A stretch of 64,000 nucleotides of DNA. Source: Terriglobales bacterium. GTDB taxonomy: Bacteria > Acidobacteriota > Terriglobia > Terriglobales > SCQP01. The position numbers and the translations under genes were made by a program. The stretch is taken from contig JBOGKM010000110.1 of the NCBI GenBank assembly GCA_050747745.1, positions 40,587-104,586 on the forward strand, written 5' to 3'. Positions 1 to 64,000 of the stretch are shown one piece after another (position 1 is the first letter of the stretch; every line of letters starts with the position of its first letter). The notes under the pieces were generated by a model. It was given only the letters and a program-made list of their open reading frames with translations. It ran no database searches and was not told the origin of the DNA.

Positions 1-85
1 ACTGGCCCGTACCTGGCCGTAGAATGACGCGCGCCACCGACGTCTTGCGCCGCCCGGTGGCCTGGTATTGAACAAGATCAACCAT
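1..85 (-). CDS. rpsI: 30S ribosomal protein S9, 5' fragment (continues beyond window start)
   Basis: Minus-strand translation from ATG at 85 gives MVDLVQYQATGRRKTSVARVILRPGTGQ, which contains the conserved S9 GRRK-S-ARV motif. It starts 7 nt after the rplM stop, the universal rplM-rpsI order. Confidence 0.8.
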   Translation of the reverse strand, partial: MVDLVQYQATGRRKTSVARVILRPGTGQ

Positions 86-91
86 AAGAGA

Positions 92-544
92 TTACGCTCC
101 GGCGGCGCGCTGCTTGGTCAGCTTGATGCTGACGGGCTGCTGCGCCGTATGGGGATGCTCGGCCCCGGAATAGACCTTGAGTTTGCTGGCGAGCTGCTTG
201 CCCAGGCGCGATTTGGGGAGCATGCCCTCAATCGCATCACGCACCACTTTTTCCGGATGCCGCGCCATGCGCGCTTCCAGACTGGCGGTTTTCAGCCCGC
301 CCGGCGTGCCGGTGAAATGGTGGTACTGCTTGTCTTCCCGTTTCTTGCCGGTCACTTTGATTTTGGCCGCGTTGACGATCACCACGTGCTCGCCGGTATC
401 GAGAAAGGGGGTGAAATGTACCGCGTTCTTGCCGCGCAACAACTGCGCCACGCGCGAAGCCAGCCGGCCCAGCACTTCATCGCTGGCGTCAACCAGATAC
501 CAGTGCGGCGCAACCGTTTTGCTGCTGGGAAAGTACGTGCTCAT
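92..544 (-). CDS. rplM: 50S ribosomal protein L13
   Basis: In ORF 92..634 I use the internal start MSTYFPSSKTVAPHWYLVDA. The sequences HWYLVDA..VLGRLAS..A..LRGK and GMLPK are typical L13, and the 150 aa length fits. The upstream 30 codons look spurious. Confidence 0.9.
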   Translation of the reverse strand: MSTYFPSSKTVAPHWYLVDASDEVLGRLASRVAQLLRGKNAVHFTPFLDTGEHVVIVNAAKIKVTGKKREDKQYHHFTGTPGGLKTASLEARMARHPEKVVRDAIEGMLPKSRLGKQLASKLKVYSGAEHPHTAQQPVSIKLTKQRAAGA

Positions 545-645
545 AGTTCTCGCTGGCCGACCAACCTTCTTAAGTTTTTCGCACAGGGATGCTCCGCCGC
601 TGGACGGAGCCAGAGGGAGGGCCATAGCCCACACAAGCTTACATC

Positions 646-1371
646 CTAGTAAACTTGCGCGGCTTTGTCAATTTGCGTGTCGCTGGCCCACACGTGGCGC
701 GCCATGGCGGGGGGGAAATTCAGCGCCACCGCCACCGAACGGCTGGTGTGCTGGTGCAAAAACCCGCTCACCACCCGTCCCACGCCCTGCAGCCGCTGCC
801 GCTCGGCCGGGCTGTGGACCAGCATGAATTTGAAGTCGCGCACGTAAAGGTACTCGAAATACGACAGCACGCCGCCGGGCAATAGCAGGGCGGAATACAG
901 CATCAATATGCGTTCGACCAGCTCGGGAGCGAAGTTGTTCAGCGGCAGGCCGGAAATGATGAAGTCGTATTCCGAGCACGGCGTCCAGCTGCAGATATCC
1001 TCGAAGTGGATTTTGCACGCGATGCCGCGTTCCTCCACACGCGCCTGTTCCAGCCGGGCTTCCAGCAGTGGCTCGAAGGCGCGGTTGACCTCACAGATAT
1101 CCAGCCGGTCCCCCGCGCCTAGGCGGCGCAGAATGGCGCGGGTAAACACGCCCGTGCCCGCACCGACTTCCAGCACCCGCAGCGGCTTTCGGCCCTCGGC
1201 TTGCGCCAGCGGGGCGGTGATTTCTCCCGCCAGCGCGCCGCCGCTGGGCGCTATGGCGCCGGTGGTGTGGAAGTGCCTGCGGAATTGGCTATAAAACAGC
1301 CGGTAGGTGTTCCAGGCGCTGAGCTTCGGATGGCTGGACACGGCTTCGCTTAGTATAGTCACCTCAGGCAA
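646..1371 (-). CDS. Class I SAM-dependent methyltransferase (phospholipid/rRNA-adenine methyltransferase-like)
   Basis: Motif I VLEVGAGTGVFT, then an acidic loop DICEV and post-motif IISGLP. Length 241 aa. Confidence 0.7.
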   Translation of the reverse strand: MPEVTILSEAVSSHPKLSAWNTYRLFYSQFRRHFHTTGAIAPSGGALAGEITAPLAQAEGRKPLRVLEVGAGTGVFTRAILRRLGAGDRLDICEVNRAFEPLLEARLEQARVEERGIACKIHFEDICSWTPCSEYDFIISGLPLNNFAPELVERILMLYSALLLPGGVLSYFEYLYVRDFKFMLVHSPAERQRLQGVGRVVSGFLHQHTSRSVAVALNFPPAMARHVWASDTQIDKAAQVY

Positions 1372-1422
1372 CTCACGTCACGATCCACTTGCGCAACCCC
1401 GGCGGCCTGCATCCAAACGGGT

Positions 1423-3708
1423 GTGGAAATCCATGAGGCACCCCGATCCGATCTGGTGCGGCTGGAGACGCGGCCGAATCAGTTAAACATCTCCTCTTCG
1501 CGTACGGTAATGACTTGCGGGCGCGACGGCATGGTTGCCAACGTGGATGAGCATGGCGTGTTCATCCACGAAACCCGCGTGCTGTCGCGCCTGGTGTGGC
1601 GGCTGCAGCAGGAGTTGTTCACCGCCGAGGCCACCAGCGTGCATCAAAACTCGATGCTGGTGTATGCCATCGCCCAGCCCGCGCGGCGGCTGCGCGCCTT
1701 TTCGGGCGCGATCACGGGCAAACAGCAGGCGCGCGGCGCGACCGAAGAGACCATCGAGCTGCGTTTGGCTACCGTGCTCAGCGGCGGCCTGCACCAGGAC
1801 GCCGACATCACCAACTTCACCATTCAGCCGCAGCCGGTGAGTGTGGAGCTCGAGCTGGACGCCGATTTTGCCGGTCTGGACGAAGTGCTGGATGGCCATC
1901 GGCGCCAGCGGGGCCGGCTGCGGCGCGAGCGCCGGCAACAGGACGGCGAGGTCTGGATGCGCTGGGACTATCGCGCGTGCCATCGGGGCCAGCGGCTGGA
2001 CCGTGGCGCTGCCATCCATTTGCGTGGGCTGCCCCGGAACGTCCGCTGCGGAGCCCGTAAGCTGAGCTGGCAACTCGAGCTCGCCCCCGGCGCCAGCGCG
2101 CACATCTGCCTGGAGCTGGAAGCTCACATCGAGGAGGTCGAACTGCGGCCCGCGCCCGCCTGCTACCAGCTCGAGACACGGGACCCCCGCCTCGACGCCT
2201 ATCTCACCGCCAGCACCGGCATCAGCCCGCGCCCGCAGCCACAATCCACGGTCGAGCGCGCCCTCGAGCGCGCCCGTCATGACCTCGCCAGTCTGCGCAT
2301 GTTCGACCTCGATCGGGAAAACGGCTGGGTTCCGGCCGCCGGCATTCCCAACTACGTCGCCACCTTCGGTCGCGACATACTTACCGCCGCCTGGCAGTCG
2401 GCGCTGCTCGGGCCCGACATCCTGCACGGGGCGCTGCACTTGCTGCGCGAGCTGCAGGGCCGCCGCACCGACAACTGGCGCGACGAGCAGCCGGGCAAGA
2501 TGCTGCACGAAGCCCACACCGGACCCCTTTCGGTGCTCAACTACCGTCCCCAGGGACGCTATTACGGCTCCTTCAACACCTCGCCGTTCTACATCATCGT
2601 GCTGTCGGAATTCCTGCACTGGACCGGTGACCGCGAAACCACGCTCGGCTATCTGGATGCCGCCAAAAAGACGCTTGCCTGGATGGATCGCTACGGCCAT
2701 CCCGGACACAAGCACTTCTTCGCTTTCCAAACACGCAGCTCTCAGGGTGTGAAAAACCAGGGCTGGAAGGATTCCGGCGACGCGCTCATCTACCCCGGCG
2801 GAGCCATCGTTGCCGATCCCATCGCCACCTGCGAAATCCAGGGCTACGCCTACGAAGCCAAACTGCGCATGGCTGAACTATTCTGGCTGGCCAACGAGCG
2901 CGCCGCAGCCGCGCGCGTGCTGTGGCAGGCTCATGAGCTGAAAAAGCGCTTCAACGACGTGTTCTGGATGCCAGAGGACAACTACTTCGCCATGGCCCTG
3001 GATCCTAAACACCGCTTGGTGCGCTCAATCGGCTCCGATCCCGGTGACGCCCTCGCCACCGGCATCATCGCCCGCGAGTACGTGCAGAAGACGGTCGAGC
3101 GCCTGTTTGCGCCCGATATGTTCACCGGCTGGGGCATTCGCACGCTCTCGTCCCAGCACGTCGCGTTCAATCCCTACAGCTATCATCGCGGCTCGGTCTG
3201 GCCGGCGGAAAATGCCGCGATCGGCGTGGGGCTGCGCCGCTACGGTCACACCGATCGTCTGGCCCAGCTGATGCGCGCGCAGATGGCCGTGGCCGAACGC
3301 TTTCAGTTCGTTCGCTTTCCTGAAGTCATTTGCGGTCACGCCCACTCGCTGCAGCAGCCGTTTCCGCCCGTCTATCCCAAGTCCTGTTCGCCACAGGCCT
3401 GGTCCTCCGGTGCGCCGCTGATTCTCCTGCAGATGCTGCTGGGCATTTATCCCTACGCGCCTATGCAAACCCTGTTCCTCGATCCGCAGCTGCCCGATTG
3501 GCTGCCGCGGATTCGCCTGGAGGGCCTGCGCGTGGGCCAGGCATGCGTGGATATTGATTTTGAGCGCGATGCGAGCGGGGCCAGCCGCTACCAGGTTCAC
3601 GAACGCGCGGGCAAGCTGCGGGTGGTGAAACAACCTTCGCCCTGGTCGGTGTTTGCCACCCCGGCCGAGCGCATCGAGGACTTCATCGGCTCGCTCCGCG
3701 CGGCCTGA
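1423..3708 (+). CDS. Amylo-alpha-1,6-glucosidase family protein (bacterial glycogen-debranching-enzyme-like, GDE_N + GDE_C)
   Basis: 761 aa, GTG start. Carries FGRD, WRDEQPGKMLHE, NQGWKDSGD, CEIQGY, YHRGSVWP and CSPQAWS, the motifs typical of the (alpha/alpha)6 GDE_C domain. Confidence 0.85.
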   Translation: MEIHEAPRSDLVRLETRPNQLNISSSRTVMTCGRDGMVANVDEHGVFIHETRVLSRLVWRLQQELFTAEATSVHQNSMLVYAIAQPARRLRAFSGAITGKQQARGATEETIELRLATVLSGGLHQDADITNFTIQPQPVSVELELDADFAGLDEVLDGHRRQRGRLRRERRQQDGEVWMRWDYRACHRGQRLDRGAAIHLRGLPRNVRCGARKLSWQLELAPGASAHICLELEAHIEEVELRPAPACYQLETRDPRLDAYLTASTGISPRPQPQSTVERALERARHDLASLRMFDLDRENGWVPAAGIPNYVATFGRDILTAAWQSALLGPDILHGALHLLRELQGRRTDNWRDEQPGKMLHEAHTGPLSVLNYRPQGRYYGSFNTSPFYIIVLSEFLHWTGDRETTLGYLDAAKKTLAWMDRYGHPGHKHFFAFQTRSSQGVKNQGWKDSGDALIYPGGAIVADPIATCEIQGYAYEAKLRMAELFWLANERAAAARVLWQAHELKKRFNDVFWMPEDNYFAMALDPKHRLVRSIGSDPGDALATGIIAREYVQKTVERLFAPDMFTGWGIRTLSSQHVAFNPYSYHRGSVWPAENAAIGVGLRRYGHTDRLAQLMRAQMAVAERFQFVRFPEVICGHAHSLQQPFPPVYPKSCSPQAWSSGAPLILLQMLLGIYPYAPMQTLFLDPQLPDWLPRIRLEGLRVGQACVDIDFERDASGASRYQVHERAGKLRVVKQPSPWSVFATPAERIEDFIGSLRAA

Positions 3709-3754
3709 GTAAAATCCCCGAACTGGCGTACCGCTGCCTGCGTATGATCGGGCT

Positions 3755-4738
3755 ATGAAGCACTTCCTCAATGCCCTCCTCGCCATCCTGGCGCTGGCGC
3801 TCGCGCTGACGGCGCTTCCGGCCGCGCTCGCCGCTCAGCAGGGCAGCTTTCACCGCCAGTACCAGGTCAACGGGCCAGTGACGCTCGAAATCCACAATGG
3901 CGCGGGTGACGTTCACGTCACCGCACTGCCTGGTAACACGGTGACCGTGGATGCCACCATCCGGCAGAGCTTCGGGTTCTTTCTTGGCTCCGATCCCCAA
4001 GCGGTGCAGCGCGTGGAACATCAGCCGCCCATCACCCAGGACGGCAATACCATCCGCATCTCGCGCATCCAGGGCTATTGGGCGCGCCACATCTCGATTC
4101 GCTACACCATCACCGCGCCTCCGGATACGCAGGTGAGCGCGCAGACCGGCTCCGGCGACGTTGATCTCGACGGCCTGCAGCGCCCCGCCCGCCTGCACAC
4201 CGGCTCCGGTGACGTCCACGTTACCCGGCTCGGCGGCGATCTGCATGCCTCCACCGGCAGCGGCGACATCGTCTTTGGCAGTATTCAGGGCAGCGCGCAT
4301 TTCTCCACTGGCAGCGGCGATATCCGCGGCCGTGAGATCGCCGGAAGGCTGCGCGCCGATACCGGCAGCGGCGACGTAATCGTAAACCAGGTCGGCCAGG
4401 GCGCCTACGCTTCGACCGGCAGCGGCAGTGTTCACCTCGATGCGGTCACGGGCGATGTCACCGCGCAAACCGCCAGTGGCGATGTATCCGTTGGCGGCAC
4501 CATCGGCGTTGGCCACCGCTGGGACCTGGGCACCAGCTCAGGCGCAGTCTACGTCTCCCTCCACGTCGTCGGCTCGGTTGCGGCGCAGCTGTACTCATCG
4601 TCCGGCGGCATTGACGTTCATCTGCCGTCTGAGAACGTCTCCAGTAGCCGCCACTCCTGGTCCGGCACCCTCGGCAGCGGCGCGCCCTCGGGTACGCTGG
4701 TCGCGCATTCCTCCAGCGGCGGCATCGTAGTGCACTGA
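3755..4738 (+). CDS. Secreted DUF4097-type beta-helix repeat protein (putative adhesin)
   Basis: N-terminal signal peptide MKHFLNALLAILALALALTALPAALAAQ. Repeated TGSGD(V/I) units follow. Confidence 0.75.
   Translation: MKHFLNALLAILALALALTALPAALAAQQGSFHRQYQVNGPVTLEIHNGAGDVHVTALPGNTVTVDATIRQSFGFFLGSDPQAVQRVEHQPPITQDGNTIRISRIQGYWARHISIRYTITAPPDTQVSAQTGSGDVDLDGLQRPARLHTGSGDVHVTRLGGDLHASTGSGDIVFGSIQGSAHFSTGSGDIRGREIAGRLRADTGSGDVIVNQVGQGAYASTGSGSVHLDAVTGDVTAQTASGDVSVGGTIGVGHRWDLGTSSGAVYVSLHVVGSVAAQLYSSSGGIDVHLPSENVSSSRHSWSGTLGSGAPSGTLVAHSSSGGIVVH
4136..4504 (+). repeat. Seven tandem in-frame 54-nt (18-residue) coding repeats inside the DUF4097 gene
   Basis: TGSGD/TASGD begins at residues 131, 149, 167, 185, 203, 221 and 239, an exact 18-residue period. 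Confidence 0.8.
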
Positions 4739-4937
4739 AAGTTGCCGGCGCCGCCGGACAACCCGAGCGGCCATGCCAGCATCCAATTCTTCCGACTATG
4801 AGTGCAATGCCCGCCCCTCCCGTCCCTGCAGCGGTCCAGATTGGAACCCATGCCCGCTGCGGTCAGTCCAGAGCGCAACCGAGCGATTTCAATAACTTGC
4901 AGACAAAATCTGTAGAAACCGAGCGCCCCCGCCGCCG

Positions 4938-7220
4938 CTAACTCAACCCACCTGAACGGGGGGTGAAATCGACGGAAATGGAGAGCCGGTCGCCCTGCAC
5001 GTCCAGCACGTTGCAAAACGTGCGCTGGCCGCGGCGATTGAACTCCAGCGTCACTTGGCTGTTGCCGATACGCAGGTGGTGCAGCCGTAGCCAGGAAAGC
5101 CAGTCCGGCAGCAGCGGATTGACCACCCGCAGCTCGCGCCGTCCGGCGTTGGGGCGCAGGCCGAGCGCGGCGGTGAGCAGCAGAAACCACGCGCCTGAGG
5201 CCCACGCCTGCGGCGAGCAGGAAACTGGATAATTCACTGGCTGGTCGAACTCGTTGCGCTGCACGCCCACGAACAACTCCGGCAGGCGCTGATCGCGGAA
5301 GAAATTCGCGGCCTGGAACAGGCCGGTGAGAATACGCAGCAGCGGCTGTTTGAAATCGTAAAAGGCGAAGCCCTGCGCGGCCAGCGAGTTGTCGTGCGGC
5401 CAGACCGAGCCGCGATGATAGCTGAGCGGATTGAAGGTGGCTTCGTCGGCCGAGAGGGTGCGCACGCCCCAGCCGCTGAACATGTCGGCGCGCATCAGGC
5501 GGCGCGTGAGTTGGCGCGCGCGGTCGCGCCCGATGATGCGGCTCCAGAGTAGATGCCCGGCATTGGAGGTGATCGCGCGCACCGGTCGCTTCTGCGCGTC
5601 GAGCGCGGCCGCGTAGAAGCCCTGATCCGGAAGCCAGAATTGCTTCTCGAAGCGGTGCGAAAGTTCGGTGGCCTGCCGCCGCAGGCGGTCGGCGCCGCCG
5701 CTGTCGCCGCAGATGCGCAGCAGCCGCGCCATGCGGTAGCGCGCGTCGTAGCAATAGCCCTGCACTTCGCACAGCGCCAACGGCGGCGGGGGCAGGCTGC
5801 CATCGGGCAAGAGATAGGCATCCCAGGAATCTTTCCATCCCTGATTCGCCAGCCCCTGCGGCGAGCGCCGCAGGAATTCCACCAGTCCATCGCCATCCAG
5901 ATCCCCCGATTCATCCATCCACGCCAGCGCGCGCCGCGCTGCCGGCAGCAGCTCTTTCAGCAGTTCGTCGTCGCCGGTCCAGTTGTAGGTTTCATCCAGC
6001 ACGATGAGAAACAGCGGGGTTGCGTCCACCGAACCGAAATAGGGCGCGTGCGGCATCTCGCCGGCGCGCGTCATCTCGCCTTCGCGCATCTCGTGCAAGA
6101 TTTTTCCCGGCTCCTCGTCGCGCCAGTCGTCGCGGCGCGTGCCCTGATGGCGGGCGAGAAAACGCAGCGTCTCCTTGGCCAGGCGTGGATGCAGCATCAG
6201 CGCCTGGTAGCTGGCAATGAGGGAATCGCGGCCGAAGATGGTGGCGAACCAAGGTATGCCGGCGGCCACGATCTCGCCCGCCTCGCGCGGCACGGTGCCG
6301 CAATCGGCGCTCCCGGCCTTGCCCGCAAACGGCACCCGCAGCGAAAAAAAATCGCTCATCGCCGTCTGCAGACAGCGGGTAAACAGGTCATCGCTCGACT
6401 CGAAGCTGGTGGTGGCACGCTCCCAGTCCTGGTAGTTGGCGCGACGGCGCGCCAGGCACGCCGCGAAGCTGGAATCCACGCTGGCAGCGGTACCGCCGCC
6501 CGGTGGGGGCCGCTCGCCCGCGTCTGCCTCGACCGTACACAGCAGCGTGCGTTCGGCCCCGGGCGGGAGCGCGATGTCGAAGCGGGCCGAACGCGGTTGC
6601 AGGGTGCCCGGCGCTGGCGAGAAGCGGATGCGCGTCTGGCGGAACACGTCGTCGCGTCCGAGGTAGGAAAACGTCACCCCATCCGGACCCGGCTGGGGCC
6701 GGAAATATGTTCCCGCCGCTTGGCGCAGCATGCCGCGCACCTGAAACACATCCATGAAGTCGGCATCAAAGTGCAGCTCGACGGTCAGCGCCACCGGCTG
6801 CAGGCTGAAGTTGTGAAAAGTGAAGCGGTCGAAGAACCGCCCCGCCAGCAACTGCTCGCGATGGATATGCACGGTGTTTTCGGGCAGATCGAGGTTGTCG
6901 CGGACAGCCAGCGTGGCGGCGGTGAGCTCGATCTGCGCCAGCAGATTTTGCTGCGTTGCCGCCGACAGTACCAGCGCCCGATGACCGCTGATCAACAGCT
7001 CCCAATGGCTCAAAAAGCGCGTGTCCTGGTAGAACAACCCGGCATCGGTCGAGCTGGGCGGGGTGATGTCGCCAGCCAGCGCCGTGGCCAGAAACGTCTT
7101 GCCGTCAATCAGGGTTAGGTTGTTGACGCGGCGCGGCTCGGACGTGTGCGCCACCCGCGGCTGCTGCGGCGCGGCTTCCACTTCCAAGCCCCGGAAACTG
7201 ATCCCCTCGCCTGCTCCCAT
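4938..7220 (-). CDS. Amylo-alpha-1,6-glucosidase family protein, second paralogue
   Basis: 760 aa with the same motif set as 1423..3708: FGRDS, WRDEEPGKILHE, NQGWKDSWD, CEVQGY, YHRGSVWPHD, CSPQAWASG. Confidence 0.85.
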   Translation of the reverse strand: MGAGEGISFRGLEVEAAPQQPRVAHTSEPRRVNNLTLIDGKTFLATALAGDITPPSSTDAGLFYQDTRFLSHWELLISGHRALVLSAATQQNLLAQIELTAATLAVRDNLDLPENTVHIHREQLLAGRFFDRFTFHNFSLQPVALTVELHFDADFMDVFQVRGMLRQAAGTYFRPQPGPDGVTFSYLGRDDVFRQTRIRFSPAPGTLQPRSARFDIALPPGAERTLLCTVEADAGERPPPGGGTAASVDSSFAACLARRRANYQDWERATTSFESSDDLFTRCLQTAMSDFFSLRVPFAGKAGSADCGTVPREAGEIVAAGIPWFATIFGRDSLIASYQALMLHPRLAKETLRFLARHQGTRRDDWRDEEPGKILHEMREGEMTRAGEMPHAPYFGSVDATPLFLIVLDETYNWTGDDELLKELLPAARRALAWMDESGDLDGDGLVEFLRRSPQGLANQGWKDSWDAYLLPDGSLPPPPLALCEVQGYCYDARYRMARLLRICGDSGGADRLRRQATELSHRFEKQFWLPDQGFYAAALDAQKRPVRAITSNAGHLLWSRIIGRDRARQLTRRLMRADMFSGWGVRTLSADEATFNPLSYHRGSVWPHDNSLAAQGFAFYDFKQPLLRILTGLFQAANFFRDQRLPELFVGVQRNEFDQPVNYPVSCSPQAWASGAWFLLLTAALGLRPNAGRRELRVVNPLLPDWLSWLRLHHLRIGNSQVTLEFNRRGQRTFCNVLDVQGDRLSISVDFTPRSGGLS

Positions 7221-7226
7221 CTCTGG

Positions 7227-8273
7227 TTACGATGCGGCCTCCAGGCGCGGGGCCGCAGCCTCATGACAGGCGCGGTACACGTCCAGGTAATCGTCGACCA
7301 TGCGCTCCAAGCTGAAGTGCTGTTCCACGTAGGCGCGGCAGGTTTCCGGTGCGATGTGCAGCGTGCGCGCGTAAAGCGCCATTTCATCCACTCCGCGGCA
7401 CACCCAGCCGGAAACGCCATTTTCCACGACTTCCGGGACCGAGCCGCGCGCAAAAGCGAGCACCGGAACGCCGCATGCCATCGCCTCGATCATCACCAAG
7501 CCGAACGGTTCCTCCCATTCGATCGGAAACAGCAGCGCCCGCGCCCCCGCCAGCAGTTCGTTTTTGCCGGCTAAATCCAGCTCGCCCACATACTCAATGC
7601 CGCCGCCCAGCCGTGGCCGCACCCGCCGCTCCCAGTAGTCGCGGAACATGGGCTGGATCTCGCCTGCAATCTTCAGCGGCATGCCCGCTCGGCGTGCCAC
7701 CGCGATGGCGGTGTGCGTACCTTTAATCGGCGCCACGCGGCCGATGAAGCATAGGTAATCGCGGCGTCCGTTGGCCACATGGTAGCGCTGGCAGCGCAGG
7801 CCGTGATGGATCACCCTCAGCCCGGGAATTTGTTCCGCCAGTGCCTGACGATGACTGATGGCCACGTAACGCACTTGCGGAAATGCCTGATAATAGCGGC
7901 TCAGCGCCGGCTCCTTGGGATGATGCACTGTATAGACGAACGGCGCGGAAACGAAGCGCGACAGGTTCAGTCCGGGTGCATTGTTCATGTGAATAACGTC
8001 GCAATCGCGCGCCGCATCCTGGCAGGCCCAACTGGAATGCTCCAGATCCTCCAGGCTGCTCTCCAGAGCCGACTCGATCGGCCAGCGTCCTTCGTCTGCC
8101 CGCCAGCGAATCTCGCAACCCACTTTCGAGTTACCCACGGTATAAACGACGGGGTGGTGGCCGCGCGCTTTCAAACCTTCCGCCAAAAGCGCTACGAAGA
8201 GTTCGGTCCCGCCGTAGCGTAGCGGCGGGACCGTGATGAACGGAGGAACGACCAGACCGATTCTAAGCTGCAT
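7227..8273 (-). CDS. Glycosyltransferase family 4 (GT-B, group 1)
   Basis: N-terminal PPLRYGGTELFV. C-terminal E-x7-E region FPIEWEEPFGLVMIEAMACGVPV. It ends 6 nt upstream of the GDE paralogue start. Confidence 0.85.
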   Translation of the reverse strand: MQLRIGLVVPPFITVPPLRYGGTELFVALLAEGLKARGHHPVVYTVGNSKVGCEIRWRADEGRWPIESALESSLEDLEHSSWACQDAARDCDVIHMNNAPGLNLSRFVSAPFVYTVHHPKEPALSRYYQAFPQVRYVAISHRQALAEQIPGLRVIHHGLRCQRYHVANGRRDYLCFIGRVAPIKGTHTAIAVARRAGMPLKIAGEIQPMFRDYWERRVRPRLGGGIEYVGELDLAGKNELLAGARALLFPIEWEEPFGLVMIEAMACGVPVLAFARGSVPEVVENGVSGWVCRGVDEMALYARTLHIAPETCRAYVEQHFSLERMVDDYLDVYRACHEAAAPRLEAAS

Positions 8274-8355
8274 CGAACTGAAGTGTTAGATGTAGCCTGA
8301 GGCCGGAGGCTGTATGTACCCCGCTCCCGGCGCCCAGTATCGGCCGTGCGCAGCC

Positions 8356-8769
8356 TCACCAGCTGCTGTAGGGAGTGCCGTTCAGTCCGTTGCCGGAGGC
8401 GCCGCTGTGCACGTCCACGATGCCGCCCATGGTCTGATCGGGCGACATGATGTCCTGGCTGTTCTGGGTCACCCAGGTATCGGCCGAGTGCGTGATCGGG
8501 TCCACCGGAATGGCGTGCAAATAGCCCGCCGTAACCAAATCGTCCAGCGATTGCGGCGCCTGCTGCTTATCCAGCGTATATTGGTTGATCAGCGAACGGA
8601 GCTGGAACAAGTCGTCGCGCAGCACCGCTTCCTGCGAGGCACGGATCGTGGTGCGATAGTTCGGCACGGCCATGGCCAGCAAAATGCCGATGATGGCCAG
8701 CACCATAATCAGCTCGATCAAAGTAAAACCGGCGCTAACGCGGTGCCGCTGGAGCCTGCGGCTCACCAT
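8356..8769 (-). CDS. GspG-like pseudopilin (prepilin-type N-terminal cleavage/methylation domain)
   Basis: GFTLIELIMVLAIIGILLAMAVPNY N-methylation/TM motif, then the GspG-like LRSLINQYTLDKQQAPQSLDDL. Confidence 0.8.
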   Translation of the reverse strand: MVSRRLQRHRVSAGFTLIELIMVLAIIGILLAMAVPNYRTTIRASQEAVLRDDLFQLRSLINQYTLDKQQAPQSLDDLVTAGYLHAIPVDPITHSADTWVTQNSQDIMSPDQTMGGIVDVHSGASGNGLNGTPYSSW

Positions 8770-9218
8770 TGGTCCACCTGCGTGCCATCGAGAGCTGTCG
8801 CTTGGCTGGTGGTGTAGACGTCAAACACGTCCTGCCCGCCCCAACTGGTCGAATCGGGCGCATCCTGCACCGAGCGCAAACCCCAGGTGTAGGAGTCGGT
8901 GAATGGATCCTCGGGGATTTTCCGCAAAAAGCGGATCTTCTCCGTGCCCATCTGCACGCCATCCACCAGCGTCTGCAAGTCGGGCGGATAGCCGTGGGTA
9001 TCGGTCTGCACCTGAATCAGGCCGCGGTCGGCGGCATCCTTGTAGCGGTCTATGGCGTTGCGCATTTCGCGCAAATCCACGCGCAGCAGGTGCTCCTTTT
9101 CGCGCTCGATGCTGATGCGCGCCAGCGGTATGGCCATCGAGGTGAGCACCACCAGAATGGCCGTGGCCACCAGCATCTCCACCAGCGTGAAGCCGGCGGT
9201 GAGGCGGCGGCGCTTCAT
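8763..9218 (-). CDS. GspG-like pseudopilin (prepilin-type N-terminal cleavage/methylation domain)
   Basis: GFTLVEMLVATAILVVLTSMAIP motif and LREMRNAIDRYKDA..GYPPDLQTLV, a GspG-like core. It overlaps its neighbours by 4 and 7 nt. Confidence 0.8.
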   Translation of the reverse strand: MKRRRLTAGFTLVEMLVATAILVVLTSMAIPLARISIEREKEHLLRVDLREMRNAIDRYKDAADRGLIQVQTDTHGYPPDLQTLVDGVQMGTEKIRFLRKIPEDPFTDSYTWGLRSVQDAPDSTSWGGQDVFDVYTTSQATALDGTQVDQW

Positions 9219-11560
9219 TTCTGCACCACAATGGTGGCGGGTGCCAGCGCCAGCGATTGCGGCTTGCCGTCGGGTCCGCGCGCGCCCAGGCGGGTCACCG
9301 AGAGCCGCGAGGTGCCCGCGGCTTTGGCGATGAAGGTCACCGTCACCACCGGCCCCGATCCGGAAATGCCGCTCGCCCCGGAGGGCCGGCTGAGGCTGAC
9401 CTGCGCCGTGCCGCTGGCCGCATCCACGGTATGCACCAGCGCCGGGGAAGCGCCGCCGCGCTCCAGGAATCCGCCCAGCCGCATGGACGAAAGCTGTAGC
9501 GCGTTGGGATTGAAGTTGAGCTGGAAGCTTAGCGCATAGGCGTTGTGGACATTGCGCAGATCCAGTTGCACCTGGAATTTCTGGCCCGCGCGGACCTGCC
9601 GCGTCGCCGGCGCCACCACCAGCGCCGCTGCGTTCGGCGCCGGAGCAGGCGCCGCTATCGCGGGAGTGGTGGGCGCCGCCACGCTGGCGCCGGGAGCGGC
9701 TTGAGCGGGCGGCAGCTCCAGCAGATGGACGTTGTCCTGCGTACCCGTGTAGAGCGAACGCAGATCGCCGGGCGTGATGTCCAGGCTGTGGACGATGTGG
9801 GGCGTGAGGATGATGAGAATTTCCTGTTTCGTCTTTTCATCTTGGGTGCTGGAAAAAAGCCACTTGAACACCGGGATGCGGCTCAAGCCCGGCAGGCCCT
9901 CGACGTTGTGGGTGACCACGGTTTGCATCAGGCCGCCGAGGACGGCACTCTGGCCGTTGGCGAGCTCGATGGTGTGCTGAATTTCGTTGTTGCCGATGAT
10001 GGGCTGCTCGATGCCGCCGAGGTTGGTGTAGCTGTCCACGCTGGAGATGGTGATGTCTTCCTTCAACAGGACCGATTTGTCGCCCTGAACCTGCGGTGTC
10101 ATCTTGATGATCACGCCCACCTGGTCGTAGCTGAATTGGGTGTTGACCAGCGGGTTGATGCCCACCCCGCCTACGCCCGGCTGGAAGCTGCCGGTGGCGA
10201 TCGGAATTTTCTCGCCGATATCGAGCGAGGCCTGCTGCCCCTGGATGGCGCGCAATTGCGGTTCCTGGATGGTTTGCGTGCTGGCGTTGCTGAGCAGGGC
10301 GTTGAGGGTGGCGTTGGGAATGGTGACGGTGAAATTCTGGCTATTGAGATGGGTGAGCTCGTTGAGGGTGGGCGAGTTGGTGGTCGGGGTGGTACCGGTC
10401 GTGCTGGAACTGGAAGTCGTGGAAGTCGAGGATTGCGGCGCTTGAAGACCGATACCGAAGCTGGTGGGCGGCTCGAAGCCGAGCTCGCGCTTCCAGTCGC
10501 TGCTGACCTGGAGAATGCGCACATCCACGACAACTTCGGGCGGTTCCTTGTCCAGATCGTCAATCAACCGCTGGACCATGGCGACCTTGTCGGGCGTATC
10601 GCGCATGACCAGCGCGTCAATGCTGGACACGGGCATGATGTGCGGTTGGGGCTGCATCAGGCCGCGAATGGCCGCGGCAAGCTGGTTCAGGTCGGTCGGC
10701 TGTTCCACGTTTTTGATGTAGAACACCTTGAGCACGGTCGGATCCACCTGCTCATGGTTCTGGCGGTTGTTGGTTGCCACCAGGATGGTGTTGGGCGTGA
10801 TGGGCGTATAAAAGCTGTTGGTCTCGACATCAAGCACGCGCAGGATTTGCAGCAGCGATAGGTCGTGCAGCGTGAGCGAGACGCGGATGGTGTTGTTGTA
10901 GCCGCCGCCCTGGCTGGAGTTGTCGAAAATGACGTTCAGCCCCGCCAGTTTTCCGGCCGCCAGATAAGCGTTTTTGGAGTCGGTGTTGACGGTAAAGTTC
11001 TGGATCAGGGTGTTGGCTACCGGTCCCAGCTCCACCGGCCCCGCCGCACGCGCCAGCCGCTCCTGCAAGCTGTTGATGCTGGACTCACCCACCGGCTCAC
11101 CCGGCAGAGGCGGCGGGGGATGAAGAATGTTTTCAATCTCCTGAATTTGCTGGCCGGCGATGAAGTTGGCGGGATCAATGAAGGCGGCCAGGCGCAACTG
11201 CTGCATCGCCTGGGAATACTTTTTATCGGCCTTGAGCGCCATGCCGTGCCGGATGTGCGCATTGGCCGCGGCGAACTGCGCCCGCTCGGTGGCGATCTGA
11301 TACTCGACGTTGTCGGGCGACAATTGCATCGCCTTTTTAAAATCCACGTAGGCCTGGTCCAGCTTGCCTTGCGTGAGCGACATCGTGCCGTGGCGATAAT
11401 AGGGCTCGCCCTTGTCGCCGGCATGCAACTGCGGCGTGGCAACGCCGAAGGCCAGCATCACCGCCAGCAGGCACACATAGGATTTGGCGGAAGAAGACCG
11501 GGACAAGAAGCTCCGACGACGACAGGACCGGAGGCGGGTATGTTTTGGCCAGTCTAGCAT
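9215..11560 (-). CDS. Secretin (GspD/PilQ family) with N-terminal TPR region and C-terminal cohesin-like domain
   Basis: Secretin core GGLMQTVVTHNVEGLPGLSRIPVFKWLFSS..ILIILTPHIV. TPR-like helices lie near the N-terminus (KLDQAYVDFKKAMQLSPDN..). The last ~140 aa look cohesin-like (GQKFQVQLDLRNVHNAYALSFQLNFNPNALQL..GSGPVVTVTFIAKAAGTS). I place the start at ATG 11560 (basic n-region plus hydrophobic YVCLLAVMLAFGVATPQLHA). The ORF extension to 11914 overlaps smpB and looks spurious. ATG 11638 is an alternative start. Confidence 0.85.
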   Translation of the reverse strand: MLDWPKHTRLRSCRRRSFLSRSSSAKSYVCLLAVMLAFGVATPQLHAGDKGEPYYRHGTMSLTQGKLDQAYVDFKKAMQLSPDNVEYQIATERAQFAAANAHIRHGMALKADKKYSQAMQQLRLAAFIDPANFIAGQQIQEIENILHPPPPLPGEPVGESSINSLQERLARAAGPVELGPVANTLIQNFTVNTDSKNAYLAAGKLAGLNVIFDNSSQGGGYNNTIRVSLTLHDLSLLQILRVLDVETNSFYTPITPNTILVATNNRQNHEQVDPTVLKVFYIKNVEQPTDLNQLAAAIRGLMQPQPHIMPVSSIDALVMRDTPDKVAMVQRLIDDLDKEPPEVVVDVRILQVSSDWKRELGFEPPTSFGIGLQAPQSSTSTTSSSSTTGTTPTTNSPTLNELTHLNSQNFTVTIPNATLNALLSNASTQTIQEPQLRAIQGQQASLDIGEKIPIATGSFQPGVGGVGINPLVNTQFSYDQVGVIIKMTPQVQGDKSVLLKEDITISSVDSYTNLGGIEQPIIGNNEIQHTIELANGQSAVLGGLMQTVVTHNVEGLPGLSRIPVFKWLFSSTQDEKTKQEILIILTPHIVHSLDITPGDLRSLYTGTQDNVHLLELPPAQAAPGASVAAPTTPAIAAPAPAPNAAALVVAPATRQVRAGQKFQVQLDLRNVHNAYALSFQLNFNPNALQLSSMRLGGFLERGGASPALVHTVDAASGTAQVSLSRPSGASGISGSGPVVTVTFIAKAAGTSRLSVTRLGARGPDGKPQSLALAPATIVVQK

Positions 11561-11644
11561 GGGTGGACAGAGTGCCTTTATCCTCAAAGGAACTGCCGCC
11601 GCGGGCTTCCGTTCCGGAATATTTCCCTGCGGTAGCATTGAGGA

Positions 11645-12121
11645 GTGGCGGACGCGCGCACTCAGGCTCAGAAAAACATCAGCGAAAACCGCCAGGCGCG
11701 CCACAGCTACGAGCTGCTGGAGCGCTGGGAAGCCGGCATCGCCCTCACCGGCGGCGAAGTGAAATCGCTGCGCGAAGGTCAAGTGCAACTCAAGGATAGC
11801 TACGGCCTGCTGCGCGAAGGGCAGCTCTGGCTGCTGAACTGCCACATCAGTCCCTACAAGAACGCCGGCTACGCCCTGCACGATCCCGGCCGCAGCCGGC
11901 GCTTGCTGCTGCATCGCGCCGAACTGGAGCGGCTACAAGGCAAGGTGCGCGAAAAAGGACTGACATTGATCCCGCTGCGCCTCTACTGGAAAAATGGCCG
12001 CGTCAAGCTGGAGCTGGCGCTGGCCAAAGGCAAACAGCTTTATGACAAGCGCGCCACCGAACGGCGCCGCGAGGCCGAAGCCACCGCGCGTCAGGCAATG
12101 AAGGAGCGCGCGCGCCGCTAA
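11645..12121 (+). CDS. smpB: SsrA-binding protein
   Basis: IALTGGEVKSLREGQVQLKDSY, HISPY and a basic C-terminal tail. GTG start. Confidence 0.9.
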   Translation: MADARTQAQKNISENRQARHSYELLERWEAGIALTGGEVKSLREGQVQLKDSYGLLREGQLWLLNCHISPYKNAGYALHDPGRSRRLLLHRAELERLQGKVREKGLTLIPLRLYWKNGRVKLELALAKGKQLYDKRATERRREAEATARQAMKERARR

Positions 12122-12127
12122 CGAGTT

Positions 12128-13600
12128 ATGAATACCGAACTATTGCCCTCCGCCACCGGCCCACTGGCCCAGGTGGAAACAGAAGCGCTGGTCCTGCTGC
12201 TGGACGAAAAGCCGCCCAAGCTCGACCCCGCCATTGATCCGCTCGTCTCCGAGCTGGCCCAGACGCAGGAGTTTACCGGCAAAACCTTGGAGATTGCCGT
12301 GCTCCATCGTCCGGCGGGAATGAAAGCCACGCGTCTGGTGCTGGCCGGCAAGGGGAAAGCGCGCTGGGGAGTACTCGATGCTTGGCGGCTCGCGGGCGCG
12401 GTCGCGCGTCAGCTCAAGGGCAAAGGCGTCCATCAGATGACCGTGCTGCTGCCCGACGACCTGCCGCCCGCTGCCGCGGCCGCCGCCCTCGCCACCGGCG
12501 TCGCGTCGGCGAACTTCGAACCCGACACCTACAAGAGCGATCGCAAGCCCGAGCGCCAGATCACGCATCTGCAACTCATTGCGCCCAACGGCGCCGATCG
12601 CAAGGCGCTGGAGCAGGCGCTGCGCGAAGCCGCCATTTGCGCCCAGGCGCAGCGCTTCGCCCGCGATCTGGCCAACGAGCCGGGCAACCGCCTCACCCCC
12701 ACCATCCTGGGCCAGCGCGCGCAGGCGATGGCGCAAACGGCGGGCCTGGAGTGCGAACTGATCGGCCCTGAACGTGCGCGTGCGCTCAACATGGGCGCCT
12801 TCCTCGCCGTCTCGCAGGGCAGCGACGAGCCGCCCTGCATGATGGTGCTGCGCTATCGCGGCGGCGCCCAGGGCGGGCCCACGCTGGGCATCATCGGCAA
12901 GGGCATCACGTTTGATTCGGGCGGCATTTCCATCAAGCCCGCCGCCAACATGGACCAGATGAAGTTCGACATGTGCGGCGGTGCGGCCACGCTGGCGGCC
13001 ATGCAGGCGATTGCGGCGCTCAAGCTCAAGCTCAACGTCATCGGCGTGGTCGCGGCCAGCGAAAACATGCCCGGCGGGAGGGCGCAAAAGCCCGGAGACG
13101 TGCAAACCTCGATGTCAGGCAAAACCATCGAAGTGCTGAACACCGACGCGGAAGGCCGCATGGTCTTGTCCGATGCCATTCATTACGCCAAGACCTTGGG
13201 CGCGACGCATTTAATTGATTCCGCCACGCTGACCGGCTCGGTGGTGGTGGCGCTGGCCCACGTCAACACCGGCGTGTTCTCGAATGACGACGAGCTCTAC
13301 CGGCTCTTGCAGGCGGCGCTCAGCCGCAGCGGCGAAAAGATGTGGCGCCTGCCGCTCGACCAGGAATACTCGGACATGATCAAGGGCCACTGCGGCGATA
13401 TCCTCAACGCCGGCGGACGCTGGGGCGGCGCCATCACCGCCGCTGCCTTCCTGCAGGCCTTCGTGGGCGACACGCCCTGGGTCCATCTCGACATCGCCGG
13501 CACCGCCTGGCTGGAGGACAACAAACCCTGGATGCCGAAAGGCCCCACCGGCACGCCCACCTACACCCTGATCGAGTTCGCCCGCGAACTGGCCCGCTAG
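12128..13600 (+). CDS. pepA: Leucyl aminopeptidase (M17)
   Basis: M17 signature NTDAEGRMVLSDA, GKGITFDSGGISIKP and MKFDMCGGA. Confidence 0.9.
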   Translation: MNTELLPSATGPLAQVETEALVLLLDEKPPKLDPAIDPLVSELAQTQEFTGKTLEIAVLHRPAGMKATRLVLAGKGKARWGVLDAWRLAGAVARQLKGKGVHQMTVLLPDDLPPAAAAAALATGVASANFEPDTYKSDRKPERQITHLQLIAPNGADRKALEQALREAAICAQAQRFARDLANEPGNRLTPTILGQRAQAMAQTAGLECELIGPERARALNMGAFLAVSQGSDEPPCMMVLRYRGGAQGGPTLGIIGKGITFDSGGISIKPAANMDQMKFDMCGGAATLAAMQAIAALKLKLNVIGVVAASENMPGGRAQKPGDVQTSMSGKTIEVLNTDAEGRMVLSDAIHYAKTLGATHLIDSATLTGSVVVALAHVNTGVFSNDDELYRLLQAALSRSGEKMWRLPLDQEYSDMIKGHCGDILNAGGRWGGAITAAAFLQAFVGDTPWVHLDIAGTAWLEDNKPWMPKGPTGTPTYTLIEFARELAR

Positions 13601-13637
13601 GAACTGGCGGGCCGGATTAGAATTCTTTAAACGTTAC

Positions 13638-13653
13638 TGGCGGCTGAATTGCA
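13638..13653 (+). promoter_or_regulatory. Candidate sigma-54 (-24/-12) promoter upstream of flhA
   Basis: TGGCGG-CTGAA-TTGCA against consensus TGGCAC-N5-TTGCA. GG and GC have the correct 10-nt spacing. An AT-rich stretch lies just upstream. Confidence 0.55.
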
Positions 13654-13673
13654 GGGCAGAGCGTAGTCGAGCT

Positions 13674-15824
13674 ATGCTTGCGGCAGCCCATCCCAAGGTT
13701 CTGCGCGCCGCGCCCCCAGCCGGTGCGGGCGCGGCGGCCGCGCCAACTCCCGGGCCGGCCAAGGTCACCGGCTGGCTGCGCGTGCCTGCGCGGGCCATGG
13801 ATTGGACGCTGCCCATCGCCGCCGTGGCGTTGGTGGGCCTGCTGATCGTTCCCATTCCCGCCCTGGTGCTGGACATCCTGCTTACCCTCAGCATCGCCAC
13901 TTCGGTGCTGGTGCTGCTGGTCGCAGTGCAGATTTTGCGGCCGGTGCAGTTCAACGTCTTTCCCTCCCTGTTGCTGCTGCTGACCCTGTTCCGGCTGGCG
14001 CTGAACCTGGCCAGCAGCCGCCGCATTTTGCTGCACGGATCGGAGGGCATCTACGCCGCCGGCCACGTGATCGCGGCCTTCGGGCAGTTTGTCGTGGGCG
14101 GCAATTACGTGGTCGGATTCGTGATTTTCCTGGTGCTGATCGCCATTCAGTTCGTGGTGGTCAGCCACGGCGCGGTACGCACCGCCGAAGTGACAGCGCG
14201 CTTCACCCTGGATGCCCTGCCGGGCAAGCAGATGGCCATTGACGCCGATCTCAACGCCGGCCTCATCAACGAGCTGCAGGCGCGCGAGCGCCGGCAGGCG
14301 ATCGCCCGCGAAGCGGAATTTTACGGCGCCATGGACGGCGCCGCGCGTTTCAACCAGCGCGACGCCATCGCCACCATTCTCATCACCTCAATCAACATCA
14401 TCGCCGGGTTCCTGATCGGTGTGCTCCAACAGCACATGGCGTTTACCGAGGCGCTGAAAACCTACACCATCCTCACCGTCGGGGATGGCCTGGTCACGCT
14501 GATTCCCTCGCTGCTGGTTTCCGTCGCCGGCGCCATCGTGATCACGCGTGCCTCCTCCGATCACAGCCTGGGCACCGATCTGGGCTTGCAACTGCTGGCG
14601 CGGCCGCGCGCACTCTGGATCGCAGGCGCCACGCTGGGCGCGTTGGCCCTTATGCCGGGCCTGCCCAAGATGTCGTTTCTGACCCTGGGCGGGCTGCTGG
14701 TCTTTGGCGCGCACAAGTTGTCCAAAATGGCCGCCCAGGACCGATCCCCCGCCGCCGCCAGCGCCGGCAGCGCTGCGCCGGAGGCGCTGGAGCCGCTGCT
14801 CAAAGTCGAACCGCTGGCCTTGGAGGTGGGCTATGCGCTGGTGCCGCTGGTGGACGAAGCCCAGGGCGGCAAGCTGTTGGGCCGCATCCGCGCGCTGCGC
14901 AAGCAGCTGGCGCTGCAAATGGGTTTCATTATTCCCTCCATTCACATCACCGACAATCTGCAATTGCAGCCGCGCGAGTACGTCCTGTCGCTGCGGGGTG
15001 TTGAGATCGGCCGCTACGAAACCTACCAGAACTGCCTGCTGGCGATTCATTCCGGCATGCAGGCGCCGCCGCTTGAGGGCAAGGAAACGCTGGAGCCTGC
15101 CTTCGGCGTCGCCGCGCGCTGGATCCTGCCGCAGCAGCAGGAACAGGCGTTAGCGGACGGGTTTGCCGTGGTGGACCAGACCGCAGTCATGGCGACGCAC
15201 ATCGCCGAGCTGATCCGCCAGAACGCCCACGAACTGCTCACGCGCCAGGAAACCCAGCGCCTGCTGGACGCGATGAACGACAACCAGCCCAAGCTGGTCG
15301 AGGAATTGGTCCCGAAATTGCTGAGCTTAGGTGAGTTACAGAAAATTCTTCAGCAACTTCTAAGAGAGCACGTGTCCATCCGCGATTTACCCACCATTCT
15401 GGAAGCACTGATCGAGGCCGCCGGGGCCAAGAAGGGACCGGTGGGCATGATCGAGGCGGCGCGCCAGGCGCTGGGCCGGGCGCTGGTGCAACCGCTGCTG
15501 GCCGCCGATGGCAGCCTGCAAGTGATCACCCTGGCTGGTGCGCTGGAGGAGGAATTGCAGCGCGCCTTTGACCCGCAGGCGCAGCCGGCGCAACCGGCGC
15601 TGCCGGCGGTGGGCACGGTCAGCCTGGGCCGCCGCATTCTGGACGGGCTGAAGCGCTTCGCCTATGATCCGGCCGCGGGCGCGCCGCAAGTGCTGCTGTG
15701 CAGCTCCCCCGCGCGCTTCTATTTGCGCCGCATGCTGGAAGCCAACTGGCCGCGGCTGAGCGTGCTGGCGCCGGCGGAAATCCCGGCCAAGATTTCGGTC
15801 CACTCCCTGGGGACGGTCTCCTAA
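13674..15824 (+). CDS. flhA: Flagellar export apparatus protein FlhA
   Basis: FHIPEP-family sequence throughout (LLTLFRLALNLASSRRILL, GGNYVVGFVIFLVLIAIQFVV, FTLDALPGKQMAIDADL, ESAFYGAMDGA-like). The true start may be ATG 13797 (MDWTLPIAAV), because the predicted sigma-54 start site would leave only ~10 nt before 13674. Confidence 0.9.
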   Translation: MLAAAHPKVLRAAPPAGAGAAAAPTPGPAKVTGWLRVPARAMDWTLPIAAVALVGLLIVPIPALVLDILLTLSIATSVLVLLVAVQILRPVQFNVFPSLLLLLTLFRLALNLASSRRILLHGSEGIYAAGHVIAAFGQFVVGGNYVVGFVIFLVLIAIQFVVVSHGAVRTAEVTARFTLDALPGKQMAIDADLNAGLINELQARERRQAIAREAEFYGAMDGAARFNQRDAIATILITSINIIAGFLIGVLQQHMAFTEALKTYTILTVGDGLVTLIPSLLVSVAGAIVITRASSDHSLGTDLGLQLLARPRALWIAGATLGALALMPGLPKMSFLTLGGLLVFGAHKLSKMAAQDRSPAAASAGSAAPEALEPLLKVEPLALEVGYALVPLVDEAQGGKLLGRIRALRKQLALQMGFIIPSIHITDNLQLQPREYVLSLRGVEIGRYETYQNCLLAIHSGMQAPPLEGKETLEPAFGVAARWILPQQQEQALADGFAVVDQTAVMATHIAELIRQNAHELLTRQETQRLLDAMNDNQPKLVEELVPKLLSLGELQKILQQLLREHVSIRDLPTILEALIEAAGAKKGPVGMIEAARQALGRALVQPLLAADGSLQVITLAGALEEELQRAFDPQAQPAQPALPAVGTVSLGRRILDGLKRFAYDPAAGAPQVLLCSSPARFYLRRMLEANWPRLSVLAPAEIPAKISVHSLGTVS

Positions 15825-15827
15825 ACC

Positions 15828-16604
15828 ATGAACGCTGCTACCAGGCATTACGAGCACCCGCAGCCGCCCGACGCCGCCGAGCGCGAGCGTCTGTTGCTGG
15901 AGCATCTGCCGCAGGTGCGATATCTGGCGCGCCGCATCCACGAGCGGCTGCCGCAACAGGTCCTACTGGAGGACTTGGTGCAGGCGGGGGTGGTGGGACT
16001 GATTGACGCGCTGCACAAATACGATCCGGCACGCAACGCGCAACTCGGCACCTACGCCCGCTTCCGCATCCGCGGCGCCATTCTCGACAGCCTGCGCGCC
16101 CTGGACTGGAGTCCGCGCGAGCTGCGCCGCCAGGGTCGCGAACTGCAGGCCGCCGCCGCCGAGCTGCGCGACAAGCTGGGGCGCGCGCCCACGGAAGACG
16201 AAATCTGTCAGGCGCTGTCGCTGTCGCGGACGGAATACCAGCGGCTGCTGGCCGCCCTCGACCGGCTGGAGATGGACGGCGGACGCTCCGAACCCGACGC
16301 CCCGCCGGCGGTGGAAGCCGCCGTCAGTCCCGACCCGGATCCGTTCGACCTGTGCCAGCGGAATGAATCCAAGGCACTGCTGGCCAAGCTGATATCCGAG
16401 CTTCCGGAACGCGATCAGCAAATCCTCAGCCTGTATTACTTTGAAGAGCTGACCATGAAAGAGGTCGGACAGGTGCTGGGCATCGGCGAGAGCCGTATCT
16501 CGCAAATCCATTCCGCCCTGCTCACCCGGTTGCGCGCCAAGCTACGTGCGACCGTCCAGCCCATGGGCAAGTCCGAGGTGCGCTCGGCCGCGTTGCTGGG
16601 ATAA
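15828..16604 (+). CDS. fliA: Flagellar sigma factor FliA (sigma-28)
   Basis: Sigma-70 region 2 (LEDLVQAGVVGLIDALHKYDP..FRIRGAILD) and region 4 (LSLYYFEELTMKEVGQVLGIGESRISQIH). It starts 4 nt after the flhA stop. Confidence 0.85.
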   Translation: MNAATRHYEHPQPPDAAERERLLLEHLPQVRYLARRIHERLPQQVLLEDLVQAGVVGLIDALHKYDPARNAQLGTYARFRIRGAILDSLRALDWSPRELRRQGRELQAAAAELRDKLGRAPTEDEICQALSLSRTEYQRLLAALDRLEMDGGRSEPDAPPAVEAAVSPDPDPFDLCQRNESKALLAKLISELPERDQQILSLYYFEELTMKEVGQVLGIGESRISQIHSALLTRLRAKLRATVQPMGKSEVRSAALLG

Positions 16605-16616
16605 GGGAGCCTCGCC

Positions 16617-17594
16617 ATGGAACGCAGCCTCATCCAGGACGAAATCGACTTTCTCTTCCGTGCCGCGCGCGGCCTGCAGCCCGGCGGGATCCGCCGCCCG
16701 CGCCAGTTCATGCGCTGCGACTTCCGCCAGGCGGGTCAGATCACCCGCGAACAGGCGCGCGTGGTGGGGGGGCTGCACGAGAGCTTCGCCCGCAATCTGG
16801 CGCACGTGCTCGGTGCCCAATTGCGCACCCACCTGGAGGCTACGCTGGTGGCCATCGAGCAGTTGGGCTTCGAGGAGTTCGCCCAGCGCCTGCCGGAGGT
16901 TTGCTACGTGGCCTCGCTCGCCGTCAACCCCACCGGCGTCAGCGCCGCGCTGCAACTGGACCTGAGCCTGGCGTTTCCCATGATCGAGCTGGTGCTGGGG
17001 GGCAATGGCACCTCCGGACACGCGCCAACCGAAGTCACCGAAATCGAAGAACGGATTCTGGAAAGCATCGTCACGCTGATGGCGCGCGAGTTGCAGCAGG
17101 TGTGGCAGCCGGTGCTCGACCTGAGTTTCCGTTTCGATCATCGCCAGCCTATGGCGCAAATCCTGCGCCTCATGCCTCCGCACGAAAAAGTCCTGGCACT
17201 GGGATTTGAATTGCACTTGCCGGAGGCGCGCGGCATGCTCAACCTCGCCTTTCCGGCCGTGCTCTCGACCGGGCTGTTGCGCAAGCTGGCGGAATCGCCG
17301 GTGTACAACCGCCGTCAGGAGGACACCGACAACCGTCCGCGTCTGCGGCAGCGCCTGCTGGACGCGGCGTTCCCGCTGGAGCTGGTGCTGCCGGCGGCCA
17401 AAGTTCCCATCCGCCAACTGCTGGCGCTGGAAGCGGGCGAGGTGCTGCGTTTCGCCCACCCCACCGAACGTCCAGCGGAGTTGAAAATTGCCGGCCGCGC
17501 GGTGTGCGCCGCGCAGCCGGTGCGCCAGGGCCGCTTGCGGGCCGCATTGTTATCCACGCTGCCGCACGTGGTGCGGCCCGAACCAGGGAGCTGA
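16617..17594 (+). CDS. fliM: Flagellar motor switch protein FliM
   Basis: N-terminal LIQDEIDFLF (CheY-P-binding-type motif), CDFRQAGQITREQ, a central FliM domain and a C-terminal SpoA-like region. Confidence 0.85.
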   Translation: MERSLIQDEIDFLFRAARGLQPGGIRRPRQFMRCDFRQAGQITREQARVVGGLHESFARNLAHVLGAQLRTHLEATLVAIEQLGFEEFAQRLPEVCYVASLAVNPTGVSAALQLDLSLAFPMIELVLGGNGTSGHAPTEVTEIEERILESIVTLMARELQQVWQPVLDLSFRFDHRQPMAQILRLMPPHEKVLALGFELHLPEARGMLNLAFPAVLSTGLLRKLAESPVYNRRQEDTDNRPRLRQRLLDAAFPLELVLPAAKVPIRQLLALEAGEVLRFAHPTERPAELKIAGRAVCAAQPVRQGRLRAALLSTLPHVVRPEPGS

Positions 17595-17601
17595 GGAACA
17601 C

Positions 17602-18486
17602 ATGGCTGAGGAAAACTCCACCACCCCCAATCCGGAAAGCAATGCCGCTTTGCCGCAGCAGAGCTACAGAGAAGTCTGGGTCGCCGCCGCGCTGGAGGTG
17701 ATCCAGAGTCTGAGCGGCGATACCCGTTGGGCCGCCGCGCCGGCGCTGCCCGGCAGCGGCGAGAACGCCATCGAGATGGTGGCCTTTCTCGAACTGCGCG
17801 GCGATTTGGCTGGTATCCAGCAGTTCCGCTTCTATCAGGGCGAGGGGCGCGCCTGGGCCCAGGTATCGGTTCCACCCGCACCCGATGCGCCGCGCGTGCG
17901 CTCTACCCCGCTCGATGATGCCGAGCGCGACGCGCTGGGCGACGTGCTGCGGCACATGCTGGAAACCGCGACCTCGGGATTGCACGCCGCCGGCTGGGGC
18001 GAGGTGGGCATCGACTTGCGCCACCTGGGTCCGCTGCGGCGGACGGTGGAAAGCTCGGAAGGGGTCGAGGCGCTGAGCTTCACCCATCCCGATGGCCTGC
18101 GGCTCAACCTCGCCATGACCATGGATGGCACCCTGGGCGAGGCAATCCGCCAGCGCATGAGTCCGGGCACGGGGCCCGTGCCCACCCCATTGGGCACGCG
18201 CGCTCCCGCCACCAGCGCCAGCCGTTTCGATATGCTGCTCGATGTCGAGTTGGAAGCTACCCTGCGTTTCGGCAACCGCCAGATGCTGCTGCACGACGTT
18301 GCCGAACTGGTCCCCGGCTCGGTGTTGGAACTCGACCGCCAGATCGACGATCCGGTGGAATTGCTGGTCGGCGGCAAAATCATCGCCTGGGGCGAAGTGG
18401 TGGTGGTCGACGGCAACTACGGTTTGCGCATCAATCGCATGGTGCAGCGCCGCGAACGCATGGCGGCGCTGGAGGCGGCGCGATGA
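17602..18486 (+). CDS. fliN: Flagellar motor switch protein FliN/FliY-like (C-terminal SpoA domain, ~200 aa N-terminal extension)
   Basis: C-terminal LLDVELEATLRFGNRQMLLHDVAELVPGSVLELDRQIDDPVELLVGGKIIAWGEVVVVDGNYGLRI is a typical FliN. Start taken at ATG 17602, after the fliM stop at 17594. Confidence 0.8.
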   Translation: MAEENSTTPNPESNAALPQQSYREVWVAAALEVIQSLSGDTRWAAAPALPGSGENAIEMVAFLELRGDLAGIQQFRFYQGEGRAWAQVSVPPAPDAPRVRSTPLDDAERDALGDVLRHMLETATSGLHAAGWGEVGIDLRHLGPLRRTVESSEGVEALSFTHPDGLRLNLAMTMDGTLGEAIRQRMSPGTGPVPTPLGTRAPATSASRFDMLLDVELEATLRFGNRQMLLHDVAELVPGSVLELDRQIDDPVELLVGGKIIAWGEVVVVDGNYGLRINRMVQRRERMAALEAAR

Positions 18487-19406
18487 GCGGCGCGCCTGCC
18501 ACGCTCGATCTTCCCTCGCCGCTGCCGCGGTCCGCGACCGTGCCCGAGCGTGAGGGTCTGCTGGCTGGTCTCAGTCAGGGCTGGCAGTCCTGGCGCCAGC
18601 GCTGGGTGTGCATGGGACCGGACTGCAGCGAACGCTATGGCCTGCGCGCCTGGTGCAAGTTGCCGGCGCGGGTGCAGTTGCAGGAGGGCTGGTGCTGCAG
18701 CCAGGAGTGCTTCCAGTCCGCACTCGAGGTGCAGGCACACCGGCTGCTGCACGAGGCGGTGCCGCGGGCGGTGCGGCAGCACCGCTTCCCGCTGGGATTG
18801 CTGCTGCTTTCCCAGGGCCGCATCACCCAGACACAGCTACGCGCCGCCTTGCAGGAACAGCAACAGCGCGGCGGCCGGGTTGGGGAATGGCTGGTGCGCC
18901 GGGGCGCGGTGCCAGAGACCGACGTGGCCGCCACGGTCGCGCTGCAGTGGGCCTGCCCCACCTTTCCCCTGGCGGAATCGCACGTCTGGCAGCAGTTGCG
19001 CGGCTGGGTACCGTTGCCCCTGCTGCGGACGCTGGGCATGCTGCCGCTCTATTTTGCGCCCGCGCAGCGCAAACTGTATGTTGGTTTTACCCAGACGCTT
19101 GATTTCAATGTCCTGGCCGCGCTCGGCCAGATGCTGGAATGCGCCACCGAGGCCTGCATCGTGACCGATTCGGCCTGGGCCGCAGCGCTGGAACAGCTGC
19201 GCAGCGCGCCCGGCGCCGCCAGCGAAAGCGTTGAGCTGGAAGACATGGACGGCGCCCTCGACATTGCCGGCGTCGTCCGCCAGTACGCCCGCTACGCCGA
19301 AGCGAGGCACGTGCGCCTGGCGGCGATTGGTCCCTTCCTCTGGGTGCGCATCCGCGGAAGGCGCACCCTTCACCTGACCTTCCGCACTGCCAGGCCCCGC
19401 AGCTAA
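18483..19406 (+). CDS. Zinc-ribbon / MshEN (T2SS-E N-terminal, c-di-GMP-receptor-type) domain protein without an ATPase domain
   Basis: Its ATG overlaps the fliN stop (ATGA). Cys cluster C-x4-C...CCSQEC. Residues 103-155 form two 24-aa MshEN motifs separated by 5 residues. The T2SSE_N-like LPLYFAPAQRKLYVGFTQTLD follows. Confidence 0.7.
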   Translation: MSGAPATLDLPSPLPRSATVPEREGLLAGLSQGWQSWRQRWVCMGPDCSERYGLRAWCKLPARVQLQEGWCCSQECFQSALEVQAHRLLHEAVPRAVRQHRFPLGLLLLSQGRITQTQLRAALQEQQQRGGRVGEWLVRRGAVPETDVAATVALQWACPTFPLAESHVWQQLRGWVPLPLLRTLGMLPLYFAPAQRKLYVGFTQTLDFNVLAALGQMLECATEACIVTDSAWAAALEQLRSAPGAASESVELEDMDGALDIAGVVRQYARYAEARHVRLAAIGPFLWVRIRGRRTLHLTFRTARPRS

Positions 19407-19419
19407 ACTGTAGCTGCCA

Positions 19420-20241
19420 ATGCCTCTGCCCGCAGCTCTGCGCCGCCGCTATGGCGGTGATCTGGACTTCCCCGCGCGTCCGGTGCCGTACGTTTTCGCC
19501 AACTTCGTCTCCAGCGTGGATGGGGTGGTGAGCTACGGCGTGCCCGGACGTTCCGGAGGAGGCACGCTCAGCGGCGGCGATGCAGCCGACCGCTTCCTGA
19601 TGGCGCTGTTGCGTGCCGCCGCCGATGCAGTCATCGTGGGCGCGACAACGCTACGCGAGGCGGGAGCGCGAGCGCTATGGTCGCCGGGATTCACCTGCCC
19701 GGAAGCGGCGGCGGATTTGGCGCGCTGGCGCCGTGCCCGCCGCGTGCCACCCTCGCCGCTGCTGGTGGTGCTGACCACCAGTGGACGGCTGAATCCGCGC
19801 AGCGCGGTGTTTACCACACCCGGCTCGCGCGTGTTGGTGATCAGCTCCAAGGCCGGCGCCGCGGCGCTGGCGCCCGGACTGCGCGGCGCCAGCGCCGAAG
19901 TCGAAGTCCGGCCCTGGCGCTCGCCCGCCGGCCGCGTGCCCGTGCCGGCGATGCTGCGCCTGCTGCGGCGGGAATACAAGATCCAGCGGCTGCTGCATGA
20001 GGGCGGGCCGGCGCTCCTGGGCGAATTCCTGGCTGCCGGCGCCATACAACAGCTGTTCCTCACCCTGGCGCCGCGCCTGGCCGGCCGCAGCCGTGCAGCG
20101 CCCCGTCCCGGTCTCGTCGAGGGCGTAGCCTTCGCTGCCGCCGCCTCGCCCCAACTGCGCCTGGTCAGCCTCAAGGCGCACGGCGCCATGCTGTTCACCC
20201 GCTACCGCGTCACCGACCGAGATTGCCGCTCCGGCGGCTAG
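19420..20241 (+). CDS. RibD C-terminal domain / dihydrofolate-reductase-like family protein
   Basis: FVSSVDGVVS, DAVIVGATTLR and LHEGGPALLGEFLAAG, the typical RibD_C pattern. Confidence 0.7.
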   Translation: MPLPAALRRRYGGDLDFPARPVPYVFANFVSSVDGVVSYGVPGRSGGGTLSGGDAADRFLMALLRAAADAVIVGATTLREAGARALWSPGFTCPEAAADLARWRRARRVPPSPLLVVLTTSGRLNPRSAVFTTPGSRVLVISSKAGAAALAPGLRGASAEVEVRPWRSPAGRVPVPAMLRLLRREYKIQRLLHEGGPALLGEFLAAGAIQQLFLTLAPRLAGRSRAAPRPGLVEGVAFAAAASPQLRLVSLKAHGAMLFTRYRVTDRDCRSGG

Positions 20242-20498
20242 CGCAAAGCACCAACTCCGAGGCCCAGTTCGCGCTGGAGGATGCGGGCGTCGTAGGGGCT
20301 GCAGGCGAAGGTGCGGCCGTCGAGGTCGAAGGTCGGGACTTTGTATTTGCCCTGATTCTGTTGCGCGACCCACTCGGCCGCGCCTTCGATCTGCTCGATG
20401 TTGATCTCCTCGAAGGCGATGCCTTGCCCGGCGAGAAAACGCTTGGCGCGCCGGCAGTCGGGGCACCAGGTGGTGGTATATATTTTCAGCATCATCAA
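20238..20498 (-). CDS. Glutaredoxin-family protein (NrdH/mycoredoxin-like)
   Basis: YTTTWCPDCRRAKRFL active-site CxxC and the KVPTF motif. 86 aa. Confidence 0.75.
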   Translation of the reverse strand: MMMLKIYTTTWCPDCRRAKRFLAGQGIAFEEINIEQIEGAAEWVAQQNQGKYKVPTFDLDGRTFACSPYDARILQRELGLGVGALR

Positions 20499-21211
20499 TA
20501 GCCGGAAAACTCTTCCGTTCGGATATCGTCGTCGTCCACGCCCGCGTCATGGAGCGTGCCGCGCAGCGCGGTCACCATGCCCGGCGGCCCGGCGATAAAA
20601 TAAACCGGCTCGTGCGCATCCTTAAGATGTTCGGCCAGGAGCTTGCCCGTAATCAGGCCGCGCGCGCCGCTCCATGACCGCTGTGATTTTTCCATTTCCG
20701 ACATCACCGGCACGCAAGTGAAGCGCGGATTCTCCTGCTGCAGCGCCAGTAGGTCGTCCAGAAACGCGGCGTCTTCCGGACGTCGGTTGCCATAAAACAG
20801 CACGATGCGATGGCCGAGCTTGTGGTGCGCGGCGTGCCGTGCCATGGAGCGGAACGGCGTGATGCCGATGCCGCCGGCCAGCAGCACGATCGTGCGGGTA
20901 TCGCGATTCGGCAGCGTGAAGTCGCCCAAGGGACCGTCCAACTCGAGCGCGCCGTTCAGCGGCATGCCGGCGAAAGCGTTCTTGAAGGCGCTGCCGCGCA
21001 TGCGCGTCGCTACCGTCAGGGCGGGCGCTTCGGATTCGTCGGCAAGCGAGAAGGTGTGGACATTGCCGCCGGGTGTGGAATCGGGCAACTGCGGCAGCTT
21101 CAAATCAATCGTCTGGCCGGGACGGAAATCGAAGTGGGCGGGCTTTTCCAGGCGGAACGCCATAGTGCCTTCCGCCACGGTTTGGCGTTCCAGAAGACGC
21201 GAGGTGCTCAT
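20495..21211 (-). CDS. FNR-like FAD/NAD(P)-binding oxidoreductase
   Basis: HTFSLA (R-x-Y-S-type FAD site), LLAGGIGITPF (NAD(P) GxGxxP) and YFIAGPPGMV. Confidence 0.8.
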   Translation of the reverse strand: MSTSRLLERQTVAEGTMAFRLEKPAHFDFRPGQTIDLKLPQLPDSTPGGNVHTFSLADESEAPALTVATRMRGSAFKNAFAGMPLNGALELDGPLGDFTLPNRDTRTIVLLAGGIGITPFRSMARHAAHHKLGHRIVLFYGNRRPEDAAFLDDLLALQQENPRFTCVPVMSEMEKSQRSWSGARGLITGKLLAEHLKDAHEPVYFIAGPPGMVTALRGTLHDAGVDDDDIRTEEFSGY

Positions 21212-21576
21212 GCGGCATGTCCTTGTGTGCGTAGTTGAGCTTCCAAATAGTGCTGCAGCACCACGGCATTGTTGTGCTCGGTGTCATGCGAGCTGTAGAT
21301 CAGCGTCAGCGTGCCGTGGCGCGCGGCGGCCAGCAGCGGCGCCAGCTCATCCGCGTGGCTGCGCAACTCGGCGGTGTAGCGGCGCTGAAATTCTGCCCAC
21401 TTGGCGGGATCGTGGCTGAACCATTGGCGCAAGCCCATGCTGGGCGCCACCTCCCTGGCCCAGGCGGCGAGCACCAGATCGGTTTTTTTAACGCCGCGCG
21501 GCCAGAGCCGCTCCACCAGGATGCGGGCACCGTCGGCCGGGGTAGCGCCGTCATAGGCACGCTTGAGCTGAATCAT
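21208..21576 (-). CDS. DUF488 (YeaO-like) family protein
   Basis: RILVERLWPRGVKK, REVAPSMGLRQWFSHDPAKWAEF and LIYSSHDTEHNNAVVL, matching the DUF488 pattern. Confidence 0.7.
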   Translation of the reverse strand: MIQLKRAYDGATPADGARILVERLWPRGVKKTDLVLAAWAREVAPSMGLRQWFSHDPAKWAEFQRRYTAELRSHADELAPLLAAARHGTLTLIYSSHDTEHNNAVVLQHYLEAQLRTQGHAA

Positions 21577-21998
21577 GGGCAGTTCTCGTCGGTGGGCCAG
21601 GCCAGGGTAAGCAAAAACGCGCTGTCTTCCAGCGCTTCCACGTCGTGATGCAGCTCATGATCGAGCACCAGCAGATGGCCTGCGGGCAGGTCCTCGACTC
21701 CGCTGGGGAGGTGCAGCCTGATGTGGCCGCTGAGCGCCTGCACGGTGATGCGGGCCGCGGTGCGGTGCTCGGGCATGCGCTCGCCACCGCGCATGGAAAC
21801 CAGCACCACGCGCAGGTCGGGATGCTTCACCAGCGTGGTCGAGCTGGGGCCGGTTCCGCTCCACCAGGCATCCTGCCGGCGCAGATGCTCGACTTCGCCG
21901 CTGAGATGAAAGCGCAGGATGGGGAGCTGCAGGCTGTCGCCGATCTGGTCGTGCCCGACCGGGCGCGGTGCCGGTTCATCAGGTGCGCGGCTCGCCAT
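21573..21998 (-). CDS. Cupin domain protein
   Basis: MPEHRTAARITVQALSGHIRL..LPAGHLLVLD is a cupin-like two-motif core. It has a 4-nt overlap with the next gene. Confidence 0.6.
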   Translation of the reverse strand: MASRAPDEPAPRPVGHDQIGDSLQLPILRFHLSGEVEHLRRQDAWWSGTGPSSTTLVKHPDLRVVLVSMRGGERMPEHRTAARITVQALSGHIRLHLPSGVEDLPAGHLLVLDHELHHDVEALEDSAFLLTLAWPTDENCP

Positions 21999-22027
21999 AG
22001 CTCCAGTCTACCCCTCCGCCTGAGGAG

Positions 22028-22675
22028 CTATGCGTTCCGGCGCAAGGGACGCACCAGCAGCCAGGCGCCCACCAGCGCCAGCGGCAACCACTCCAGCGGC
22101 TGCAGCGCCTGCGCCAACGTGGCTGGCTGCGCCCACTGGGGCGGCAAGCCACGCACCGGCAGATCGCTCGAATAGGCAATCGCCGCCAGCAGGGCGTAAT
22201 AGACGGCGGCTACGCCGGGCAGCAGGAGCAAGAATCCCAGAGTGGCGCGGGCACCGGCATGGCGGTGCGCCGCCCAGAAACAGCCGAGCACGGCGCCCGG
22301 CAGCAGCCAGGCCGCGCCTCCGGCCCAGCCCAACCCGGTGCCCAAAACCATCAACACCACACCCAGCACCGGCGCGCGCTCCAGCACCAGCACGCCGGTC
22401 AACGCCGTGGCCGCCAGGATGGGCACCAGCACCCGCTGAAAGCTGGCCACGCCTACCGCCGTGGCCGCCGAGTACGCGTCCGCCGGAGCCAGAAACCAAG
22501 CGTAAAGGATGGTAAGCACCGCGCCCAGCAGCACGGCGAAAATGGATGCACGCAGCCACAGATCGCGTCCCGCGGCCTGGCGGCGTGGACGCGGAGCGGT
22601 CCGCGGCAGAGTAGTCTGCAGCACCGACTCCGCGCTGTGCTCGGGTTCTGCCGGAGCCATCAATCGTTCATCCAC
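22028..22675 (-). CDS. Hypothetical multi-pass membrane protein
   Basis: Five or six hydrophobic segments and high third-position GC. No recognisable family. Confidence 0.5.
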   Translation of the reverse strand: MDERLMAPAEPEHSAESVLQTTLPRTAPRPRRQAAGRDLWLRASIFAVLLGAVLTILYAWFLAPADAYSAATAVGVASFQRVLVPILAATALTGVLVLERAPVLGVVLMVLGTGLGWAGGAAWLLPGAVLGCFWAAHRHAGARATLGFLLLLPGVAAVYYALLAAIAYSSDLPVRGLPPQWAQPATLAQALQPLEWLPLALVGAWLLVRPLRRNA

Positions 22676-22721
22676 CCTGATGGGATTCTAGCCTAGCTGG
22701 CAGCGGTTACAATGGAGGGCC

Positions 22722-24044
22722 ATGGCGCGAATTCGTCCATTTTCCGCGTATCGCTACGATCTCAGCCGCGTGCGCGCGGCCGATGTGCTCACCCAGCCGT
22801 ACGACAAAATCACGCCCGCGATGCGGCAGCGTTATCTCGCCGCCAGCCCTTTCAATCTGGTGCGGGTGATCCTGGGGGAAAAACAACCCGGCGACAACGA
22901 ACACCACAACGTCTACACGCGCGCGGCGGAATTCCTCAACGACTGGATGCAGCAGGGAATATTGCGGCCCGATCCCGAACCCTCCGTGTATGCCTACACG
23001 CAGCAGTTCCGCTCTCCCGCGGGAGGACAGAGCTTCATCCGGCACGGCTTGATCGCGCTGGGAGCGCTCGAGGAGTACGAGCGGCACGTCATTTACCGGC
23101 ATGAGCAAACGCTGAGCGGCCCTAAACTCGACCGACAGGCGCTGCTGCGCGCCACCCGCACCCACTTCGGACAGCTGTTCATGCTCTACAGCGACCCCAG
23201 CCAGAACGTCGAGCGCGAGCTGCTCGCGCGGGCGCAGAATCCGCTACTCGAAGCCACCGACGAGTACGGCACCGTACACCGCCTGTTCCGGGAAACGGAT
23301 GCAGGCGTGATTGAGCGCCTGCAGCGGACGCTGGCGCCGCTGCCGCTGGTCATTGCCGATGGTCACCATCGCTATGAAACCGCCCTCGCCTGGCGCGCGG
23401 AACAAGGCGCGCACGCGCCCCATCGCGCGGACCACCCCTGGGACTGGGTCATGATGACGCTGGTGAATCTGGATGCGCCGGGGATGGTGGTGCTGCCGAC
23501 TCACCGGCTGATTTACGGGCTCAGCGGCTGGAATGCGGCGGCGGCGCTGGGCAAGCTGGCAGAGTACTTCCAGATCGAAGATACGGGCATTGCCGCCGCC
23601 AGCCCACACGTGGCGGAACAGCTGCGCCCGCTGCTGGCGCGAGCGGCCCAACCGGGCCCGGCCGTGGCGGCGGCGCTGGCGGGCCGGCCCAACCTGCTGC
23701 TGCTGCGTCCGCGTCCGGAACTGGATTTGCAAGCGCTGTTGCCCGAGGCGCTGCCGCAGCAGCGGCAACTGGACGTGGTGCTGCTGCATCGCCTGGCGCT
23801 GGAGTTGGCGCTGGGAGTTACTCCCGAAATGGTGCGCGCCGAACAGCACCTGCGTTATGTCAAGGACGCGGCCGAAGCGCTGCAGTCGGTCAGCGCCCAA
23901 GCAGCACAAGCCGCCTTTTTCCTGCATCCGGTCACGCCCACGCAGGTGCGCGACATCGCTCTGGCGGGAGGCGTGCTGCCGCAGAAATCTACGGATTTTT
24001 TCCCCAAGCTGCTGACCGGCCTAACGCTGCAGCATGTGGATTGA
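22722..24044 (+). CDS. DUF1015 family protein
   Basis: N-terminal IRPFSAYRYD...QPYDKIT and IADGHHRYETAL, characteristic of DUF1015. Confidence 0.8.
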   Translation: MARIRPFSAYRYDLSRVRAADVLTQPYDKITPAMRQRYLAASPFNLVRVILGEKQPGDNEHHNVYTRAAEFLNDWMQQGILRPDPEPSVYAYTQQFRSPAGGQSFIRHGLIALGALEEYERHVIYRHEQTLSGPKLDRQALLRATRTHFGQLFMLYSDPSQNVERELLARAQNPLLEATDEYGTVHRLFRETDAGVIERLQRTLAPLPLVIADGHHRYETALAWRAEQGAHAPHRADHPWDWVMMTLVNLDAPGMVVLPTHRLIYGLSGWNAAAALGKLAEYFQIEDTGIAAASPHVAEQLRPLLARAAQPGPAVAAALAGRPNLLLLRPRPELDLQALLPEALPQQRQLDVVLLHRLALELALGVTPEMVRAEQHLRYVKDAAEALQSVSAQAAQAAFFLHPVTPTQVRDIALAGGVLPQKSTDFFPKLLTGLTLQHVD

Positions 24045-24053
24045 GCTGCGGGC

Positions 24054-24401
24054 TTACTTTCTAAAGCTGGCAACGGCGGCCGCTTCGTCGTCGTAGACGT
24101 CAAAAACGGTCAGCAGCTTGGTGATCATCAGCAGCTCATGGAAGCGCTTGGTGATGGCCGCCAGCTTGACGCGGGCGCCGCGGGAGTTGGCGGTGCTGTA
24201 CAGTCCCACCAGCGCGCCCAGGCCGCTGCTGTCAATAAAGTCCACGTCGGCGAGATTGATCACGATATTGGTCGTGCCATTGGCCAGCAGGCCCTTGATG
24301 CTCTCGCGCAGATCGTTCGTCTCCTGGCCGAGTATGATGCGTCCATTCGCTTCAACCACGGTGACGCCTTCGACGGTACGGGTGCTGAGTTTCAGTGCCA
24401 C
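24054..24401 (-). CDS. STAS-domain anti-sigma-factor antagonist (SpoIIAA-like)
   Basis: VDFIDSSGLGALVGL contains the conserved phosphorylatable Ser context. 115 aa. Confidence 0.8.
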   Translation of the reverse strand: MALKLSTRTVEGVTVVEANGRIILGQETNDLRESIKGLLANGTTNIVINLADVDFIDSSGLGALVGLYSTANSRGARVKLAAITKRFHELLMITKLLTVFDVYDDEAAAVASFRK

Positions 24402-24470
24402 GCTAGTCTCCCTCTTGCTAAGCGAACAACAGGATACAAACTGCCATTAGATACTACTCCCATGCTGCGG

Positions 24471-25028
24471 TCAACCACCGATTTGCCGCCGGACCGCCAT
24501 TTCCCGGCGAATGTCGGAGCGGTCCTGCGGGCTGAGGAAACTGCGCAGGGCAGGAAAGATCAGCCGTTCCTCCAATTCCAGGTGATCCCGCCAGGCCTGA
24601 TCCAGCTCCGCAGCCTGCTCGGCCGTATGCGACGCCCGTTCCGGATGCTGGGGCAGCGCGTCCCATTGTGGCAATAACTCCGCAATGATGCGGTCAATGG
24701 CTAGGTGCTGGTCCACCATGGCCTGATTGGCCTGGGCCAGTTCCTGAGGAGGAGCGGCGGCGCGCAGGCGCGGGTAAACGGACTGATTCTCGTCCGCCTC
24801 ATGCAGCGGCAGCGCCAGCTTGTAGTAGGCGTAGACCGCCCGCGCGGCCGCCGGAACCTGGTCCGGTGGCGCCTGCGGCGCGGCCAGGCGGCGAGCCATG
24901 GCGGTGAAATGACGGATGCGCTGGTGACAGCCCAGCAGCAAATCCACGGCATCGCTGGTATCACCGGCGCGCAGGGCATCGGCCAAGCTGGCCGCGGCTG
25001 CGGCCGACGCTTTTATTTGTTGCAGCAT
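24471..25028 (-). CDS. Hemerythrin (HHE cation-binding) domain protein
   Basis: CHQRIRH, LHEADENQSVYP and HLELEERLIFP, His/Glu motifs of HHE domains. Confidence 0.65.
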   Translation of the reverse strand: MLQQIKASAAAAASLADALRAGDTSDAVDLLLGCHQRIRHFTAMARRLAAPQAPPDQVPAAARAVYAYYKLALPLHEADENQSVYPRLRAAAPPQELAQANQAMVDQHLAIDRIIAELLPQWDALPQHPERASHTAEQAAELDQAWRDHLELEERLIFPALRSFLSPQDRSDIRREMAVRRQIGG

Positions 25029-25037
25029 AGCTCCAGT

Positions 25038-25514
25038 TTAGCCTCCCGCCCGGGTTGCAGTTTGCCGCTCCGCACCCCGGTCGGCATACCACTGCTCCAG
25101 ACTCTGGCGGTAGGCATCGGGAAAATCGGCCACCGGGCGGCGGGCGCGGATAAGCGCCATGGCACTGGTGGGATCGAAGCCCAGCGCGCAGAGAATGGCC
25201 GCCGACGCCAGCGGACCACGATGTATGCCGGCAGCGCAATGCACATACACCTGCGCCTGTGGATCCTCCAGAGCGAGAGCGGCAAAGCGGGCGGCGCGCT
25301 CGAAAAATTCCGGCGGCTTGGCGTCGAGATCGTCTTCGGTGGGATTCCAGAGCACTTCCACACCCACTTCTGCCGCCAAGTCGCTGTCGTCGAATTCCGC
25401 CTGCACGTCCACGACGTGAGTGAAGCCGCGCCGCGACAATTCCGCCATCGCCGCCGGCGTCCACAACCCCGCGCCCAGCGCCAGCCGCCGATCGAGAATA
25501 AAGTCGAGATCCAT
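25038..25514 (-). CDS. Dual-specificity (Cys-based) protein phosphatase
   Basis: Active-site loop VHCAAGIHRG (HCxxGxxR). Confidence 0.75.
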   Translation of the reverse strand: MDLDFILDRRLALGAGLWTPAAMAELSRRGFTHVVDVQAEFDDSDLAAEVGVEVLWNPTEDDLDAKPPEFFERAARFAALALEDPQAQVYVHCAAGIHRGPLASAAILCALGFDPTSAMALIRARRPVADFPDAYRQSLEQWYADRGAERQTATRAGG

Positions 25515-25579
25515 ACGCGCCAGCCGACACTTCCAGCCGCAAGTGCGTATAGATGCAGCGGCCGCGGAGTCCGCTGTCC

Positions 25580-26032
25580 CTAGCGACGACCGGATTTTTT
25601 CGCGGGCTTGCGCGCGGGGGCGCGCTTTTTCGCGGCCGGTCTTTTCTTCTTCGTCCGTGCGGCGGGCTTGCGGGCGCTGCTCTTGGCGGCCTTGCGCGGG
25701 GCGCTCTTTTTGGCGCTGGCGGCTTTGGCGCTGGTTTTCTTCTTCGCCGCCGGCTTGGCCGCGGACCGGGCCGCCCGCGCTTTTTTAGCGGGTGCGGCTT
25801 TGGCCACCGGCCGCCGGGTTGGAGCCCGGCGGGGAGCAGACGGCGCTGGTGCCGGTGCCGCGGGGACGGGCATGGCCGGTGCCACCGTCGTCTCCGTCAG
25901 CACCGCAAACGTGTCCAGTTCGTCGCCCTCATCATCATCAAACCCGCCCGCCGGATCCTCGCCAAAACCAAATGGATCATCGGGATCGCTGGCCGCCGCA
26001 AAGCGGGGAAAAACAATCTCGTCGGAATTCAT
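25580..26032 (-). CDS. Bipartite acidic / Lys-Ala-Pro-rich histone-H1-like protein
   Basis: The N-terminal ~45 aa are highly acidic (DPDDPFGFGEDPAGGFDDDEGDELD). The C-terminal ~90 aa consist of KKA/AAKP-type basic repeats. Confidence 0.6.
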   Translation of the reverse strand: MNSDEIVFPRFAAASDPDDPFGFGEDPAGGFDDDEGDELDTFAVLTETTVAPAMPVPAAPAPAPSAPRRAPTRRPVAKAAPAKKARAARSAAKPAAKKKTSAKAASAKKSAPRKAAKSSARKPAARTKKKRPAAKKRAPARKPAKKSGRR

Positions 26033-26126
26033 GCTTGCCTCCTTGCTTCCCTACCCGTCCATCGCTCGTTTCCGAGGGATGGCTTTCGCTCCCACATTCT
26101 GGCAAGTCCCTCGGCGGCGCGCAAGC

Positions 26127-27707
26127 TTAAAGATTGCGAGAACGGCGGGCACGTCCGCGCCGGCCGAAGCGAGGGATGGCATGCACCGGATGCGGGAGCG
26201 CGACCGGCGTATCCGCTTCCGGCCCGCGTCCTTGACGGGCATGATTGGCCTCGCGCAGCCGGCGCTCGCTGATGTGGTTGCGGCGGGCCAGCCCGCGCCA
26301 ACTGTCGCCGGCTTTGGCCCAGTGCAACCGCCAGTAAACCCGGTCCAGCGGCGGAATCCGTTCTAAACCCTCTTCATAGCGCGCGCGGGTGCCTTGCGGC
26401 AGTTTCAGGACGTAGCCCTTGGGGATCAAATCCTCCAGCAGCGCCGGGTTTAGGCGTTGCAAATCTGCCACAGTCACGTCGGCGCACTCCGCCGCCAGCC
26501 GCAGGTCTTCCTGATCGCTGATGGGAACGCGGTCGGGGCTGAGCGGAGGGTCGGGATCGGGGGCAGCAACGTCGTACTGTTGCGGGTTTTGGGCGATCAG
26601 GGCGATGGCCAGAATGACGGGCACGTAATTGCGCCAACTGCGCGGCAGAGCGCCCATTTTGTAAAGCTTGAAATAGTTGGCATAGCCGGTACGGGCCACG
26701 ATGTCTTCAATCACGCCCGGCCCAGTGTTGTAGGCCGCCATGGCGAGATACCAGTTGCCGAAGCGGGCGTAGAGGGATTTGAGGTGTTTGGCGGCGGCCT
26801 CGGTTGCCATCCTCGGATCCATGCGCTCGTCAATCCAATGGTTGCGTTTGAGGCCGTACTCGGCGGCGCGGGCGGGCATGAACTGCCACATGCCGCGCGC
26901 CCCGGCGCTGGAGGTGAGTTTGGGATTGAAGCCGCTCTCCAGTTGTGCCAAATAGAGCAGGTCGGTGGGAATGCCAGCCGCACTGAAGATCTTGTCCACC
27001 ATGGCGCGATAGCGGCCGGAGCGCCGGAACCCCTGCAGCAGATCGCCCCGTCCGCGGGTGGTGAAGTAATGAATGTAGCGCAGGACGGGGTCATTGATGA
27101 CCAGCGGCAGTTGACCGCGCAGCTGGCGCGAAAGCGCTTCTCGAGATTGCGCCTCCAGCCTGGCCTTGGTGGCCGGATCGAGCGGAAACGTCATCTGCAG
27201 GATTTGGCTGAGCGCGGGCCGGGGCTGTCCCTGTGACAGACCTCCGGCGGGCAGAGCATCGCTTTCCACGGCCTGCATGCGATCCAGCAGAGAGTGGAGT
27301 TCGGTTTGCAGGCGCGGGGTCGCGGGGATGTTGTAGTTGCTGGCCAGGAGATGATCGAGGGCGGCATTGAAGCCTTGGCGCGCCTCATCCAGCTCGCCCT
27401 GGCGGTCCAGCAGCAGCGCCGCCTGATACTGCTGCTCGACGGCATGGATGAGGGCGGCTATCGGGTCGGGGCGCGGTGGGGGTGCGGGCGCAGCGGGACT
27501 GGCCGCCGCCATTTTGGGAGGGATAGGCAAAGCCGGGGAAGGGCGCGAAGGTACCAAAACTGCCGGCGGGGAATGGGGTAGGGCGGCAGGCACGACCGCC
27601 GCCGGCGATCGCGGCCGCACGCGGCAACCCACAGCACCGGCTGCCAGCAGCGCCAGAACGGCCATGGCGCCGGCATGGACCGCCGTGGTTGGCTTGGCCC
27701 CGATCAC
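26127..27707 (-). CDS. MltD-like lytic transglycosylase with two LysM-like domains
   Basis: SLT catalytic region LYLAQLESGFNP..GARGMWQFMP..AAYNTGPG. LysM-like segments lie near the C-terminus. A possible lipobox AVGC lies near the N-terminus. Confidence 0.85.
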   Translation of the reverse strand: MIGAKPTTAVHAGAMAVLALLAAGAVGCRVRPRSPAAVVPAALPHSPPAVLVPSRPSPALPIPPKMAAASPAAPAPPPRPDPIAALIHAVEQQYQAALLLDRQGELDEARQGFNAALDHLLASNYNIPATPRLQTELHSLLDRMQAVESDALPAGGLSQGQPRPALSQILQMTFPLDPATKARLEAQSREALSRQLRGQLPLVINDPVLRYIHYFTTRGRGDLLQGFRRSGRYRAMVDKIFSAAGIPTDLLYLAQLESGFNPKLTSSAGARGMWQFMPARAAEYGLKRNHWIDERMDPRMATEAAAKHLKSLYARFGNWYLAMAAYNTGPGVIEDIVARTGYANYFKLYKMGALPRSWRNYVPVILAIALIAQNPQQYDVAAPDPDPPLSPDRVPISDQEDLRLAAECADVTVADLQRLNPALLEDLIPKGYVLKLPQGTRARYEEGLERIPPLDRVYWRLHWAKAGDSWRGLARRNHISERRLREANHARQGRGPEADTPVALPHPVHAIPRFGRRGRARRSRNL

Positions 27708-28735
27708 GCTCGCTGGGGCACCACCTGGGTTGATCCGCGGCGCCGCGCGGGCGGGGGCAAGGGTAGCTGGCGGCGCAGCAGGGTGGGCCAGTCGGGCATG
27801 CGCCGCAGCTCGGCTTCGGCCTGTTCCAACGAGGCGCGCACGTCGATTTCGCTGCGATGGGAGAGCTGCGCCAGTTCGTGGGGCCGGAACCCTTCCAGCA
27901 GATAGAGCACCAGATCGTGGCGCTGCAGCAGCGGCAAGCGGGCGAGGGCACTAATCAGGCGCCGCATGGCTTCGACGGCGGCGGCGTTTTCTTCCGGGTC
28001 GGCCTCGGCGGAGCGCAAGCGATCCTCCAGGCGGTGCTGCTCCTCGAGCTCATCCCCTTCCATCTCCGGTCCTGCCTCGGCGTCTTCGAGCGAGCGCAAT
28101 TGCAGGCCATGGCGGCGCTCGCCGTAGTCTTTGGTGAGTGTGCGGATGGCGGTGGCGCACAGCACCAGCAGCCAGCGGCCACGATGCAATTGCATCTCGG
28201 CCGGGCGGGCATCCAAGGCCGCCACCACCACTTCATTCAGCACCTCGGCGGGCTCCAGCCAGCCGCGCGGCAGCTCGCCCAGTTGCTCGCGCAAGGCGAT
28301 CTGGCGGCGGACAAAGGCGAGCAGGTGATCATAGTGACCGCCGAAATAGGCAGCCAAATCCGCCTGACGCTGCTCGCCGGTGACCGGTGCGGGCCGCGGC
28401 GGCATCCACGCCCGTCCCGGCCGGAAACGCGGGCGGGTCTCGCGCAGGCGTTGCTTGTGGCGATGCAGTTGCCGGACCAGGTCCTCGGCGGCAGCCCGCA
28501 GAGCCGCCGCCGGCGCGGCCGCCGTGGTTTCACTGCTCATCTGCCCGGTGGGCAAATGCAGGTTGAGGCGGCAGCAGACGCCCTCGCGGCTGGTGTGGCG
28601 CACCAGCCGGCCCTGTAACTGCACCAATTCGGGCTGAAACACCAACAGCAGAGAATCCAGCTTGTGCTGCAGACGGTCCAGCATCTGGTTCAAGTCGGGC
28701 GAGCGGGAAACTTGCACGGTAATGTGAAGGTTCAT
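27704..28735 (-). CDS. HPF/RaiA-like N-terminal domain fused to an ECF-sigma-like (region 2 + region 4) domain
   Basis: Start taken at ATG 28735 (MNLHITVQVS). The first ~100 aa follow the S30AE/HPF pattern (..VCCRLNLHLPTGQMSSE...AALRAAAEDLVRQLHRHKQRL). The C-terminus carries a region-4 HTH: LPLLQRHDLVLYLLEGFRPHELAQLSHRSEIDVRASLEQAEAEL. Confidence 0.6.
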   Translation of the reverse strand: MNLHITVQVSRSPDLNQMLDRLQHKLDSLLLVFQPELVQLQGRLVRHTSREGVCCRLNLHLPTGQMSSETTAAAPAAALRAAAEDLVRQLHRHKQRLRETRPRFRPGRAWMPPRPAPVTGEQRQADLAAYFGGHYDHLLAFVRRQIALREQLGELPRGWLEPAEVLNEVVVAALDARPAEMQLHRGRWLLVLCATAIRTLTKDYGERRHGLQLRSLEDAEAGPEMEGDELEEQHRLEDRLRSAEADPEENAAAVEAMRRLISALARLPLLQRHDLVLYLLEGFRPHELAQLSHRSEIDVRASLEQAEAELRRMPDWPTLLRRQLPLPPPARRRGSTQVVPQRA

Positions 28736-28757
28736 CGAGTTGCCCTTTCCAGGATCA

Positions 28758-29570
28758 CTACGCTGTTCGACGCCGGGCCAAGGTGGCCGGGGTGCGAGAT
28801 TCTGCCGGCGGCAGCCGCAGCCGGGCGGCCGGCTGCCGCCGCCGGTAGCGCCACAGCCCCTCGCCAACGGCGAGGGTGCCGGAATAGGCAATGCCGGACT
28901 TAGCCGCCAGGCCATAACCGGCGGGAATCAAGCTCACCAACTCCCGCGCCAGCGCACGCCATCCGAACGCCCCGGCCAGAATCACCCCAATGGGGCCGGC
29001 CTGGGCCCGCCAACCTACCACTTCTCCGCGCAGCGCCGCCAGTTCGAAAGCCAATCCGATCTGATTGGCGGTAAGCAGCACCGTATCCGAACCCATTTCG
29101 CCCAGCGCCAGCACCAGGCTGAGCGGGTTGGGAATGACCTCTGGAAGCGCGCTGATGGCCGCCAGCGCGGCGTTGCGCGCGGCTACGGCCTGAATCAAAT
29201 CCCGCGCCAACAGGGCACGCAGGGGAGGAAACGCCCGGCCGAGAGCGAGCCGATAGCGCGGATAAGCGCGCAACAGCTCGCGCAGGCCGTTTTCCGGCTC
29301 CCGCCAATCCACCACCACCCCGGCGCCGCCCAGCACCCGCAGCCCGCGCACCTTGACCTCGGCGCCCGCCCCCGAGGTGACGATGTGCTCAATGGCGCGG
29401 TCGCGCTCGCGGCCGCCGAGATCGTCAGGAACGAACACACGGGATAATGCTTCCCGCTCGTCCTCATCACTGGCCTCGATCTCCAAGTGAAAACGCCGTT
29501 CCGCATCCTGGCGAATGCGCGACGGCTTCAGCGAGCGTGCCTTGCGCAGGCTCTGGTTGACAACGCCCAT
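28758..29570 (-). CDS. Hypothetical membrane-associated protein (weak DUF697/YcjF-like resemblance)
   Basis: Start taken at ATG 29570 (MGVVNQS). Gly/Ala-rich hydrophobic segments ALAAISALPEVIPNPLSLVLALGEMGSD..LLTANQIGL. It lies 22 nt upstream of the HPF-sigma gene. Confidence 0.45.
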   Translation of the reverse strand: MGVVNQSLRKARSLKPSRIRQDAERRFHLEIEASDEDEREALSRVFVPDDLGGRERDRAIEHIVTSGAGAEVKVRGLRVLGGAGVVVDWREPENGLRELLRAYPRYRLALGRAFPPLRALLARDLIQAVAARNAALAAISALPEVIPNPLSLVLALGEMGSDTVLLTANQIGLAFELAALRGEVVGWRAQAGPIGVILAGAFGWRALARELVSLIPAGYGLAAKSGIAYSGTLAVGEGLWRYRRRQPAARLRLPPAESRTPATLARRRTA

Positions 29571-29687
29571 GCCAACACCCCCATTCCACCGACAACTGCC
29601 CCTTATGATGCACCCATTCCGGGAGAGTTGTTGCCCAGCAACTTCGCCGCGGTCACCCGCGGGTACAATGCCCAAGGAGGCTACGCG

Positions 29688-29957
29688 ATGGCCGCGGCAC
29701 GCTTCGAAGTCTTTGGGAGGGTGCAGGGAGTTGGCTTTCGATTTTTCGCCCAGCGCCAGGCGCAGACTTTACGCCTGCGTGGCTGGGTGCGCAATCGCGA
29801 CGATACAGCGGTTGAAGTGTACGCTGAAGGCAGCGAGCATGCGCTCGACGAGTTCGAACGGGAATTGCGCCGCGGCCCGGCCACGGCCAGCGTCAGTCGA
29901 CTGGTGCGGCGGCCGGCAGAGACGAGCTCGCTTTCCGATTTCCAGATTCGCATCTGA
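29688..29957 (+). CDS. acyP: Acylphosphatase
   Basis: VFGRVQGVGFRFFAQRQA..LRGWVRN..D..VEVYAEG, the classic acylphosphatase signature. 89 aa from ATG 29688. Confidence 0.85.
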   Translation: MAAARFEVFGRVQGVGFRFFAQRQAQTLRLRGWVRNRDDTAVEVYAEGSEHALDEFERELRRGPATASVSRLVRRPAETSSLSDFQIRI

Positions 29958-29975
29958 AAGGAGACCTAACCCGAC

Positions 29976-30521
29976 ATGGCCACAGCGCCGCGGAACGCTT
30001 GTGAGGACCTCAAAAATTACGTCCGTGAAGTGCCGGATTTTCCCAAACCCGGCATTTTGTTCTATGACATCACTACGCTGTTGAAGGAGGCGGCGCCGTT
30101 TGCACGACTGATCGATACGCTTGCCGGGCACTACCAGGATCAAAAAATCGCTCTGGTGGCTGGCATTGAAGCGCGCGGTTTCATCTTTGGACCGGCGCTG
30201 GCGTACCAGTTGGGGGCGGGTTTTGTGCCCATCCGCAAGCCGCGCAAGCTGCCCGCGCCGGTAGCGGCGGTCGACTACAGCCTGGAATATGGAACCGATC
30301 GCATCGAGGTGCATCGTGACGCCGTTTCGGCAGGCCAGCGGGTGCTGATCGTGGACGACTTGATTGCCACCGGCGGCACGGCCGTGGCCAGTGCGCAACT
30401 GATTGAACAGTTGGACGGCGTCGTCGCCGGACTGGCGTTTATCGTCGAGCTGACGTTTTTGCATGGGCGCGACAAGCTGGCGCGTTACGACGTGTTCTCG
30501 CTGCTGCGCTACGACCGATGA
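29976..30521 (+). CDS. apt: Adenine phosphoribosyltransferase
   Basis: VPDFPKPGILFYDIT, GIEARGFIFG and the PRPP motif VLIVDDLIATGGT. Confidence 0.9.
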   Translation: MATAPRNACEDLKNYVREVPDFPKPGILFYDITTLLKEAAPFARLIDTLAGHYQDQKIALVAGIEARGFIFGPALAYQLGAGFVPIRKPRKLPAPVAAVDYSLEYGTDRIEVHRDAVSAGQRVLIVDDLIATGGTAVASAQLIEQLDGVVAGLAFIVELTFLHGRDKLARYDVFSLLRYDR

Positions 30522-31258
30522 AGGCGGAGCGAATACTGGCGGGCGTGCATGCCGTCGAGGAAGCGCTCCGGGCGGGAACGCCGCTGCGCTTCGTGGCCTT
30601 CAGTCGCGAGCGGCGCGATGCGCGGATAGGCGAGCTGATGCGCGCGGCGCGCGCCGCGGGCTTTGCGGTGCGAGTGGAACCCCGGGCAGCGCTGGACCGG
30701 ATGGCGGGCGGCTGCCAGCACCAGGGCGTGGTCGGCGTGGCGGCCGCCAAAGCCGTGCCGACATTGGAAGATTTGCTGGCGAACGCGCCGTGGAAGCTGC
30801 TGGTGGCCTGCGATGGGATTGAAGATCCACACAATTTGGGTGCCATTGTGCGCGCCGCTTGCGGGGCCGGCGTGGACGGGATGATCCTGCCGGAGCGGCG
30901 CTCGGTGGGCCTGACGGCCAGCGTCGAGCGGGTTTCGGCGGGCGCGCTGGAACATGTGAGGGTGGCGCAGGTGGGCAATCTGGCGCGGGCCCTGGAGCAG
31001 TGCAAGGCGGCGGGCTGGTGGATTGTGGGCCTGGAAGCGGAGGCCGTCACGCCACTTTGGGAGCATGACTTCGGTTCACCAACGGTGCTGGTGGTGGGCG
31101 CCGAAGGGCGCGGGTTGCACGCGCTCACCCGCAAGCTCTGCGATGCGCGCGTGCGCATTCCACTGGCCGCCGGCGTGGACTCGCTCAATGCCTCTGTGGC
31201 TACGGCGGTGACGCTGTTTGAAGTCGTGCGCCAGCGCTCACTCGGCACGCAGCACTGA
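30518..31258 (+). CDS. rlmB: 23S rRNA (guanosine-2'-O)-methyltransferase, TrmH/SpoU family (RlmB-like)
   Basis: SpoU motifs DGIEDPHNLGAIVR, LVVGAEGRGL and IPLAAGVDSLNASVA. It overlaps the apt stop (ATGA). Confidence 0.8.
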   Translation: MKAERILAGVHAVEEALRAGTPLRFVAFSRERRDARIGELMRAARAAGFAVRVEPRAALDRMAGGCQHQGVVGVAAAKAVPTLEDLLANAPWKLLVACDGIEDPHNLGAIVRAACGAGVDGMILPERRSVGLTASVERVSAGALEHVRVAQVGNLARALEQCKAAGWWIVGLEAEAVTPLWEHDFGSPTVLVVGAEGRGLHALTRKLCDARVRIPLAAGVDSLNASVATAVTLFEVVRQRSLGTQH

Positions 31259-31751
31259 TGCCGGATCCGCGGCGGCGGCGCGGCGGGCGGGCAGAGCGCA
31301 GGCCAGCCAGGCGACGGCCAGCAGAACGCCGGCCGCGGCCGGCAGGATCCAGGGATAGAGCGCAGAAACGCTGTAGAGCTGGATGCTGAGCTGGTTGCGC
31401 AGAACGCGGGCGAGAAGCACGGCGAGGGCGGCGAAGCAGCACGGCGTAGACGACGCTGAACATGGCAGTCGAAGCGCCGATGCCCGAAGCCAGAATCAGG
31501 ATGGTGGTGGCGGCAAAGCCAGGGCGGCGCCAGATGCCGCGCCAGGCGAGGCGGAACTCGCGCAGCCAGAGTTCCAAACGGGCTCTGCGGAGTTCGGCGC
31601 GTACGGCTTCCTTCCACTTCTCTTCCCCGCCGAAAGCCAGAGCCGCCTGGCGCCGCTGGTCGCTTCCCGAGCGCTGCATCGCCTCACGCTCGAGGTGAAA
31701 GGCGAACTCGCGCTCCAGCTCCTGTTCCTGGCGGCGGCGGTGTCCGAACAT
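31238..31751 (-). pseudogene. Remnant of an ADOP-type (FtsX-like duplicated) ABC permease: N-terminal ~105 codons plus C-terminal ~60 codons in a different frame
   Basis: The N-terminal piece MFGHRRRQEQELEREFAFHLE...WRRPGFAATTILILASGIGASTAMFSVVYAVLL matches the conserved ADOP leader plus TM1. The ORF 31238..31420 gives LYSVSALYPWIL...LPARRAAAADPASVLRAE, which matches the FtsX C-terminus. Several hundred residues expected between them are absent and the two pieces are out of frame. Confidence 0.6.
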
Positions 31752-31753
31752 GG

Positions 31754-32095
31754 CTAGGATTCCTCGAGCACGAGGTCCACCGCCCCGCGGAAGCGGCGCC
31801 ATTCGGCACGTTCCTTTTCCAGGCGCCGGCGCCCGGCGGCGGTGAGCGAGTAGAATTTCGCCGGGCGGCCGGTTTCGCTCTGGCGCCAATCGCCGCGGAT
31901 CAGATGCTGACGTTCCAGGCGGTAGAGCGCAGGATAGAGCGACCCCTGCGGAATCTGGAAGGTGGCGCGCGAGCTCTGCTGGATGCGGCGCGCCACCGCC
32001 CAGCCGTGCATCGGCTCCAGCGCCAGCGTGCGCAGGATCAGCAGGCCGAGCGTGCCTGGCAGCAAATCGTGACGGGAAGGCATGATGCCTAGCAT
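31754..32095 (-). CDS. PadR-family transcriptional regulator
   Basis: LLILRTLALEPMHGWAVARRIQ...GSLYPALYRLERQHLI...YSLTAAGR, the PadR winged helix. Start at ATG 32095, or alternatively 32083. Confidence 0.8.
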   Translation of the reverse strand: MLGIMPSRHDLLPGTLGLLILRTLALEPMHGWAVARRIQQSSRATFQIPQGSLYPALYRLERQHLIRGDWRQSETGRPAKFYSLTAAGRRRLEKERAEWRRFRGAVDLVLEES

Positions 32096-32178
32096 AACTG
32101 CATACCTAGAGAGACTGCAAATAGGTAGCGGGGGCGGGCGGGCGGCTGGCATAATGGACTATTCCACCAGGAGAGCCC

Positions 32179-32742
32179 ATGGCACTTTCCGCCAACCAGA
32201 TGCGTCCGGGGATGGTCATCATCCACGACAAGGAACTGTATTCGGTGTTCAGCATCACCCACCGCACCCCCGGCAACCTGCGCGCCTTCGTGCAGGCCAA
32301 GATCCGCAACCTGCGCACCGGCGGACTGATCGAGTACCGGTTCCGCTCCGAAGACCGGATCGAGCGCGCCACGCTGGATGAAGTCGAGATGGAGTATCTG
32401 TACAGCGACGGAGATGCGTTCTATTTCATGAACACGGAAAATTACGAGCAGACGCACCTGGGCCACGACACGCTGGGCGAGGCGGTGAACTACCTGATTC
32501 CCAACCTCAAGATCAACGTCGAGTATTACGAGGGCAAGCCGGTTTCGGTAGCGCTGCCGCAGACGGTGGATCTGGAGGTCACCGAGACCGAGCCCGGCCT
32601 GAAAGGCGCCACGGTGAGCAACGTCACCAAGGCGGCGACGCTGGAGACCGGCCTGGTGGTGCAGGTGCCGCCCTTTGTGGAAACGGGCGAGAGAATCCGT
32701 GTGGGAACCGCCGACGGCAGCTATTTGGAACGGGTGAAGTAG
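32179..32742 (+). CDS. efp: Elongation factor P
   Basis: The typical EF-P sequence runs throughout (RPGMVI..., KIRNLRTG, YLYSDGDAFYFMNTENYEQ, VTETEPGLKGAT). Confidence 0.92.
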   Translation: MALSANQMRPGMVIIHDKELYSVFSITHRTPGNLRAFVQAKIRNLRTGGLIEYRFRSEDRIERATLDEVEMEYLYSDGDAFYFMNTENYEQTHLGHDTLGEAVNYLIPNLKINVEYYEGKPVSVALPQTVDLEVTETEPGLKGATVSNVTKAATLETGLVVQVPPFVETGERIRVGTADGSYLERVK

Positions 32743-32811
32743 CTTTGAGGAAGCACCCGACCGGCCGTTTGGTTATAAAATATTCTGAGAAGAGAAAGGA
32801 CACGCTACGAT

Positions 32812-34395
32812 ATGGCTACTGCACCCGCTGAAACGGTTCCTGGGTTCCCGGAGCTGGACGACGCCCGTCCGATCACTAATCTCGCGCCGGCGGCCTTGAT
32901 CGAACACATTCTCGCGCGCAAAGAAGCGCAGTTGAGCGCCCGCGGTGCGGTCACCGCCGCTACCGGCAAGTTCACCGGCCGCACCCCTCCCAATCGCTTC
33001 ATCATCAAGGACGATCTCACCCGCGACAAGGTCGCCTGGGGGAGCGTGAACCAGCCCATCAGCGAGGAGTCGTTTGAAAAGGTGCGGCGGCGCATGGCGG
33101 CGTATGTCAAAGGCCGCGAAGTCTTTGTCCAGGATCTGTATTCCGGCGGCGACCCCGACTACCGGCTCAAGGTGCGCGTGGTCAACGAGCTGGCTTGGCA
33201 CAACCTGTTCGTCCACCAACTGTTTCTGCGGCCCACGGCGCAGGAGCGGCAATCCTTCAGTCCCGATTTCACCATCGTTTCCATGCCCGGTTGTTCCGCG
33301 GTTCCGACCGAGGACGGCACCCGCACCGGCACCTATATCCTGGTGAACTTCACCCGGCGCCTGATCCTGATCGGCGGCACCTACTATGCCGGCGAGCAGA
33401 AAAAGTCCATTTTCAGCGTGCTGAATTTCCTACTGCCGCTGCGCGGCGTGCTGGGCATGCACTGCTCGGCCAACGTGGGCAAGGACGGAGACGCGGCGAT
33501 ATTTTTTGGCCTTTCCGGCACCGGCAAGACCACGCTGTCGGCCGATCCCGAGCGGCGCCTGATCGGCGATGACGAGCATGGCTGGGGACCGAACGGCGTG
33601 TTCAATTTCGAAGGCGGCTGCTACGCCAAATGCATTCACTTGTCGGAAACGGGCGAACCGCAGATCTGGAACGCCATCCGCTTCGGCACGGTGCTGGAAA
33701 ATGTCGTACTCAATCCCGACACCCGGGTGCCCGACTTCGATGATCAGTCGCGCACCGAAAACACCCGCGCTGCCTACCCGCTGGACTACATTGACGGCGC
33801 GATTTTGAGCTCGCGCGGGCCGCATCCGAAAAACGTGGTGCTGCTCACCGCCGACGCCTTCGGCGTGCTGCCGCCGATCTCGCGCCTGAGCGTGCCGCAG
33901 GCGATGTATCACTTCCTTTCCGGCTACACTGCCAAGCTGGCCGGAACCGAAGTGGGTGTGACCGAACCCAAGGCAACGTTCAGCACCTGTTTTGCCGAAC
34001 CGTTCCTGCCGCTGCCGCCGCGCACCTACGCCACCATGCTGGGCGAGCGCGTGAAGCAACACAAGGCCCAGTGCTGGCTGATCAACACCGGCTGGACCGG
34101 CGGCGGCTACGGCGTGGGCAAGCGCATGTCGCTCGAGCATACCCGCACCATGGTGCGGGCGGCGCTGGCGGGCAAGCTGGGTAACGCCAAATATACGCCG
34201 GAGCCGTTCTTCGGCCTGCCGATTCCCGACCACGTGCCGGGCGTGCCTGACTCGGTGCTGAATCCGCGCACCACCTGGAAGGATGGCGCCGCTTATGAAA
34301 CCGCGGCGGGCAAGCTGGCCCAGCTGTTCCGCGAGAATTTCAAGCAGTTCGAGGGCGTACCGGCGGAAATTCAGGCGGCTGGGCCGAAAGCCTAG
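32812..34395 (+). CDS. pckA: Phosphoenolpyruvate carboxykinase (ATP)
   Basis: Kinase-1a loop FFGLSGTGKTTLSAD, LIGDDEHGW and GGCYAKCI. Confidence 0.92.
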   Translation: MATAPAETVPGFPELDDARPITNLAPAALIEHILARKEAQLSARGAVTAATGKFTGRTPPNRFIIKDDLTRDKVAWGSVNQPISEESFEKVRRRMAAYVKGREVFVQDLYSGGDPDYRLKVRVVNELAWHNLFVHQLFLRPTAQERQSFSPDFTIVSMPGCSAVPTEDGTRTGTYILVNFTRRLILIGGTYYAGEQKKSIFSVLNFLLPLRGVLGMHCSANVGKDGDAAIFFGLSGTGKTTLSADPERRLIGDDEHGWGPNGVFNFEGGCYAKCIHLSETGEPQIWNAIRFGTVLENVVLNPDTRVPDFDDQSRTENTRAAYPLDYIDGAILSSRGPHPKNVVLLTADAFGVLPPISRLSVPQAMYHFLSGYTAKLAGTEVGVTEPKATFSTCFAEPFLPLPPRTYATMLGERVKQHKAQCWLINTGWTGGGYGVGKRMSLEHTRTMVRAALAGKLGNAKYTPEPFFGLPIPDHVPGVPDSVLNPRTTWKDGAAYETAAGKLAQLFRENFKQFEGVPAEIQAAGPKA

Positions 34396-34408
34396 GCAAA
34401 GCTAGGCT
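34389..34408. terminator. Short hairpin spanning both stop codons of convergent pckA and the LytS-like kinase gene
   Basis: AGCCTAG-gcaaag-CTAGGCT, a 7-bp stem. There is no U-tract, so the call is weak. Confidence 0.25.
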
Positions 34409-35745
34409 CGGGCATCGACGGCGCTCACGACGCAGCTGTCGGGTGCACCCACTGCGACGCGGGGCAGCACGAAGCGTACCAGCGTTCCCTGTCCCGCGTG
34501 GCTGCGGATCTCCATCTCGGCGGTGTCGCCGTAGAGCACCTGCAAGCGCTCGCGTACGTTGCTCAGGCCGATGCCGTGGCCGGCGTGCGCGGAGGCGGGC
34601 TGCAAGCCCACACCGTTGTCCTCGACTTCCAGCTCCAGCACCTCCTGGTGGTGGCGCCAGGCGGGGCGCGCGCGCAACCGCACCCAGCCGCCTTCGACCT
34701 TGGGCGCCAGACCGTGCCGAATAGAATTTTCCACGACTGGCTGCAGGAGCATGCTGGGCACCAGCCGCTCCAGTGCCTCGGGCTCGATGAGTTTTTCAAA
34801 GCGCAGCTTTTCCGGACCGAAGCGGACGATCTCAATATCCACATAGTCGTCCATGAAGGCGACTTCGTCGCGCAGCGGAAGAAAGCTTTCGTGTTTACGC
34901 AGCATGCGGCGGAGGATGTTCGAGAGTTTGACGATGAGCACGCGCGCGGTGTCGGGATCGAAGCGCACCAGCGAGGCCACCGAGTTCAGCGTATTGAACA
35001 GGAAATGAGGGTTGATCTGGCTGGTAAGCGCGTCCAGGCGCGCCTGCACCAGCAGACGCTGCTGGGCCTCGAGCTTGCGCTCGATGCGGGTGTTGTCCCA
35101 AATTTTAATCGGGATGGCGAGCGCCAATATGTTGGTGACGAGCACCGCGATTGTGGTCCAGAACCTGTGCGGTTGGGGAGCGAACAGTCGGTCGGGGGCC
35201 AGGCGCTTCAACTCCAACTCCAACAGCGTGCAGGCCACCACCAGCGCAAACACCAGCGCCTGCCAGTCGCGAAAGGGGCGATGGAAGCGGTTGCGGAGCC
35301 AGCGCCAGATCTCGAGATCGATGAAGGGCGAAAAGGCCCAAACTTCCTCCCGATTGGGCGCCGCGCGGCGCAGCAGGCCGCCCGCCCAGCCGCCCAGCAG
35401 CAGCATGGGCAGCGTGAGCCATTCGTGCCCGACGGCGACGGCGGGAAAGCTGATGATAGCGCCGCCGAGCAGCCCGGCGCGATAGCCGCCCATGAGGCCG
35501 ATCAGGAGCGCGCCCGCCAGGCTGATATCGGCCGCCTGGAAGGAAGGCACCGCCAGCCGGATCCAGACCCCGCCCATGAGCGGCAGCGCCAGAAACAAGG
35601 TAAAGGCCAAGCGGTGCCGCCAGCGCCGCTCGTCGGCGTAGAGGCAGCGCTGAAAAGAGACCGAACGCACCAACACGGCGGCAATGGCGGCGATGACCGC
35701 CAGGTTGAGCAGGAGCGTGATCAGCAGTAAACGCTCGTTGTTCAT
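34402..35745 (-). CDS. LytS/YehU-type sensor histidine kinase (5TM receptor + His_kinase + HATPase_c)
   Basis: Multi-TM N-terminus. H-box QINPHFLFNTLNSV. ATPase N and G boxes (ENSIRHG, DNGVG, GIGLSNVRERL). Start taken at ATG 35745 (MNNERLLL). Confidence 0.8.
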   Translation of the reverse strand: MNNERLLLITLLLNLAVIAAIAAVLVRSVSFQRCLYADERRWRHRLAFTLFLALPLMGGVWIRLAVPSFQAADISLAGALLIGLMGGYRAGLLGGAIISFPAVAVGHEWLTLPMLLLGGWAGGLLRRAAPNREEVWAFSPFIDLEIWRWLRNRFHRPFRDWQALVFALVVACTLLELELKRLAPDRLFAPQPHRFWTTIAVLVTNILALAIPIKIWDNTRIERKLEAQQRLLVQARLDALTSQINPHFLFNTLNSVASLVRFDPDTARVLIVKLSNILRRMLRKHESFLPLRDEVAFMDDYVDIEIVRFGPEKLRFEKLIEPEALERLVPSMLLQPVVENSIRHGLAPKVEGGWVRLRARPAWRHHQEVLELEVEDNGVGLQPASAHAGHGIGLSNVRERLQVLYGDTAEMEIRSHAGQGTLVRFVLPRVAVGAPDSCVVSAVDARA

Positions 35746-35777
35746 CGGAGCCGACTTTCTATAATTAGAACAGAACC

Positions 35778-36368
35778 ATGCCCGACGAAACGTTGACGCT
35801 TGCCGCCGAAGCGGATTTCCCCACGCGCTGGGCACATTTCCGCATTCTGGGATTCGAGTTGGGCACAGAAACCGCGGTGGCGCTGCGGCTGGCCGAGCGG
35901 GCGCCAGCCGCGCCCCTGGTCCGCATTCATTCCCAGTGCCTGACCGGCGATGTCTTTGCCTCGCTGCGCTGCGACTGCCGGGGGCAGTTGGAACTGGCGC
36001 TTGCGGCGATTGCCGCCGAAGGCGCTGGGGTGCTGATTTACGAGGACAAGGAGGGACGCGGCATTGGATTGATCAATAAACTGCGCGCCTACGCCCTGCA
36101 GGACGCCGGGGCGGATACGGTCGAGGCCAACCACAAGCTGGGGTTTGACGCCGACGCGCGCGACTACGCGCTGCCGGCCGCGATCCTGCGCCATCTGGGG
36201 CTGCGGCAGGTACGGTTGTTGTCGAACAATCCTGATAAAATGCAGGCGCTGCAGCGAGCTGGTATCGCAGTCGTCGAGCGCATTCCCTGCCGCCCGGAGG
36301 CGCTCTCGCCGCAGGCGCGCGCGTACCTTGAAGTTAAGAACGAAAAATTGGGACACCTCGCCCACTGA
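35778..36368 (+). CDS. ribA: GTP cyclohydrolase II
   Basis: VRIHSQCLTGDVFASLRCDCRGQL (zinc Cys triad) and EGRGIGLINKLRAY. Confidence 0.88.
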   Translation: MPDETLTLAAEADFPTRWAHFRILGFELGTETAVALRLAERAPAAPLVRIHSQCLTGDVFASLRCDCRGQLELALAAIAAEGAGVLIYEDKEGRGIGLINKLRAYALQDAGADTVEANHKLGFDADARDYALPAAILRHLGLRQVRLLSNNPDKMQALQRAGIAVVERIPCRPEALSPQARAYLEVKNEKLGHLAH

Positions 36369-36461
36369 TTTAGAGGCTGCGCAGGACCTGGGCGGGATCG
36401 GTGCCAGAGGCGCGGCCCAGGTGCATGGGGCTTCCCTCTTCGCCAGCATACGCCCGCTGGG

Positions 36462-37727
36462 CTATAGAAACAGGCGCAGGTCGCGGAGGTTGTTACCGGT
36501 GGGGCCGGTGTGAAGCAGCGCGCCGGCGGCGGCCAGCGCCGTATGGGAATCCTGGCGGCGCAGGTACCCGGCCGGATCGAGGCCGGCGGCGCGGATGCGG
36601 GCGGCAGTCGAGCCGTCCACGCAGGCGCCGGCGGCATCGCTCGAACCGTCCACGCCATCGGTGCCGGCGGAAATAAAACAACCCGGCTGGCCCTCCAGCG
36701 CCAGTGCCAGGCGCAGCGCCAGCGAAAGGTTGCGGCCGCCACGGCCGTGATCCGCGCGCAAGCGCACACGCACTTCACCGCCGGCGACGAGAGCGGCGCG
36801 CGGCTGAGTGGCACGCAGCGCGCGCCAGCGCGCCAGCAGATATTCCGCCGCCGGCTCCTCCTCCCATTCGTCAGCGGTATTATCCACAACGACAGAATCG
36901 TATCCTTCGTTGCGGACGGCGGCGGCCAGGGCCGCGCACGCATCACGGTTGTCGGCCAGACAATGCCACTGTGCCGAGGCGAAGATCGCGTCCCCCGGCT
37001 TGGGCGTTTCCGGATGCTGCTCCGGCTCGCCCGCCAGCCAGCGCCGCCATGCAGCTTCGAAGTCGGCCTGCGTGCTAGCGTCGGGGCAGGTCGGCCCCGA
37101 GGCAACATTGGCCCATTCGCCGGTGGGTACATCGGAAAGAATCCAACTTGTTTGCGACACTCCGGCCGCCGCGGCAGCCAGGTGCCCGCCCTTGAGGGCG
37201 GAACGGTGCTTGCGAATGCAGTTGATGTCGCCGATCACGGCGCCGCTGGAGACCAAACGCCGGTTGAAGGCGCGCAATTCCGCGAGGCCGCCTTGCGGCG
37301 GAACTTCAGCCAGCGCCGAGCCGCCGCCGGAAATCAGCGCGACAAGGGGAATTGCGTCCGCGGCGCAGCGGCGCGCGGCGGACAGCAAGGCTGCGCCCGC
37401 CTGCAAGCTGGCGGCGTTGGGATCAGGATGGCCGCCCTCGAACTCCTGCAGCCGCGGCCCCAGCCGCTCGATCCATCCCGGCGGCAGCGAAGGCGAATCC
37501 ACCGGACGCACCAGCACGGCATGGACGGGCTCGGCCCGGGCGGCTTGCAGATAGCCTGTCAGCATCGGTCCGGCAGCCTTGCCCAGGGCAATGACCAGGG
37601 CCGGAGCCGTACCCGCAGCGCGCTCGCGCATTAGCCAGCAGGGATCGACAGCCGCCAAAGCCAGCTGCCAGCAGCGGCTCCCCCGGGCACAGGGTGAGCC
37701 CTCAGCGCCTGCTTCCCAGGAGGCCAT
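36462..37727 (-). CDS. Glycerate 2-kinase / hydroxypyruvate-reductase-like (DUF4147 + MOFRL)
   Basis: GKAAGPM, GGHPDPN, ALISGGGSALAEVP, IRKHRSALKGG and the MOFRL-type C-terminus FISAGTDGVDG. Confidence 0.8.
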   Translation of the reverse strand: MASWEAGAEGSPCARGSRCWQLALAAVDPCWLMRERAAGTAPALVIALGKAAGPMLTGYLQAARAEPVHAVLVRPVDSPSLPPGWIERLGPRLQEFEGGHPDPNAASLQAGAALLSAARRCAADAIPLVALISGGGSALAEVPPQGGLAELRAFNRRLVSSGAVIGDINCIRKHRSALKGGHLAAAAAGVSQTSWILSDVPTGEWANVASGPTCPDASTQADFEAAWRRWLAGEPEQHPETPKPGDAIFASAQWHCLADNRDACAALAAAVRNEGYDSVVVDNTADEWEEEPAAEYLLARWRALRATQPRAALVAGGEVRVRLRADHGRGGRNLSLALRLALALEGQPGCFISAGTDGVDGSSDAAGACVDGSTAARIRAAGLDPAGYLRRQDSHTALAAAGALLHTGPTGNNLRDLRLFL

Positions 37728-38001
37728 CCACCTCGCTGAGCAACCGCCGCACCAGCTCGCTGATGCGGCCCCAATTGTCTTCTTTTTCCGCGGCTTCGAT
37801 CTGCAGTAAAAGCCGTTTCACCGGCTCAATGGCAGCCGCCTGGGCATCGTCGAAACCGGCTAAAGCGCGGCGGCTGGCGCGCAGCCGCGCCGCGCGCTTC
37901 AACTTGCCGGGCGTGGAGGTGCCTTCGCGCTCGTAGTCGGCGATTTGGGTGCGGACGGTGATCAGCACCGACTTCCAGTCAGGAACAGAGTGCAAGCTCA
38001 C
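37702..38001 (-). CDS. Hypothetical small helical protein
   Basis: 99 aa, GTG start, high third-position GC. No family recognised. It overlaps the glycerate kinase start by 26 nt. Confidence 0.4.
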   Translation of the reverse strand: MSLHSVPDWKSVLITVRTQIADYEREGTSTPGKLKRAARLRASRRALAGFDDAQAAAIEPVKRLLLQIEAAEKEDNWGRISELVRRLLSEVDGLLGSRR

Positions 38002-38049
38002 TCAGACATTATGAGGTATGTTTGACCGCTCGCTTTCGCGCGGTGTGGG

Positions 38050-38740
38050 CTAAGCACAGTTATGTTTAAGGTTAGCCGCCAGCGCCAGCGCGGCCTGCGG
38101 ATCCCCTTCCAGGAGAAAAAAGCTCCACTCGAGCTCTTTGGATTCGGTAAAGCCATTGGCGAGGAAAGCGATCCATGGCTCCGCGAGAACTCGGGCAGCG
38201 CTGACGCAGTTGGCGTTTACGCGGATGAGGTGCCGCCCAGGGCCGGGAACGCAGCGATGGTTGCGCCGATGGTTTCGGCCTGCAACTGGTGCCACCAGCC
38301 CTCGGTGAGCTGCGCGTCCGCCTGGAGGCGAACCTCGGAGAGGTCGGCCCCGCGGGCGAGCGCCTGCTCGGACCTGCGCAGCGCGTTGCGGCTTCGCCGG
38401 GCGGCGCCCAGCACCGACACCCAGCGGATCTTCTCCAGACGCGCTGGCCGACCGGGTCGAGGGCGCTGGGGCTGGCGCTCTGGCCGAACTCGGGAACTAT
38501 GGCGCGGGGGCTCGAGGCGTGCGGCGGGTTGAGGGTGGCGCTCGCGAACTGGCGTAGCCGAAACAGCAGAAGGAAAACGACAAGACGGTCGTATGTCTCG
38601 TCCGCCGGAAGCGTGGACGGCGCGTCGGCGACGGTTCTCGTACCCGCTGGCCCGGCCACGCCGTGCTTCCGCCCTGCCTGCAGCCTCAGGGTCTCGGCGT
38701 GGACGAAAAAGCCGTCGGTCACGAGCCTGCCGGGCGTCAT
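38050..38740 (-). pseudogene. Probable decayed gene of unknown family read across three successive frames
   Basis: High third-position GC moves from the frame of ORF 38072..38740 (about 38740-38445), to the frame of ORF 38217..38810 (about 38445-38217), to the frame of ORF 38050..38295. Both shifts go in the same direction. GC drops locally near 38000-38100. Confidence 0.35.
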
Positions 38741-38917
38741 CGGGTTCCGGATGCACGGCGCAGGGCAGCACCCAGTCCGGGAGCACGCGGCGCGCCCGCC
38801 GGAGGACCACTACGCGCTCCCAAGCGGCCTACAGCTCCCAGTGCGACAGGCGATCCGTTGGCTCCCGCGCGCGGCACGGAAGCGGGTCCCCCGCAGGCGG
38901 ACCCGCGTGGCGCGGCG

Positions 38918-39517
38918 CTACGGCCGCGCCTGTTGCGGCAGGACGCTGGCGGAAATCAAACGCCGCATGCGGCTGGCCAACTCGACAATGCACTGCAGGC
39001 GAGCGGCGAGCGGCGGCGGCAGGCGGCGGGGCACGCTCTGGGCCAGCTCGGCGGCGAGTTCGGCGTTGCCCAGAATTCCCGTAAGTGCGTTGTTGATGGC
39101 GGCCTGCACTGCGGCCGGATCGGAAGGCGGAGCGGGTAGATCGCGCGGGCAGCGGCTGACCGCCTCGAGGTGTTGCTGCAGGATAAAGGCGAGCTTGGAA
39201 ACCGGCAACGAACGATCCAGGAAATCCACGACCGGCCCAGCCAATTCCTCGGCGGGCGGCAGGGATTTGGCGAGCAACGGCAGCACACCCAGCCATAGCA
39301 CGGCAGGCACGGGCGTTTGCTGCGACCGGGGAATGCTGCGGAACGGAGCGGCGGCGGAGTCCAGCAGCAGCAGGCAGCCGGGCGAAAACGCGAGCAATGA
39401 CTCCGGCAGCGCGGGCAACACCGTGAGGTCGGGCGCAGCCGCCGCCGGGGGCAGCGCGCGGCGCAGGCGCGCCTCCAACTCGGCATCGCGGCTGATCAGC
39501 AGCAGCGCGGGTTTCAC
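38918..39517 (-). CDS. Degenerate receiver-like domain + DHp (HisKA-like) helix lacking the phospho-His; no ATPase domain
   Basis: Residues ~135-190 (AAVQAAINNALTGILGNAELAAEL...IVELASRMRRLI) align to the HisKA H-box AHEINNPLTGILGYAELL, but Ala-Ala stands in place of His-Glu. The N-terminal ~120 aa are REC-like with degraded acidic pocket and Lys positions. It overlaps the upstream regulator gene by 4 nt. Confidence 0.6.
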   Translation of the reverse strand: MKPALLLISRDAELEARLRRALPPAAAAPDLTVLPALPESLLAFSPGCLLLLDSAAAPFRSIPRSQQTPVPAVLWLGVLPLLAKSLPPAEELAGPVVDFLDRSLPVSKLAFILQQHLEAVSRCPRDLPAPPSDPAAVQAAINNALTGILGNAELAAELAQSVPRRLPPPLAARLQCIVELASRMRRLISASVLPQQARP

Positions 39518-40929
39518 TGCACACCTCCGCTGGTGCCGGTGGCAGCGCTGCTGCCCTGCGCGGCCGCGTAAGCGTACTCTTTGAGCTTGCGATAGAGGGT
39601 GGTCTTGCCGATGCCGAGCAGCTTGGCAGCCTCGATCTTGTCCCCTTTCACATGCGCCAGAGCTCCCAGGATGGCGTCGTGTTCCAAGTCAGCAATGGGA
39701 CGCACCGCGGCATCGGCCGCGCCGATCAGGCGCAGCGGGCGCAACTGCTGTAAATAACTGGGCAGATCGCCCACCTCCAAGCGGTTGCCACCCGCCAGCG
39801 CCAACGAGCGTTCAATGCAGTTCTCCAGCTCCCGCACGTTGCCGGGCCACTCATAGCTGAGCAACCGCTGCATCGCTTCCTCACTGAAAACCTTGGGAAC
39901 CATGCCGGGCGGTGCGGCACGCTCAAGAAAATGATCCACCAGCAGCGGAATATCCATGGCACGCTCGCGCAGCGCCGGCAGCTTGATGCTAATCACATTC
40001 AGACGGAAGAACAGATCCTTGCGAAAGCTGCCACTGGCTACCGCCGCTTGCAAATCGCGGTTGGTCGCGGCGATGATGCGTACGTCAATCTTGATGTGGC
40101 GGGTGCTCCCCACCGGGCGGATTTCCTTTTCCTGCAGGGCGCGCAAGAGTTTGACCTGCATATCGGAGGGCAACTCGCCGATTTCGTCCAGGAACACAGT
40201 TCCCCCGTGGGCCACCTCCAGCAGCCCCTGATGGTTCTGGCTGGCGCCGGTAAAGGCGCCCTTGACATGGCCGAACAGCTCGCTCTCCACTAGCGACGGC
40301 ACCAGCGCGCCGCAGTCGACCGGCAGAAAAGGCCGGTTGCGCTCCGGGCCGGTATAGTGCAAGGCGCGCGCGACCACTTCCTTGCCAGTGCCGCTTTCCC
40401 CCAAAATGAGGACCGAATAGCGGCTCTGCGCCACCTTGCCAATCAGGCGGAACACGCGCTGCATGGCCGGGGAGGCGCCGATCAGATTGCCGGCCGCGAA
40501 CGGACCGCGCGCCGCCAGCCGCTGCCCCCGCGCTTCGCGATCGAGCAGCGACTGGCGCACACAATTTTGCAGCAACAGCCGCAGCTCTTCCAGCTCAAAG
40601 GGCTTGGCGAGATAGTCGGAGGCACCCAGTTTCATGGCCTCGACCGCCAGACCGACGTTGCCGAAGGCGGTCATGAGCAGCACCGGCACACCCGGCCAGG
40701 ACTGCTTGGCGCGCCGCAGCAGTTCCACCCCGTTCATGTCGGGCAGCTGCACTTCAGCGACCAGCACATCGGGCCGATCCTTCTCGAAGCATTCCAGCGC
40801 GGCCGCGCCGGTGGAGACGCCGGTAGCTCGATAACCCAATTGCGCCGCCACACTCAGGCAAATCTCGCGCACCACCTCCTGGTTATCCGCAACAACGATG
40901 TGCGGAACGACGGCAACCGGCGTTGGCAT
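39514..40929 (-). CDS. Sigma-54-dependent transcriptional activator (REC + AAA+ + Fis-type HTH) with Glu at the phospho-acceptor position
   Basis: GESGTGKEVVARALH (Walker A), the GAFTGA loop, FRKDLFFRLNV and a C-terminal HTH KIEAAKLLGIGKTTLYRKLK. The receiver reads PDVLVAEVQLPDMNG where NtrC has PDVLLSDIRMPGMDG. Confidence 0.88.
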   Translation of the reverse strand: MPTPVAVVPHIVVADNQEVVREICLSVAAQLGYRATGVSTGAAALECFEKDRPDVLVAEVQLPDMNGVELLRRAKQSWPGVPVLLMTAFGNVGLAVEAMKLGASDYLAKPFELEELRLLLQNCVRQSLLDREARGQRLAARGPFAAGNLIGASPAMQRVFRLIGKVAQSRYSVLILGESGTGKEVVARALHYTGPERNRPFLPVDCGALVPSLVESELFGHVKGAFTGASQNHQGLLEVAHGGTVFLDEIGELPSDMQVKLLRALQEKEIRPVGSTRHIKIDVRIIAATNRDLQAAVASGSFRKDLFFRLNVISIKLPALRERAMDIPLLVDHFLERAAPPGMVPKVFSEEAMQRLLSYEWPGNVRELENCIERSLALAGGNRLEVGDLPSYLQQLRPLRLIGAADAAVRPIADLEHDAILGALAHVKGDKIEAAKLLGIGKTTLYRKLKEYAYAAAQGSSAATGTSGGVQ

Positions 40930-40956
40930 GGCAAACTCTCCTCTCGCCCGTATACC

Positions 40957-40972
40957 TGCAGCCAGCGTGCCA
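40957..40972 (-). promoter_or_regulatory. Candidate sigma-54 (-24/-12) promoter for the activator/REC-DHp operon
   Basis: The minus strand reads TGGCAC-GCTGG-CTGCA against consensus TGGCAC-N5-TTGCA. It lies 27 nt upstream of ATG 40929, with GAGAGGAGAG in the leader. Confidence 0.55.
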
Positions 40973-41064
40973 AACTCGGACGAGCATCCGGCAGAGGGCG
41001 TAAAGCATTGTTTGCCTTTGTTTACGGCCCTCGCGGCGGGTTGGGGAGCATGCGCACTCGGTCC

Positions 41065-41086
41065 CTGCCAAGTCCCAAATTGGCAG
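41065..41086. promoter_or_regulatory. Perfect 7-bp inverted repeat, candidate enhancer-binding-protein site
   Basis: CTGCCAA-N8-TTGGCAG lies about 100 nt upstream of the sigma-54 promoter at 40957..40972, a typical UAS distance. Confidence 0.3.
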
Positions 41087-41108
41087 CGGGATTCCTGAAA
41101 TGGGGCGC

Positions 41109-43010
41109 TCAGCGTTCGGGATTGGAACTGCCGGCGACGGCACCGGAGCCAGCCTCACCCGTGGGCGACGGCATGGGCAGCATGGGCGCCAGGCGCGCCT
41201 CGGCTTCCGCAGCCGCCGGCAAGCGCACGGGCTGCCAGTGCTGGCCACCGTCACGGGAACGGAAGGTGGCGCCCACGGCGCGGGCGAAGGCCACGATGAC
41301 GCCGTTGTGTGCCTGCATGGAACGGACATCGAGCGCGGGCAGGCCGTGGCCGCTTAGGCTCCAATGTGCGCCCCGGTCGCGGGACGTGTACAGCCCGGCG
41401 GTGGTGGCGGCAAGCAGGACGGGAGTGCCGTCCGGAGCGGATGCAAGCGCCAACTGGTGAATGCGCGCCCGGTGACCGGGAGCATCGAGGGTCAATCGGC
41501 CGGGCAGAAAGTGTTCTCCGCCGTCGTGGCTGCGCAGCACATAGCCGTCGCCGGCAATCCAGAGCCAGGGAGCATGGGCGCCATCGGCCGCGAGCAGAAG
41601 ATGATACAAGGGCGCGGGGGCTTGCCGCAGTTGTGACCAGCGGCGGCCGCCGTCGCGGCTACGGAACAGACCCAACTGTCCGGCGGCCCAAACCTCAAGC
41701 GAGTCCTCGCGGGTACCCGCAAGAGCATAGAGAGGACTGGTGGGCATGCCAGGAAGCTGCTCCCAGCGCTGGGGATGATCGCCCCGCTGCGGCGGCAGCA
41801 GGTAAATGCCCTGGGCGGTGGCCGCCAACAACCCGGCGGAGGACCAGTGCAGGGCCAGGGCTTGCTGGCGGGCAGGCAGGAGCGGCAGATGCTGCCAACT
41901 GGCGTCGCCTCGTTGCAGGAAGATCCCACCCCAGGCCTGATCGCCGGTGACGGAGATATAGCGCCCGCCGGGTCCGTAGGCGACGGCGGCAACGTGACGG
42001 CTGGAAAAGCCGTGATCGGAACGGTGGAAGCTGCGGCCGGAGTCCGTGCTGACAAATACGCCGGCGAAATTGGTGCCCAACAGCAGGCGACGCGGCAGCG
42101 GAAGAACGGTGTTGATGCTGAGGCGGGGTGAGGTGATGCGCTCCCAGGTGGCACCCTGATCATGCGTGACCCACAGCCCCTGGGTGGTACCCGCGTAGAT
42201 AGTTTTGGGATCCAACGGATCCTGCACAATCGCCGGCGTGCGGCGGGCGGAATAGGGAATGCCCTGGATCTTCTGGAAGTGATCGCCGCGATCCTCGCTG
42301 CGATAAATGCCCGAGCAAGCGCTCAAATAAAGGATTTGTGGATCGAGCCGGTCGACCGCGATGGAAAACACGTCGGAATCGTCAATGACTCCCTGGCGCA
42401 TCTGCCACCAGTCGTGGCCGCCGTTGATGGTTTTCCAGGGCAGATGCCAGGTGCCGACGTAAATCTCCTGGGGATTATGGGGCGCAATGGCGACGGATTC
42501 GACGTTTTCCAGCTCGCGGTCATGGACGGGCGAGATACGGCTCCAGTCGCGGCCGGCATCCTGACTGCGATAAACCCCATCCAGCGCCGCCGCCACTAGA
42601 ATGGAGGAATTGGAGGGCGCCAACGCCAGTGCTCGCACGGCATGGCCCAGCCACAGCGCGTGCCAATGCCGTCCGCTGTCGGCACTGGTGAATACCCCGC
42701 CGTTGCGGGCCGTCCAGCTCCAGAGTGAGGCGTACCAGCGCCCGGGACGGCCGGGGTCGGGAATCAGGCTGGAAATGACCCAATCGTCGTGCCTTCCGAC
42801 GTGGCTGAAGAAACTCCAGCCCCGGCCGGCATCGCTAGAACGGAAGATCGAGCCGGTTGCGGTGCCGAGCAGCACCGTCGCCGGACGGTCGGGATCGGCG
42901 GCCAGCACGCGCACTGTACCTCCGGGCGGCGCGGGCGGAGGCTGCGGCTGGGCCGCGGCCAAGCGGAAAAGCCCCATTGCCAGCAGCCCTACGCCGAAAC
43001 TTCGCCACAT
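41109..43010 (-). CDS. Secreted BNR/Asp-box repeat beta-propeller protein (Ycf48/sortilin-Vps10-like)
   Basis: At least 11 Asp-box motifs SxDxGxxW/F (SSDAGRGWS, SADSGRHWH, SQDAGRDWS, THDQGATWE, SRDGGRRWS, SRDGGQHWQ and others). Signal peptide from ATG 43010 (MWRSFGVGLLAMGLFRLAAAQ). Confidence 0.8.
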   Translation of the reverse strand: MWRSFGVGLLAMGLFRLAAAQPQPPPAPPGGTVRVLAADPDRPATVLLGTATGSIFRSSDAGRGWSFFSHVGRHDDWVISSLIPDPGRPGRWYASLWSWTARNGGVFTSADSGRHWHALWLGHAVRALALAPSNSSILVAAALDGVYRSQDAGRDWSRISPVHDRELENVESVAIAPHNPQEIYVGTWHLPWKTINGGHDWWQMRQGVIDDSDVFSIAVDRLDPQILYLSACSGIYRSEDRGDHFQKIQGIPYSARRTPAIVQDPLDPKTIYAGTTQGLWVTHDQGATWERITSPRLSINTVLPLPRRLLLGTNFAGVFVSTDSGRSFHRSDHGFSSRHVAAVAYGPGGRYISVTGDQAWGGIFLQRGDASWQHLPLLPARQQALALHWSSAGLLAATAQGIYLLPPQRGDHPQRWEQLPGMPTSPLYALAGTREDSLEVWAAGQLGLFRSRDGGRRWSQLRQAPAPLYHLLLAADGAHAPWLWIAGDGYVLRSHDGGEHFLPGRLTLDAPGHRARIHQLALASAPDGTPVLLAATTAGLYTSRDRGAHWSLSGHGLPALDVRSMQAHNGVIVAFARAVGATFRSRDGGQHWQPVRLPAAAEAEARLAPMLPMPSPTGEAGSGAVAGSSNPER

Positions 43011-43052
43011 AGTCCTAACCCATTCTAGGCACTCAGCGCAGCCATGCAACAC

Positions 43053-43083
43053 AGGCGGCGGCCTTAGATGCCGGCCGCCGCCT
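43053..43083 (-). terminator. GC-rich hairpin downstream of the OmpA-family gene
   Basis: AGGCGGCGGCC-N9-GGCCGCCGCCT, a perfect 11-bp stem, starts 29 nt after the stop at 43112. No clear U-tract. Confidence 0.35.
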
Positions 43084-43111
43084 AGGTGCTGAGATCAGCG
43101 TTGCGAGCGCC

Positions 43112-45169
43112 TTAGTGCTTGATCATGCTCTCATCGAACGTTTCCCCAGGGCCGTTGTAAGTTGCGCCCTGAGGCACAATCCAGACTTCATCCTGATGCG
43201 GTCCATCCGCATGCCGGACCTGGATGCGATCGCTGGCAATGCCCTTTTGATTCACCAAATAATCCTTGGCATGCACGGCGCGCTCCTCGGCCAGCCGCAG
43301 CGTGGTGGCCGCCGAAAGCGGATGGCGGCGCGCCACCTCCGTGGACGTTGCGTATCCGACGATCACTGCCTGAGCAGAGGCATCCTGCTGCAAGCGCAAA
43401 GCTATGTCGTCCAGCGCCGCCTTGGCGATGTTGTTCACCCGCGAGCTATTGGGTGCGAATTGGAAGGTGGTGGCCAGGGTGGCCTGCGGCGGCGGGGGCG
43501 GCGTTTCGATGGTTGCCTGCGCCGAACAGCTTGCCGATAAACCACGATCATCGGTTACGATCAGCCTGCCGGTGACTGGGCCGGGCGTGGCGCCGGTGGT
43601 ATCCAGATGCACGGTCGCTTGCGAGGTGGTGTCCAGGTGACCGGCACTGGAGGGATCGACCGTCCAGGCGTAGGTCAGCGGACGATTGTCGGGACTGGAG
43701 GCCTGGCCGGTAAAGGTAAGTGATGCCCCAGGCAGCACCGAGTCCGGACTGACCGAACAGGAAGCGGCGGGAGGATGGCGAACGGGCACGCGTACTTCCA
43801 CCTGGGTCGAGCAGGAAGCCGACTGGCCGGTGCTATTGCTCACCTTGCCGGTGATCGTGTACATGCCGGGCGCCAGGCCGGTAGTATCGAGCGCGGCCGA
43901 ACTGCCCGAGGGAGTAAGCTGACCGCCGGTAGAAGTCCAGGTATAGGTATAAGGGGGGCCGCTGGGGCTGACCGTGGAGGTAATCTGCACGCTGGTGCCA
44001 GGCTGCACCGGGCTTTGGCTCACCTGGCAGGCGAGCGTCGGCGGCGTCGGTGGCGGCGCAGGGTGCGTCGCCGGCGGGCCGAAACTCAGCCCAAAAACAA
44101 ACCCGCTCACATTAGTGGTGGGCGAATGGGCGGCAAAACGATAGCCGGCGTTGATGCCCATCCAGGAGATCGGATTGTAGCGGATGCCGCCAGTCACATC
44201 CACCGGACGCGGCGCACCCAGGTACAACACCGGGTTGTAGCCGGCACCGAAATAAGAGCTTCCGGTCAACTCCACGATGCCCTGTAAACGCGTATGCAAC
44301 GGAAAGATCTCACCAAAGCCCCAGTTGATCTGATCGCGCAGGGGAAGGTACACGCCATCCTTGTTGATCGTGCCGTTGTGCTGGTAACCGATATTGGCGA
44401 CCATTTCCCCGGCGGTGCCGAGCCGCTTGTCCAGCAGCACGTTGTCCTGGAACCAAGGCTCGGTCGTGGTCACGCCATGCACCAGAGCGCCCTGGGCAAA
44501 ATCAGTGTGATAGGGGGCGTGTTCGGCAAACTGCAGTGCCAGGCCGAACTTGTCGCCACGATCCTGCGACAGCAGTCCGATGGTGGCGGCAAGACTCCAA
44601 TCAGGAGCACCATGCAGCAGTGGACTACGCGCAAACGGCGCCATGGGATTGAAACTGCCGAAGGTGCCGTTCACCGGCCAGGTCAATTGTTCCGGATGGG
44701 TCACACGCACACGGCGATACGGGGTGGTGGCAAAAGTAATTTCCAGCCAGCGCGTGATTCCGACCGTCCAGCCGGTGTCTACATCGGTAAACACCAGGCC
44801 GCCGGGAGAGCGGGAAAAACGCTGAACATATGCGCCGGAACTCACCTGACCGGGCGCCAGCGTCTCGGCAAACTGCGTGCTCCAGAGGCCCGGCGTGCCT
44901 TCCAGCGAGCCTTGCATCTGGCTGGGCACAAAACCCGAACTGGCGCTGGCCTGGGCCGCCTGGGCCGCCGCCAGCAGCGGCGCGAACGGGTCCGGCAACG
45001 GAGTCGCCAGGGCCGCGCTCAGCGCCAAACCACCGCCCGGCGCCGTGTACGGACCATTGTCGGGCGGCGCCGCCCGAAGCCCGGCGGACAGTAACGCCAT
45101 CACCATGATGCCCAGGGCCATGCACCGCAGGTCCGGCACACAAAATCCTGCACTGATTCTTTGCTTCAT
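43112..45169 (-). CDS. OmpA-family outer-membrane protein with N-terminal barrel-like region and two PKD/Ig-like domains
   Basis: C-terminal OmpA-like domain (FQFAPNSSRVNNIAKAALDDIALRL...VIVGYATS...RLAEERAVHAKDYL). Two ~85-aa Cys-bracketed Ig-like repeats (..PYTYTWTSTGG.., ..LTYAWTVDPS..). N-terminal signal peptide. Confidence 0.8.
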   Translation of the reverse strand: MKQRISAGFCVPDLRCMALGIMVMALLSAGLRAAPPDNGPYTAPGGGLALSAALATPLPDPFAPLLAAAQAAQASASSGFVPSQMQGSLEGTPGLWSTQFAETLAPGQVSSGAYVQRFSRSPGGLVFTDVDTGWTVGITRWLEITFATTPYRRVRVTHPEQLTWPVNGTFGSFNPMAPFARSPLLHGAPDWSLAATIGLLSQDRGDKFGLALQFAEHAPYHTDFAQGALVHGVTTTEPWFQDNVLLDKRLGTAGEMVANIGYQHNGTINKDGVYLPLRDQINWGFGEIFPLHTRLQGIVELTGSSYFGAGYNPVLYLGAPRPVDVTGGIRYNPISWMGINAGYRFAAHSPTTNVSGFVFGLSFGPPATHPAPPPTPPTLACQVSQSPVQPGTSVQITSTVSPSGPPYTYTWTSTGGQLTPSGSSAALDTTGLAPGMYTITGKVSNSTGQSASCSTQVEVRVPVRHPPAASCSVSPDSVLPGASLTFTGQASSPDNRPLTYAWTVDPSSAGHLDTTSQATVHLDTTGATPGPVTGRLIVTDDRGLSASCSAQATIETPPPPPQATLATTFQFAPNSSRVNNIAKAALDDIALRLQQDASAQAVIVGYATSTEVARRHPLSAATTLRLAEERAVHAKDYLVNQKGIASDRIQVRHADGPHQDEVWIVPQGATYNGPGETFDESMIKH

Positions 45170-45273
45170 TCCTACCTATTCCTTCCATCCGTTCACAAGG
45201 AGGCGTTGCCAGAGCTCGCAGGAGCCTTACCGGAAAGAGATGACGTCACGCCATCCGGTACATGCTCCAAAGT

Positions 45274-45291
45274 AATTAGATTGTTCTAATT
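45274..45291. promoter_or_regulatory. AT-rich perfect inverted repeat (operator-like) in a divergent intergenic region
   Basis: AATTAGA-ttgt-TCTAATT in a locally AT-rich stretch. An 8-bp palindrome TGACGTCA lies at 45241..45248. The region separates the OmpA-family gene from the NtrC-type regulator gene. Confidence 0.3.
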
Positions 45292-45414
45292 TTACACCAA
45301 GTGGAATTCCGCTCCCGAAGCTGCGGATGGGAATCACTGCTGATTCCAGGGGATTCCGGTCGCCTGGCTCGCAGGAGCGCAGATCGTGGGAGCGCGGACT
45401 GGTAGAGTGAAGGG

Positions 45415-46785
45415 ATGAAGCGGTCTCGCGTGCTCGTAGTGGACGACGAAGCCAATGAGCGCCACGGCCTGGCGGAGCTGCTGGGCGCGTGGGGCTACGA
45501 AGTGGATGCGGCTGCCGATGGTGTCGAGGCCCTGGAGCGGCTGACACGAACCCTGCCGGAAGCGGTGCTGACCGATATTCGCATGCCGCGCCTGGACGGG
45601 CTGCAGTTGCTGGAGCGCATCCGTCAACGCCACGGCGAACTGCCGGTGCTGGTGCTCACCGGCCAAGGATCCAAAGAGGCCGTAATTGCCTGTCTGCGGC
45701 TGCGGGCCAACGATTACATTGAAAAACCCATTCGCAGCGAAGAATTGAAGCAACGGCTGGCGGATGTAGTGAGTACCGCCGATCCGGTGCAGGCGAAGGT
45801 GCGAGAGCAGGATGGCGCAGATGAATTTGTCGGCATCTCGGCCATGGCGCAACGGGTGCGCAGCCTCATTGAACAAGTGGCGCCCACCACGGCCAACGTG
45901 CTGATCACGGGCGAAAGCGGAACCGGAAAAGAAGTGGTGGCACGGCGCATCCATGCACTCAGTCCGCGGCGGGACCGGACGTTTCTGGCCATCAATTGTT
46001 CGGCGATCCCGGAAAGCCTGATGGAGAGCGAAATTTTCGGGCACGAAAAGGGAGCCTTTACCGGTGCCCAGGACCGGCGCGCCGGCTGCTTCGAGCTGGC
46101 GGAAGGGGGCACGCTGCTGCTGGATGAAATCGGGGAAATGCCGGCCGCCACCCAAGCCAAGCTGTTACGCGTGCTGGAGGAGCGGCGACTGCGGCGACTG
46201 GGCAGCCGGCAGGAAATCCCGGTCAACGTACGCGTGCTGGCGGCGACCAATCGGCCCCCCGCTGAAGCGGTCGCGGCAGGGCAGTTGCGCGCCGATCTTT
46301 ACTACCGGCTAAACGTTTTCCATCTGTACCTGCCGCCCCTGCGCGAGCACCGCGAAGATTTGCCGGCCCTGGCCGCGGCGCTGCTGCGCCCGCTGAACCA
46401 GCGGCACGGACGAGCGGTAGCAAGCATCGCAGCCGACGTTCTGCGCCAGTTCGCCGCCTACGCGTGGCCGGGCAACGTACGCGAGCTGCGCAACACGCTG
46501 GAGCGGGCGGTGATCGTAGCAGAAGGGCCGGTGCTGGAGGCGCGCCATTTGGCGGAGGAGTTTGGCGCCGCGCCGGCGCTGGCGGCCAGCGCCGAGGGCG
46601 AGTGCGTGCGCGTGCCGGTGGGAGCGACGGTGGATGAAGGCGAACGTCTGCTCATCCTCAACACCCTGGCCCGTGAAGGCAACAACAAGACGCGCGCCGC
46701 CGAGCGGCTGGGCATCAGCCTGAAAACCCTGCAAAATAAACTGAAGGAGTATGCCGCCCAGGGCTGGGAGCAGAGGCAGCGCTAG
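45415..46785 (+). CDS. Sigma-54-dependent response regulator (NtrC family, canonical receiver)
   Basis: The receiver has VVDDE, AVLTDIRMP, VLTGQG and YIEKP. AAA+ GESGTGKEVVARRIH and GAFTGA. C-terminal HTH KTRAAERLGISLKTLQNKLK. Confidence 0.88.
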   Translation: MKRSRVLVVDDEANERHGLAELLGAWGYEVDAAADGVEALERLTRTLPEAVLTDIRMPRLDGLQLLERIRQRHGELPVLVLTGQGSKEAVIACLRLRANDYIEKPIRSEELKQRLADVVSTADPVQAKVREQDGADEFVGISAMAQRVRSLIEQVAPTTANVLITGESGTGKEVVARRIHALSPRRDRTFLAINCSAIPESLMESEIFGHEKGAFTGAQDRRAGCFELAEGGTLLLDEIGEMPAATQAKLLRVLEERRLRRLGSRQEIPVNVRVLAATNRPPAEAVAAGQLRADLYYRLNVFHLYLPPLREHREDLPALAAALLRPLNQRHGRAVASIAADVLRQFAAYAWPGNVRELRNTLERAVIVAEGPVLEARHLAEEFGAAPALAASAEGECVRVPVGATVDEGERLLILNTLAREGNNKTRAAERLGISLKTLQNKLKEYAAQGWEQRQR

Positions 46786-46838
46786 CACGGCGGCAGCGCT
46801 GTGGTGCTGCCCGGACCGCCGCAGGGGCGCGTCGGCGC

Positions 46839-48716
46839 GTGAAGCTGAAAACCAAAATCACGCTTAGCATTTCCTTGCTGGTGCTGCTTGTGGTGCTGGC
46901 GGTGACGCTGGTGTATCTGGCGGCGGGCATGCGGCAGCAGTTGCAGGCGGAGTACACCCACGCCGATTTCCTGGCGCGGGAAGTGTACAGCCAGATGGGG
47001 CAGGAATGGAGCACGGCCGACGTCAGCGGTCTGGGTACGCCCGCAGGCGCCGCCGCGCTGCAGAATTTTCTCGGGCAACTGCCCCGCAACGTGGCGCTCA
47101 ACACGCTGTTCAATGCTGCCATCGGCTACAACAGCGCCATCCGTGACATAGCGGTGATCGGTCCCGGCGGCCAAGTGGTGATGGACTCCAACCCGCTGCT
47201 GGCGGGACACCCGCAGCCGCAGCGGCCCGATATGACCGCATTGACGGCGGCGGGGCTGTGGCGGCAAACGCGCGCGGTGCTGGGTCCGGAGGCAATTTAC
47301 GCGGTGAACCTGCCGGTGGAGGCGGGCGGGACGCCGCTGGGCACCATCAGCGTGGGAGTGGACTCGGTGCTGTTGCGCCAGGCGATGCTGGGGCGGATGC
47401 GGCACTTGTTGCTCTATGGCGCCTTGATCGTGCTGCTGGCCACCGGCCTGGCCTGGAGCCTGGCGGAGCTGGCGCTGGCGCCGCTGGCGGCCATCAGCGC
47501 GCAGGTGGACCGCCTCATGGCGGCCGCAGCCTCCAAGTTGCCGCAGGAAGAGGGCGGCGTCGGTGATGAGCTGGGGCGGGTGCAGTCGAAAATCGAACGC
47601 CTGGGACAGCAAATTCAGGACTCGCGCCAGGTCTACACCACGCTGCAGGAAAACGTGGGGCACGTGCTGGCGGGCTTGGAGGAAGGACTGTTGCTGTTTG
47701 ATAGCCGCGGGCGCAGCGTGATGGCCAGTGCCGCCATGCCGCGCTTGTTGGGCTTACCCGCGGAAGCGCTGGTGGGACGCGAAGTGGAGGAGCTGTTTCC
47801 CGGTTCCGGCGGCCTGGACGCAGCGGTGCGCGAGGCGGTGCGGCGCCAGCAGCCGCTGCCGGCGCAGGAAGATCAGCGCCAGCCGGGAGGGCGGCCGCTA
47901 CTTGCACGGCTGGAACGGATCGGCGGCACGGACGGCACGGGAGGCGCCCTGCTGACCTTGCGCGACGCCGAACCGCTCTCGCGCCTGGAGAGCGAACTGG
48001 AGCTGGCACGGCGGCTGTCGGCTGTTGGCCGCCTCACGCGCGGCGTGGCGCACGAGGTCAAAAACCCGCTCAACGCCATGGCCATCCATCTCGATCTGCT
48101 GCGCACCAAATCGGCGGCGGGCGGCGACGGACTGGGGCCCCACATCGAGGTCATCGGGCACGAAATCGAGCGTCTGGACCGGGTGGTGCGGGCCTTTCTG
48201 GATTTCAGCCGCCCGCTGGAGCTGCAACTGGCGGCGGTGGATCTGAGCGAGGTGGCGCGCGGGGTGGAGCAATTGGTACAGGCCGAGGCCGCCGCCAAAG
48301 GCATCGAGCTGGAGGTGCTGGCGCCGCGGCCGGGACCGCGCGTCTGGCTGGATCGCGACCTGATCGAGCAGGCACTTTTGAATCTGGTGAATAATGGGAT
48401 GCAGGCGATGGAAGCGGCCACCGCGGCCGCGCCGCGCCGTCTGAGCCTGGAGGTGGAAGAGCGGGAACAGCAAGCGCTGGTGCGGGTGCGGGATTACGGG
48501 CCGGGCATTGCCACCGAGCATCAGGACAAGATCTTTGACCTCTACTTCACCACCCGCAGCGAAGGCAGCGGCATCGGTCTGGCGCTGGCGGCGCGGATCA
48601 TGCAATTGCACCATGGCGCGATCGAGCTGGAAGCGCCGGGCGCGGCGCCGGGGGCGAGCTTTCTGCTGCGCTTTCCGCTGCGCCGGGAAGGCGAGGCGGT
48701 GCATGCCGCCGGTTAA
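46839..48716 (+). CDS. Sensor histidine kinase (TM-sensor-TM, HAMP, PAS-like, HisKA, HATPase_c)
   Basis: H-box GVAHEVKNPLNAM, N-box LLNLVNNGMQA, G-boxes DYGPGI and GSGIGLALA. GTG start 54 nt after the regulator gene. Confidence 0.85.
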   Translation: MKLKTKITLSISLLVLLVVLAVTLVYLAAGMRQQLQAEYTHADFLAREVYSQMGQEWSTADVSGLGTPAGAAALQNFLGQLPRNVALNTLFNAAIGYNSAIRDIAVIGPGGQVVMDSNPLLAGHPQPQRPDMTALTAAGLWRQTRAVLGPEAIYAVNLPVEAGGTPLGTISVGVDSVLLRQAMLGRMRHLLLYGALIVLLATGLAWSLAELALAPLAAISAQVDRLMAAAASKLPQEEGGVGDELGRVQSKIERLGQQIQDSRQVYTTLQENVGHVLAGLEEGLLLFDSRGRSVMASAAMPRLLGLPAEALVGREVEELFPGSGGLDAAVREAVRRQQPLPAQEDQRQPGGRPLLARLERIGGTDGTGGALLTLRDAEPLSRLESELELARRLSAVGRLTRGVAHEVKNPLNAMAIHLDLLRTKSAAGGDGLGPHIEVIGHEIERLDRVVRAFLDFSRPLELQLAAVDLSEVARGVEQLVQAEAAAKGIELEVLAPRPGPRVWLDRDLIEQALLNLVNNGMQAMEAATAAAPRRLSLEVEEREQQALVRVRDYGPGIATEHQDKIFDLYFTTRSEGSGIGLALAARIMQLHHGAIELEAPGAAPGASFLLRFPLRREGEAVHAAG

Positions 48717-49266
48717 ATCAGCGCTCAGCGCGGGGGTGCTGCTGGCGGCCGCACTGCTGGCGGGCGGCTGCGGACTGTTCCATCGCACCCCTCAGCCGCC
48801 GCCGGTATACATTTTCGAGCCGCCGATGTTTTTTCCCGCGTCCCCGCCCGGCCCCATGCCGGATCCGGTGGTGCTCACGCCCGATCCGGCGGCGGCGCCG
48901 CCTTGGACGTTTGCACTGGAAATTGGGCCGCCGCCGCCGCGACCGCGACCGCGGCGTGCGCCCGAGCGGGAACCGCTACACCCGGCAGCGCCCGAACCGC
49001 CGCCGCCGCCCCAGTTGAACCCCGGTCTGAGCGCGCGCGAGCAAACCGCCTACCGCGGCCAGGTGCTGGCCACGCTGCAGAGCGCGCGATCCGACCTCCG
49101 GCAACTGGCCCGGCGCGCGCTTTCGAGCACGGCGGCGGCCACCCGCGCCCAGGCGGGCGAGTACGTGCGCCAGGCGCAAGCGGCGCTCGCGCAGGGCGAC
49201 TTGCTGCGCGCACAGACCCTGGCCGACAAAGCCGAAACCCTGGCGCGGTTTCTTCTGGGGCAATGA
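48703..49266 (+). CDS. Proline-rich putative lipoprotein
   Basis: Start taken at ATG 48703 (MPPVKSALSAGVLLAAALLAGGCG, lipobox-like). A Pro-rich linker precedes a helical C-terminus. It overlaps the end of the kinase gene. Confidence 0.5.
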   Translation: MPPVKSALSAGVLLAAALLAGGCGLFHRTPQPPPVYIFEPPMFFPASPPGPMPDPVVLTPDPAAAPPWTFALEIGPPPPRPRPRRAPEREPLHPAAPEPPPPPQLNPGLSAREQTAYRGQVLATLQSARSDLRQLARRALSSTAAATRAQAGEYVRQAQAALAQGDLLRAQTLADKAETLARFLLGQ

Positions 49267-49270
49267 GTCC

Positions 49271-49969
49271 ATGAGGAAAGCCCCGCCCCTGGCGCCCACG
49301 CTGGCACAGTTGGCCCGCCAGATTGAGCAGTGTGAACGCTGTCCGCGCTTGCGCGCCTATGCGGCCGCGGTGTGCCAGCGGCGGCGCAAAGCCTTTGCCG
49401 CTCAAACCTACTGGGGCAAGCCGGTAGCCGGGTTTGGCGACCCCAACGCGCGTCTGCTGCTGGTCGGACTGGCGCCCGCGGCCCATGGCGCGCTGCGCAC
49501 CGGCCGCATGTTTACCGGCGACCGCAGCGGCGATTTTCTCTTCGCTGCCTTGCACCGCGCCGGGTTTTGCAACCAGCCGGTCAGCCAACATCGCGATGAT
49601 GGCCTGCGCCTGCACGATGCCTGGCTGGGCGCGGCCGCCCGCTGCGCTCCGCCCGGCAATCGCCCCACGCCCGCCGAACTGCGGCGCTGCCGTCCCTATC
49701 TGGAGCGTGAACTGGCGCTGCTGCCGCAGCTGCGGGTGATAATCAGCCTGGGCGGATTAGGCCATGACCAGCTTTTGCACGCCCTCAGCGCACCGCGGCC
49801 CTACAGCCGCTTTCGCTTTGTCCACGGGGGCGAATACCGATTCGAGCGCTGGCAACTGCTGGCCTGCTACCACCCCAGCCAGCAAAATACGTTTACGGGC
49901 CGTCTCACGCCTGCGATGATGGACGCAGTGCTGGCGCGCGCCCGTGTGCTGGTCGACCAAAGCACCTAG
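49271..49969 (+). CDS. Uracil-DNA glycosylase superfamily, family 4/5 (Fe-S type; motif looks family-5/UdgB-like)
   Basis: CERCPRL and LLLVGLAPAAHGALRTGRMFTGDRSG, the GLAPAxHG motif of family 5. Confidence 0.75.
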   Translation: MRKAPPLAPTLAQLARQIEQCERCPRLRAYAAAVCQRRRKAFAAQTYWGKPVAGFGDPNARLLLVGLAPAAHGALRTGRMFTGDRSGDFLFAALHRAGFCNQPVSQHRDDGLRLHDAWLGAAARCAPPGNRPTPAELRRCRPYLERELALLPQLRVIISLGGLGHDQLLHALSAPRPYSRFRFVHGGEYRFERWQLLACYHPSQQNTFTGRLTPAMMDAVLARARVLVDQST

Positions 49970-50226
49970 CGGCCGAAGTAGACCGCATTTTTGGCGGCGT
50001 AGTCTTTCCACTGCTCCGGCAGGTCATCGAGCGCGAAAATCGCTGTCACGGGACATACGGGCACGCACGCGCCGCAATCAATGCACTCTACCGGATCAAT
50101 AAAGAGCTGCTGGGCGTCAGCAAATTCGCCTTCGTCGGTTTTGGGGTGAATGCAGTCCACCGGGCAGGCATCCACGCAGGCGCTGTCCTTGGTCCCGATG
50201 CACGGCTCGGCAATCACATAGGCCAT
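49966..50226 (-). CDS. fdxA: Ferredoxin (7Fe-type, 3Fe-4S + 4Fe-4S)
   Basis: CIGTKDSACVDACPVDCI and CIDCGACVPVCP cluster motifs. 86 aa. Confidence 0.85.
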   Translation of the reverse strand: MAYVIAEPCIGTKDSACVDACPVDCIHPKTDEGEFADAQQLFIDPVECIDCGACVPVCPVTAIFALDDLPEQWKDYAAKNAVYFGR

Positions 50227-50673
50227 AGGACACCCAGTATAGAGCCAAATCGGCCTTGGTGAAACCAGCGGAACCGCGCTGCCCCGGACCAGTTTTCACG
50301 CCAGCCAGCGGGTCCCTGCCCGCCGGCACGAAATCGAAATTCGGCAGGCCCATGGCCGCCGGTGGTGGTGTCGATCGTGATCGTTCCGCTGAGCACTGAG
50401 CCGCTTGCAAAAGTGCCGCTGGCGGCGAACGTCCGGATGGTATCGGCCGCGACGCGCGGGGCCGCGAAGCCGGGGAAGAGGAAGAGCAGGAAGGCGCCTG
50501 CGATGATGGCAATCTGACGGGCGCCGCGATTTTTCGTCTATGCGTGGTCCTGCCAGTTGCAGGAGGAAACCTCACGGCGTGGTGCATATGTCAAGAAACG
50601 CCCGCATATGCAACGGTTTGCACACGTCCGTCACCCGGCGGAATGCAGCTTGCTTCCCGTTATGTGGGCAGCT

Positions 50674-51597
50674 TCAGTTAACCTTCAGCCGCAGCAGGCT
50701 GGCGGGAGCGTGGCGCTGGCCATCGCTGACGAAGCGGCGGCGGGGATAGCGCGCGAAATAGCTCATCCAGTGGTCGAATTCCGGCGTAAAGGCCTGAATG
50801 CGCGGCAAGTGCGCGTGCGGCAGACCGGCAATCAGCGGTGAGGGCGCGGGACCGGAGCCGACCAGGACCACGGCACTGTAATTCCAGCGCACCGTCACCG
50901 GAGCCGCACGCGGGGTGGGATTTCCCGTCCAGGCGCCGCCCACCACCAGTTGATCGTTGCGCGGCGCTACGCCGTAAGGCAGTGCCAGCGAGGTGACAGC
51001 ATAGCCGGGCAACCAGCGGTCAATGTGGTATTGCGCCAAGCCCACCTCGCGTTCCACCGCCGCGGGCGTAAGGTGGCGCAAATTGGGGTGGTCCCAGGTG
51101 TGATTGCCGATTTCCGATCCCAGCTGCACCAGCATTTGCAGCTTGCGCTGAATGTAGACGCGCTGCGCGAACACGTCCGTGCCGGGATTAATAAAAAAGG
51201 TGCCATGGACGGGAAACTCGGGATGGGTTTTCGCGAAGGCCACCCACTGCCCGACGGCGCTTTCCGGATCGAGCTGACCCGCAGGCGTAAAGCGCATCTG
51301 GTACTTCGAGCTGTCGTCGAAGGTCAGCACCACGGGCGAGGTGCCCGCGGGCAGCACGAAATTGCCGCTGACGTACTGGCGCAAGGTGATAGGACGGTAA
51401 CTGGCCGCATCCAGGCGCGCCAGATCGCGATCGAAGCTCGCAAACGAGCGCGTCCAGCGGCCATCTTGAGTACCGAATTTGTGGTAGACGAGAATCATCA
51501 CCTGACCGCGAAGATTCGCATGCAGCCGCGGCGGCGCGGCGGCGGACACGAGTCCCAGCAGCAGAAACACGAAAAGGCTTCGCATCGGCGGTGGCAA
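50674..51597 (-). CDS. Polysaccharide deacetylase (NodB homology) family protein, secreted
   Basis: Signal peptide. LTFDDS (Asp-Asp motif) and GNHTWDHP (His-His motif). Confidence 0.8.
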   Translation of the reverse strand: MPPPMRSLFVFLLLGLVSAAAPPRLHANLRGQVMILVYHKFGTQDGRWTRSFASFDRDLARLDAASYRPITLRQYVSGNFVLPAGTSPVVLTFDDSSKYQMRFTPAGQLDPESAVGQWVAFAKTHPEFPVHGTFFINPGTDVFAQRVYIQRKLQMLVQLGSEIGNHTWDHPNLRHLTPAAVEREVGLAQYHIDRWLPGYAVTSLALPYGVAPRNDQLVVGGAWTGNPTPRAAPVTVRWNYSAVVLVGSGPAPSPLIAGLPHAHLPRIQAFTPEFDHWMSYFARYPRRRFVSDGQRHAPASLLRLKVN

Positions 51598-51638
51598 ACC
51601 TCAGTAACGAATATACGGCATGCTAAGCTCGATGGCGT

Positions 51639-52415
51639 ATGGCGGACGAGATGCGCGGCAAGGTCATACTGGTCATGGGCATTGCCAATCGCTGGAGCTT
51701 GGCCTATGCCATCGCCCAGGCGCTCGCCGGAGCGGGTACGCGGCTGCTGCTCAGCTACCAAGCGGAACGGGTGAAGAAGGCGGTCGAGGAGCTGGGGCAG
51801 GGGCTGGGCGCCACGAACGTCTATCCCTGTGACGTCGGCGAGGATGCATCGATTGCAGCGCTGTTTGACGCCATTGGCCAGGATCTGAACGGGGCGCCGC
51901 TGGGAGGGGTAGTTCATTGTCTGGCGTTTGCGCAAAAGGAGGACCTGGATCGCCCCTTCCACGCCACCAGCCGTGCCGGCTTTTCCCAAGCGCTGGAGAT
52001 CAGCGCCTATTCGCTGGCTGCGGTGGCTCACCGGGCAGCGCCGCTGATGAGCGATGGGGGCGGCATCGTCACGCTGAGCTATCTCGGATCCCAGCGCGTA
52101 GTGCCGCACTACAATGTGATGGGGGTGGCGAAGGCGGCGCTGGAAGCGGCCGTGCGCTATCTGGCGAACGAGCTGGGGCCGCAGGGGATCCGGGTAAATG
52201 CGATTTCCGCCGGACCGGTCAAGACCGCTTCCGCTCGCGCCATCAAGGATTTTTCCTCGATTCTGGAGCTGGTGGCCCAGCGCGCGCCGCTGCGCCGGCT
52301 CACCGATCCAGCCGAGGTCGCCTCGACCGCCCTGTTCCTGCTCAGCCCGGCGGGACGCGGCCTCACCGGCGATACCCTTTTCGTGGATAGCGGTTACCAT
52401 ATTCTGGGGATTTAG
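51639..52415 (+). CDS. fabI: Enoyl-[acyl-carrier-protein] reductase (NADH)
   Basis: GKVILVMGIANRWSLAYAIA, SYLGSQRVVPHYNVMGVAKAALE (Tyr-x6-Lys) and RVNAISAGPVKT. Confidence 0.9.
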   Translation: MADEMRGKVILVMGIANRWSLAYAIAQALAGAGTRLLLSYQAERVKKAVEELGQGLGATNVYPCDVGEDASIAALFDAIGQDLNGAPLGGVVHCLAFAQKEDLDRPFHATSRAGFSQALEISAYSLAAVAHRAAPLMSDGGGIVTLSYLGSQRVVPHYNVMGVAKAALEAAVRYLANELGPQGIRVNAISAGPVKTASARAIKDFSSILELVAQRAPLRRLTDPAEVASTALFLLSPAGRGLTGDTLFVDSGYHILGI

Positions 52416-52417
52416 TA

Positions 52418-53752
52418 TTGGCCGACATCGCGGTGATCGGTGGCGGGCTGGCGGGTCCGGAAGCGGCTTGGCAGGCTGCGCGCCATGGGCTGGAGGTGGA
52501 ACTGTGGGAGATGCGCCCGCGCGTGTCCACGCCCGCGCACCAGACCGGCGGGCTGGGCGAGTTGGTTTGCTCGAACTCGCTCAAGTCAGAAGCAACCGAT
52601 TCCGCTCCCTGGCTGCTCAAGCAGGAACTGCGCCGCGGCGGCTCACTGCTGCTGGCCTGCGCCGCTAGCTGCGCGGTCCCGGGCGGCCAGGCGCTCACCG
52701 TCGACCGAGTGAAATTTTCCGCGGCGATTGAAGCGGCGCTGCTTCGCGAGCCCCGGATCCATCTGCGGCGCCAGGAAGCGACGGCGCTACCACCCTCCGA
52801 TGCCGCGCAGACCATCCTCGCCACCGGGCCGCTGACCTCGCCCCCGCTGGCCGCGGCCCTGGCCTCCCTGGCTGGCCGCAAACACCTGAGCTTTTATGAC
52901 GCGATCAGCCCGATCGTCGATGCCGAAAGCCTCGACTATGACCGCATGTATCCGGGCTCGCGCTGGGATCGCGGCGGCGATGATTTCTGGAACTGCCCCT
53001 TCGATCGCGCTCAGTACGAGCGATTTTATACCGCGCTGTTGACCGCGGAAAGCTATCCCCTGCACCAGTTCGAGGACGTACACTATTTCGAGGCGTGCCT
53101 GCCGCTGGAAGAGCTGGCGCGTCGCGGAGAGGCGACGCTGCGCTTCGGCCCGATGAAACCGGTAGGATTGCGCGATCCCCGCAGCGGGCGCATTCCCTTT
53201 GCGGCGGTGCAGTTGCGGCGCGAGAACCTGCGCGCCGACAGCTTCAATCTCGTGGGCTTCCAAAACCATTTGCGCTTCGGCGCCCAAGCCGAAGTCCTAC
53301 GCCTGATTCCGGGCCTGGAGCGGGCGCGGTTTTTGCGCTACGGACAGGTCCACCGCAACAGCTATCTGGCGGCTCCGGCGGTACTGAACGAGCGCCTGCA
53401 GTTCCGGAGCGCCGGACAAATTTGGTCGGCGGGACAGTTGTGCGGGACCGAAGGCTACATCGAGGCGATCGCCACCGGATGGCTGGCCGGCCAGTTTGCC
53501 GCTGCCGCTGTCCGCGGCGAAGAGCCGGCGCCGCCGCCGCGCGCGACCGCCTTGGGCTCGCTGCTGCACTACATCACCCACGCTTCCGCCGCCACTTACG
53601 CGCCGGCCAACATCACCTTCGATCTGCTGCCGCCGCTGGATGCGCCCGAACGCGACCGCGGTCGCCGCCGCCAGTTGCAGTGCCGGCGGGCGTTGATGGC
53701 GCTAGAGAGCTGGCTGCCGCAGGTTTGCACGCCAGCGCCGGTGAACGCATGA
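52418..53752 (+). CDS. trmFO: Methylenetetrahydrofolate--tRNA-(uracil54-C5)-methyltransferase
   Basis: VIGGGLAGPEAAWQ, HQTGGLGELVCSNSLKS and GQLCGTEGYIEA. TTG start. Confidence 0.88.
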   Translation: MADIAVIGGGLAGPEAAWQAARHGLEVELWEMRPRVSTPAHQTGGLGELVCSNSLKSEATDSAPWLLKQELRRGGSLLLACAASCAVPGGQALTVDRVKFSAAIEAALLREPRIHLRRQEATALPPSDAAQTILATGPLTSPPLAAALASLAGRKHLSFYDAISPIVDAESLDYDRMYPGSRWDRGGDDFWNCPFDRAQYERFYTALLTAESYPLHQFEDVHYFEACLPLEELARRGEATLRFGPMKPVGLRDPRSGRIPFAAVQLRRENLRADSFNLVGFQNHLRFGAQAEVLRLIPGLERARFLRYGQVHRNSYLAAPAVLNERLQFRSAGQIWSAGQLCGTEGYIEAIATGWLAGQFAAAAVRGEEPAPPPRATALGSLLHYITHASAATYAPANITFDLLPPLDAPERDRGRRRQLQCRRALMALESWLPQVCTPAPVNA

Positions 53753-54675
53753 CCGTGCAAGCGGCCATCACGGATTTTCTGGAACACTACCTGGAAGGCG
53801 AGCGCAACGCCAGCCCCCACACGCGGCGCAACTACGCCGCCGATCTGCGTCAGTTCGCCTCTTTTGACGGAGCGGAGATAGCGCTGAACACCGTCGATCG
53901 CGCCTGCATCCGGCGATTTTTGGCGCAAGGCCACCGGCGCGGCGCCAGCCGCGCCACCCAGGCGCGGCATCTATCCTCGCTGCGTTCGCTGTTCCGCTAC
54001 GCGCTGCGCCAGGGCTGGATCACGGAAAACCCGGCGCGGCTGATCAGCGCACCCCGCCAGGGCAAGCACCTGCCCGGCATCCCCACCACGGATCAGGTGA
54101 ACGGCTGGCTGAATAACGGCGCCGCCGAGCGTCCGTTCCCCGAGCGCGAGCAGGCGCTGCTGGAACTGCTCTACGGCTGCGGCCTGCGGGTGAGCGAACT
54201 GACCGGACTGGAACTGGGCGATGTGGATTATACCGCGGCCCAACTGCGGGTGCTGGGCAAGGGGCGCAAGCAGCGCCTGGTGCCCTTTGGCCGCAAGGCG
54301 CGCGCCGCGCTGGAACACTACCTCGCGGTCCGCACGGCGCTGCCGCCCCAGCCTGCCACCAACCCAGCGCTGTTTTTGAACCGCCGCGGACGCCGCCTGA
54401 CCACGCGCTCGGTGGCGCGGCTGGTGAAGGCCAGCGCTCAAGCGGCCGGCCTGGGGGCGGATTTACATCCCCACGCGCTGCGCCATGCCTTCGCCTCGCA
54501 TCTGCTCAGCGAGGGCGCCGATTTGCGTGCCATCCAGGAAATGCTCGGCCATCGCAGCCTGGCCACCACCCAGCGCTACACCCGCACCGACATCCGGCAG
54601 CTCACGGAAGTCTATGATCGCGCCCACCCGTTTGAAAGTGCCTCCGCTAAACTGGAAAAGGGAGCCAAACCATGA
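53749..54675 (+). CDS. xerC: Tyrosine recombinase XerC/XerD family
   Basis: Start at ATG 53749, overlapping the trmFO stop. ELLYGCGLRVSEL, HALRHAFASHLL and LGHRSLATTQRYT (R..HxxR..Y catalytic set). Confidence 0.85.
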   Translation: MTVQAAITDFLEHYLEGERNASPHTRRNYAADLRQFASFDGAEIALNTVDRACIRRFLAQGHRRGASRATQARHLSSLRSLFRYALRQGWITENPARLISAPRQGKHLPGIPTTDQVNGWLNNGAAERPFPEREQALLELLYGCGLRVSELTGLELGDVDYTAAQLRVLGKGRKQRLVPFGRKARAALEHYLAVRTALPPQPATNPALFLNRRGRRLTTRSVARLVKASAQAAGLGADLHPHALRHAFASHLLSEGADLRAIQEMLGHRSLATTQRYTRTDIRQLTEVYDRAHPFESASAKLEKGAKP

Positions 54676-54863
54676 GCGGTTCGATTCTTTCCGTCCAGTG
54701 TCCGGAGTGTCAACGCATCTACAATATCTATCCGGGCCCGGATGACTACATGCGCTGCCTGATCACGCGCAAGTACGAGATGGAATGCGATTACTGCGAA
54801 AAAGAGCTGGAGTTCAAGGTAGTGGGCGGCTCCAAGGCGCCGTTCACCACCGGCGGCACCTAG
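54672..54863 (+). CDS. Small four-cysteine zinc-ribbon protein (hypothetical)
   Basis: 63 aa with CPEC...CDYC. Its ATG overlaps the xerC stop (ATGA). It overlaps the predicted PAP2 start by 79 nt, so one of the two starts or the ORF itself is uncertain. Confidence 0.45.
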   Translation: MSGSILSVQCPECQRIYNIYPGPDDYMRCLITRKYEMECDYCEKELEFKVVGGSKAPFTTGGT

Positions 54864-55570
54864 CCGCGCTCGCGTGCCTGCCGCTGCTGCTGGCGCCGGC
54901 AGCACCCAAAGCGCACGCCGCCTCGCCCTGGTCCTTGATCGGGCAGACGACGCGGAAATTGTGGCAGGGCACCCGGGCGCTGCCCGCGGCAGCGCTGCGC
55001 GATTGGCGGGTCACGGTGCCGGTGCTGGCGATCACCGGGCTGCTGATCACCACAGGCGACGCCAGCCTGTCCCGGAAAATCCAATCGCCGCACCTTGAAC
55101 AAGAGAGCAAACTTTGGTCCAACCGCGGCTTGCTGGACATCGAACCGGCCTTCACGCTGTTGGCTGTGGCTCACGAAGATCGCTGTCTGTTTTGTCACGC
55201 TACCGGCCACTTCGTCCTCACTGCGCTGACCACGGAAGCCTACACCACCGCCGCCGTGCAAGTACTGAAGTTCAGCGCTGGACGGGAGCGTCCCTATACG
55301 CCCGGCGATGGCGACGGCGGCTTCAACGAAGGCGGAAGTTCGTTTCCCTCGGGCCACGCCGCCGGCGCGTTCGCGATGGCCGAACTGTTGTACGAGCACG
55401 ATCCCCAGGCAGGCTGGACCAACGGCCTGGGCTTCTCGCTGGCCTCAGGCGTGGCGGCGGCGCGCTTTACCGCCAAGGAACATTTCCCTTCTGACCTGCT
55501 CGTGGGGGCGCTGCTAGGTTCGCTGCTCGGCCGCTGCACGGCCCATTGCCCGCCGGCCCCGGATCACTAA
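54785..55570 (+). CDS. PAP2-family (phosphatidic acid phosphatase type 2 / haloperoxidase) membrane protein
   Basis: PAP2 motifs KFSAGRERP, PSGH and ARFTAKEHFPSD. The start is uncertain; 54785 is the only upstream ATG. Confidence 0.7.
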   Translation: MRLLRKRAGVQGSGRLQGAVHHRRHLAALACLPLLLAPAAPKAHAASPWSLIGQTTRKLWQGTRALPAAALRDWRVTVPVLAITGLLITTGDASLSRKIQSPHLEQESKLWSNRGLLDIEPAFTLLAVAHEDRCLFCHATGHFVLTALTTEAYTTAAVQVLKFSAGRERPYTPGDGDGGFNEGGSSFPSGHAAGAFAMAELLYEHDPQAGWTNGLGFSLASGVAAARFTAKEHFPSDLLVGALLGSLLGRCTAHCPPAPDH

Positions 55571-56481
55571 CCTCCAGTGGTGCCCAGATAGTTGAGCAGG
55601 CTGGTGTTGCTGATCTGCGCCCCGGCCGACAGAATGGCCTGGCGCGCGGTTTCCGCCTGGGATAGATCGGTGATCGCGCTCGCGAGGTTGGCGCCGACCA
55701 GCGTGGTTTGCTCCTGCGTCAGGTTCATCTGCTCGTTGTTTAGAAAATTGCTTTCACTGGTGAGCTGGTCGCTGGTAGAACCGTAAAAGACGCGCTGCTG
55801 GCTCAGGGTGGTGAGGCTTTGGCCCAGCTCCGTCACGGCGGTTTGGGCGGCGCCGCTGTCGTTACTCTGCAGGGCGGTCTGCAAGTCCTGCAGCGCCTGA
55901 AAGACGCTGCCACTGCTATTTTGGAAGATCTGGCTGCCGGGCACGTTCAAAGTAACGCTGGCGCCGGGTGCGACCTCCACCTGATTGGTTTGCGTGTTGC
56001 CGCTGTATTGCACCCCGTCGGGCTGGCTGGCATCAGCAGCGTAGGGAGGGCTGCCGGTGGCTGTGCCACCGAAAATATAGGCTCCATTATAGGTGGTGTT
56101 GGCGATGCCGATCATCTCCTGCTGAATCTGTCCGATTTGCTGAGCGACATCGCTTCTCTGGGCATCGGAAAGACCACCGTTGGCCCCTTCGGTACCCACC
56201 GAGATGGCCTGGTTGAGGGTGGTCACCGCTTGCGACAGCGCGGAGTCGCCCACCTGCAGCTCGCCGTTGATGGTGTTGATATTTTGGAGATACTGGGTGG
56301 CCTGCGCCGCTTGCGACGTGTTGGCGCTGGCTAGGGCCGCCGCCACCGGATCATCCGACGGGGAGTTCACCTGCCGGCCCGTCTCCACCTCGGTGAGCGC
56401 CTGATTCTGGCTCTGCTCGGTTTGATTGAGTGCCTGCTGGAGGTTGTTATAAAGCAGCGAGTTGGTAATTCGTGCGTACAT
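55567..56481 (-). CDS. flgL: Flagellar hook-associated protein 3 (FlgL)
   Basis: Flagellin-type N-terminus RITNSLLYNN..L...Q......E..TGRQVNSPSDDPVAAA and flagellin-type C-terminal helices. It lies immediately after flgK. Confidence 0.85.
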   Translation of the reverse strand: MYARITNSLLYNNLQQALNQTEQSQNQALTEVETGRQVNSPSDDPVAAALASANTSQAAQATQYLQNINTINGELQVGDSALSQAVTTLNQAISVGTEGANGGLSDAQRSDVAQQIGQIQQEMIGIANTTYNGAYIFGGTATGSPPYAADASQPDGVQYSGNTQTNQVEVAPGASVTLNVPGSQIFQNSSGSVFQALQDLQTALQSNDSGAAQTAVTELGQSLTTLSQQRVFYGSTSDQLTSESNFLNNEQMNLTQEQTTLVGANLASAITDLSQAETARQAILSAGAQISNTSLLNYLGTTGG

Positions 56482-56484
56482 GGC

Positions 56485-57852
56485 TTACTGTCCCAGGTTG
56501 ATCGCCACGCTGGTGAGCGTGTTGATGACACTCACGACCTGGGCGGCCGCCTGATAGGCATGCTGAAACTGGGTGAGATTGATGCTCTCCTCGTCCAGGG
56601 AAACTCCGGAAACGGAGGAAATCTGGTTTTGCAACTGCGTGAGCACGGTCTGCGACGCCTGCTGTTGCGTGTCCGCGTTCTGCAGCATGGTACCGACGTT
56701 GCCGACAATGGCGGCGTAGGCGTCGTCAGGAGTGAGGCCGGCGGCATTGGCCTGGTTCTGCAGGTTGGCCATGGCGACCACGTTGGAATTGTCGCCGTTG
56801 GTTGCCGCCGTGGAACTGGCGGCGATTTTAGCCGGATCCGTAGTGGCCAGAGCCATATTGGCGGCAGCGCCGATGGGCGTAGGAGGGGTAAAGACGTTTC
56901 CACCCGCGTTGCCGTCAAGGTCGTAGCCCAGCGCGTTCTGCTGATTGATACCGGTGGCGATGGTGGTGGCGAGGGCATCGAGCTGGCTGGACAAATTGGG
57001 AAGATCGACATCGCGCGCCTGGATCAGACCCGCCAGGCTGCCGCCGGAAATCGAGGCGGTGATGTCGGTCAATCCGGAATAGACATCCTGCACCCCGCCG
57101 CTGGCCTGCGTAGTGAGGGCGACCGCCTGGTTTCCGGCCACCAATTGCTGGCCGCCAGCCGTGGTCAGGGTAATTTGCCCTTGACTGCCGGCACTCTGCG
57201 TGAAATTGATGAGCTGGGAGAGATTGTTCACCAGCGTGGACCGTTGATCTTCAAGGCCGGCGGTGCCTTGCGGCTGATTCTGCAGAGAGCCGATCTCGCC
57301 GTTCAGTTGCGCGATCTGGGTCGTGAGTGTGTTGACTTGGCTCACGTCCTGCACCACCTGTTGGTTGGCGCCACCCATCTGCTGGCTGATGGCGCTGCTG
57401 ACCTGGTTAAATGTTTGCGCCATCGTCTGTGCGGCCGAGATCACGCTCTCGCGCTGCGAACCATCGCTGGGATCGGTGGAAAGCTGCTGCAAGGCGGCGT
57501 AGAAAGCATCGATCGAGGTGCCCAGGCCGGCGCCATTGGAGGCATCGAACAGCCCCTCGACCGGCTGCAACTGCTGCTGCAGCGAGGTGAGCTGGTTTTG
57601 GTTCGAGGTCTCCTGGTTGAGCTGGATTTGCAAGACGCCAGCGCGAACGTCCTGGACCTGCTGCAGGATTACGCCGCCGCCGCCGGCAATGCCCTGGTCG
57701 GGGGAATACGGCGCCTGCTCCGCCAGCACTGCAACCCTTTGGGTGTAGCCGGGTGTATTGACGTTGGCGATATTGTTGGCGGTAACCTGTAAGCCCCCCT
57801 GCTGGGCTTGCAGCGATTGCTCCGCGATGGCCATGACGCCGCTCAATCCCAT
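56485..57852 (-). CDS. flgK: Flagellar hook-associated protein 1 (FlgK)
   Basis: N-terminal SLQAQQGGLQVTANNIANVNTPGYTQR and C-terminal EESINLTQFQHAYQAAAQV. AAGGAGGG lies upstream. Confidence 0.88.
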   Translation of the reverse strand: MGLSGVMAIAEQSLQAQQGGLQVTANNIANVNTPGYTQRVAVLAEQAPYSPDQGIAGGGGVILQQVQDVRAGVLQIQLNQETSNQNQLTSLQQQLQPVEGLFDASNGAGLGTSIDAFYAALQQLSTDPSDGSQRESVISAAQTMAQTFNQVSSAISQQMGGANQQVVQDVSQVNTLTTQIAQLNGEIGSLQNQPQGTAGLEDQRSTLVNNLSQLINFTQSAGSQGQITLTTAGGQQLVAGNQAVALTTQASGGVQDVYSGLTDITASISGGSLAGLIQARDVDLPNLSSQLDALATTIATGINQQNALGYDLDGNAGGNVFTPPTPIGAAANMALATTDPAKIAASSTAATNGDNSNVVAMANLQNQANAAGLTPDDAYAAIVGNVGTMLQNADTQQQASQTVLTQLQNQISSVSGVSLDEESINLTQFQHAYQAAAQVVSVINTLTSVAINLGQ

Positions 57853-57856
57853 AGTG

Positions 57857-58366
57857 TCAACCCTCCTTGACGTGGGGCGCGGCCCCTGCAGGCGTCTCGC
57901 CGGCAGGCGGCCGTTTGTCTCCTGTTCCCACCTGGTAGGTCGCTTCCCCGAGTGCCCATACGCGCTGAAAACAGCGCACCGAACGACTGCCGATCTCGAT
58001 CAGGGCGGATTGAATGTCCGCCAGGCGGCGCAACTCCGCGTTCATGCGGCGCAGCTCAGCGGCAGCGCGCAGCTGATCGGCGCGCCTGCCGGTGATGGAC
58101 GGCATGCGGCGGTCATGCACCACGATTTGTTGCGCCAGCGCCTCCTGGCGCTCCACGCTGTCGAGGTAGTCAGTGGCGCGAAAGGCGGCTACGGCTTGAA
58201 AGCCGGTGCGCAGCTCGGCGGATAATTGTTCCACCAGAATCCGGCGCTGCTGCAGCCATTCCCACATCCGGTTGCCTTCTTCCGGTGGGCCGTCGGACGG
58301 CAGAGACCAAGGGCGCATTACGGGTGCGCGGACGCTGTCCAGCGGTTGCGTTAGGGGGCTAGCCAT
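57857..58366 (-). CDS. flgN: FlgN-like flagellar chaperone
   Basis: A helical protein between flgM and flgK, the flgM-flgN-flgK-flgL order seen in Bacillus. ATG 58366 overlaps the flgM stop by 8 nt; ATG 58267 is an alternative start. Sequence similarity to FlgN is weak. Confidence 0.5.
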   Translation of the reverse strand: MASPLTQPLDSVRAPVMRPWSLPSDGPPEEGNRMWEWLQQRRILVEQLSAELRTGFQAVAAFRATDYLDSVERQEALAQQIVVHDRRMPSITGRRADQLRAAAELRRMNAELRRLADIQSALIEIGSRSVRCFQRVWALGEATYQVGTGDKRPPAGETPAGAAPHVKEG

Positions 58367-58682
58367 CGCCACGAGTCCCCATTCCGGTCTGCGGGTCATT
58401 CAACATCGCTTCGGCAATTTGCGATGTGTTGACCACGTAGGTACCGCCGGTAATCTGCGCGCGCAACTGTTGCACCTGCTCCTGGCGAACCTCGGGCTGC
58501 GCCAGGGCCTTGGCTGTCAATTCGACAGTCGAGGATCCCAGCTTGGCCTGGTCGCCGGAGGTGCTAGTGGCGCCGGAACCGGAGGGGACGACGGAGTTAT
58601 GGGCCGGGGTGATCCGATGCGCCTCCTCGGGCCGCTGTTGCGCGGCCAGGGAGGGATCGAGGTTGGGATTTTGGATTCTCAC
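58359..58682 (-). CDS. flgM: Anti-sigma-28 factor FlgM
   Basis: C-terminal VQQLRAQITGGTYVVNTSQIAEAML matches the FlgM sigma-28-binding helix pattern. 107 aa. The GTG start overlaps the upstream stop. Confidence 0.8.
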   Translation of the reverse strand: MRIQNPNLDPSLAAQQRPEEAHRITPAHNSVVPSGSGATSTSGDQAKLGSSTVELTAKALAQPEVRQEQVQQLRAQITGGTYVVNTSQIAEAMLNDPQTGMGTRGDG

Positions 58683-59089
58683 CGTGGCTTCTCCGTCATA
58701 GCGGACTGGCTCAGTCTCGCTACCTCCAGCTTATCGGCGTTTGTGGCTTGCGACTTTAGCAAAGTCACCTCCGCGGAAACTTTTTTTGCAGCCGCAGGCA
58801 CCGGCTGCAACTGATGCTCGATCATGGCCGCCAGGCCCAGCCCGCCGCGCTGGGCGAGAGCGCCCGACATGGCCTGCAGCCCTAGGCCTTTCAGGCTTTC
58901 GGCGCCCGGGTCGGAGAACTGCCCCTGCGAAGGCGCCAAGGGGTCGTTCTGGAACTCGCTCCAGAGGGTATCGATCAAGATACCGGCAAATTCCTTGGCC
59001 GATTTGTCCAGCTGGTATTTCTGCGCTGCCGCGGTCGGCGTGGTGACGGCGGGTGCAACCTGGTGGGCGACTGGCGCCAGTTGGCTCAT
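58679..59089 (-). CDS. Flagellar rod-binding protein (FlgJ N-terminal-domain-only type)
   Basis: 136 aa between flgI and flgM. KEFAGILIDTLWSEF resembles the Rod_binding motif. There is no glycoside hydrolase domain. Confidence 0.55.
   Translation of the reverse strand: MSQLAPVAHQVAPAVTTPTAAAQKYQLDKSAKEFAGILIDTLWSEFQNDPLAPSQGQFSDPGAESLKGLGLQAMSGALAQRGGLGLAAMIEHQLQPVPAAAKKVSAEVTLLKSQATNADKLEVARLSQSAMTEKPR
58731..58758 (-). promoter_or_regulatory. Candidate sigma-28 (FliA) promoter in front of flgM
   Basis: The minus strand reads TAAA-N16-GCCGATAA against consensus TAAA-N15-GCCGATAA. The -10 is a perfect match and ends 48 nt upstream of the flgM GTG. It is embedded in the 3' end of the preceding gene. 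Confidence 0.55.
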
Positions 59090-60249
59090 CAGATCACCTC
59101 CAGCTTGGCTTCCAGCGCACCCGCCGCTTCGATGGCGCGCAGGATACCCACGATGTCGCGCGCCGTGGCTCCGATGGATTGCAAGCCGTTGACCAAATCC
59201 TGCACAGTGGCGCCGGGCCGGAGCACCAGCTTGGCGGCTGGAGCTTCCTTGGCCGTCACAGTGGTATTGGGCACGAGCTCGGTTTGGCCCTGCGAGAACG
59301 GGCCCGGCTGGCTGGCGGTGATCGTGGTGGTGACCTCGATGGCAAGGTTGCCGTGCAGGATCGAGACCGGGCCTAATTGGACGTCACCGCCAATCACGAT
59401 CGTACCCGTGCGCTCGTCCACGACCACTCGCGCGGGCGGGGTGACAGGAACCTTGAGCGCTTCCACTTGCGCCAGAAACGCCGGAATTGCGCTCTTGCTG
59501 GCCGGCCAGGCGACATCCACGCGGCGGCTGTCAACGGCGTGCGCCGGACCGGAATTCGCGCCGCCCGAGGCAGCCCCCACGTGCAGGTTGATAGCGCTGG
59601 CAATGGCGTAGGCGGTAATGAAGCTGGGCTGGCGCAGCAACAGCGTGAGCTGCTTCAGGCTGTCGAGGCTGACGGCGGTGTCGCGCTCGACGATGCCGCC
59701 GCCGGGAATAATGCCGACGTTGGTCTGGTTGACGCGGACGTGGCTTTGGGCGTTGCCGGCGCTGTAGCCGCCAACCGTCAGCGCGCCCTGGGCCTCGACG
59801 TAGATTTCTCCATCCGGCCCGTGCAAGGCGGTGAGCAGGAGCAGACCCCCCTGCAGGCTGCGGGCATCGCCGGTGGAAGAGACTGTGACGTCAATCTGCA
59901 TGCCCGGGCGGGCAAACGGCGGCAGTTCGGCGGTGACGAACACCGCCGCCACATTGTGCACCATCATCTGTTGTTGTTGCGCGGGAGATGTCTGCACCCC
60001 CATGCGCTGCAGGATGTTGCTCAGCGTCTGAATGGTGAACATCGTCTGGCGCTGATCGCCGGTGCCGTTCAAGCCTACCACCAGCCCGTAGCCCACCAGC
60101 AGGTTGTCGCGCACTCCCGCCACCGTGGTGATGTCGCCAATCGGCACCTGCAGCTTGGTGCTGCTGCCAGGCACCGCCGCCAGCGACCCTGCGCTGAGCA
60201 GCGCGCAGGCGGCGGTCAGAAGCACGAGTTGGACGGAGCGGCGCGTCAT
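59089..60249 (-). CDS. flgI: Flagellar P-ring protein FlgI
   Basis: Signal peptide. RDNLLVGYGLVVGLNGTGD, ...NTGTIVIGGDV-like TGTIVIGGDVQLGPVS and a C-terminal LVNGLQSIGATARDIVGILRAIEAAGAL. Confidence 0.9.
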   Translation of the reverse strand: MTRRSVQLVLLTAACALLSAGSLAAVPGSSTKLQVPIGDITTVAGVRDNLLVGYGLVVGLNGTGDQRQTMFTIQTLSNILQRMGVQTSPAQQQQMMVHNVAAVFVTAELPPFARPGMQIDVTVSSTGDARSLQGGLLLLTALHGPDGEIYVEAQGALTVGGYSAGNAQSHVRVNQTNVGIIPGGGIVERDTAVSLDSLKQLTLLLRQPSFITAYAIASAINLHVGAASGGANSGPAHAVDSRRVDVAWPASKSAIPAFLAQVEALKVPVTPPARVVVDERTGTIVIGGDVQLGPVSILHGNLAIEVTTTITASQPGPFSQGQTELVPNTTVTAKEAPAAKLVLRPGATVQDLVNGLQSIGATARDIVGILRAIEAAGALEAKLEVI

Positions 60250-60250
60250 G

Positions 60251-60949
60251 TCAGAACGTCAGGAACTTCAGCAGAAAACGCAGCCAGCCGGTGACTGGCC
60301 GCGTGGTATCGCTGATCACACCTTTACCTTGCAAGTCAACTTCCAATTCGCCGACCTGGGTAGAGAGCACGGAATTATCAGGCGCGATGTCGGCCGGACG
60401 CACGACGCCATGCACGATCATGGTTTGCTGCTGACTGTTCATCTCGATGGTGCGCACTGCCTCGATCACCAGGAACCCATTGGGAAGCACGTCCACCACG
60501 CGCCCGGTGAGGCTGGTGGTGAGTTGGCTGGAGGAGGCAGTCGAGGCCTGGCCTTCCAGATCGGTTTGCGAAGTGGGCGCCAGCAGCGTAGCCAGTCGGC
60601 TCGAAGTCGAGCCAAATAGGCTGATGCCGGAATTGCCGGTGAAGCTGCGCTTGGATTGCACGGTACCGGTTCCGGCGGCCTGGGTATTCTCGATGACATT
60701 GATGGTAATCAGATCGTTGACGTGTTGCGCTTTGAAGTCGCTGGCGAGATTGATGAAGCGGCCCTGCGGCGTCCACAGGCTGCCGGTGCTGGCGGTGGTG
60801 GCGCCGGCAACCTGGCGCACGCGCGCCAGATAGGCTTGCAAGGCTTGTTGCGCCGGCGTGAGCACCGCCGGCTTGCGTTTCTGCGCTGCAAGTCCCACCC
60901 CCAGCACGGCCAGCAGCGCCAGCAGCAATGACCGCCTAGCGCCCGCCAT
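60251..60949 (-). CDS. flgH: Flagellar L-ring protein FlgH
   Basis: GSLWTPQGR...LASDFKAQHVNDLITINVIENT and LTGRVVDVLPNGFLVIEA, the FlgH core. No Cys anywhere in the protein. Confidence 0.85.
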   Translation of the reverse strand: MAGARRSLLLALLAVLGVGLAAQKRKPAVLTPAQQALQAYLARVRQVAGATTASTGSLWTPQGRFINLASDFKAQHVNDLITINVIENTQAAGTGTVQSKRSFTGNSGISLFGSTSSRLATLLAPTSQTDLEGQASTASSSQLTTSLTGRVVDVLPNGFLVIEAVRTIEMNSQQQTMIVHGVVRPADIAPDNSVLSTQVGELEVDLQGKGVISDTTRPVTGWLRFLLKFLTF

Positions 60950-61757
60950 GGTTGTCCTCCAGAGAACCCACCTGATCGCGGCCGGTCACCACCACCTGCA
61001 GAATCGCCTTGGTGGCCAGACTGCGCACGCGGATGCGATCGCCCTGGCGCCCTTCCTGCAGCGGTTGCACCAGCGTGGTCAGGGCGAAGCCGGGCTGCTC
61101 AATCACCAGTTGGGCGGTTCGGCCGGGGCGCACCAGCACCGGCTTGGGCGCCACCTCCGGATGCGGCCTCCAGACGGCAGATGCTTGCCGTGCCTGCAAC
61201 GCCTGCTCCGCCGGCGACAGCCGCACGGAGACTGCAAACGGCAGCAGACGCAAGTCCTTCGTGGCGCGGCAGTACACCTCCAGCCGGCCATGCACCCGGT
61301 CCGGCACCGCCCGCAGCACTTGCACCTGCGGATCGGCCGCCGTCGTCAGCGGCGGAGTGAAGGCGACCTCGGACCCAAGCACCGGACGGCGCAGATACAC
61401 CGTGAGCGCCTGCAGCACCGCGGCAGTCGGAATCGGCTGCGCCTGGCGTTCGATTTCGATCCGGGCTGGAATTTGAAACTCGCCCGGCAGAAGACCGGCG
61501 CTGCGCAAGCGCGATGCCAACTGCGCCGCGCTCCAGCGCAAGGGCATCCCCGGCTGTGGCGCGGCCGACAGCACCAGCCGCCGCACACCCGCCGGCGCAC
61601 TGGCGCCCGCCGCCAGCAGATCGCCGAGACGCACCACAGACGCGCTGACCCTGACTCGCGGCTGGATGCGCCAACCGGGTGCCGCCGCCGCGGCAGTGGC
61701 GCCGAGCAGGGCAGCACAGGCAAACATAGCTGGCAGACGGCGCATGGGCAGCACCAC
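60936..61757 (-). CDS. flgA: Flagellar P-ring assembly chaperone FlgA
   Basis: Signal peptide. C-terminal SAF-type domain VRPGRTAQLVIEQPGFALTTLVQPLQEGRQGDRIRV. It sits between flgG and flgH. Confidence 0.75.
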   Translation of the reverse strand: MVLPMRRLPAMFACAALLGATAAAAAPGWRIQPRVRVSASVVRLGDLLAAGASAPAGVRRLVLSAAPQPGMPLRWSAAQLASRLRSAGLLPGEFQIPARIEIERQAQPIPTAAVLQALTVYLRRPVLGSEVAFTPPLTTAADPQVQVLRAVPDRVHGRLEVYCRATKDLRLLPFAVSVRLSPAEQALQARQASAVWRPHPEVAPKPVLVRPGRTAQLVIEQPGFALTTLVQPLQEGRQGDRIRVRSLATKAILQVVVTGRDQVGSLEDNHGGR

Positions 61758-61759
61758 GC

Positions 61760-62551
61760 TTACGATTGCAGTCCGTTCAGTTGCTGCTGCATTTGATCGG
61801 CGGCCTGCACCACGCGTGAGTTGGCTTCGTAGGAGCGCTGCGCCTCGATCATCGCCACGAACTCGTCGACGACGTCTACGTTGGATTCCTCCAGTTCTCC
61901 CTGCTGAATCGTACCTAGACCCTGGTTGCCGCCGGGCGTGCCCACAATCGGGTCACCCGAAGCCAGCGTAGGGCTGAACAGGTTTGATCCGTCGCTATTC
62001 AGCCCGCCGATGTTGGCGAACGTCGCCAGCGTGATGGTGCCAACCTGCTGCGCCTGGCTGGAACCGGGCACGGTAGCCGTGACGGTGCCATCGGTGCCGA
62101 TGCTGACGCCAGTCGCGTTGAGGGGAACGGTAATCGGCGGCTGCAGGGGATAGCCGTCCGCGGTAACCATATCGCCGTTGGCATCGAGCTGAAATGCGCC
62201 CGAACGCGTATAGGCCAGCGTGCCATCGGGCATCTGAATCTGAAAGAATCCGTTGCCCTGAATCGCCAGATCTAGCGGATTGTTGGTCGCACTCAGCGTT
62301 CCCTGGGTGGACACCATCTCGGTCGAGGCCGGACGCGTGCCCATGCCGACTTCCAGACCGCTGGAGACAGTGGTCTGTTGCGTGGAGGCGGATCCGGGCG
62401 CCACCAGGTTCTGATACAGCAAGTCCTCGAACTGCAGCCGCCGCTGGCGGAACCCTGAGGTGGAGGCATTGGCGAGATTATTGGCGATGTTGTCCAGATT
62501 CATTTCCTGGGCCAACATGCCGCTGGCGGCGGTTTGCAGGGCTTGCATCAT
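61760..62551 (-). CDS. flgG: Flagellar distal rod protein FlgG
   Basis: LQTAASGMLAQEMNLDNIANNLANASTSGF and C-terminal LEESNVDVVDEFVAMIEAQRSYEANS. Confidence 0.9.
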   Translation of the reverse strand: MMQALQTAASGMLAQEMNLDNIANNLANASTSGFRQRRLQFEDLLYQNLVAPGSASTQQTTVSSGLEVGMGTRPASTEMVSTQGTLSATNNPLDLAIQGNGFFQIQMPDGTLAYTRSGAFQLDANGDMVTADGYPLQPPITVPLNATGVSIGTDGTVTATVPGSSQAQQVGTITLATFANIGGLNSDGSNLFSPTLASGDPIVGTPGGNQGLGTIQQGELEESNVDVVDEFVAMIEAQRSYEANSRVVQAADQMQQQLNGLQS

Positions 62552-62568
62552 GGGAGCGCTCCTTCTGG

Positions 62569-63327
62569 TTACGAATTGTTGACCAGCGGCAGCTCGGTCG
62601 TGGCCGGCTGGTTAAAATCCTGTTGGTAAATCTGCAAGGCGCGCTCGAGCAAATCGAAGTGGCGCTGCAGGGTGATGAGGTTTGTCTCAGCTTGGATGGG
62701 GTTGACGTTAGAGGTTTCTAACTCGCCGCCGGTGACCGATGAATCGGTAGCCGTGCGCACATCGGCGGCCGGGGCGGTCAGGTAGGTGTCGCCCAGGGGC
62801 TTGATCTGCGCCGGAGAAGTAAACTCCGCCAGGTGGAGCTTAGCCGCGGTGGCGCCGTTCACCGCAATGGTGCCGTTGGCGCTGATCGAGATCTTTCCGC
62901 TCGGCAAATAAATCGGCGCCAGTTTGCCTTTGGGTTGCTCGCCCAGGATGGGGTCGCCCTGACTGCTCAGCAATTCCCCCTTGGCGCCAATGCGCAGGTT
63001 GCCGTCGCGCGTATAGGCAACACCGGCAGGGGTTTGCACCGTGAGAAAGCCCTGTCCCTGGATGGCTACGTCGAGCGGATTGCCGGTGATCTGGTCGGAA
63101 CCCGGCGTAAGGTTCAACTGCTGCCCGCTCAACACCCCGAACTGATTGACCGCCTGGTTGAGCGCTCCCAGCGGCTGGGAGCCGCTGGCCGCGGTGAGGG
63201 CCTGAAAGAACTGGCTTTCCTGTTTGTAGCCGGTGGTGTTGGCATTAGCGAGGTTGTTCGCCAGTATGTCCAACTGGTGCATGCGCGCAATCAGCGCCGA
63301 ACACGCCGCATAGATACCACTCTCCAT
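62569..63327 (-). CDS. flgF: Flagellar proximal rod protein FlgF
   Basis: Start at ATG 63327 (MESGIYAACSALIARMHQLDILANNLANANTTGYK). C-terminal LETSNVNPIQAETNLITLQRHFD. Confidence 0.85.
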   Translation of the reverse strand: MESGIYAACSALIARMHQLDILANNLANANTTGYKQESQFFQALTAASGSQPLGALNQAVNQFGVLSGQQLNLTPGSDQITGNPLDVAIQGQGFLTVQTPAGVAYTRDGNLRIGAKGELLSSQGDPILGEQPKGKLAPIYLPSGKISISANGTIAVNGATAAKLHLAEFTSPAQIKPLGDTYLTAPAADVRTATDSSVTGGELETSNVNPIQAETNLITLQRHFDLLERALQIYQQDFNQPATTELPLVNNS

Positions 63328-63347
63328 GGCTCCTCCACCCAATTCCA

Positions 63348-63363
63348 TGCACGTGGAGGACCA
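63348..63363 (-). promoter_or_regulatory. Weak candidate sigma-54 promoter in front of flgF
   Basis: The minus strand reads TGGTCC-TCCAC-GTGCA. The GG-N10-GC spacing is right, but the flanking bases fit poorly and the leader would be only ~10 nt. Confidence 0.25.
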
Positions 63364-63383
63364 CCGGCGCAACTAAGGGGATT

Positions 63384-63758
63384 TTAGGCAAACAGCGGGA
63401 GGATGTACTCCTTGATCTGGTCGGCGGTAAAGGGCTTGCGGATGTAGCCCTGAGCGCCCAGCTCCAGCGCCTCATTGACCTGAGCCTCGCCCGCCTGGCT
63501 GCTCACGAACACCAGCGGCAGCGTACGGGTTGCTTCCTCGCTTCGGATCTGGCGCAGCAGTTGCAGGCCGTCTACGCCATCCAGCGCGAGCTCGGAGAGC
63601 ACCAATCCGGGATGCTGCTGAGTGACGAGATTGAGTGCCTCCTGACCGTCACTGGCTTCGAAAACCTGCTGCATCTCCAGACCAGCCAGCCGCAACGATC
63701 GTTCGACCACGCGCCGCATCACCGGTGCCGGATCCACGATGAGCACGGTTCGGTTCAT
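63384..63758 (-). CDS. CheY-like single-domain receiver with Glu at the phospho-acceptor position
   Basis: Start at ATG 63758 (MNRTVLIVDPAPVMRR). It aligns along its whole length to CheY, but reads VDP for DD, LVLSELALDGVDG for VISDWNMPNMDG, FVSS for MVTA, and YIRKPF with the Lys retained. Confidence 0.8.
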   Translation of the reverse strand: MNRTVLIVDPAPVMRRVVERSLRLAGLEMQQVFEASDGQEALNLVTQQHPGLVLSELALDGVDGLQLLRQIRSEEATRTLPLVFVSSQAGEAQVNEALELGAQGYIRKPFTADQIKEYILPLFA

Positions 63759-64000
63759 CGCCGCACCCGCGTGCGCGGACCCACCTGGCTGCCCGCCCAA
63801 TCCCGTGCATGCTGCAATTGTTCGCGCCGGTTCAGCAGTTGCTCGGCGGTCTCCCCCAGCGCCGCCTGTACCTGGCGCAGCACCGGCTCCAGACGGCGCA
63901 AATGGCAGGCGTAGAGCGTGCGTTCCTCGTGCGCATGCACCGCCTCGAGCCGCCAGGCGCTGCCGCGCTCCAGCAGGCGCTGCAGTTGGCTGGTGTGGGC
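63755..64000 (-). CDS. 3' end of an unidentified helical protein gene (continues beyond window end)
   Basis: The frame is open to the window edge. Its stop overlaps the cheY-like ATG by 4 nt. The product is Arg/Leu/Gln-rich and helical. No family recognised. Confidence 0.3.
   Translation of the reverse strand, partial: AHTSQLQRLLERGSAWRLEAVHAHEERTLYACHLRRLEPVLRQVQAALGETAEQLLNRREQLQHARDWAGSQVGPRTRVRR

Follow-up and report, generated by a model that had tools for sequence, protein, structure and literature searches.

A zinc-site MshEN protein encoded with fliN: a candidate flagellar c-di-GMP receptor in Terriglobia

Introduction

Control of flagella by c-di-GMP is central to the switching of bacterial lifestyles. 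To our knowledge, the characterised effectors that act at the level of the motor are all PilZ proteins, known from Proteobacteria, Firmicutes and spirochaetes. Terriglobia are among the most abundant soil lineages, and a contig from a Terriglobales bacterium raises the question of what an MshEN domain, the receptor part of pilus and secretion ATPases, does directly behind the flagellar switch gene fliN. Here, we analysed the 64,000-nucleotide stretch that holds this gene (the window), together with related loci, starting from an earlier note that was made from the sequence alone. The features discussed are collected in Table 1.

Table 1. Features of the window discussed in the text
Feature	Coordinates	Strand	Evidence
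flhA (flagellar export gate), start of the co-oriented block	13674..15824	+	Pfam FHIPEP, E 2.5e-242
fliA (sigma-28)	15828..16604	+	Pfam Sigma70 r2/r3/r4
fliM	16617..17594	+	Pfam FliM + FliMN_C
fliN, 295 aa (long)	17599..18486	+	Pfam FliMN_C, E 4.5e-22
Shine-Dalgarno GGAGG within the 3' end of fliN	18471..18475	+	
MshEN gene, 307 aa: zinc site, MshEN and beta-alpha-beta-beta-beta domain	18483..19406	+	ORF read from sequence
Putative Cys4 zinc site, residues 43-91 (C43, C48, C72, C76)	18609..18755	+	AF2 secondary structure, Cys conservation
MshEN_N, predicted c-di-GMP-binding four-helix bundle, residues 100-156	18780..18950	+	NF053729, MshE alignment
MshEN_C / T2SSE_N1-type alpha/beta subdomain, residues 157-244	18951..19214	+	PDB profile matches, Foldseek
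Beta-alpha-beta-beta-beta domain, residues 245-307 (~60 residues)	19215..19403	+	AF2
Second flagellar block	55567..63800	-	Pfam
flgM, second flagellar block	58359-58682	-	Pfam
CheY-like REC gene, second flagellar block	63384-63800	-	Pfam

Results and discussion

Position of the gene in the flagellar cluster

The MshEN gene follows flhA, fliA, fliM and fliN on the same strand, and Pfam identification of these four genes agrees with the order first read from the letters. The likely start of fliN is the ATG at 17599, 5 nt past the fliM stop, and the FliN/SpoA match of its product is confined to the C-terminal ~80 residues (Pfam; the NCBIfam FliN/FliY model also covers the C-terminus only). Direct reading bears out the proposed translational overlap as well: the ATG of the MshEN gene (A18483-T-G) and the fliN stop (T18484-G-A) share the letters ATGA, and a GGAGG lies 7 nt upstream of this start. 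The same GGAG(G)-N7-ATGA/GTGA arrangement is present in close relatives (loci L001-L003, L005, L007 and L010). A promoter and terminator scan of 13400-20600 gave nothing informative and no terminator 3' of the MshEN gene. The next ORF, which is RibD_C-like, begins 13 nt downstream and is kept in L001 only. The second flagellar block of the window is ordered CheY-like REC, flgF, flgG, flgA, flgH, flgI, rod-binding protein, flgM, an unassigned ORF, flgK and flgL.

The linkage proved to be a property of the family. In 78 of 80 related loci, fliN lies immediately upstream on the same strand, within the order flhA-fliA-fliM-fliN-MshEN gene, which answers the synteny check proposed at the outset. 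Taking the candidate start closest to the fliN stop, the MshEN gene overlaps this stop or begins within ~22 nt of it in most loci. Most relatives have the gene mid-way in a large flagellar cluster, not at the end of an operon, and carry what is the second flagellar block of the window directly 3' of it on the same strand; in ~58 loci the downstream order is (HDOD)-(REC, CheY-like)-(CheX)-flgF-flgG-(flgA)-flgH-flgI. The commonest immediate downstream neighbours are cheY-like and cheX, both switch-input genes. On a 4.1-Mb contig, genes called independently stand in the identical order of fliN, MshEN gene and downstream flagellar genes, and position and strand within the flagellar cluster are conserved across Terriglobia genomes. 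Two copies have no adjacent fliN. One of them neighbours a CheY-like gene as well as a GGDEF cyclase; the other is flanked by a response regulator and flgF.

More than 600 homologues of the 307-aa protein were found at E ≤ 1e-20, and about 401 clusters at 50% identity at E ≤ 1e-30. All taxonomically labelled members belong to Terriglobia or Acidobacteriota, save two loci from MAGs labelled otherwise, and the names and cluster members comprised MAG or metagenome records only, with no cultured host among them. Current annotations read hypothetical protein or, at most, T2SS protein E N-terminal domain. Full-text literature searches on MshEN together with flagella, FliM/FliN or Acidobacteria returned no description of an MshEN-fliN family and no paper that connects MshEN with FliM, FliN or Acidobacteria, in agreement with the earlier note, which knew of no MshEN-only protein in a switch operon.

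The MshEN domain

Residues 103-155 match the NCBI-curated NCBIfam model NF053729 ('c-di-GMP_motif') over its full length (positions 1-53 of 53) with 50.1 bits and E 1.8e-13, above the cut-off of 38 bits. All 30 homologues of the first round also match this model (E ≤ 0.001). MshEN_N consists of an invariant H100-R101, motif I (103-126), a spacer (127-131), motif II (132-155) and W156, and aligns with residues 6-70 of Vibrio cholerae MshE without a gap, so that the exact five-residue spacer stands as claimed. At 11 of the 12 key positions in this alignment, the residue is identical or conservatively exchanged (residue roles from PMC5013675). The earlier note had seen two copies of the 24-residue consensus RLGxx(L/V/I)(L/V/I)xxG(L/V/I)(L/V/I)xxxxLxxxLxxQ, which occurs in tandem with a spacer of ~5 residues. 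The tandem is present, as both the NF053729 match and the ungapped MshE alignment indicate, but motif I starts with proline (P103) and not arginine; the other deviation is R113 at position 11. In MshE, the arginine at motif I position 1 stacks on guanine. The relaxed motif of Wang et al. permits [RKPN] at this position, and motif I of E. coli NfrB, which binds c-di-GMP, reads RPLG. With this precedent, Pro103 is an accepted variant.

Conservation was assessed in 79 orthologues with an overall identity of only 32-69%. MshEN_N is the best-conserved segment (0.73, versus 0.29-0.53 in the remaining protein), and P103, L104, G105, L108, L109, L119, L123, Q126, G134 and Q155 each reach a conservation of 95% or more, confirming that the motif residues are kept. 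Motif position 10 is Gln instead of Gly in 34 of the 79, position 11 is polar in most, and the spacer has six residues in 58, compared with five in the window protein. The substitutions known to inactivate XpsE (G11V, R38G, G40L, L54H, L58C and Q61V) are all absent from the 307-aa protein when it is aligned with MshE and the orthologues.

The remainder of the domain follows the T2SSE_N-like fold, as had been suggested. Searched against the PDB, the family profile shows homology of residues 99-242 with MshEN domains in PilF, PilB and MshE (E 2e-21 to 4e-10). The AlphaFold2 (AF2) model (pLDDT 87.8, pTM 0.82) places the MshEN_N helices at 104-110, 116-129, 133-139 and 145-156, followed by the alpha/beta subdomain. 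It superposes on c-di-GMP-bound MshE (5htl) with a target-normalised TM-score of 0.76, and Foldseek matches 5htl_B at E 6.6e-8 and the GSPII domains of PilF at E 5e-8 to 5e-7. The HMM check gave a divided answer: the motif model is passed, while PF05157, a model chiefly of the MshEN_C / T2SSE_N1 part, does not reach its gathering score of 23.1 (18.6 bits for the whole protein, 20.3 bits for the fragment). A precomputed PF05157 match is present in some orthologues. Among the cysteines of this part, C225 is kept in at least 95% of the 79 orthologues, C158 in 69 and C220 in ~60-70%.

An ATPase domain is absent, as first noticed: no T2SSE match was found in Pfam or NCBIfam, the NCBIfam PilB model matches over positions 3-152 only, and the protein ends at residue 307. 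Pfam gave no PilZ or YcgR family match at E ≤ 0.1, and the AF2 model contains no beta-barrel. According to a section heading in PMC5013675, MshEN can also bind cGAMP, and the assignment of c-di-GMP as the ligand of the 307-aa protein is therefore not certain.

The zinc site and the C-terminal domain

The N-terminal cysteine cluster, first described as C-x4-C followed by CCSxxC, is present as C43-x4-C48-x23-C72-x3-C76, with one correction: C71, the second Cys of the 'CC' pair, is not conserved. The pattern Cx(2 or 4)C...Cx3C is kept in 74 of the 79 orthologues, 15 of them with the form C-x2-C-x25-26-C-x3-C, and CxH...Cx3C occurs in four more. In the AF2 model, a beta-hairpin and then a long helix come after the first Cys pair, and the layout appears treble-clef-like, judging from secondary structure. 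Such a Cys4 site likely binds zinc. The FCS/TRASH label given to it earlier has no model support: the domain-model search gave no FCS, TRASH or YHS match, the TRASH / zf-FCS / MYM-type signature used for comparison being C-x2-C-x19-22-C-x3-C. The sole model match of the region is a weak zf-C6H2/MYND-like one (19.6 bits versus a cut-off of 30).

Modelled alone, the C-terminal domain reached a pLDDT of 93.7 (AF2). No family could be assigned to it: Pfam gave no match, and the Foldseek matches of the isolated domain were generic, namely glyoxalase-type modules, MTA nucleosidase and a ribosomal protein, all at E ≥ 0.09 and the best at 0.09. A divergent second T2SSE_N1 copy, as in PA3740, was considered for this domain and rejected, since hhalign found no similarity between the 245-302 and 157-244 profiles and the strand order is unlike that of N1.

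Comparison with known c-di-GMP receptors

With V. cholerae MshE, PilB and PilF, ATPases of type IV pili and type II secretion, the 307-aa protein shares the two 24-residue motifs with their spacer and the four-helix bundle followed by the N1 subdomain. In contrast to them, it lacks the T2SSE ATPase, adds the N-terminal zinc site and the C-terminal domain, has Pro at motif position 1, and is encoded in a flagellar instead of a pilus or secretion context. E. coli NfrB, a c-di-GMP-activated glycosyltransferase-MshEN protein and proven high-affinity c-di-GMP binder, is among the best NCBIfam full-length model matches to the MshEN part. Its motif I has the same PLG start and, like that of many orthologues, a Gln at position 10. 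Unlike NfrB, a membrane glycosyltransferase with a polysaccharide output, the 307-aa protein has no catalytic domain and belongs to a flagellar cluster.

As a proposed motor-acting small receptor for c-di-GMP, it would resemble YcgR, MotI/DgrA, FlgZ and PlzA, although these PilZ effectors have an unrelated fold. We know of no PilZ effector gene that is fixed immediately 3' of fliN.

Pseudomonas aeruginosa PA3740 (MshEN-xT2SSE_N1), for which Wang et al. give a swarming role and experimentally characterised c-di-GMP binding, is likewise, by its description, a small soluble MshEN protein with a link to motility and no ATPase. PA3740 differs in being proteobacterial, is not reported from flagellar switch operons, and has no described zinc site. 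A looser parallel, at the level of function, is offered by FimW, a distinct protein that binds c-di-GMP and regulates type IV pili. Fusions of the receptor part to chemotaxis proteins are known as (MshEN_N)2-CheX (Geobacter lovleyi Glov_2742) and CheA-MshEN_N. These share with the present family a predicted link from receptor to chemotaxis or switch input, cheX lying within one or two genes in many Terriglobia loci, whereas here the receptor is separate from any enzyme and has extra domains of its own. Since PA3740 and the CheX and CheA fusions already provide MshEN without an ATPase, the novelty lies in the context and the architecture.

Proposed function and alternatives

Judged from sequence, the 307-aa protein would most likely serve as a receptor for c-di-GMP that targets the flagellar switch or the export machinery, and the family is probably a new, non-PilZ link between c-di-GMP and the flagellum. 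More specifically, and at a little below an even chance, we propose a soluble, flagellum-dedicated c-di-GMP receptor that acts on FliM/FliN of the C-ring. As read from sequence and model, the protein combines the Cys4 zinc site, a complete MshEN domain and the small C-terminal domain with no enzymatic domain. Binding of one c-di-GMP molecule by the MshEN_N bundle in the manner of MshE is probable. The clusters L104/V148/V152 and V133/L119/L123 would pack on the guanines, the backbone of G105 and G134 would touch the Hoogsteen edges, and Q126 and Q155 the ribose and phosphate, with R132, and the invariant R101 in place of the absent motif-I Arg, supplying positive charge. By gene order, the protein is produced with the switch proteins: its start codon shares letters with the fliN stop, a position kept across Terriglobia, and cheY-like, cheX and rod/ring genes lie on the downstream side.

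The c-di-GMP-bound form could then dock on FliM/FliN and affect rotation, a step for which we put the chances close to, but short of, evenly balanced. Docking would use surfaces outside MshEN_N, namely the zinc domain, the N1 subdomain and the C-terminal domain, and high c-di-GMP would slow, stop or bias rotation, making the protein a functional analogue of YcgR, MotI and FlgZ on an unrelated receptor fold. There is precedent for such docking: the N1/MshEN_C subdomain is known to dock proteins, and the structures matched by Foldseek include EpsE N1 and its partner as well as the pairs GspE/GspL and PilB/PilZ. In its widest and more tentative form, the proposal is that this protein may found another class of c-di-GMP effectors for the flagellum beside the PilZ and FleQ types: a zinc-containing MshEN protein, made with FliN, that docks on the C-ring and sets motor output in Terriglobia from c-di-GMP, CheY/CheX input and possibly a redox or metal signal sensed through the conserved cysteines. 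Should Terriglobia use it as their motor-level effector, the same regulatory problem would have been solved with an unrelated receptor fold of higher affinity, the flagellar C-ring would join pilus and secretion machinery among the targets of the MshEN N1 docking module, and motility control in a dominant, poorly studied soil phylum would gain a testable handle. Hundreds of proteins that lack a functional name could be better annotated.

Gene adjacency does not tell whether rotation or assembly is affected. The protein could instead be a c-di-GMP sensor that serves as a checkpoint for the type III export of flagellar components: at high c-di-GMP, it might obstruct the cytoplasmic ring of FlhA or the site where FliN and FliH dock, and no new flagella would be made. 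The presence of flhA, fliM and fliN in the one co-oriented block would fit, as would the rod and ring genes that come after the MshEN gene, and control of the export ATPase FliI by c-di-GMP is a precedent cited in the Discussion of Wang et al. However, the tightest coupling is to fliN and the commonest immediate downstream neighbours are switch-input genes; we regard the checkpoint as unlikely, though deserving serious weight. It is improbable that the domain is silent, a structural scaffold of the C-ring or basal body that has lost nucleotide binding, as have P. aeruginosa PilB and XpsE. MshEN domains are often degenerate, and the Arg-to-Pro exchange, the polar positions 10 and 11 and six-residue spacer of most members, and the sub-threshold Pfam score would all agree with such a loss. 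Yet the ligand-contact residues are the most conserved of the protein, which is hard to square with a mere scaffold, the inactivating substitutions of XpsE are all missing, NfrB binds c-di-GMP despite its PLG and Gln at position 10, and one paralogue adjoins a GGDEF gene.

Two further roles were considered. In the window block, flhA is followed directly by fliA with neither flhF nor flhG between them, and FimW is reported to bind c-di-GMP and to reach the cell poles in a c-di-GMP-dependent way, so that the protein might stand in for FlhF/FlhG in setting flagellar number or placement, with c-di-GMP as a spatial cue. This is quite improbable: the protein lacks any GTPase or ATPase domain, we detected no helix for membrane targeting in it, and flhF/flhG could sit elsewhere in the genome, the check having covered flagellar loci. 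The presence of fliA in the same block, and of an N-terminal helix with a zinc site in the protein, would suit a c-di-GMP-controlled anti-sigma factor or FliA partner resembling the zinc-binding anti-sigma factors. We consider regulation of sigma-28 highly improbable, as the HxxxCxxC anti-sigma motif is absent and the coupling is to fliN and not to fliA, and the anti-sigma-28 role itself was rejected because a canonical flgM is encoded both in the window and in relatives.

MshEN-Type Module of the Protein Encoded Downstream of fliN

The 307-residue protein encoded directly downstream of fliN has an MshEN-type receptor module that is intact and subject to strong purifying selection. Its residues 103–155 cover all 53 positions of the NCBIfam model NF053729 ("cyclic di-GMP-binding domain, MshE-related") with 50.1 bits, compared with a curated cut-off of 38 bits, and the same model is matched by all 30 first-round homologues. 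In contrast, the Pfam model PF05157, which covers chiefly the second MshEN subdomain, stays just under its threshold (18.6 to 20.3 bits vs 23.1). A direct PDB search aligned residues 100–168 without gaps to residues 6–70 of Vibrio cholerae MshE, in line with the tandem motifs and the five-residue spacer that the earlier note had read at 103–155. In this alignment, R101, P103, L104, G105, G112, L119, L123 and Q126 correspond to MshE R7, R9, L10, G11, G18, L25, L29 and Q32, respectively; residues 127–131 form the spacer, and R132, V133, G134, G141, V148, V152 and Q155 correspond to R38, L39, G40, G47, L54, L58 and Q61.

In the MshE–c-di-GMP structure, the ligand is contacted by leucine clusters, glycine backbone amides and two glutamines (PMC5013675). 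Substitutions that inactivate XpsE (G11V, I19R, L29R, R38G, G40L, L54H, L58C and Q61V) are absent from the protein, except for an arginine (R113) at the I19-equivalent position. The sole deviation at a key position is proline for arginine at position 1 of motif I, which is invariant in the family. The relaxed search motif of the MshE-structure authors permits [RKPN] at this position, and they aligned Escherichia coli NfrB as R-P489-L490-G491 (PMC5013675); NfrB is a specific, high-affinity c-di-GMP binder (PMC8669469). An invariant His-Arg pair (H100, R101) is also found in the family, with R101 two residues before the motif I proline.

Conservation was evaluated across 79 orthologues that are 32–69% identical overall. 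The N-terminal MshEN subdomain (residues 100–156) is the best conserved segment, with a mean commonest-residue frequency of 0.73 compared with 0.29 to 0.53 in the other segments. The motif residues thus proved conserved: positions kept in at least 95% of the orthologues include H100, R101, P103, L104, G105, L106, L108, L109, Q118, L119, L123, Q126, G134, Q155 and W156, and the R132 position holds Arg or Lys in 78. Variation is seen at motif position 10, where Gln replaces Gly in 34 of the 79, as it does in NfrB (alignment in PMC5013675), at position 11, which is polar in most orthologues, and in the spacer, which has six residues in 58 sequences vs five in eight, the window protein included.

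Fold and Flanking Domains

When the family profile is run against the PDB, residues 99 to about 242 match MshEN domains from PilF, PilB and MshE (E 2e-21 to 4e-10). An AlphaFold2 model based on the 30-sequence alignment is confident (pLDDT 87.8, pTM 0.82), and Foldseek matched it to the GSPII domains of PilF and to c-di-GMP-bound MshE (5htl_B; E 6.6e-8, target-normalised TM 0.76). No ATPase domain was found in the protein, and the earlier proposal of a T2SSE_N-like fold lacking the ATPase is thereby borne out. Both the curated motif model and the fold place the protein in the MshEN domain family; by Pfam and NCBIfam it is not a T2SS/T4P ATPase, and by Pfam it is not a PilZ protein.

Residues 43–91, modelled as a first cysteine pair, a β-hairpin and a helix, contain the cluster C43-x4-C48-x23-C72-x3-C76. 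The pattern Cx(2 or 4)C-x(13–27)-Cx3C is kept in 74 of the 79 orthologues (spacing of 21–27 residues in 72 of these), and CxH replaces the first pair in four more, which makes a structural zinc site very likely. The FCS/TRASH label of the earlier note found no support, as neither these nor other zinc-finger models are significant for residues 43–91. Further cysteines occur in the C-terminal MshEN subdomain, namely C225 (at least 95% conserved), C158 (69 of 79) and C220 (approximately 60–70%). The C220-x4-C225 spacing mirrors C43-x4-C48, and a second metal or redox site could lie here. Residues 245–307 form a β-α-β-β-β unit (pLDDT 93.7 when modelled alone) with no significant relative by structure or sequence.

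Gene Order in the Window and in Relatives

The ATG of the gene (18483–18485) overlaps the TGA of fliN (18484–18486), and flhA, fliA, fliM and fliN all precede it on the same strand, which makes it the fifth gene of the series, as proposed earlier. The genes for smpB and a leucyl aminopeptidase lie upstream of flhA, and a RibD_C-type reductase gene starts 13 nt past the stop. The window has a G+C content of 65.6%, and its nearest relatives are Terriglobales MAGs.

Features of the window and of selected related loci
Feature	Position	Strand	Remark
Debranching-type paralogue	1423-3708	+	
Debranching-type paralogue	4938-7220	-	
Secretin	9215-11914	-	
flhA	13674-15824	+	FHIPEP, E 2.5e-242
fliA	15828-16604	+	
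fliM	16617-17594	+	
fliN	17599-18486	+	FliMN_C, E 4.5e-22; likely start
GGAGG	18471-18475	+	upstream of the MshEN gene ATG
MshEN gene	18483-19406	+	307 residues
Response regulator and histidine kinase	45415-48716	+	
Second flagellar block	55567-63800	-	REC, flgF, flgG, flgA, flgH, flgI, rod-binding protein, flgM, 180-aa ORF, flgK, flgL
HDOD-protein gene	L012:10892-11896	+	
MshEN gene region	L019:2031-5239		
MshEN gene region	L054:9393-11983		

The fliN ORF as listed begins at a TTG within fliM, while ATG 17599 is the likely start, giving 295 aa. This FliN is unusually long: the FliN/SpoA models match just the final ~80 residues, neither Pfam nor NCBIfam matches the N-terminal ~200 residues, and the C-terminus alone can be aligned in distant relatives. 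The N-terminus could be FliY-like or a lineage-specific extension, which is relevant to the question of the partner.

A word-indexed search returned 30 homologues and a subsequent profile search 629 (E≤1e-20). When 1.84 billion cluster representatives were searched exhaustively by HMM, 401 matched at E≤1e-30, and the best 150 of these are all 209–375 residues long. Members are named "hypothetical protein" or "T2SS protein E N-terminal domain" in their sources. Scanning one genome per GTDB species yielded 124 relatives, and 78 of the best 80 loci are labelled Terriglobia or Acidobacteriota. The other two come from MAGs labelled Verrucomicrobiia (L035) and Candidatus Eisenbacteria (L068), both with the full flhA-fliA-fliM-fliN-MshEN arrangement. 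Since their identity to the window protein (32–36%) is like that of many Acidobacteriota loci, these labels are probably binning or labelling errors, with lateral transfer as the alternative.

The place of the gene after fliN is fixed in the Terriglobia flagellar cluster. In a tblastn survey with the window's proteins, fliN immediately precedes the gene in the same orientation in 78 of the 80 loci, which upholds the expected linkage to fliM/fliN, and the complete series is present in most of them. When, among the candidate starts, the one closest to the fliN stop was taken, a choice that favours short distances, the overlap was 4 nt in 22 loci and 8 nt in eight, with the start at most ~22 nt away in most others; in close relatives, the overlapping start is backed by the conserved N-terminus MTRxP..LxLPPP. 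Downstream on the same strand, approximately 58 loci have optional HDOD, CheY-like receiver and CheX genes and then flgF-flgG-(flgA)-flgH-flgI. On a 4.1-Mb contig, independently called genes give the order flhB-flhA-fliA-fliM-fliN-MshEN-cheX-flgF-flgG-?-flgH-flgI-?-flgM.

The two loci in which fliN does not precede the gene, L019 and L054, are both informative. In L019, the copy adjoins a CheY-like receiver gene and the gene of a GGDEF diguanylate cyclase, which is transcribed divergently, while in L054 the copy has an OmpR-type response regulator on one side and flgF-flgG-flgH-flgI on the other. A phage-type integrase gene is located ~2.6 kb upstream of the L019 copy. In L012 and approximately eight other loci, an HDOD-protein gene immediately follows the MshEN gene, before cheY-like and cheX; the HDOD domain, a relative of HD that is inactive, often occurs in connection with c-di-GMP signalling.

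The second flagellar block directly follows the gene on the same strand in most relatives, whereas in the window it is ~36 kb away on the opposite strand; the flagellar cluster has therefore been rearranged in the window's clade. The same inversion is present in L005, another related locus, at a shorter distance.

Possible Function and Relation to Known Systems

From its module the protein probably binds c-di-GMP, and from its gene order it very probably acts on the flagellum. The N1 subdomain is a known docking module in secretion and pilus ATPases. Together with the coupling to fliN and the switch-input neighbours (cheY-like, cheX), this docking use tentatively points to the FliM/FliN switch complex as the target, where the protein may brake or bias rotation. 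A checkpoint on export or assembly would fit the same evidence as the brake, and we consider it somewhat unlikely. The conserved contact residues argue against a silent scaffold, which seems quite unlikely. Still less probable is a placement factor, which the absence of flhF and flhG from the flhA-fliA block would allow. A regulator of sigma-28 is highly improbable, given that a canonical flgM is present.

Overall, the observation in the earlier note is confirmed, and its reading of the protein is supported with corrections, such as those to the FCS/TRASH label and to the novelty of MshEN without an ATPase. Like the window protein, PA3740 (MshEN-xT2SSE_N1), which is linked to swarming, has no ATPase domain, and MshEN_N is known fused to CheX and in CheA; therefore, neither MshEN without an ATPase nor its link to chemotaxis is new. 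FimW, which regulates type IV pili, also binds c-di-GMP. A full-text search of open-access papers and preprints suggests as new the zinc site–MshEN–β-α-β-β-β architecture, the size of the unannotated family and its constant position, with the switch genes on one side and the cheY/cheX/rod genes on the other. The protein is a candidate, open to direct testing, for a flagellar c-di-GMP effector outside the PilZ class in a phylum that is abundant but little studied.

Other Features of the Window

The 180-aa ORF between flgM and flgK has no assigned family. The stretch separating the two flagellar blocks encodes a sigma-54-dependent response regulator (REC-AAA-HTH_8) and, after it, a PAS histidine kinase; the pair could be FleR/FleS-type flagellar regulators or unrelated. 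A large secretin carries TPR repeats at its N-terminus and a cohesin domain at its C-terminus; its longest ORF extends into smpB, which lies on the opposite strand, and the true start must therefore be further in. Two paralogues of ~760 aa related to glycogen debranching enzymes (GDE_N_bis and MGH1-like glycoside hydrolase domain) flank a DUF4097 protein gene, beside a GT4 glycosyltransferase gene.

Follow-up and report, generated by a model that had tools for sequence, protein, structure and literature searches.

The closest precedent for the gene pair described here is FlbD–FliX of Caulobacter crescentus. FlbD, the sigma-54 activator of that system, has a degenerate receiver, and FliX controls it by binding to it directly (PMC3096577). 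Like the activator of our pair, it has a receiver without the key phosphorylation residues and no cognate kinase; it is active without phosphorylation, and its small trans-acting regulator binds it directly and with high affinity (PMC3096577). FliX itself differs from our partner protein: it has no reported two-component ancestry and reports on flagellar assembly, and we claim no homology between the two. The partner, in contrast, is on convincing homology DHp/HisKA-derived, carries a pseudo-receiver, is encoded in the same operon as its activator, and has evolutionary intermediates in its relatives.

The partner also resembles Spo0B (Bacillus) and ChpT (Caulobacter), dimeric DHp hairpins without kinase activity that stand between a receiver and a terminal regulator (PMC3433190). 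His-bearing relatives of the partner hold the same position in their own operons. Spo0B and ChpT, however, have a C-terminal degenerate ATPase-like domain, whereas the partner family has an N-terminal pseudo-receiver; and because the partner studied here lacks the histidine, it cannot be a phosphotransferase. In the pseudo-histidine kinase DivL, a non-phosphorylating DHp surface is kept for receiver binding and signalling (PMC4211667). DivL is nevertheless a full PAS-DHp-ATPase protein with Tyr at the His site that signals to CckA, whereas the partner is a soluble protein of 199 aa coupled to an activator.

NtrC D54E is an engineered Asp-to-Glu activator. The histidine-kinase-related protein NifL controls the sigma-54 activator NifA by stoichiometric binding and not by phosphotransfer; NifL is built of PAS and GHKL domains, NifA carries GAF in place of a receiver, and no direct relationship to our pair is expected. 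In natural pseudo-receivers, the commonest substitutions are Asn for the second acidic residue and Glu for the acceptor Asp, and the latter often partly mimics phosphorylation, although such mimicry has been disproved for some of these domains (PMC12632262). Orphans account for 18 of the 20 atypical regulators reviewed there (PMC12632262); our activator differs from them in that its operon still encodes an upstream partner, degenerate and co-evolving.

We analysed a 64-kb stretch of DNA (hereafter the window) from a Terriglobales bacterium, a soil acidobacterium. A first reading made from the sequence alone had proposed that a sigma-54 activator and a small protein encoded next to it had both lost phosphotransfer chemistry. 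Our main reading, to which we give a probability of roughly 0.55, is that the pair is the remnant of a three-gene phosphorelay and that the partner now sets a phosphorylation-independent activator by binding.

An activator with a pseudo-receiver

Pfam assigned Response_reg (86.2 bits, residues 11–119), Sigma54_activat (233.7 bits), AAA_lid_14 (87 bits), and HTH_8 (46.7 bits) domains to the activator (Table 1), and NCBIfam returned NtrC/AtoC/ZraR-like matches with scores under the equivalog cut-offs. Walker A (GESGTGKE), GAFTGA, Walker B (FLDEIGE), and WPGNVRELEN are all present, with GAFTGA invariant among all orthologues. The protein thus combines an AAA+ domain carrying GAFTGA and Walker A/B with a Fis-type HTH, and the genome encodes rpoN (Sigma54_DBD match of 196.9 bits on contig C115), as expected of a bEBP. 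The AAA+ and HTH domains are therefore intact, as first described.

The Response_reg match places the N-terminus (HIVVADNQE ... PDVLVAEVQLPDMNG ... LLMTAF ... YLAKPF) within the overall receiver fold and sequence family. In an alignment of 120 homologues, its catalytic positions read D15-N16 / E59 / T87 / K109 against the usual D-D/D/T/K, Asp being found at the second acidic position in 96 and at the acceptor in 116 of the homologues. This bears out the earlier statement that the acceptor Asp is replaced by Glu and that the acidic pocket is incomplete. With two of the five catalytic residues substituted, the domain departs from a canonical phosphorylatable receiver and is therefore an aspartate-less pseudo-receiver by the definition in PMC12632262. 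Glu at the acceptor also occurs in the orthologues L012, L013, and L020, and independently in L038.

Table 1. Features of the activator–partner locus (positions counted from the first nucleotide of the window).
Feature	Position	Strand	Basis or remark
Sigma-54 promoter TGGCAC-N5-CTGCA (GG-N10-GC), 28 nt upstream of activator ATG	40957..40972	(-)	
Proximal enhancer site CTGCCAATTTGGGAC, overlaps left arm of palindrome	41072..41086	(-)	weight-matrix score 17.6
Middle enhancer site GCCCCATTTCAGGAA (weak), 20 bp from proximal	41092..41106	(-)	equivalents: L004, L008
Distal enhancer site GTTCCAATCCCGAAC, within last codons of upstream BNR gene	41114..41128	(-)	equivalents: L004, L008
NtrC-family sigma-54 activator (bEBP), 471 aa: pseudo-receiver, AAA+, Fis-type HTH	39514..40929	(-)	Pfam
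Receiver domain, residues 11-119	40573..40899	(-)	column read-out vs 120 homologues
Codon GAA, Glu59, phospho-acceptor position	40753..40755	(-)	
Codon AAC, Asn16, in place of second metal-binding Asp (DD2)	40882..40884	(-)	
Sigma-54 interaction AAA+ domain, residues 149-315	39985..40485	(-)	Pfam and sequence
HTH_8 (Fis-type) DNA-binding domain	39574..39696	(-)	Pfam
Partner, 199 aa: pseudo-receiver and DHp (HisKA-type) hairpin, without ATPase domain, without His	38918..39517	(-)	
Partner pseudo-receiver, residues 1-122	39152..39517	(-)	model and profile alignment
Partner DHp-like helical hairpin, residues 134-191	38945..39118	(-)	AlphaFold2 model, alignments
Vacated H-box A139-A140 of partner	39098-39103	(-)	relatives' register
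Conserved ~100-aa ORF	37702-38001	(-)	downstream of pair
DUF4147/MOFRL glycerate-kinase-like gene	36462-37727	(-)	Pfam

A partner without the catalytic histidine

The GTG start codon of the partner overlaps the TGA of the activator by the 4 nt noted earlier (GTGA) and is preceded by GGAGG. In register with its His-bearing relatives (RHELNNPLAGILGNAEL), the H-box of the partner reads QAAINNALTGILGNAEL, so that A139-A140 replace His-Glu, directly followed by the near-invariant NNALTGILGNAEL. The original description of a REC-like domain joined to a DHp hairpin with Ala-Ala for His-Glu was hence confirmed. Likewise, the predicted lack of a catalytic ATPase domain held: HATPase_c was found neither in the 199-aa protein nor in the 122 family representatives (180–280 aa) read. 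No member of the genus has a His at the H-box position. Taken with the activator (D15-N16 / E59), both proteins lack the residues for His-to-Asp phosphotransfer, as the sequence-only reading had it, and without His and without a detectable kinase the partner does not qualify as a DHp-type phosphotransferase of the Spo0B/ChpT kind.

The sole Pfam match of the partner is to HisKA, at 19.3 bits and thus under the 26.9 cut-off. The same model matched 9 of 14 family members (best E 2.3e-9), and His-bearing relatives passed the cut-off with 42–44 bits. We consider the homology of the hairpin to HisKA convincing, although the protein in the window scores under the Pfam threshold. No NCBIfam model for the partner family was found. 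The AlphaFold2 model (mean pLDDT 78) shows a receiver fold, with five beta-strands alternating with helices, followed by a hairpin of helices 134–161 and 168–191. Foldseek searches with this model returned receivers and pseudo-receivers, including ChxR, FrzS, ShkA Rec1, and KaiA, and the family profile gave weak matches to solved structures (E 0.03–0.3) in register with receivers and a DHp domain. Descent of the hairpin by recent copying of the DHp of a neighbouring NtrB-type kinase was rejected, as the H-box of that kinase (HEVKNPLNAMAIHLDLL) is of a different class. A literature search on DHp-only proteins returned split CheA (Hik36/Hik43), which is not comparable.

The alignment contains 22 invariant columns. 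Among these are N143 (His+4), with N142 nearly invariant, and the aspartates D11 and D53 of the pseudo-receiver, in which Gly77 stands at the T position and Arg at the K position. Conservation is strongest in NNALTGILGNAEL, which comes right behind the vacated His, and where helix 2 begins.

The two invariant aspartates bear on an explanation that we regard as unlikely, namely that the main target of the partner lies elsewhere. It might act on other kinases or receivers, for example through mixed DHp dimers or receiver sequestration with hybrid kinases, several of which are encoded in the genome, or its own receiver-like domain might still be phosphorylated and carry the input signal. ShkA Rec1 and the CikA pseudo-receiver, both among the fold matches, do bind ligands or partner domains (PMC12632262). 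Nonetheless, ordinary phosphorylation of the partner is unlikely because the T, K, and first acidic positions are missing in its receiver-like domain, and the gene is strictly co-located and coupled with the activator throughout the family, even where every other neighbour differs (L006).

Promoter, enhancer sites, and neighbouring genes

The near-consensus sigma-54 promoter reported at the outset is present (Table 1) and is the only match to TGGCACN5YTGCW in the window, with a chance expectation of 0.21. A -24/-12 element lies at the equivalent place in most orthologues, together with upstream activator-type sites, and also upstream of the Acidoferrales activators. Across 23 orthologous upstream regions, the conserved enhancer consists of two to three tandem 15-bp TTCCCAAATTGGGAA-like sites with a spacing of 20–21 bp, and the proximal position is occupied by a site in all 23. 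The palindrome CTGCCAA-N8-TTGGCAG to which attention had first been drawn does exist (41065-41086), but only its left part coincides with the element conserved in orthologues. As its outer right arm TTGGCAG is conserved in no orthologue, we rejected the palindrome as the enhancer.

In the search for a broader regulon, a weight-matrix scan of the 3.27-Mb genome detected a strong tandem site pair only at the activator locus and, besides it, one weak pair on contig C109; a consensus search with mismatches found no site pairs. A candidate on contig C55 (matrix plus -24/-12 pattern) was not counted, being a single site that is not obviously intergenic. The tandem TTCCCAAATTGGGAA sites are probably bound by the activator, which probably autoregulates the operon.

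On the 3' side of the partner gene, the ~100-aa ORF and/or the MOFRL gene follow on the same strand in 15 of 15 genus loci, and both probably belong to the same operon as the pair. Pfam searches revealed no STAS, serine kinase/anti-sigma, or PP2C domains in either protein or in the adjacent genes. The pair is not a partner-switching module of the STAS/anti-sigma type, and nothing specific supports the label ‘partner-switch-like’ that it had been given. Further along the window, a canonical activator-kinase pair, whose NtrB-type kinase lies at 46839-48716, is syntenic in L009 and L011.

Probable origin in a three-gene operon

The partner family profile matched 496 representative proteins, 121 of them at E <= 1e-10. 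Among the members of 180–280 aa that were read, LRHExNNPLTGILGNAELLL is the usual motif, and ATPase domains are absent throughout. Members from the sister order Acidoferrales have an invariant His, and in 74 of the 76 Acidoferrales loci with upstream sequence, the small gene comes directly after a hybrid kinase. The closest relative of our activator was found just before this kinase in five of five long assemblies, in which it lies beyond the 3.5-kb flank, as well as in L149, L168, and L163. The Acidoferrales operon is therefore ordered activator (with a canonical receiver), hybrid histidine kinase (~1000 aa, PAS-HisKA-HATPase-REC), and small protein (~200–250 aa, pseudo-receiver and DHp hairpin). 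Given its invariant His, the kinase upstream, and the activator in the same operon, the Acidoferrales small protein would by operon position be a second-histidine phosphotransfer protein; phosphotransfer and not phosphatase activity appears to be the ancestral role because the His is invariant in the wider family.

The sensor region of the hybrid kinase had no match in any of 28 genomes of the window's family, while the positive control detected it in 67 of 80 Acidoferrales loci. A search of the window's genome for an orthologue of the kinase yielded generic kinase-core matches only. In a second activator tree, from which row L174 was disregarded (wrong reading frame), the family activators and the kinase-adjacent Acidoferrales activators formed two well-supported clades; the tree does not resolve these two against a paralogue clade and leaves strict orthology undecided.

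These comparisons modify the initial view of a converted kinase/regulator couple. Both proteins do lack the phosphotransfer residues, but the partner is no kinase stripped of its ATPase domain, for the whole family (>100 representative clusters) is without one. Since its members lack this domain and, in Acidoferrales, follow a kinase and bear the His, the pair is therefore better read as the probable remnant of a three-gene phosphorelay whose kinase was not found.

Order of losses and selection on the partner

The partner is full-length in all 27 sampled genomes of the window's Terriglobales family, always directly after the activator gene, and the 4-nt overlap is found in all five called genus loci. 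The pair is thus a conserved, translationally coupled module. A sequencing error is excluded for Glu59 because the residue recurs in four independently assembled species, and the pair is neither an error nor a strain oddity.

In the activator tree, a clade of 16 genus members (support 99) has exclusively His-less partners; 7 of these form a nested clade (support 98) that lacks the second acidic residue, and an innermost clade of 5 (support 98) has the Glu acceptor in 4. The fifth member, L014, keeps Asp, reflecting either a reversal or unresolved branching. The order of losses is hence the His of the partner (genus), then the second acidic residue (subclade), and then Asp-to-Glu. Conservation of Glu and the missing His as a set, which had been put forward as a check, was not observed: the His loss is genus-wide and older, and Glu is confined to a small subclade.

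Many genus species combine a His-less partner with a fully canonical D-D/D/T/K receiver. In these, the activator may be phosphorylated by another donor and the partner may act catalytically, because the Asn at His+4, a phosphatase-motif position, is invariant. We consider it improbable that the partner is a kinase-less phosphatase, or phosphate sink, dedicated to the activator receiver. In that scheme, acetyl phosphate or an unlinked kinase, such as the NtrB-type enzyme of the syntenic canonical pair, would phosphorylate the activator, and the His-less hairpin would remove the phosphate, a job just become pointless in the Glu subclade. In its favour, the invariant Asn at His+4 (N143), next to the nearly invariant N142, falls on the Thr/Asn position of the HisKA phosphatase motif, phosphatase activity of HisKA domains does not require the His (PMC12632262, citing Willett and Kirby 2012), and canonical receivers stand beside His-less partners in most genus species. 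In the window, however, with Glu59 at the acceptor and Asn16 at the second acidic position, the receiver offers no phosphate for removal; even so, all four Glu species keep an intact and coupled partner gene on which purifying selection acts. At His+1, the acidic residue has likewise been replaced, by Ala140, and the invariant His of the wider family points to ancestral phosphotransfer. If the partner is catalytic in the relatives, the state in the window could be a late loss of activity and not a binding function.

Evolution of the partner is roughly fourfold faster than that of the activator, close relatives sharing 49–55% amino-acid identity in the former against 82–85% in the latter. In the Glu clade, dN/dS was 0.26–0.42 for the partner and 0.07–0.12 for the activator, values that are rough because dS is saturated (>1). 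That the partner gene is a functionless, decaying leftover, with the activator constitutive or controlled only by its own expression, is similarly improbable. The faster divergence and the loss of every catalytic residue of the partner fit decay, but all 27 family genomes have an unbroken reading frame in which start codon, ribosome-binding site, and 4-nt overlap persist; dN/dS of the partner is well under 1; 22 of its columns are invariant; and the blocks NNALTGILGNAEL and SKLAFILQQHL have been kept genus-wide long after the His was lost.

Proposed mechanism

In the phosphorelay reading, the ancestral sigma-54 promoter would have driven an activator, a hybrid histidine kinase, and a small His-bearing protein that passed phosphate from the receiver of the kinase to the activator. 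In the window's family, the kinase gene would then have gone missing, leaving the small gene abutting the activator gene; in the genus, the small protein then lost its His, and in the subclade the activator receiver its second metal-binding Asp, until the acceptor Asp became Glu in the immediate relatives. Phosphorylation control of the window's activator would by then be gone.

Both surviving proteins are without phosphorylation residues and therefore probably work by binding alone, with the partner presumably controlling the activator in this way. Glu59 and the two retained residues Thr87 and Lys109 probably bias the activator receiver towards an active-like state. Translational coupling would let the partner be made in step with the activator, and its conserved DHp surface may still dock onto the activator receiver. 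Such binding would set assembly or ATPase activity of the activator, with inhibition the likelier direction, and if the pair still takes in a signal, it most likely does so through the pseudo-receiver of the partner. The autoregulated operon would continue into the ~100-aa ORF and the MOFRL-family (glycerate-kinase-like) gene. What the analysis establishes are the residue states, their conservation, the sequence in which they were lost, the operon comparisons, and the conservation of promoter and enhancer sites; the physical interaction of partner and activator, the direction of its effect, the constitutive activity, and the autoregulation we infer.

Significance

Several percent of all receiver domains are pseudo-receivers (PMC12632262). 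According to a 2025 review, how they are activated and inactivated in bacteria remains a mystery, and nearly all studied examples are orphans (PMC12632262). The locus described here combines a pseudo-receiver activator with its one-time upstream partner, which is catalytically dead as well, and living relatives preserve what appear to be the earlier stages: full relay, kinase-less relay, His-less partner, and receiver without the metal site. Because these bacteria are uncultured and the mechanism is a matter of inference throughout, the value of the locus for now is that of a well-defined hypothesis. It makes two questions testable: whether an old docking surface has become a regulatory mechanism, and whether the Asp-to-Glu change was an adaptation that locks in the active state or is due to neutral decay.

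The comparison also draws attention to small phosphorelay proteins of an uncharacterised family widespread among soil Acidobacteria. We tentatively suggest that these pseudo-receiver and DHp proteins of Terriglobia may be an undescribed third histidine phosphotransfer architecture beside the monomeric Hpt and the Spo0B/ChpT types, and that the window's family may record, species by species, the passage from a relay to a binding-only switch through the successive loss of kinase, His, and metal site and the change from Asp to Glu. If true, it would provide a natural series for asking how pseudo-receivers switch on and off.

Phosphotransfer residues are missing from both proteins

The source genome is a metagenome-assembled, 96.8%-complete acidobacterial (Terriglobales) genome. 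Its NtrC-type activator retains Walker A (GESGTGKE), GAFTGA, Walker B (FLDEIGE) and sensor II (WPGNVRELEN), which, together with the Pfam matches, bears out the intact AAA+ domain and HTH described in the sequence-only reading. Alignment with the 120 best homologues placed the five catalytic positions of the receiver at D15-N16, E59, T87 and K109. Asp occupies the second acidic position in 96/120 of these homologues and the acceptor position in 116/120; N16 and E59 thus confirm the incomplete acidic pocket and the Asp-to-Glu exchange that had been proposed. The commonest pseudo-receivers combine Asn at the second acidic position with Glu at the acceptor, while Asp is absent from ~2% of receivers and His from 0.9% of HisKA domains (PMC12632262).

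Features of the module and its surroundings (positions in the window)
Feature	Position	Strand	Remarks
DUF4147/MOFRL (glycerate-kinase-like) gene	36462-37727	-	
~100-aa ORF	37702-38001	-	conserved after small gene in genus
Spacer	38002-38917		917 nt
Partner gene	38918-39517	-	199 aa; GTG start overlaps activator TGA by 4 nt; GGAGG precedes
NtrC-type activator	39514-40929	-	471 aa; Pfam: Response_reg 86 bits, Sigma54_activat 234 bits, AAA_lid_14, HTH_8
Glu59 codon (GAA)	40753-40755	-	
Activator Cys24 codon	40858-40860		
Predicted sigma-54 promoter	40957-40972		TGGCAC-N5-CTGCA
Predicted enhancer site	41072-41086		weight matrix
Predicted enhancer site	41092-41106		weight matrix
Predicted enhancer site	41114-41128		weight matrix
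BNR/Sortilin-type propeller and OmpA-PKD outer-membrane genes	41109-45169	-	directly upstream of module
Canonical NtrC-type activator, then kinase	45415-48716	+	kinase 625 aa, membrane, PAS-HisKA-HATPase

The small partner protein gave only a sub-threshold HisKA match (19.3 bits) and no ATPase domain in Pfam. In the H-box register of its His-bearing relatives (RHELNNPLAGILGNAEL), the partner reads QAAINNALTGILGNAEL, and Ala139-Ala140 therefore replace His-Glu. The Ala-Ala exchange and the missing ATPase domain, like the 4-nt overlap, had been recognized beforehand and hold against the sequence, Pfam and the relatives' register. An AlphaFold2 model (14 homologues as input; mean pLDDT 78) contains five beta-strands alternating with helices (residues 1-122), followed by a two-helix hairpin (residues 134-161 and 168-191). 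Foldseek comparison with the PDB returned receiver domains, several of them pseudo-receivers (ChxR, FrzS, ShkA Rec1 and KaiA, the last labelled a pseudo-receiver-plus-helical-dimer protein). A profile search of solved structures brought the N-terminal half into register with receivers, so that D11 falls on the second acidic position and D53 on the acceptor, with Gly and Arg on the Thr and Lys sites, respectively; 9 of 14 members of the partner's family matched HisKA (best E 2.3e-9). Based on the model, both structural comparisons and these matches, the partner is predicted to combine a pseudo-receiver and a DHp hairpin in one chain. Across the genus, it is best kept in NNALTGILGNAEL, the stretch that immediately follows the vacated His, and where helix 2 begins; both correspond to receiver-contacting regions in HisKA-receiver complexes.

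Two cysteines lie on helices that would meet at an interface of the kinase-receiver type, which makes a redox link between them conceivable. Cys24 of the activator (receiver helix 1, REIC) is kept across family and Acidoferrales activators, and Cys176 of the partner (hairpin helix 2, RLQCI) occurs in the window's closest relatives, with Arg in others.

The pair is conserved and its residues were lost at different times

When 401 genomes of the order were searched with a profile, the full-length partner turned up in 27 of the 27 that belong to the window's GTDB family; matches beyond this family were confined to the hairpin part, in ordinary kinases. The activator gene lies immediately upstream in every family locus, with the same 4-nt overlap in all five genus loci with called genes.

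Key catalytic columns were read in all family pairs and mapped onto the activator tree. In two genera of the family, the partner retains RHEL(N/Y)NPL. The window's genus is recovered as a clade of 16 (support 99); none of its partners has the His, and the D-D/D/T/K receiver remains fully canonical in most of its activators. Inside it, seven members group together (support 98) and have S, A, N, T or C in place of the second acidic residue. Within a further nested clade of five (support 98), the acceptor is Glu in four (the window and relatives' loci L012, L013 and L020) and Asp in L014. Glu was gained independently in L038, a distant family member. The Glu acceptor and the missing His are thus lineage traits rather than errors, yet they did not arise simultaneously. 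Whether orthologues carry Asp and His, which would have counted against the sequence-only reading, receives neither a plain yes nor a plain no across the family pairs. Rough dN/dS values (dS saturated) of 0.26-0.42 for the partner versus 0.07-0.12 for the activator in the Glu clade indicate that the partner is still under purifying selection there.

His-bearing relatives form a putative phosphorelay in Acidoferrales

When 1.84 billion representative proteins were searched exhaustively with a profile, 496 partner relatives emerged, and 121 of these reached E <= 1e-10. Among the best 150 of the 496, we read 122 relatives of 180-280 aa. Most show the same two parts and no ATPase domain, and most carry LRHExNNPLTGILGNAELLL; the His is invariant in an alignment of 43 of them. 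All 80 genomic loci of this wider family belong to Candidatus Acidiferrum/Acidoferrales, in the same class as the window. There, a three-gene operon is widespread (L090-L169; e.g. L151:452-4208 and L149:60-4064), encoding an NtrC-type activator, a ~1000-aa hybrid kinase and a pseudo-receiver plus DHp protein with an invariant His.

A hybrid histidine kinase (in one example 1003 aa with PAS, HisKA, HATPase_c and receiver) directly precedes the small gene in 74/76 loci with upstream sequence. In each of the five long assemblies examined, and also in L149, L168 and L163, the kinase gene itself directly follows that of an NtrC-type activator whose receiver is canonical; a -24/-12 sigma-54 element is again found upstream. 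This gene order is that of a multistep phosphorelay, in which, judging by position and residues, the small His protein would be the second-histidine carrier. No curated family covers this third protein, which may represent an undescribed type of phosphotransfer protein.

Outside its own family, the window activator is most closely related to the kinase-adjacent activator (52-54% identity). Family activators form one well-supported clade and kinase-adjacent activators another; their strict orthology is likely, and no firmer than that because the tree leaves the relation of both clades to a paralogue clade undecided. The 480-aa sensor region of the hybrid kinase matched none of 28 genomes of the window's family; as a positive control, it matched 67 of the 80 Acidoferrales loci (median 35% identity). 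The window's genome gave only generic kinase-core similarity (<=41%).

A predicted sigma-54 promoter and tandem enhancer sites fit possible autoregulation

The near-consensus sigma-54 promoter proposed upstream of the activator is the sole such match in the 64-kb window (0.21 expected by chance), sigma-54 is encoded in the genome, and in most orthologues a GG-N10-GC element precedes the start codon by 25-45 nt. The 22-bp palindrome noted in the sequence-only reading is not conserved in orthologues, where tandem sites are kept instead. With a palindromic weight matrix that was refined iteratively, two such sites (consensus TTCCCAAATTGGGAA) were found per upstream region in 23 orthologous regions; the window's closest relatives have three. 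The sites are 20-21 bp apart, and their distance from the start codon downstream is mostly 145-200 nt, reaching ~290 nt in a few regions. The window's proximal site overlaps the left arm of the palindrome, and the distal one falls within the final codons of the BNR gene.

In a whole-genome scan, the strong tandem pair occurred only at this locus, with one doubtful site-plus-promoter candidate elsewhere; the predicted sites thus fit autoregulation of a small, self-contained operon. That candidate, on contig C55 (~13028-13130; L061:4850-5250), is the only other place in the genome where a good enhancer-like site, TTGCCAAATTGGGCT, precedes a loose -24/-12 match (TGGCCG-N5-CTGCA) by ~100 bp, and is probably due to chance since the site is single and not obviously intergenic.

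Neighbouring genes

In 15/15 genus loci, the ~100-aa ORF, the DUF4147/MOFRL gene or both come next after the small gene in the same orientation, often with a gap of just 8-90 nt. The ORF, found in most of these loci (also L009:6609-6923), has the core VRTQ(I/L)ADYEREGTSTPGKLKR and no family assignment; its single weak match, to a phage tail chaperone profile, is probably chance. The gap before it is mostly ~10-90 nt in relatives (L014 ~420 nt, L018 ~820 nt). The window's unusually long spacer, whose three overlapping reading frames have no Pfam match, may be a decayed insertion interrupting the operon.

Divergent from the module and 4.5 kb upstream lies a fully canonical NtrC-type activator (VVDDE/TDIRMP/LTGQG/EKP) followed by a kinase. 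The same pair also adjoins the module in L009 and L011, so the two sigma-54 systems travel together in the genus. The BNR and OmpA-PKD genes are present upstream in the window, L002, L004 and L011 and absent in L008 and L009.

Regulation by docking as the favoured mechanism

From these comparisons, we consider it somewhat probable (roughly 0.55) that phosphotransfer is extinct in the window and that the old docking interaction is now the regulatory mechanism. Produced in step with the activator, the partner would bind the activator's pseudo-receiver and set activator assembly or ATPase activity; Glu59 with the retained Thr87 and Lys109 would bias the receiver towards an active-like state, and any remaining signal would enter via the partner's own pseudo-receiver. 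It is unlikely that the partner acts on other targets, given its strict coupling to this activator, or is itself phosphorylated, as it lacks the T, K and first acidic positions. Slightly less likely still, the partner could be a kinase-less phosphatase; an Asn at His+4 that never varies and the canonical receivers that most genus members retain support this, but the window offers no substrate. An equally improbable functionless remnant is at odds with a partner that is intact family-wide and retains invariant blocks.

Parts of this arrangement are known already. NifL is a kinase-like protein that signals by binding. DivL does so too (PMC4211667), and Spo0B and ChpT are DHp-type phosphotransferases (PMC3433190). 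FlbD-FliX is the closest precedent: there, a binding partner controls a sigma-54 activator whose receiver is degenerate (PMC3096577). Control by binding in the window's pair would be the counterpart. New here are the pseudo-receiver plus DHp architecture, for which NCBIfam has no model, the retention of a catalytically dead partner beside a catalytically dead receiver, and the preserved series of intermediates.
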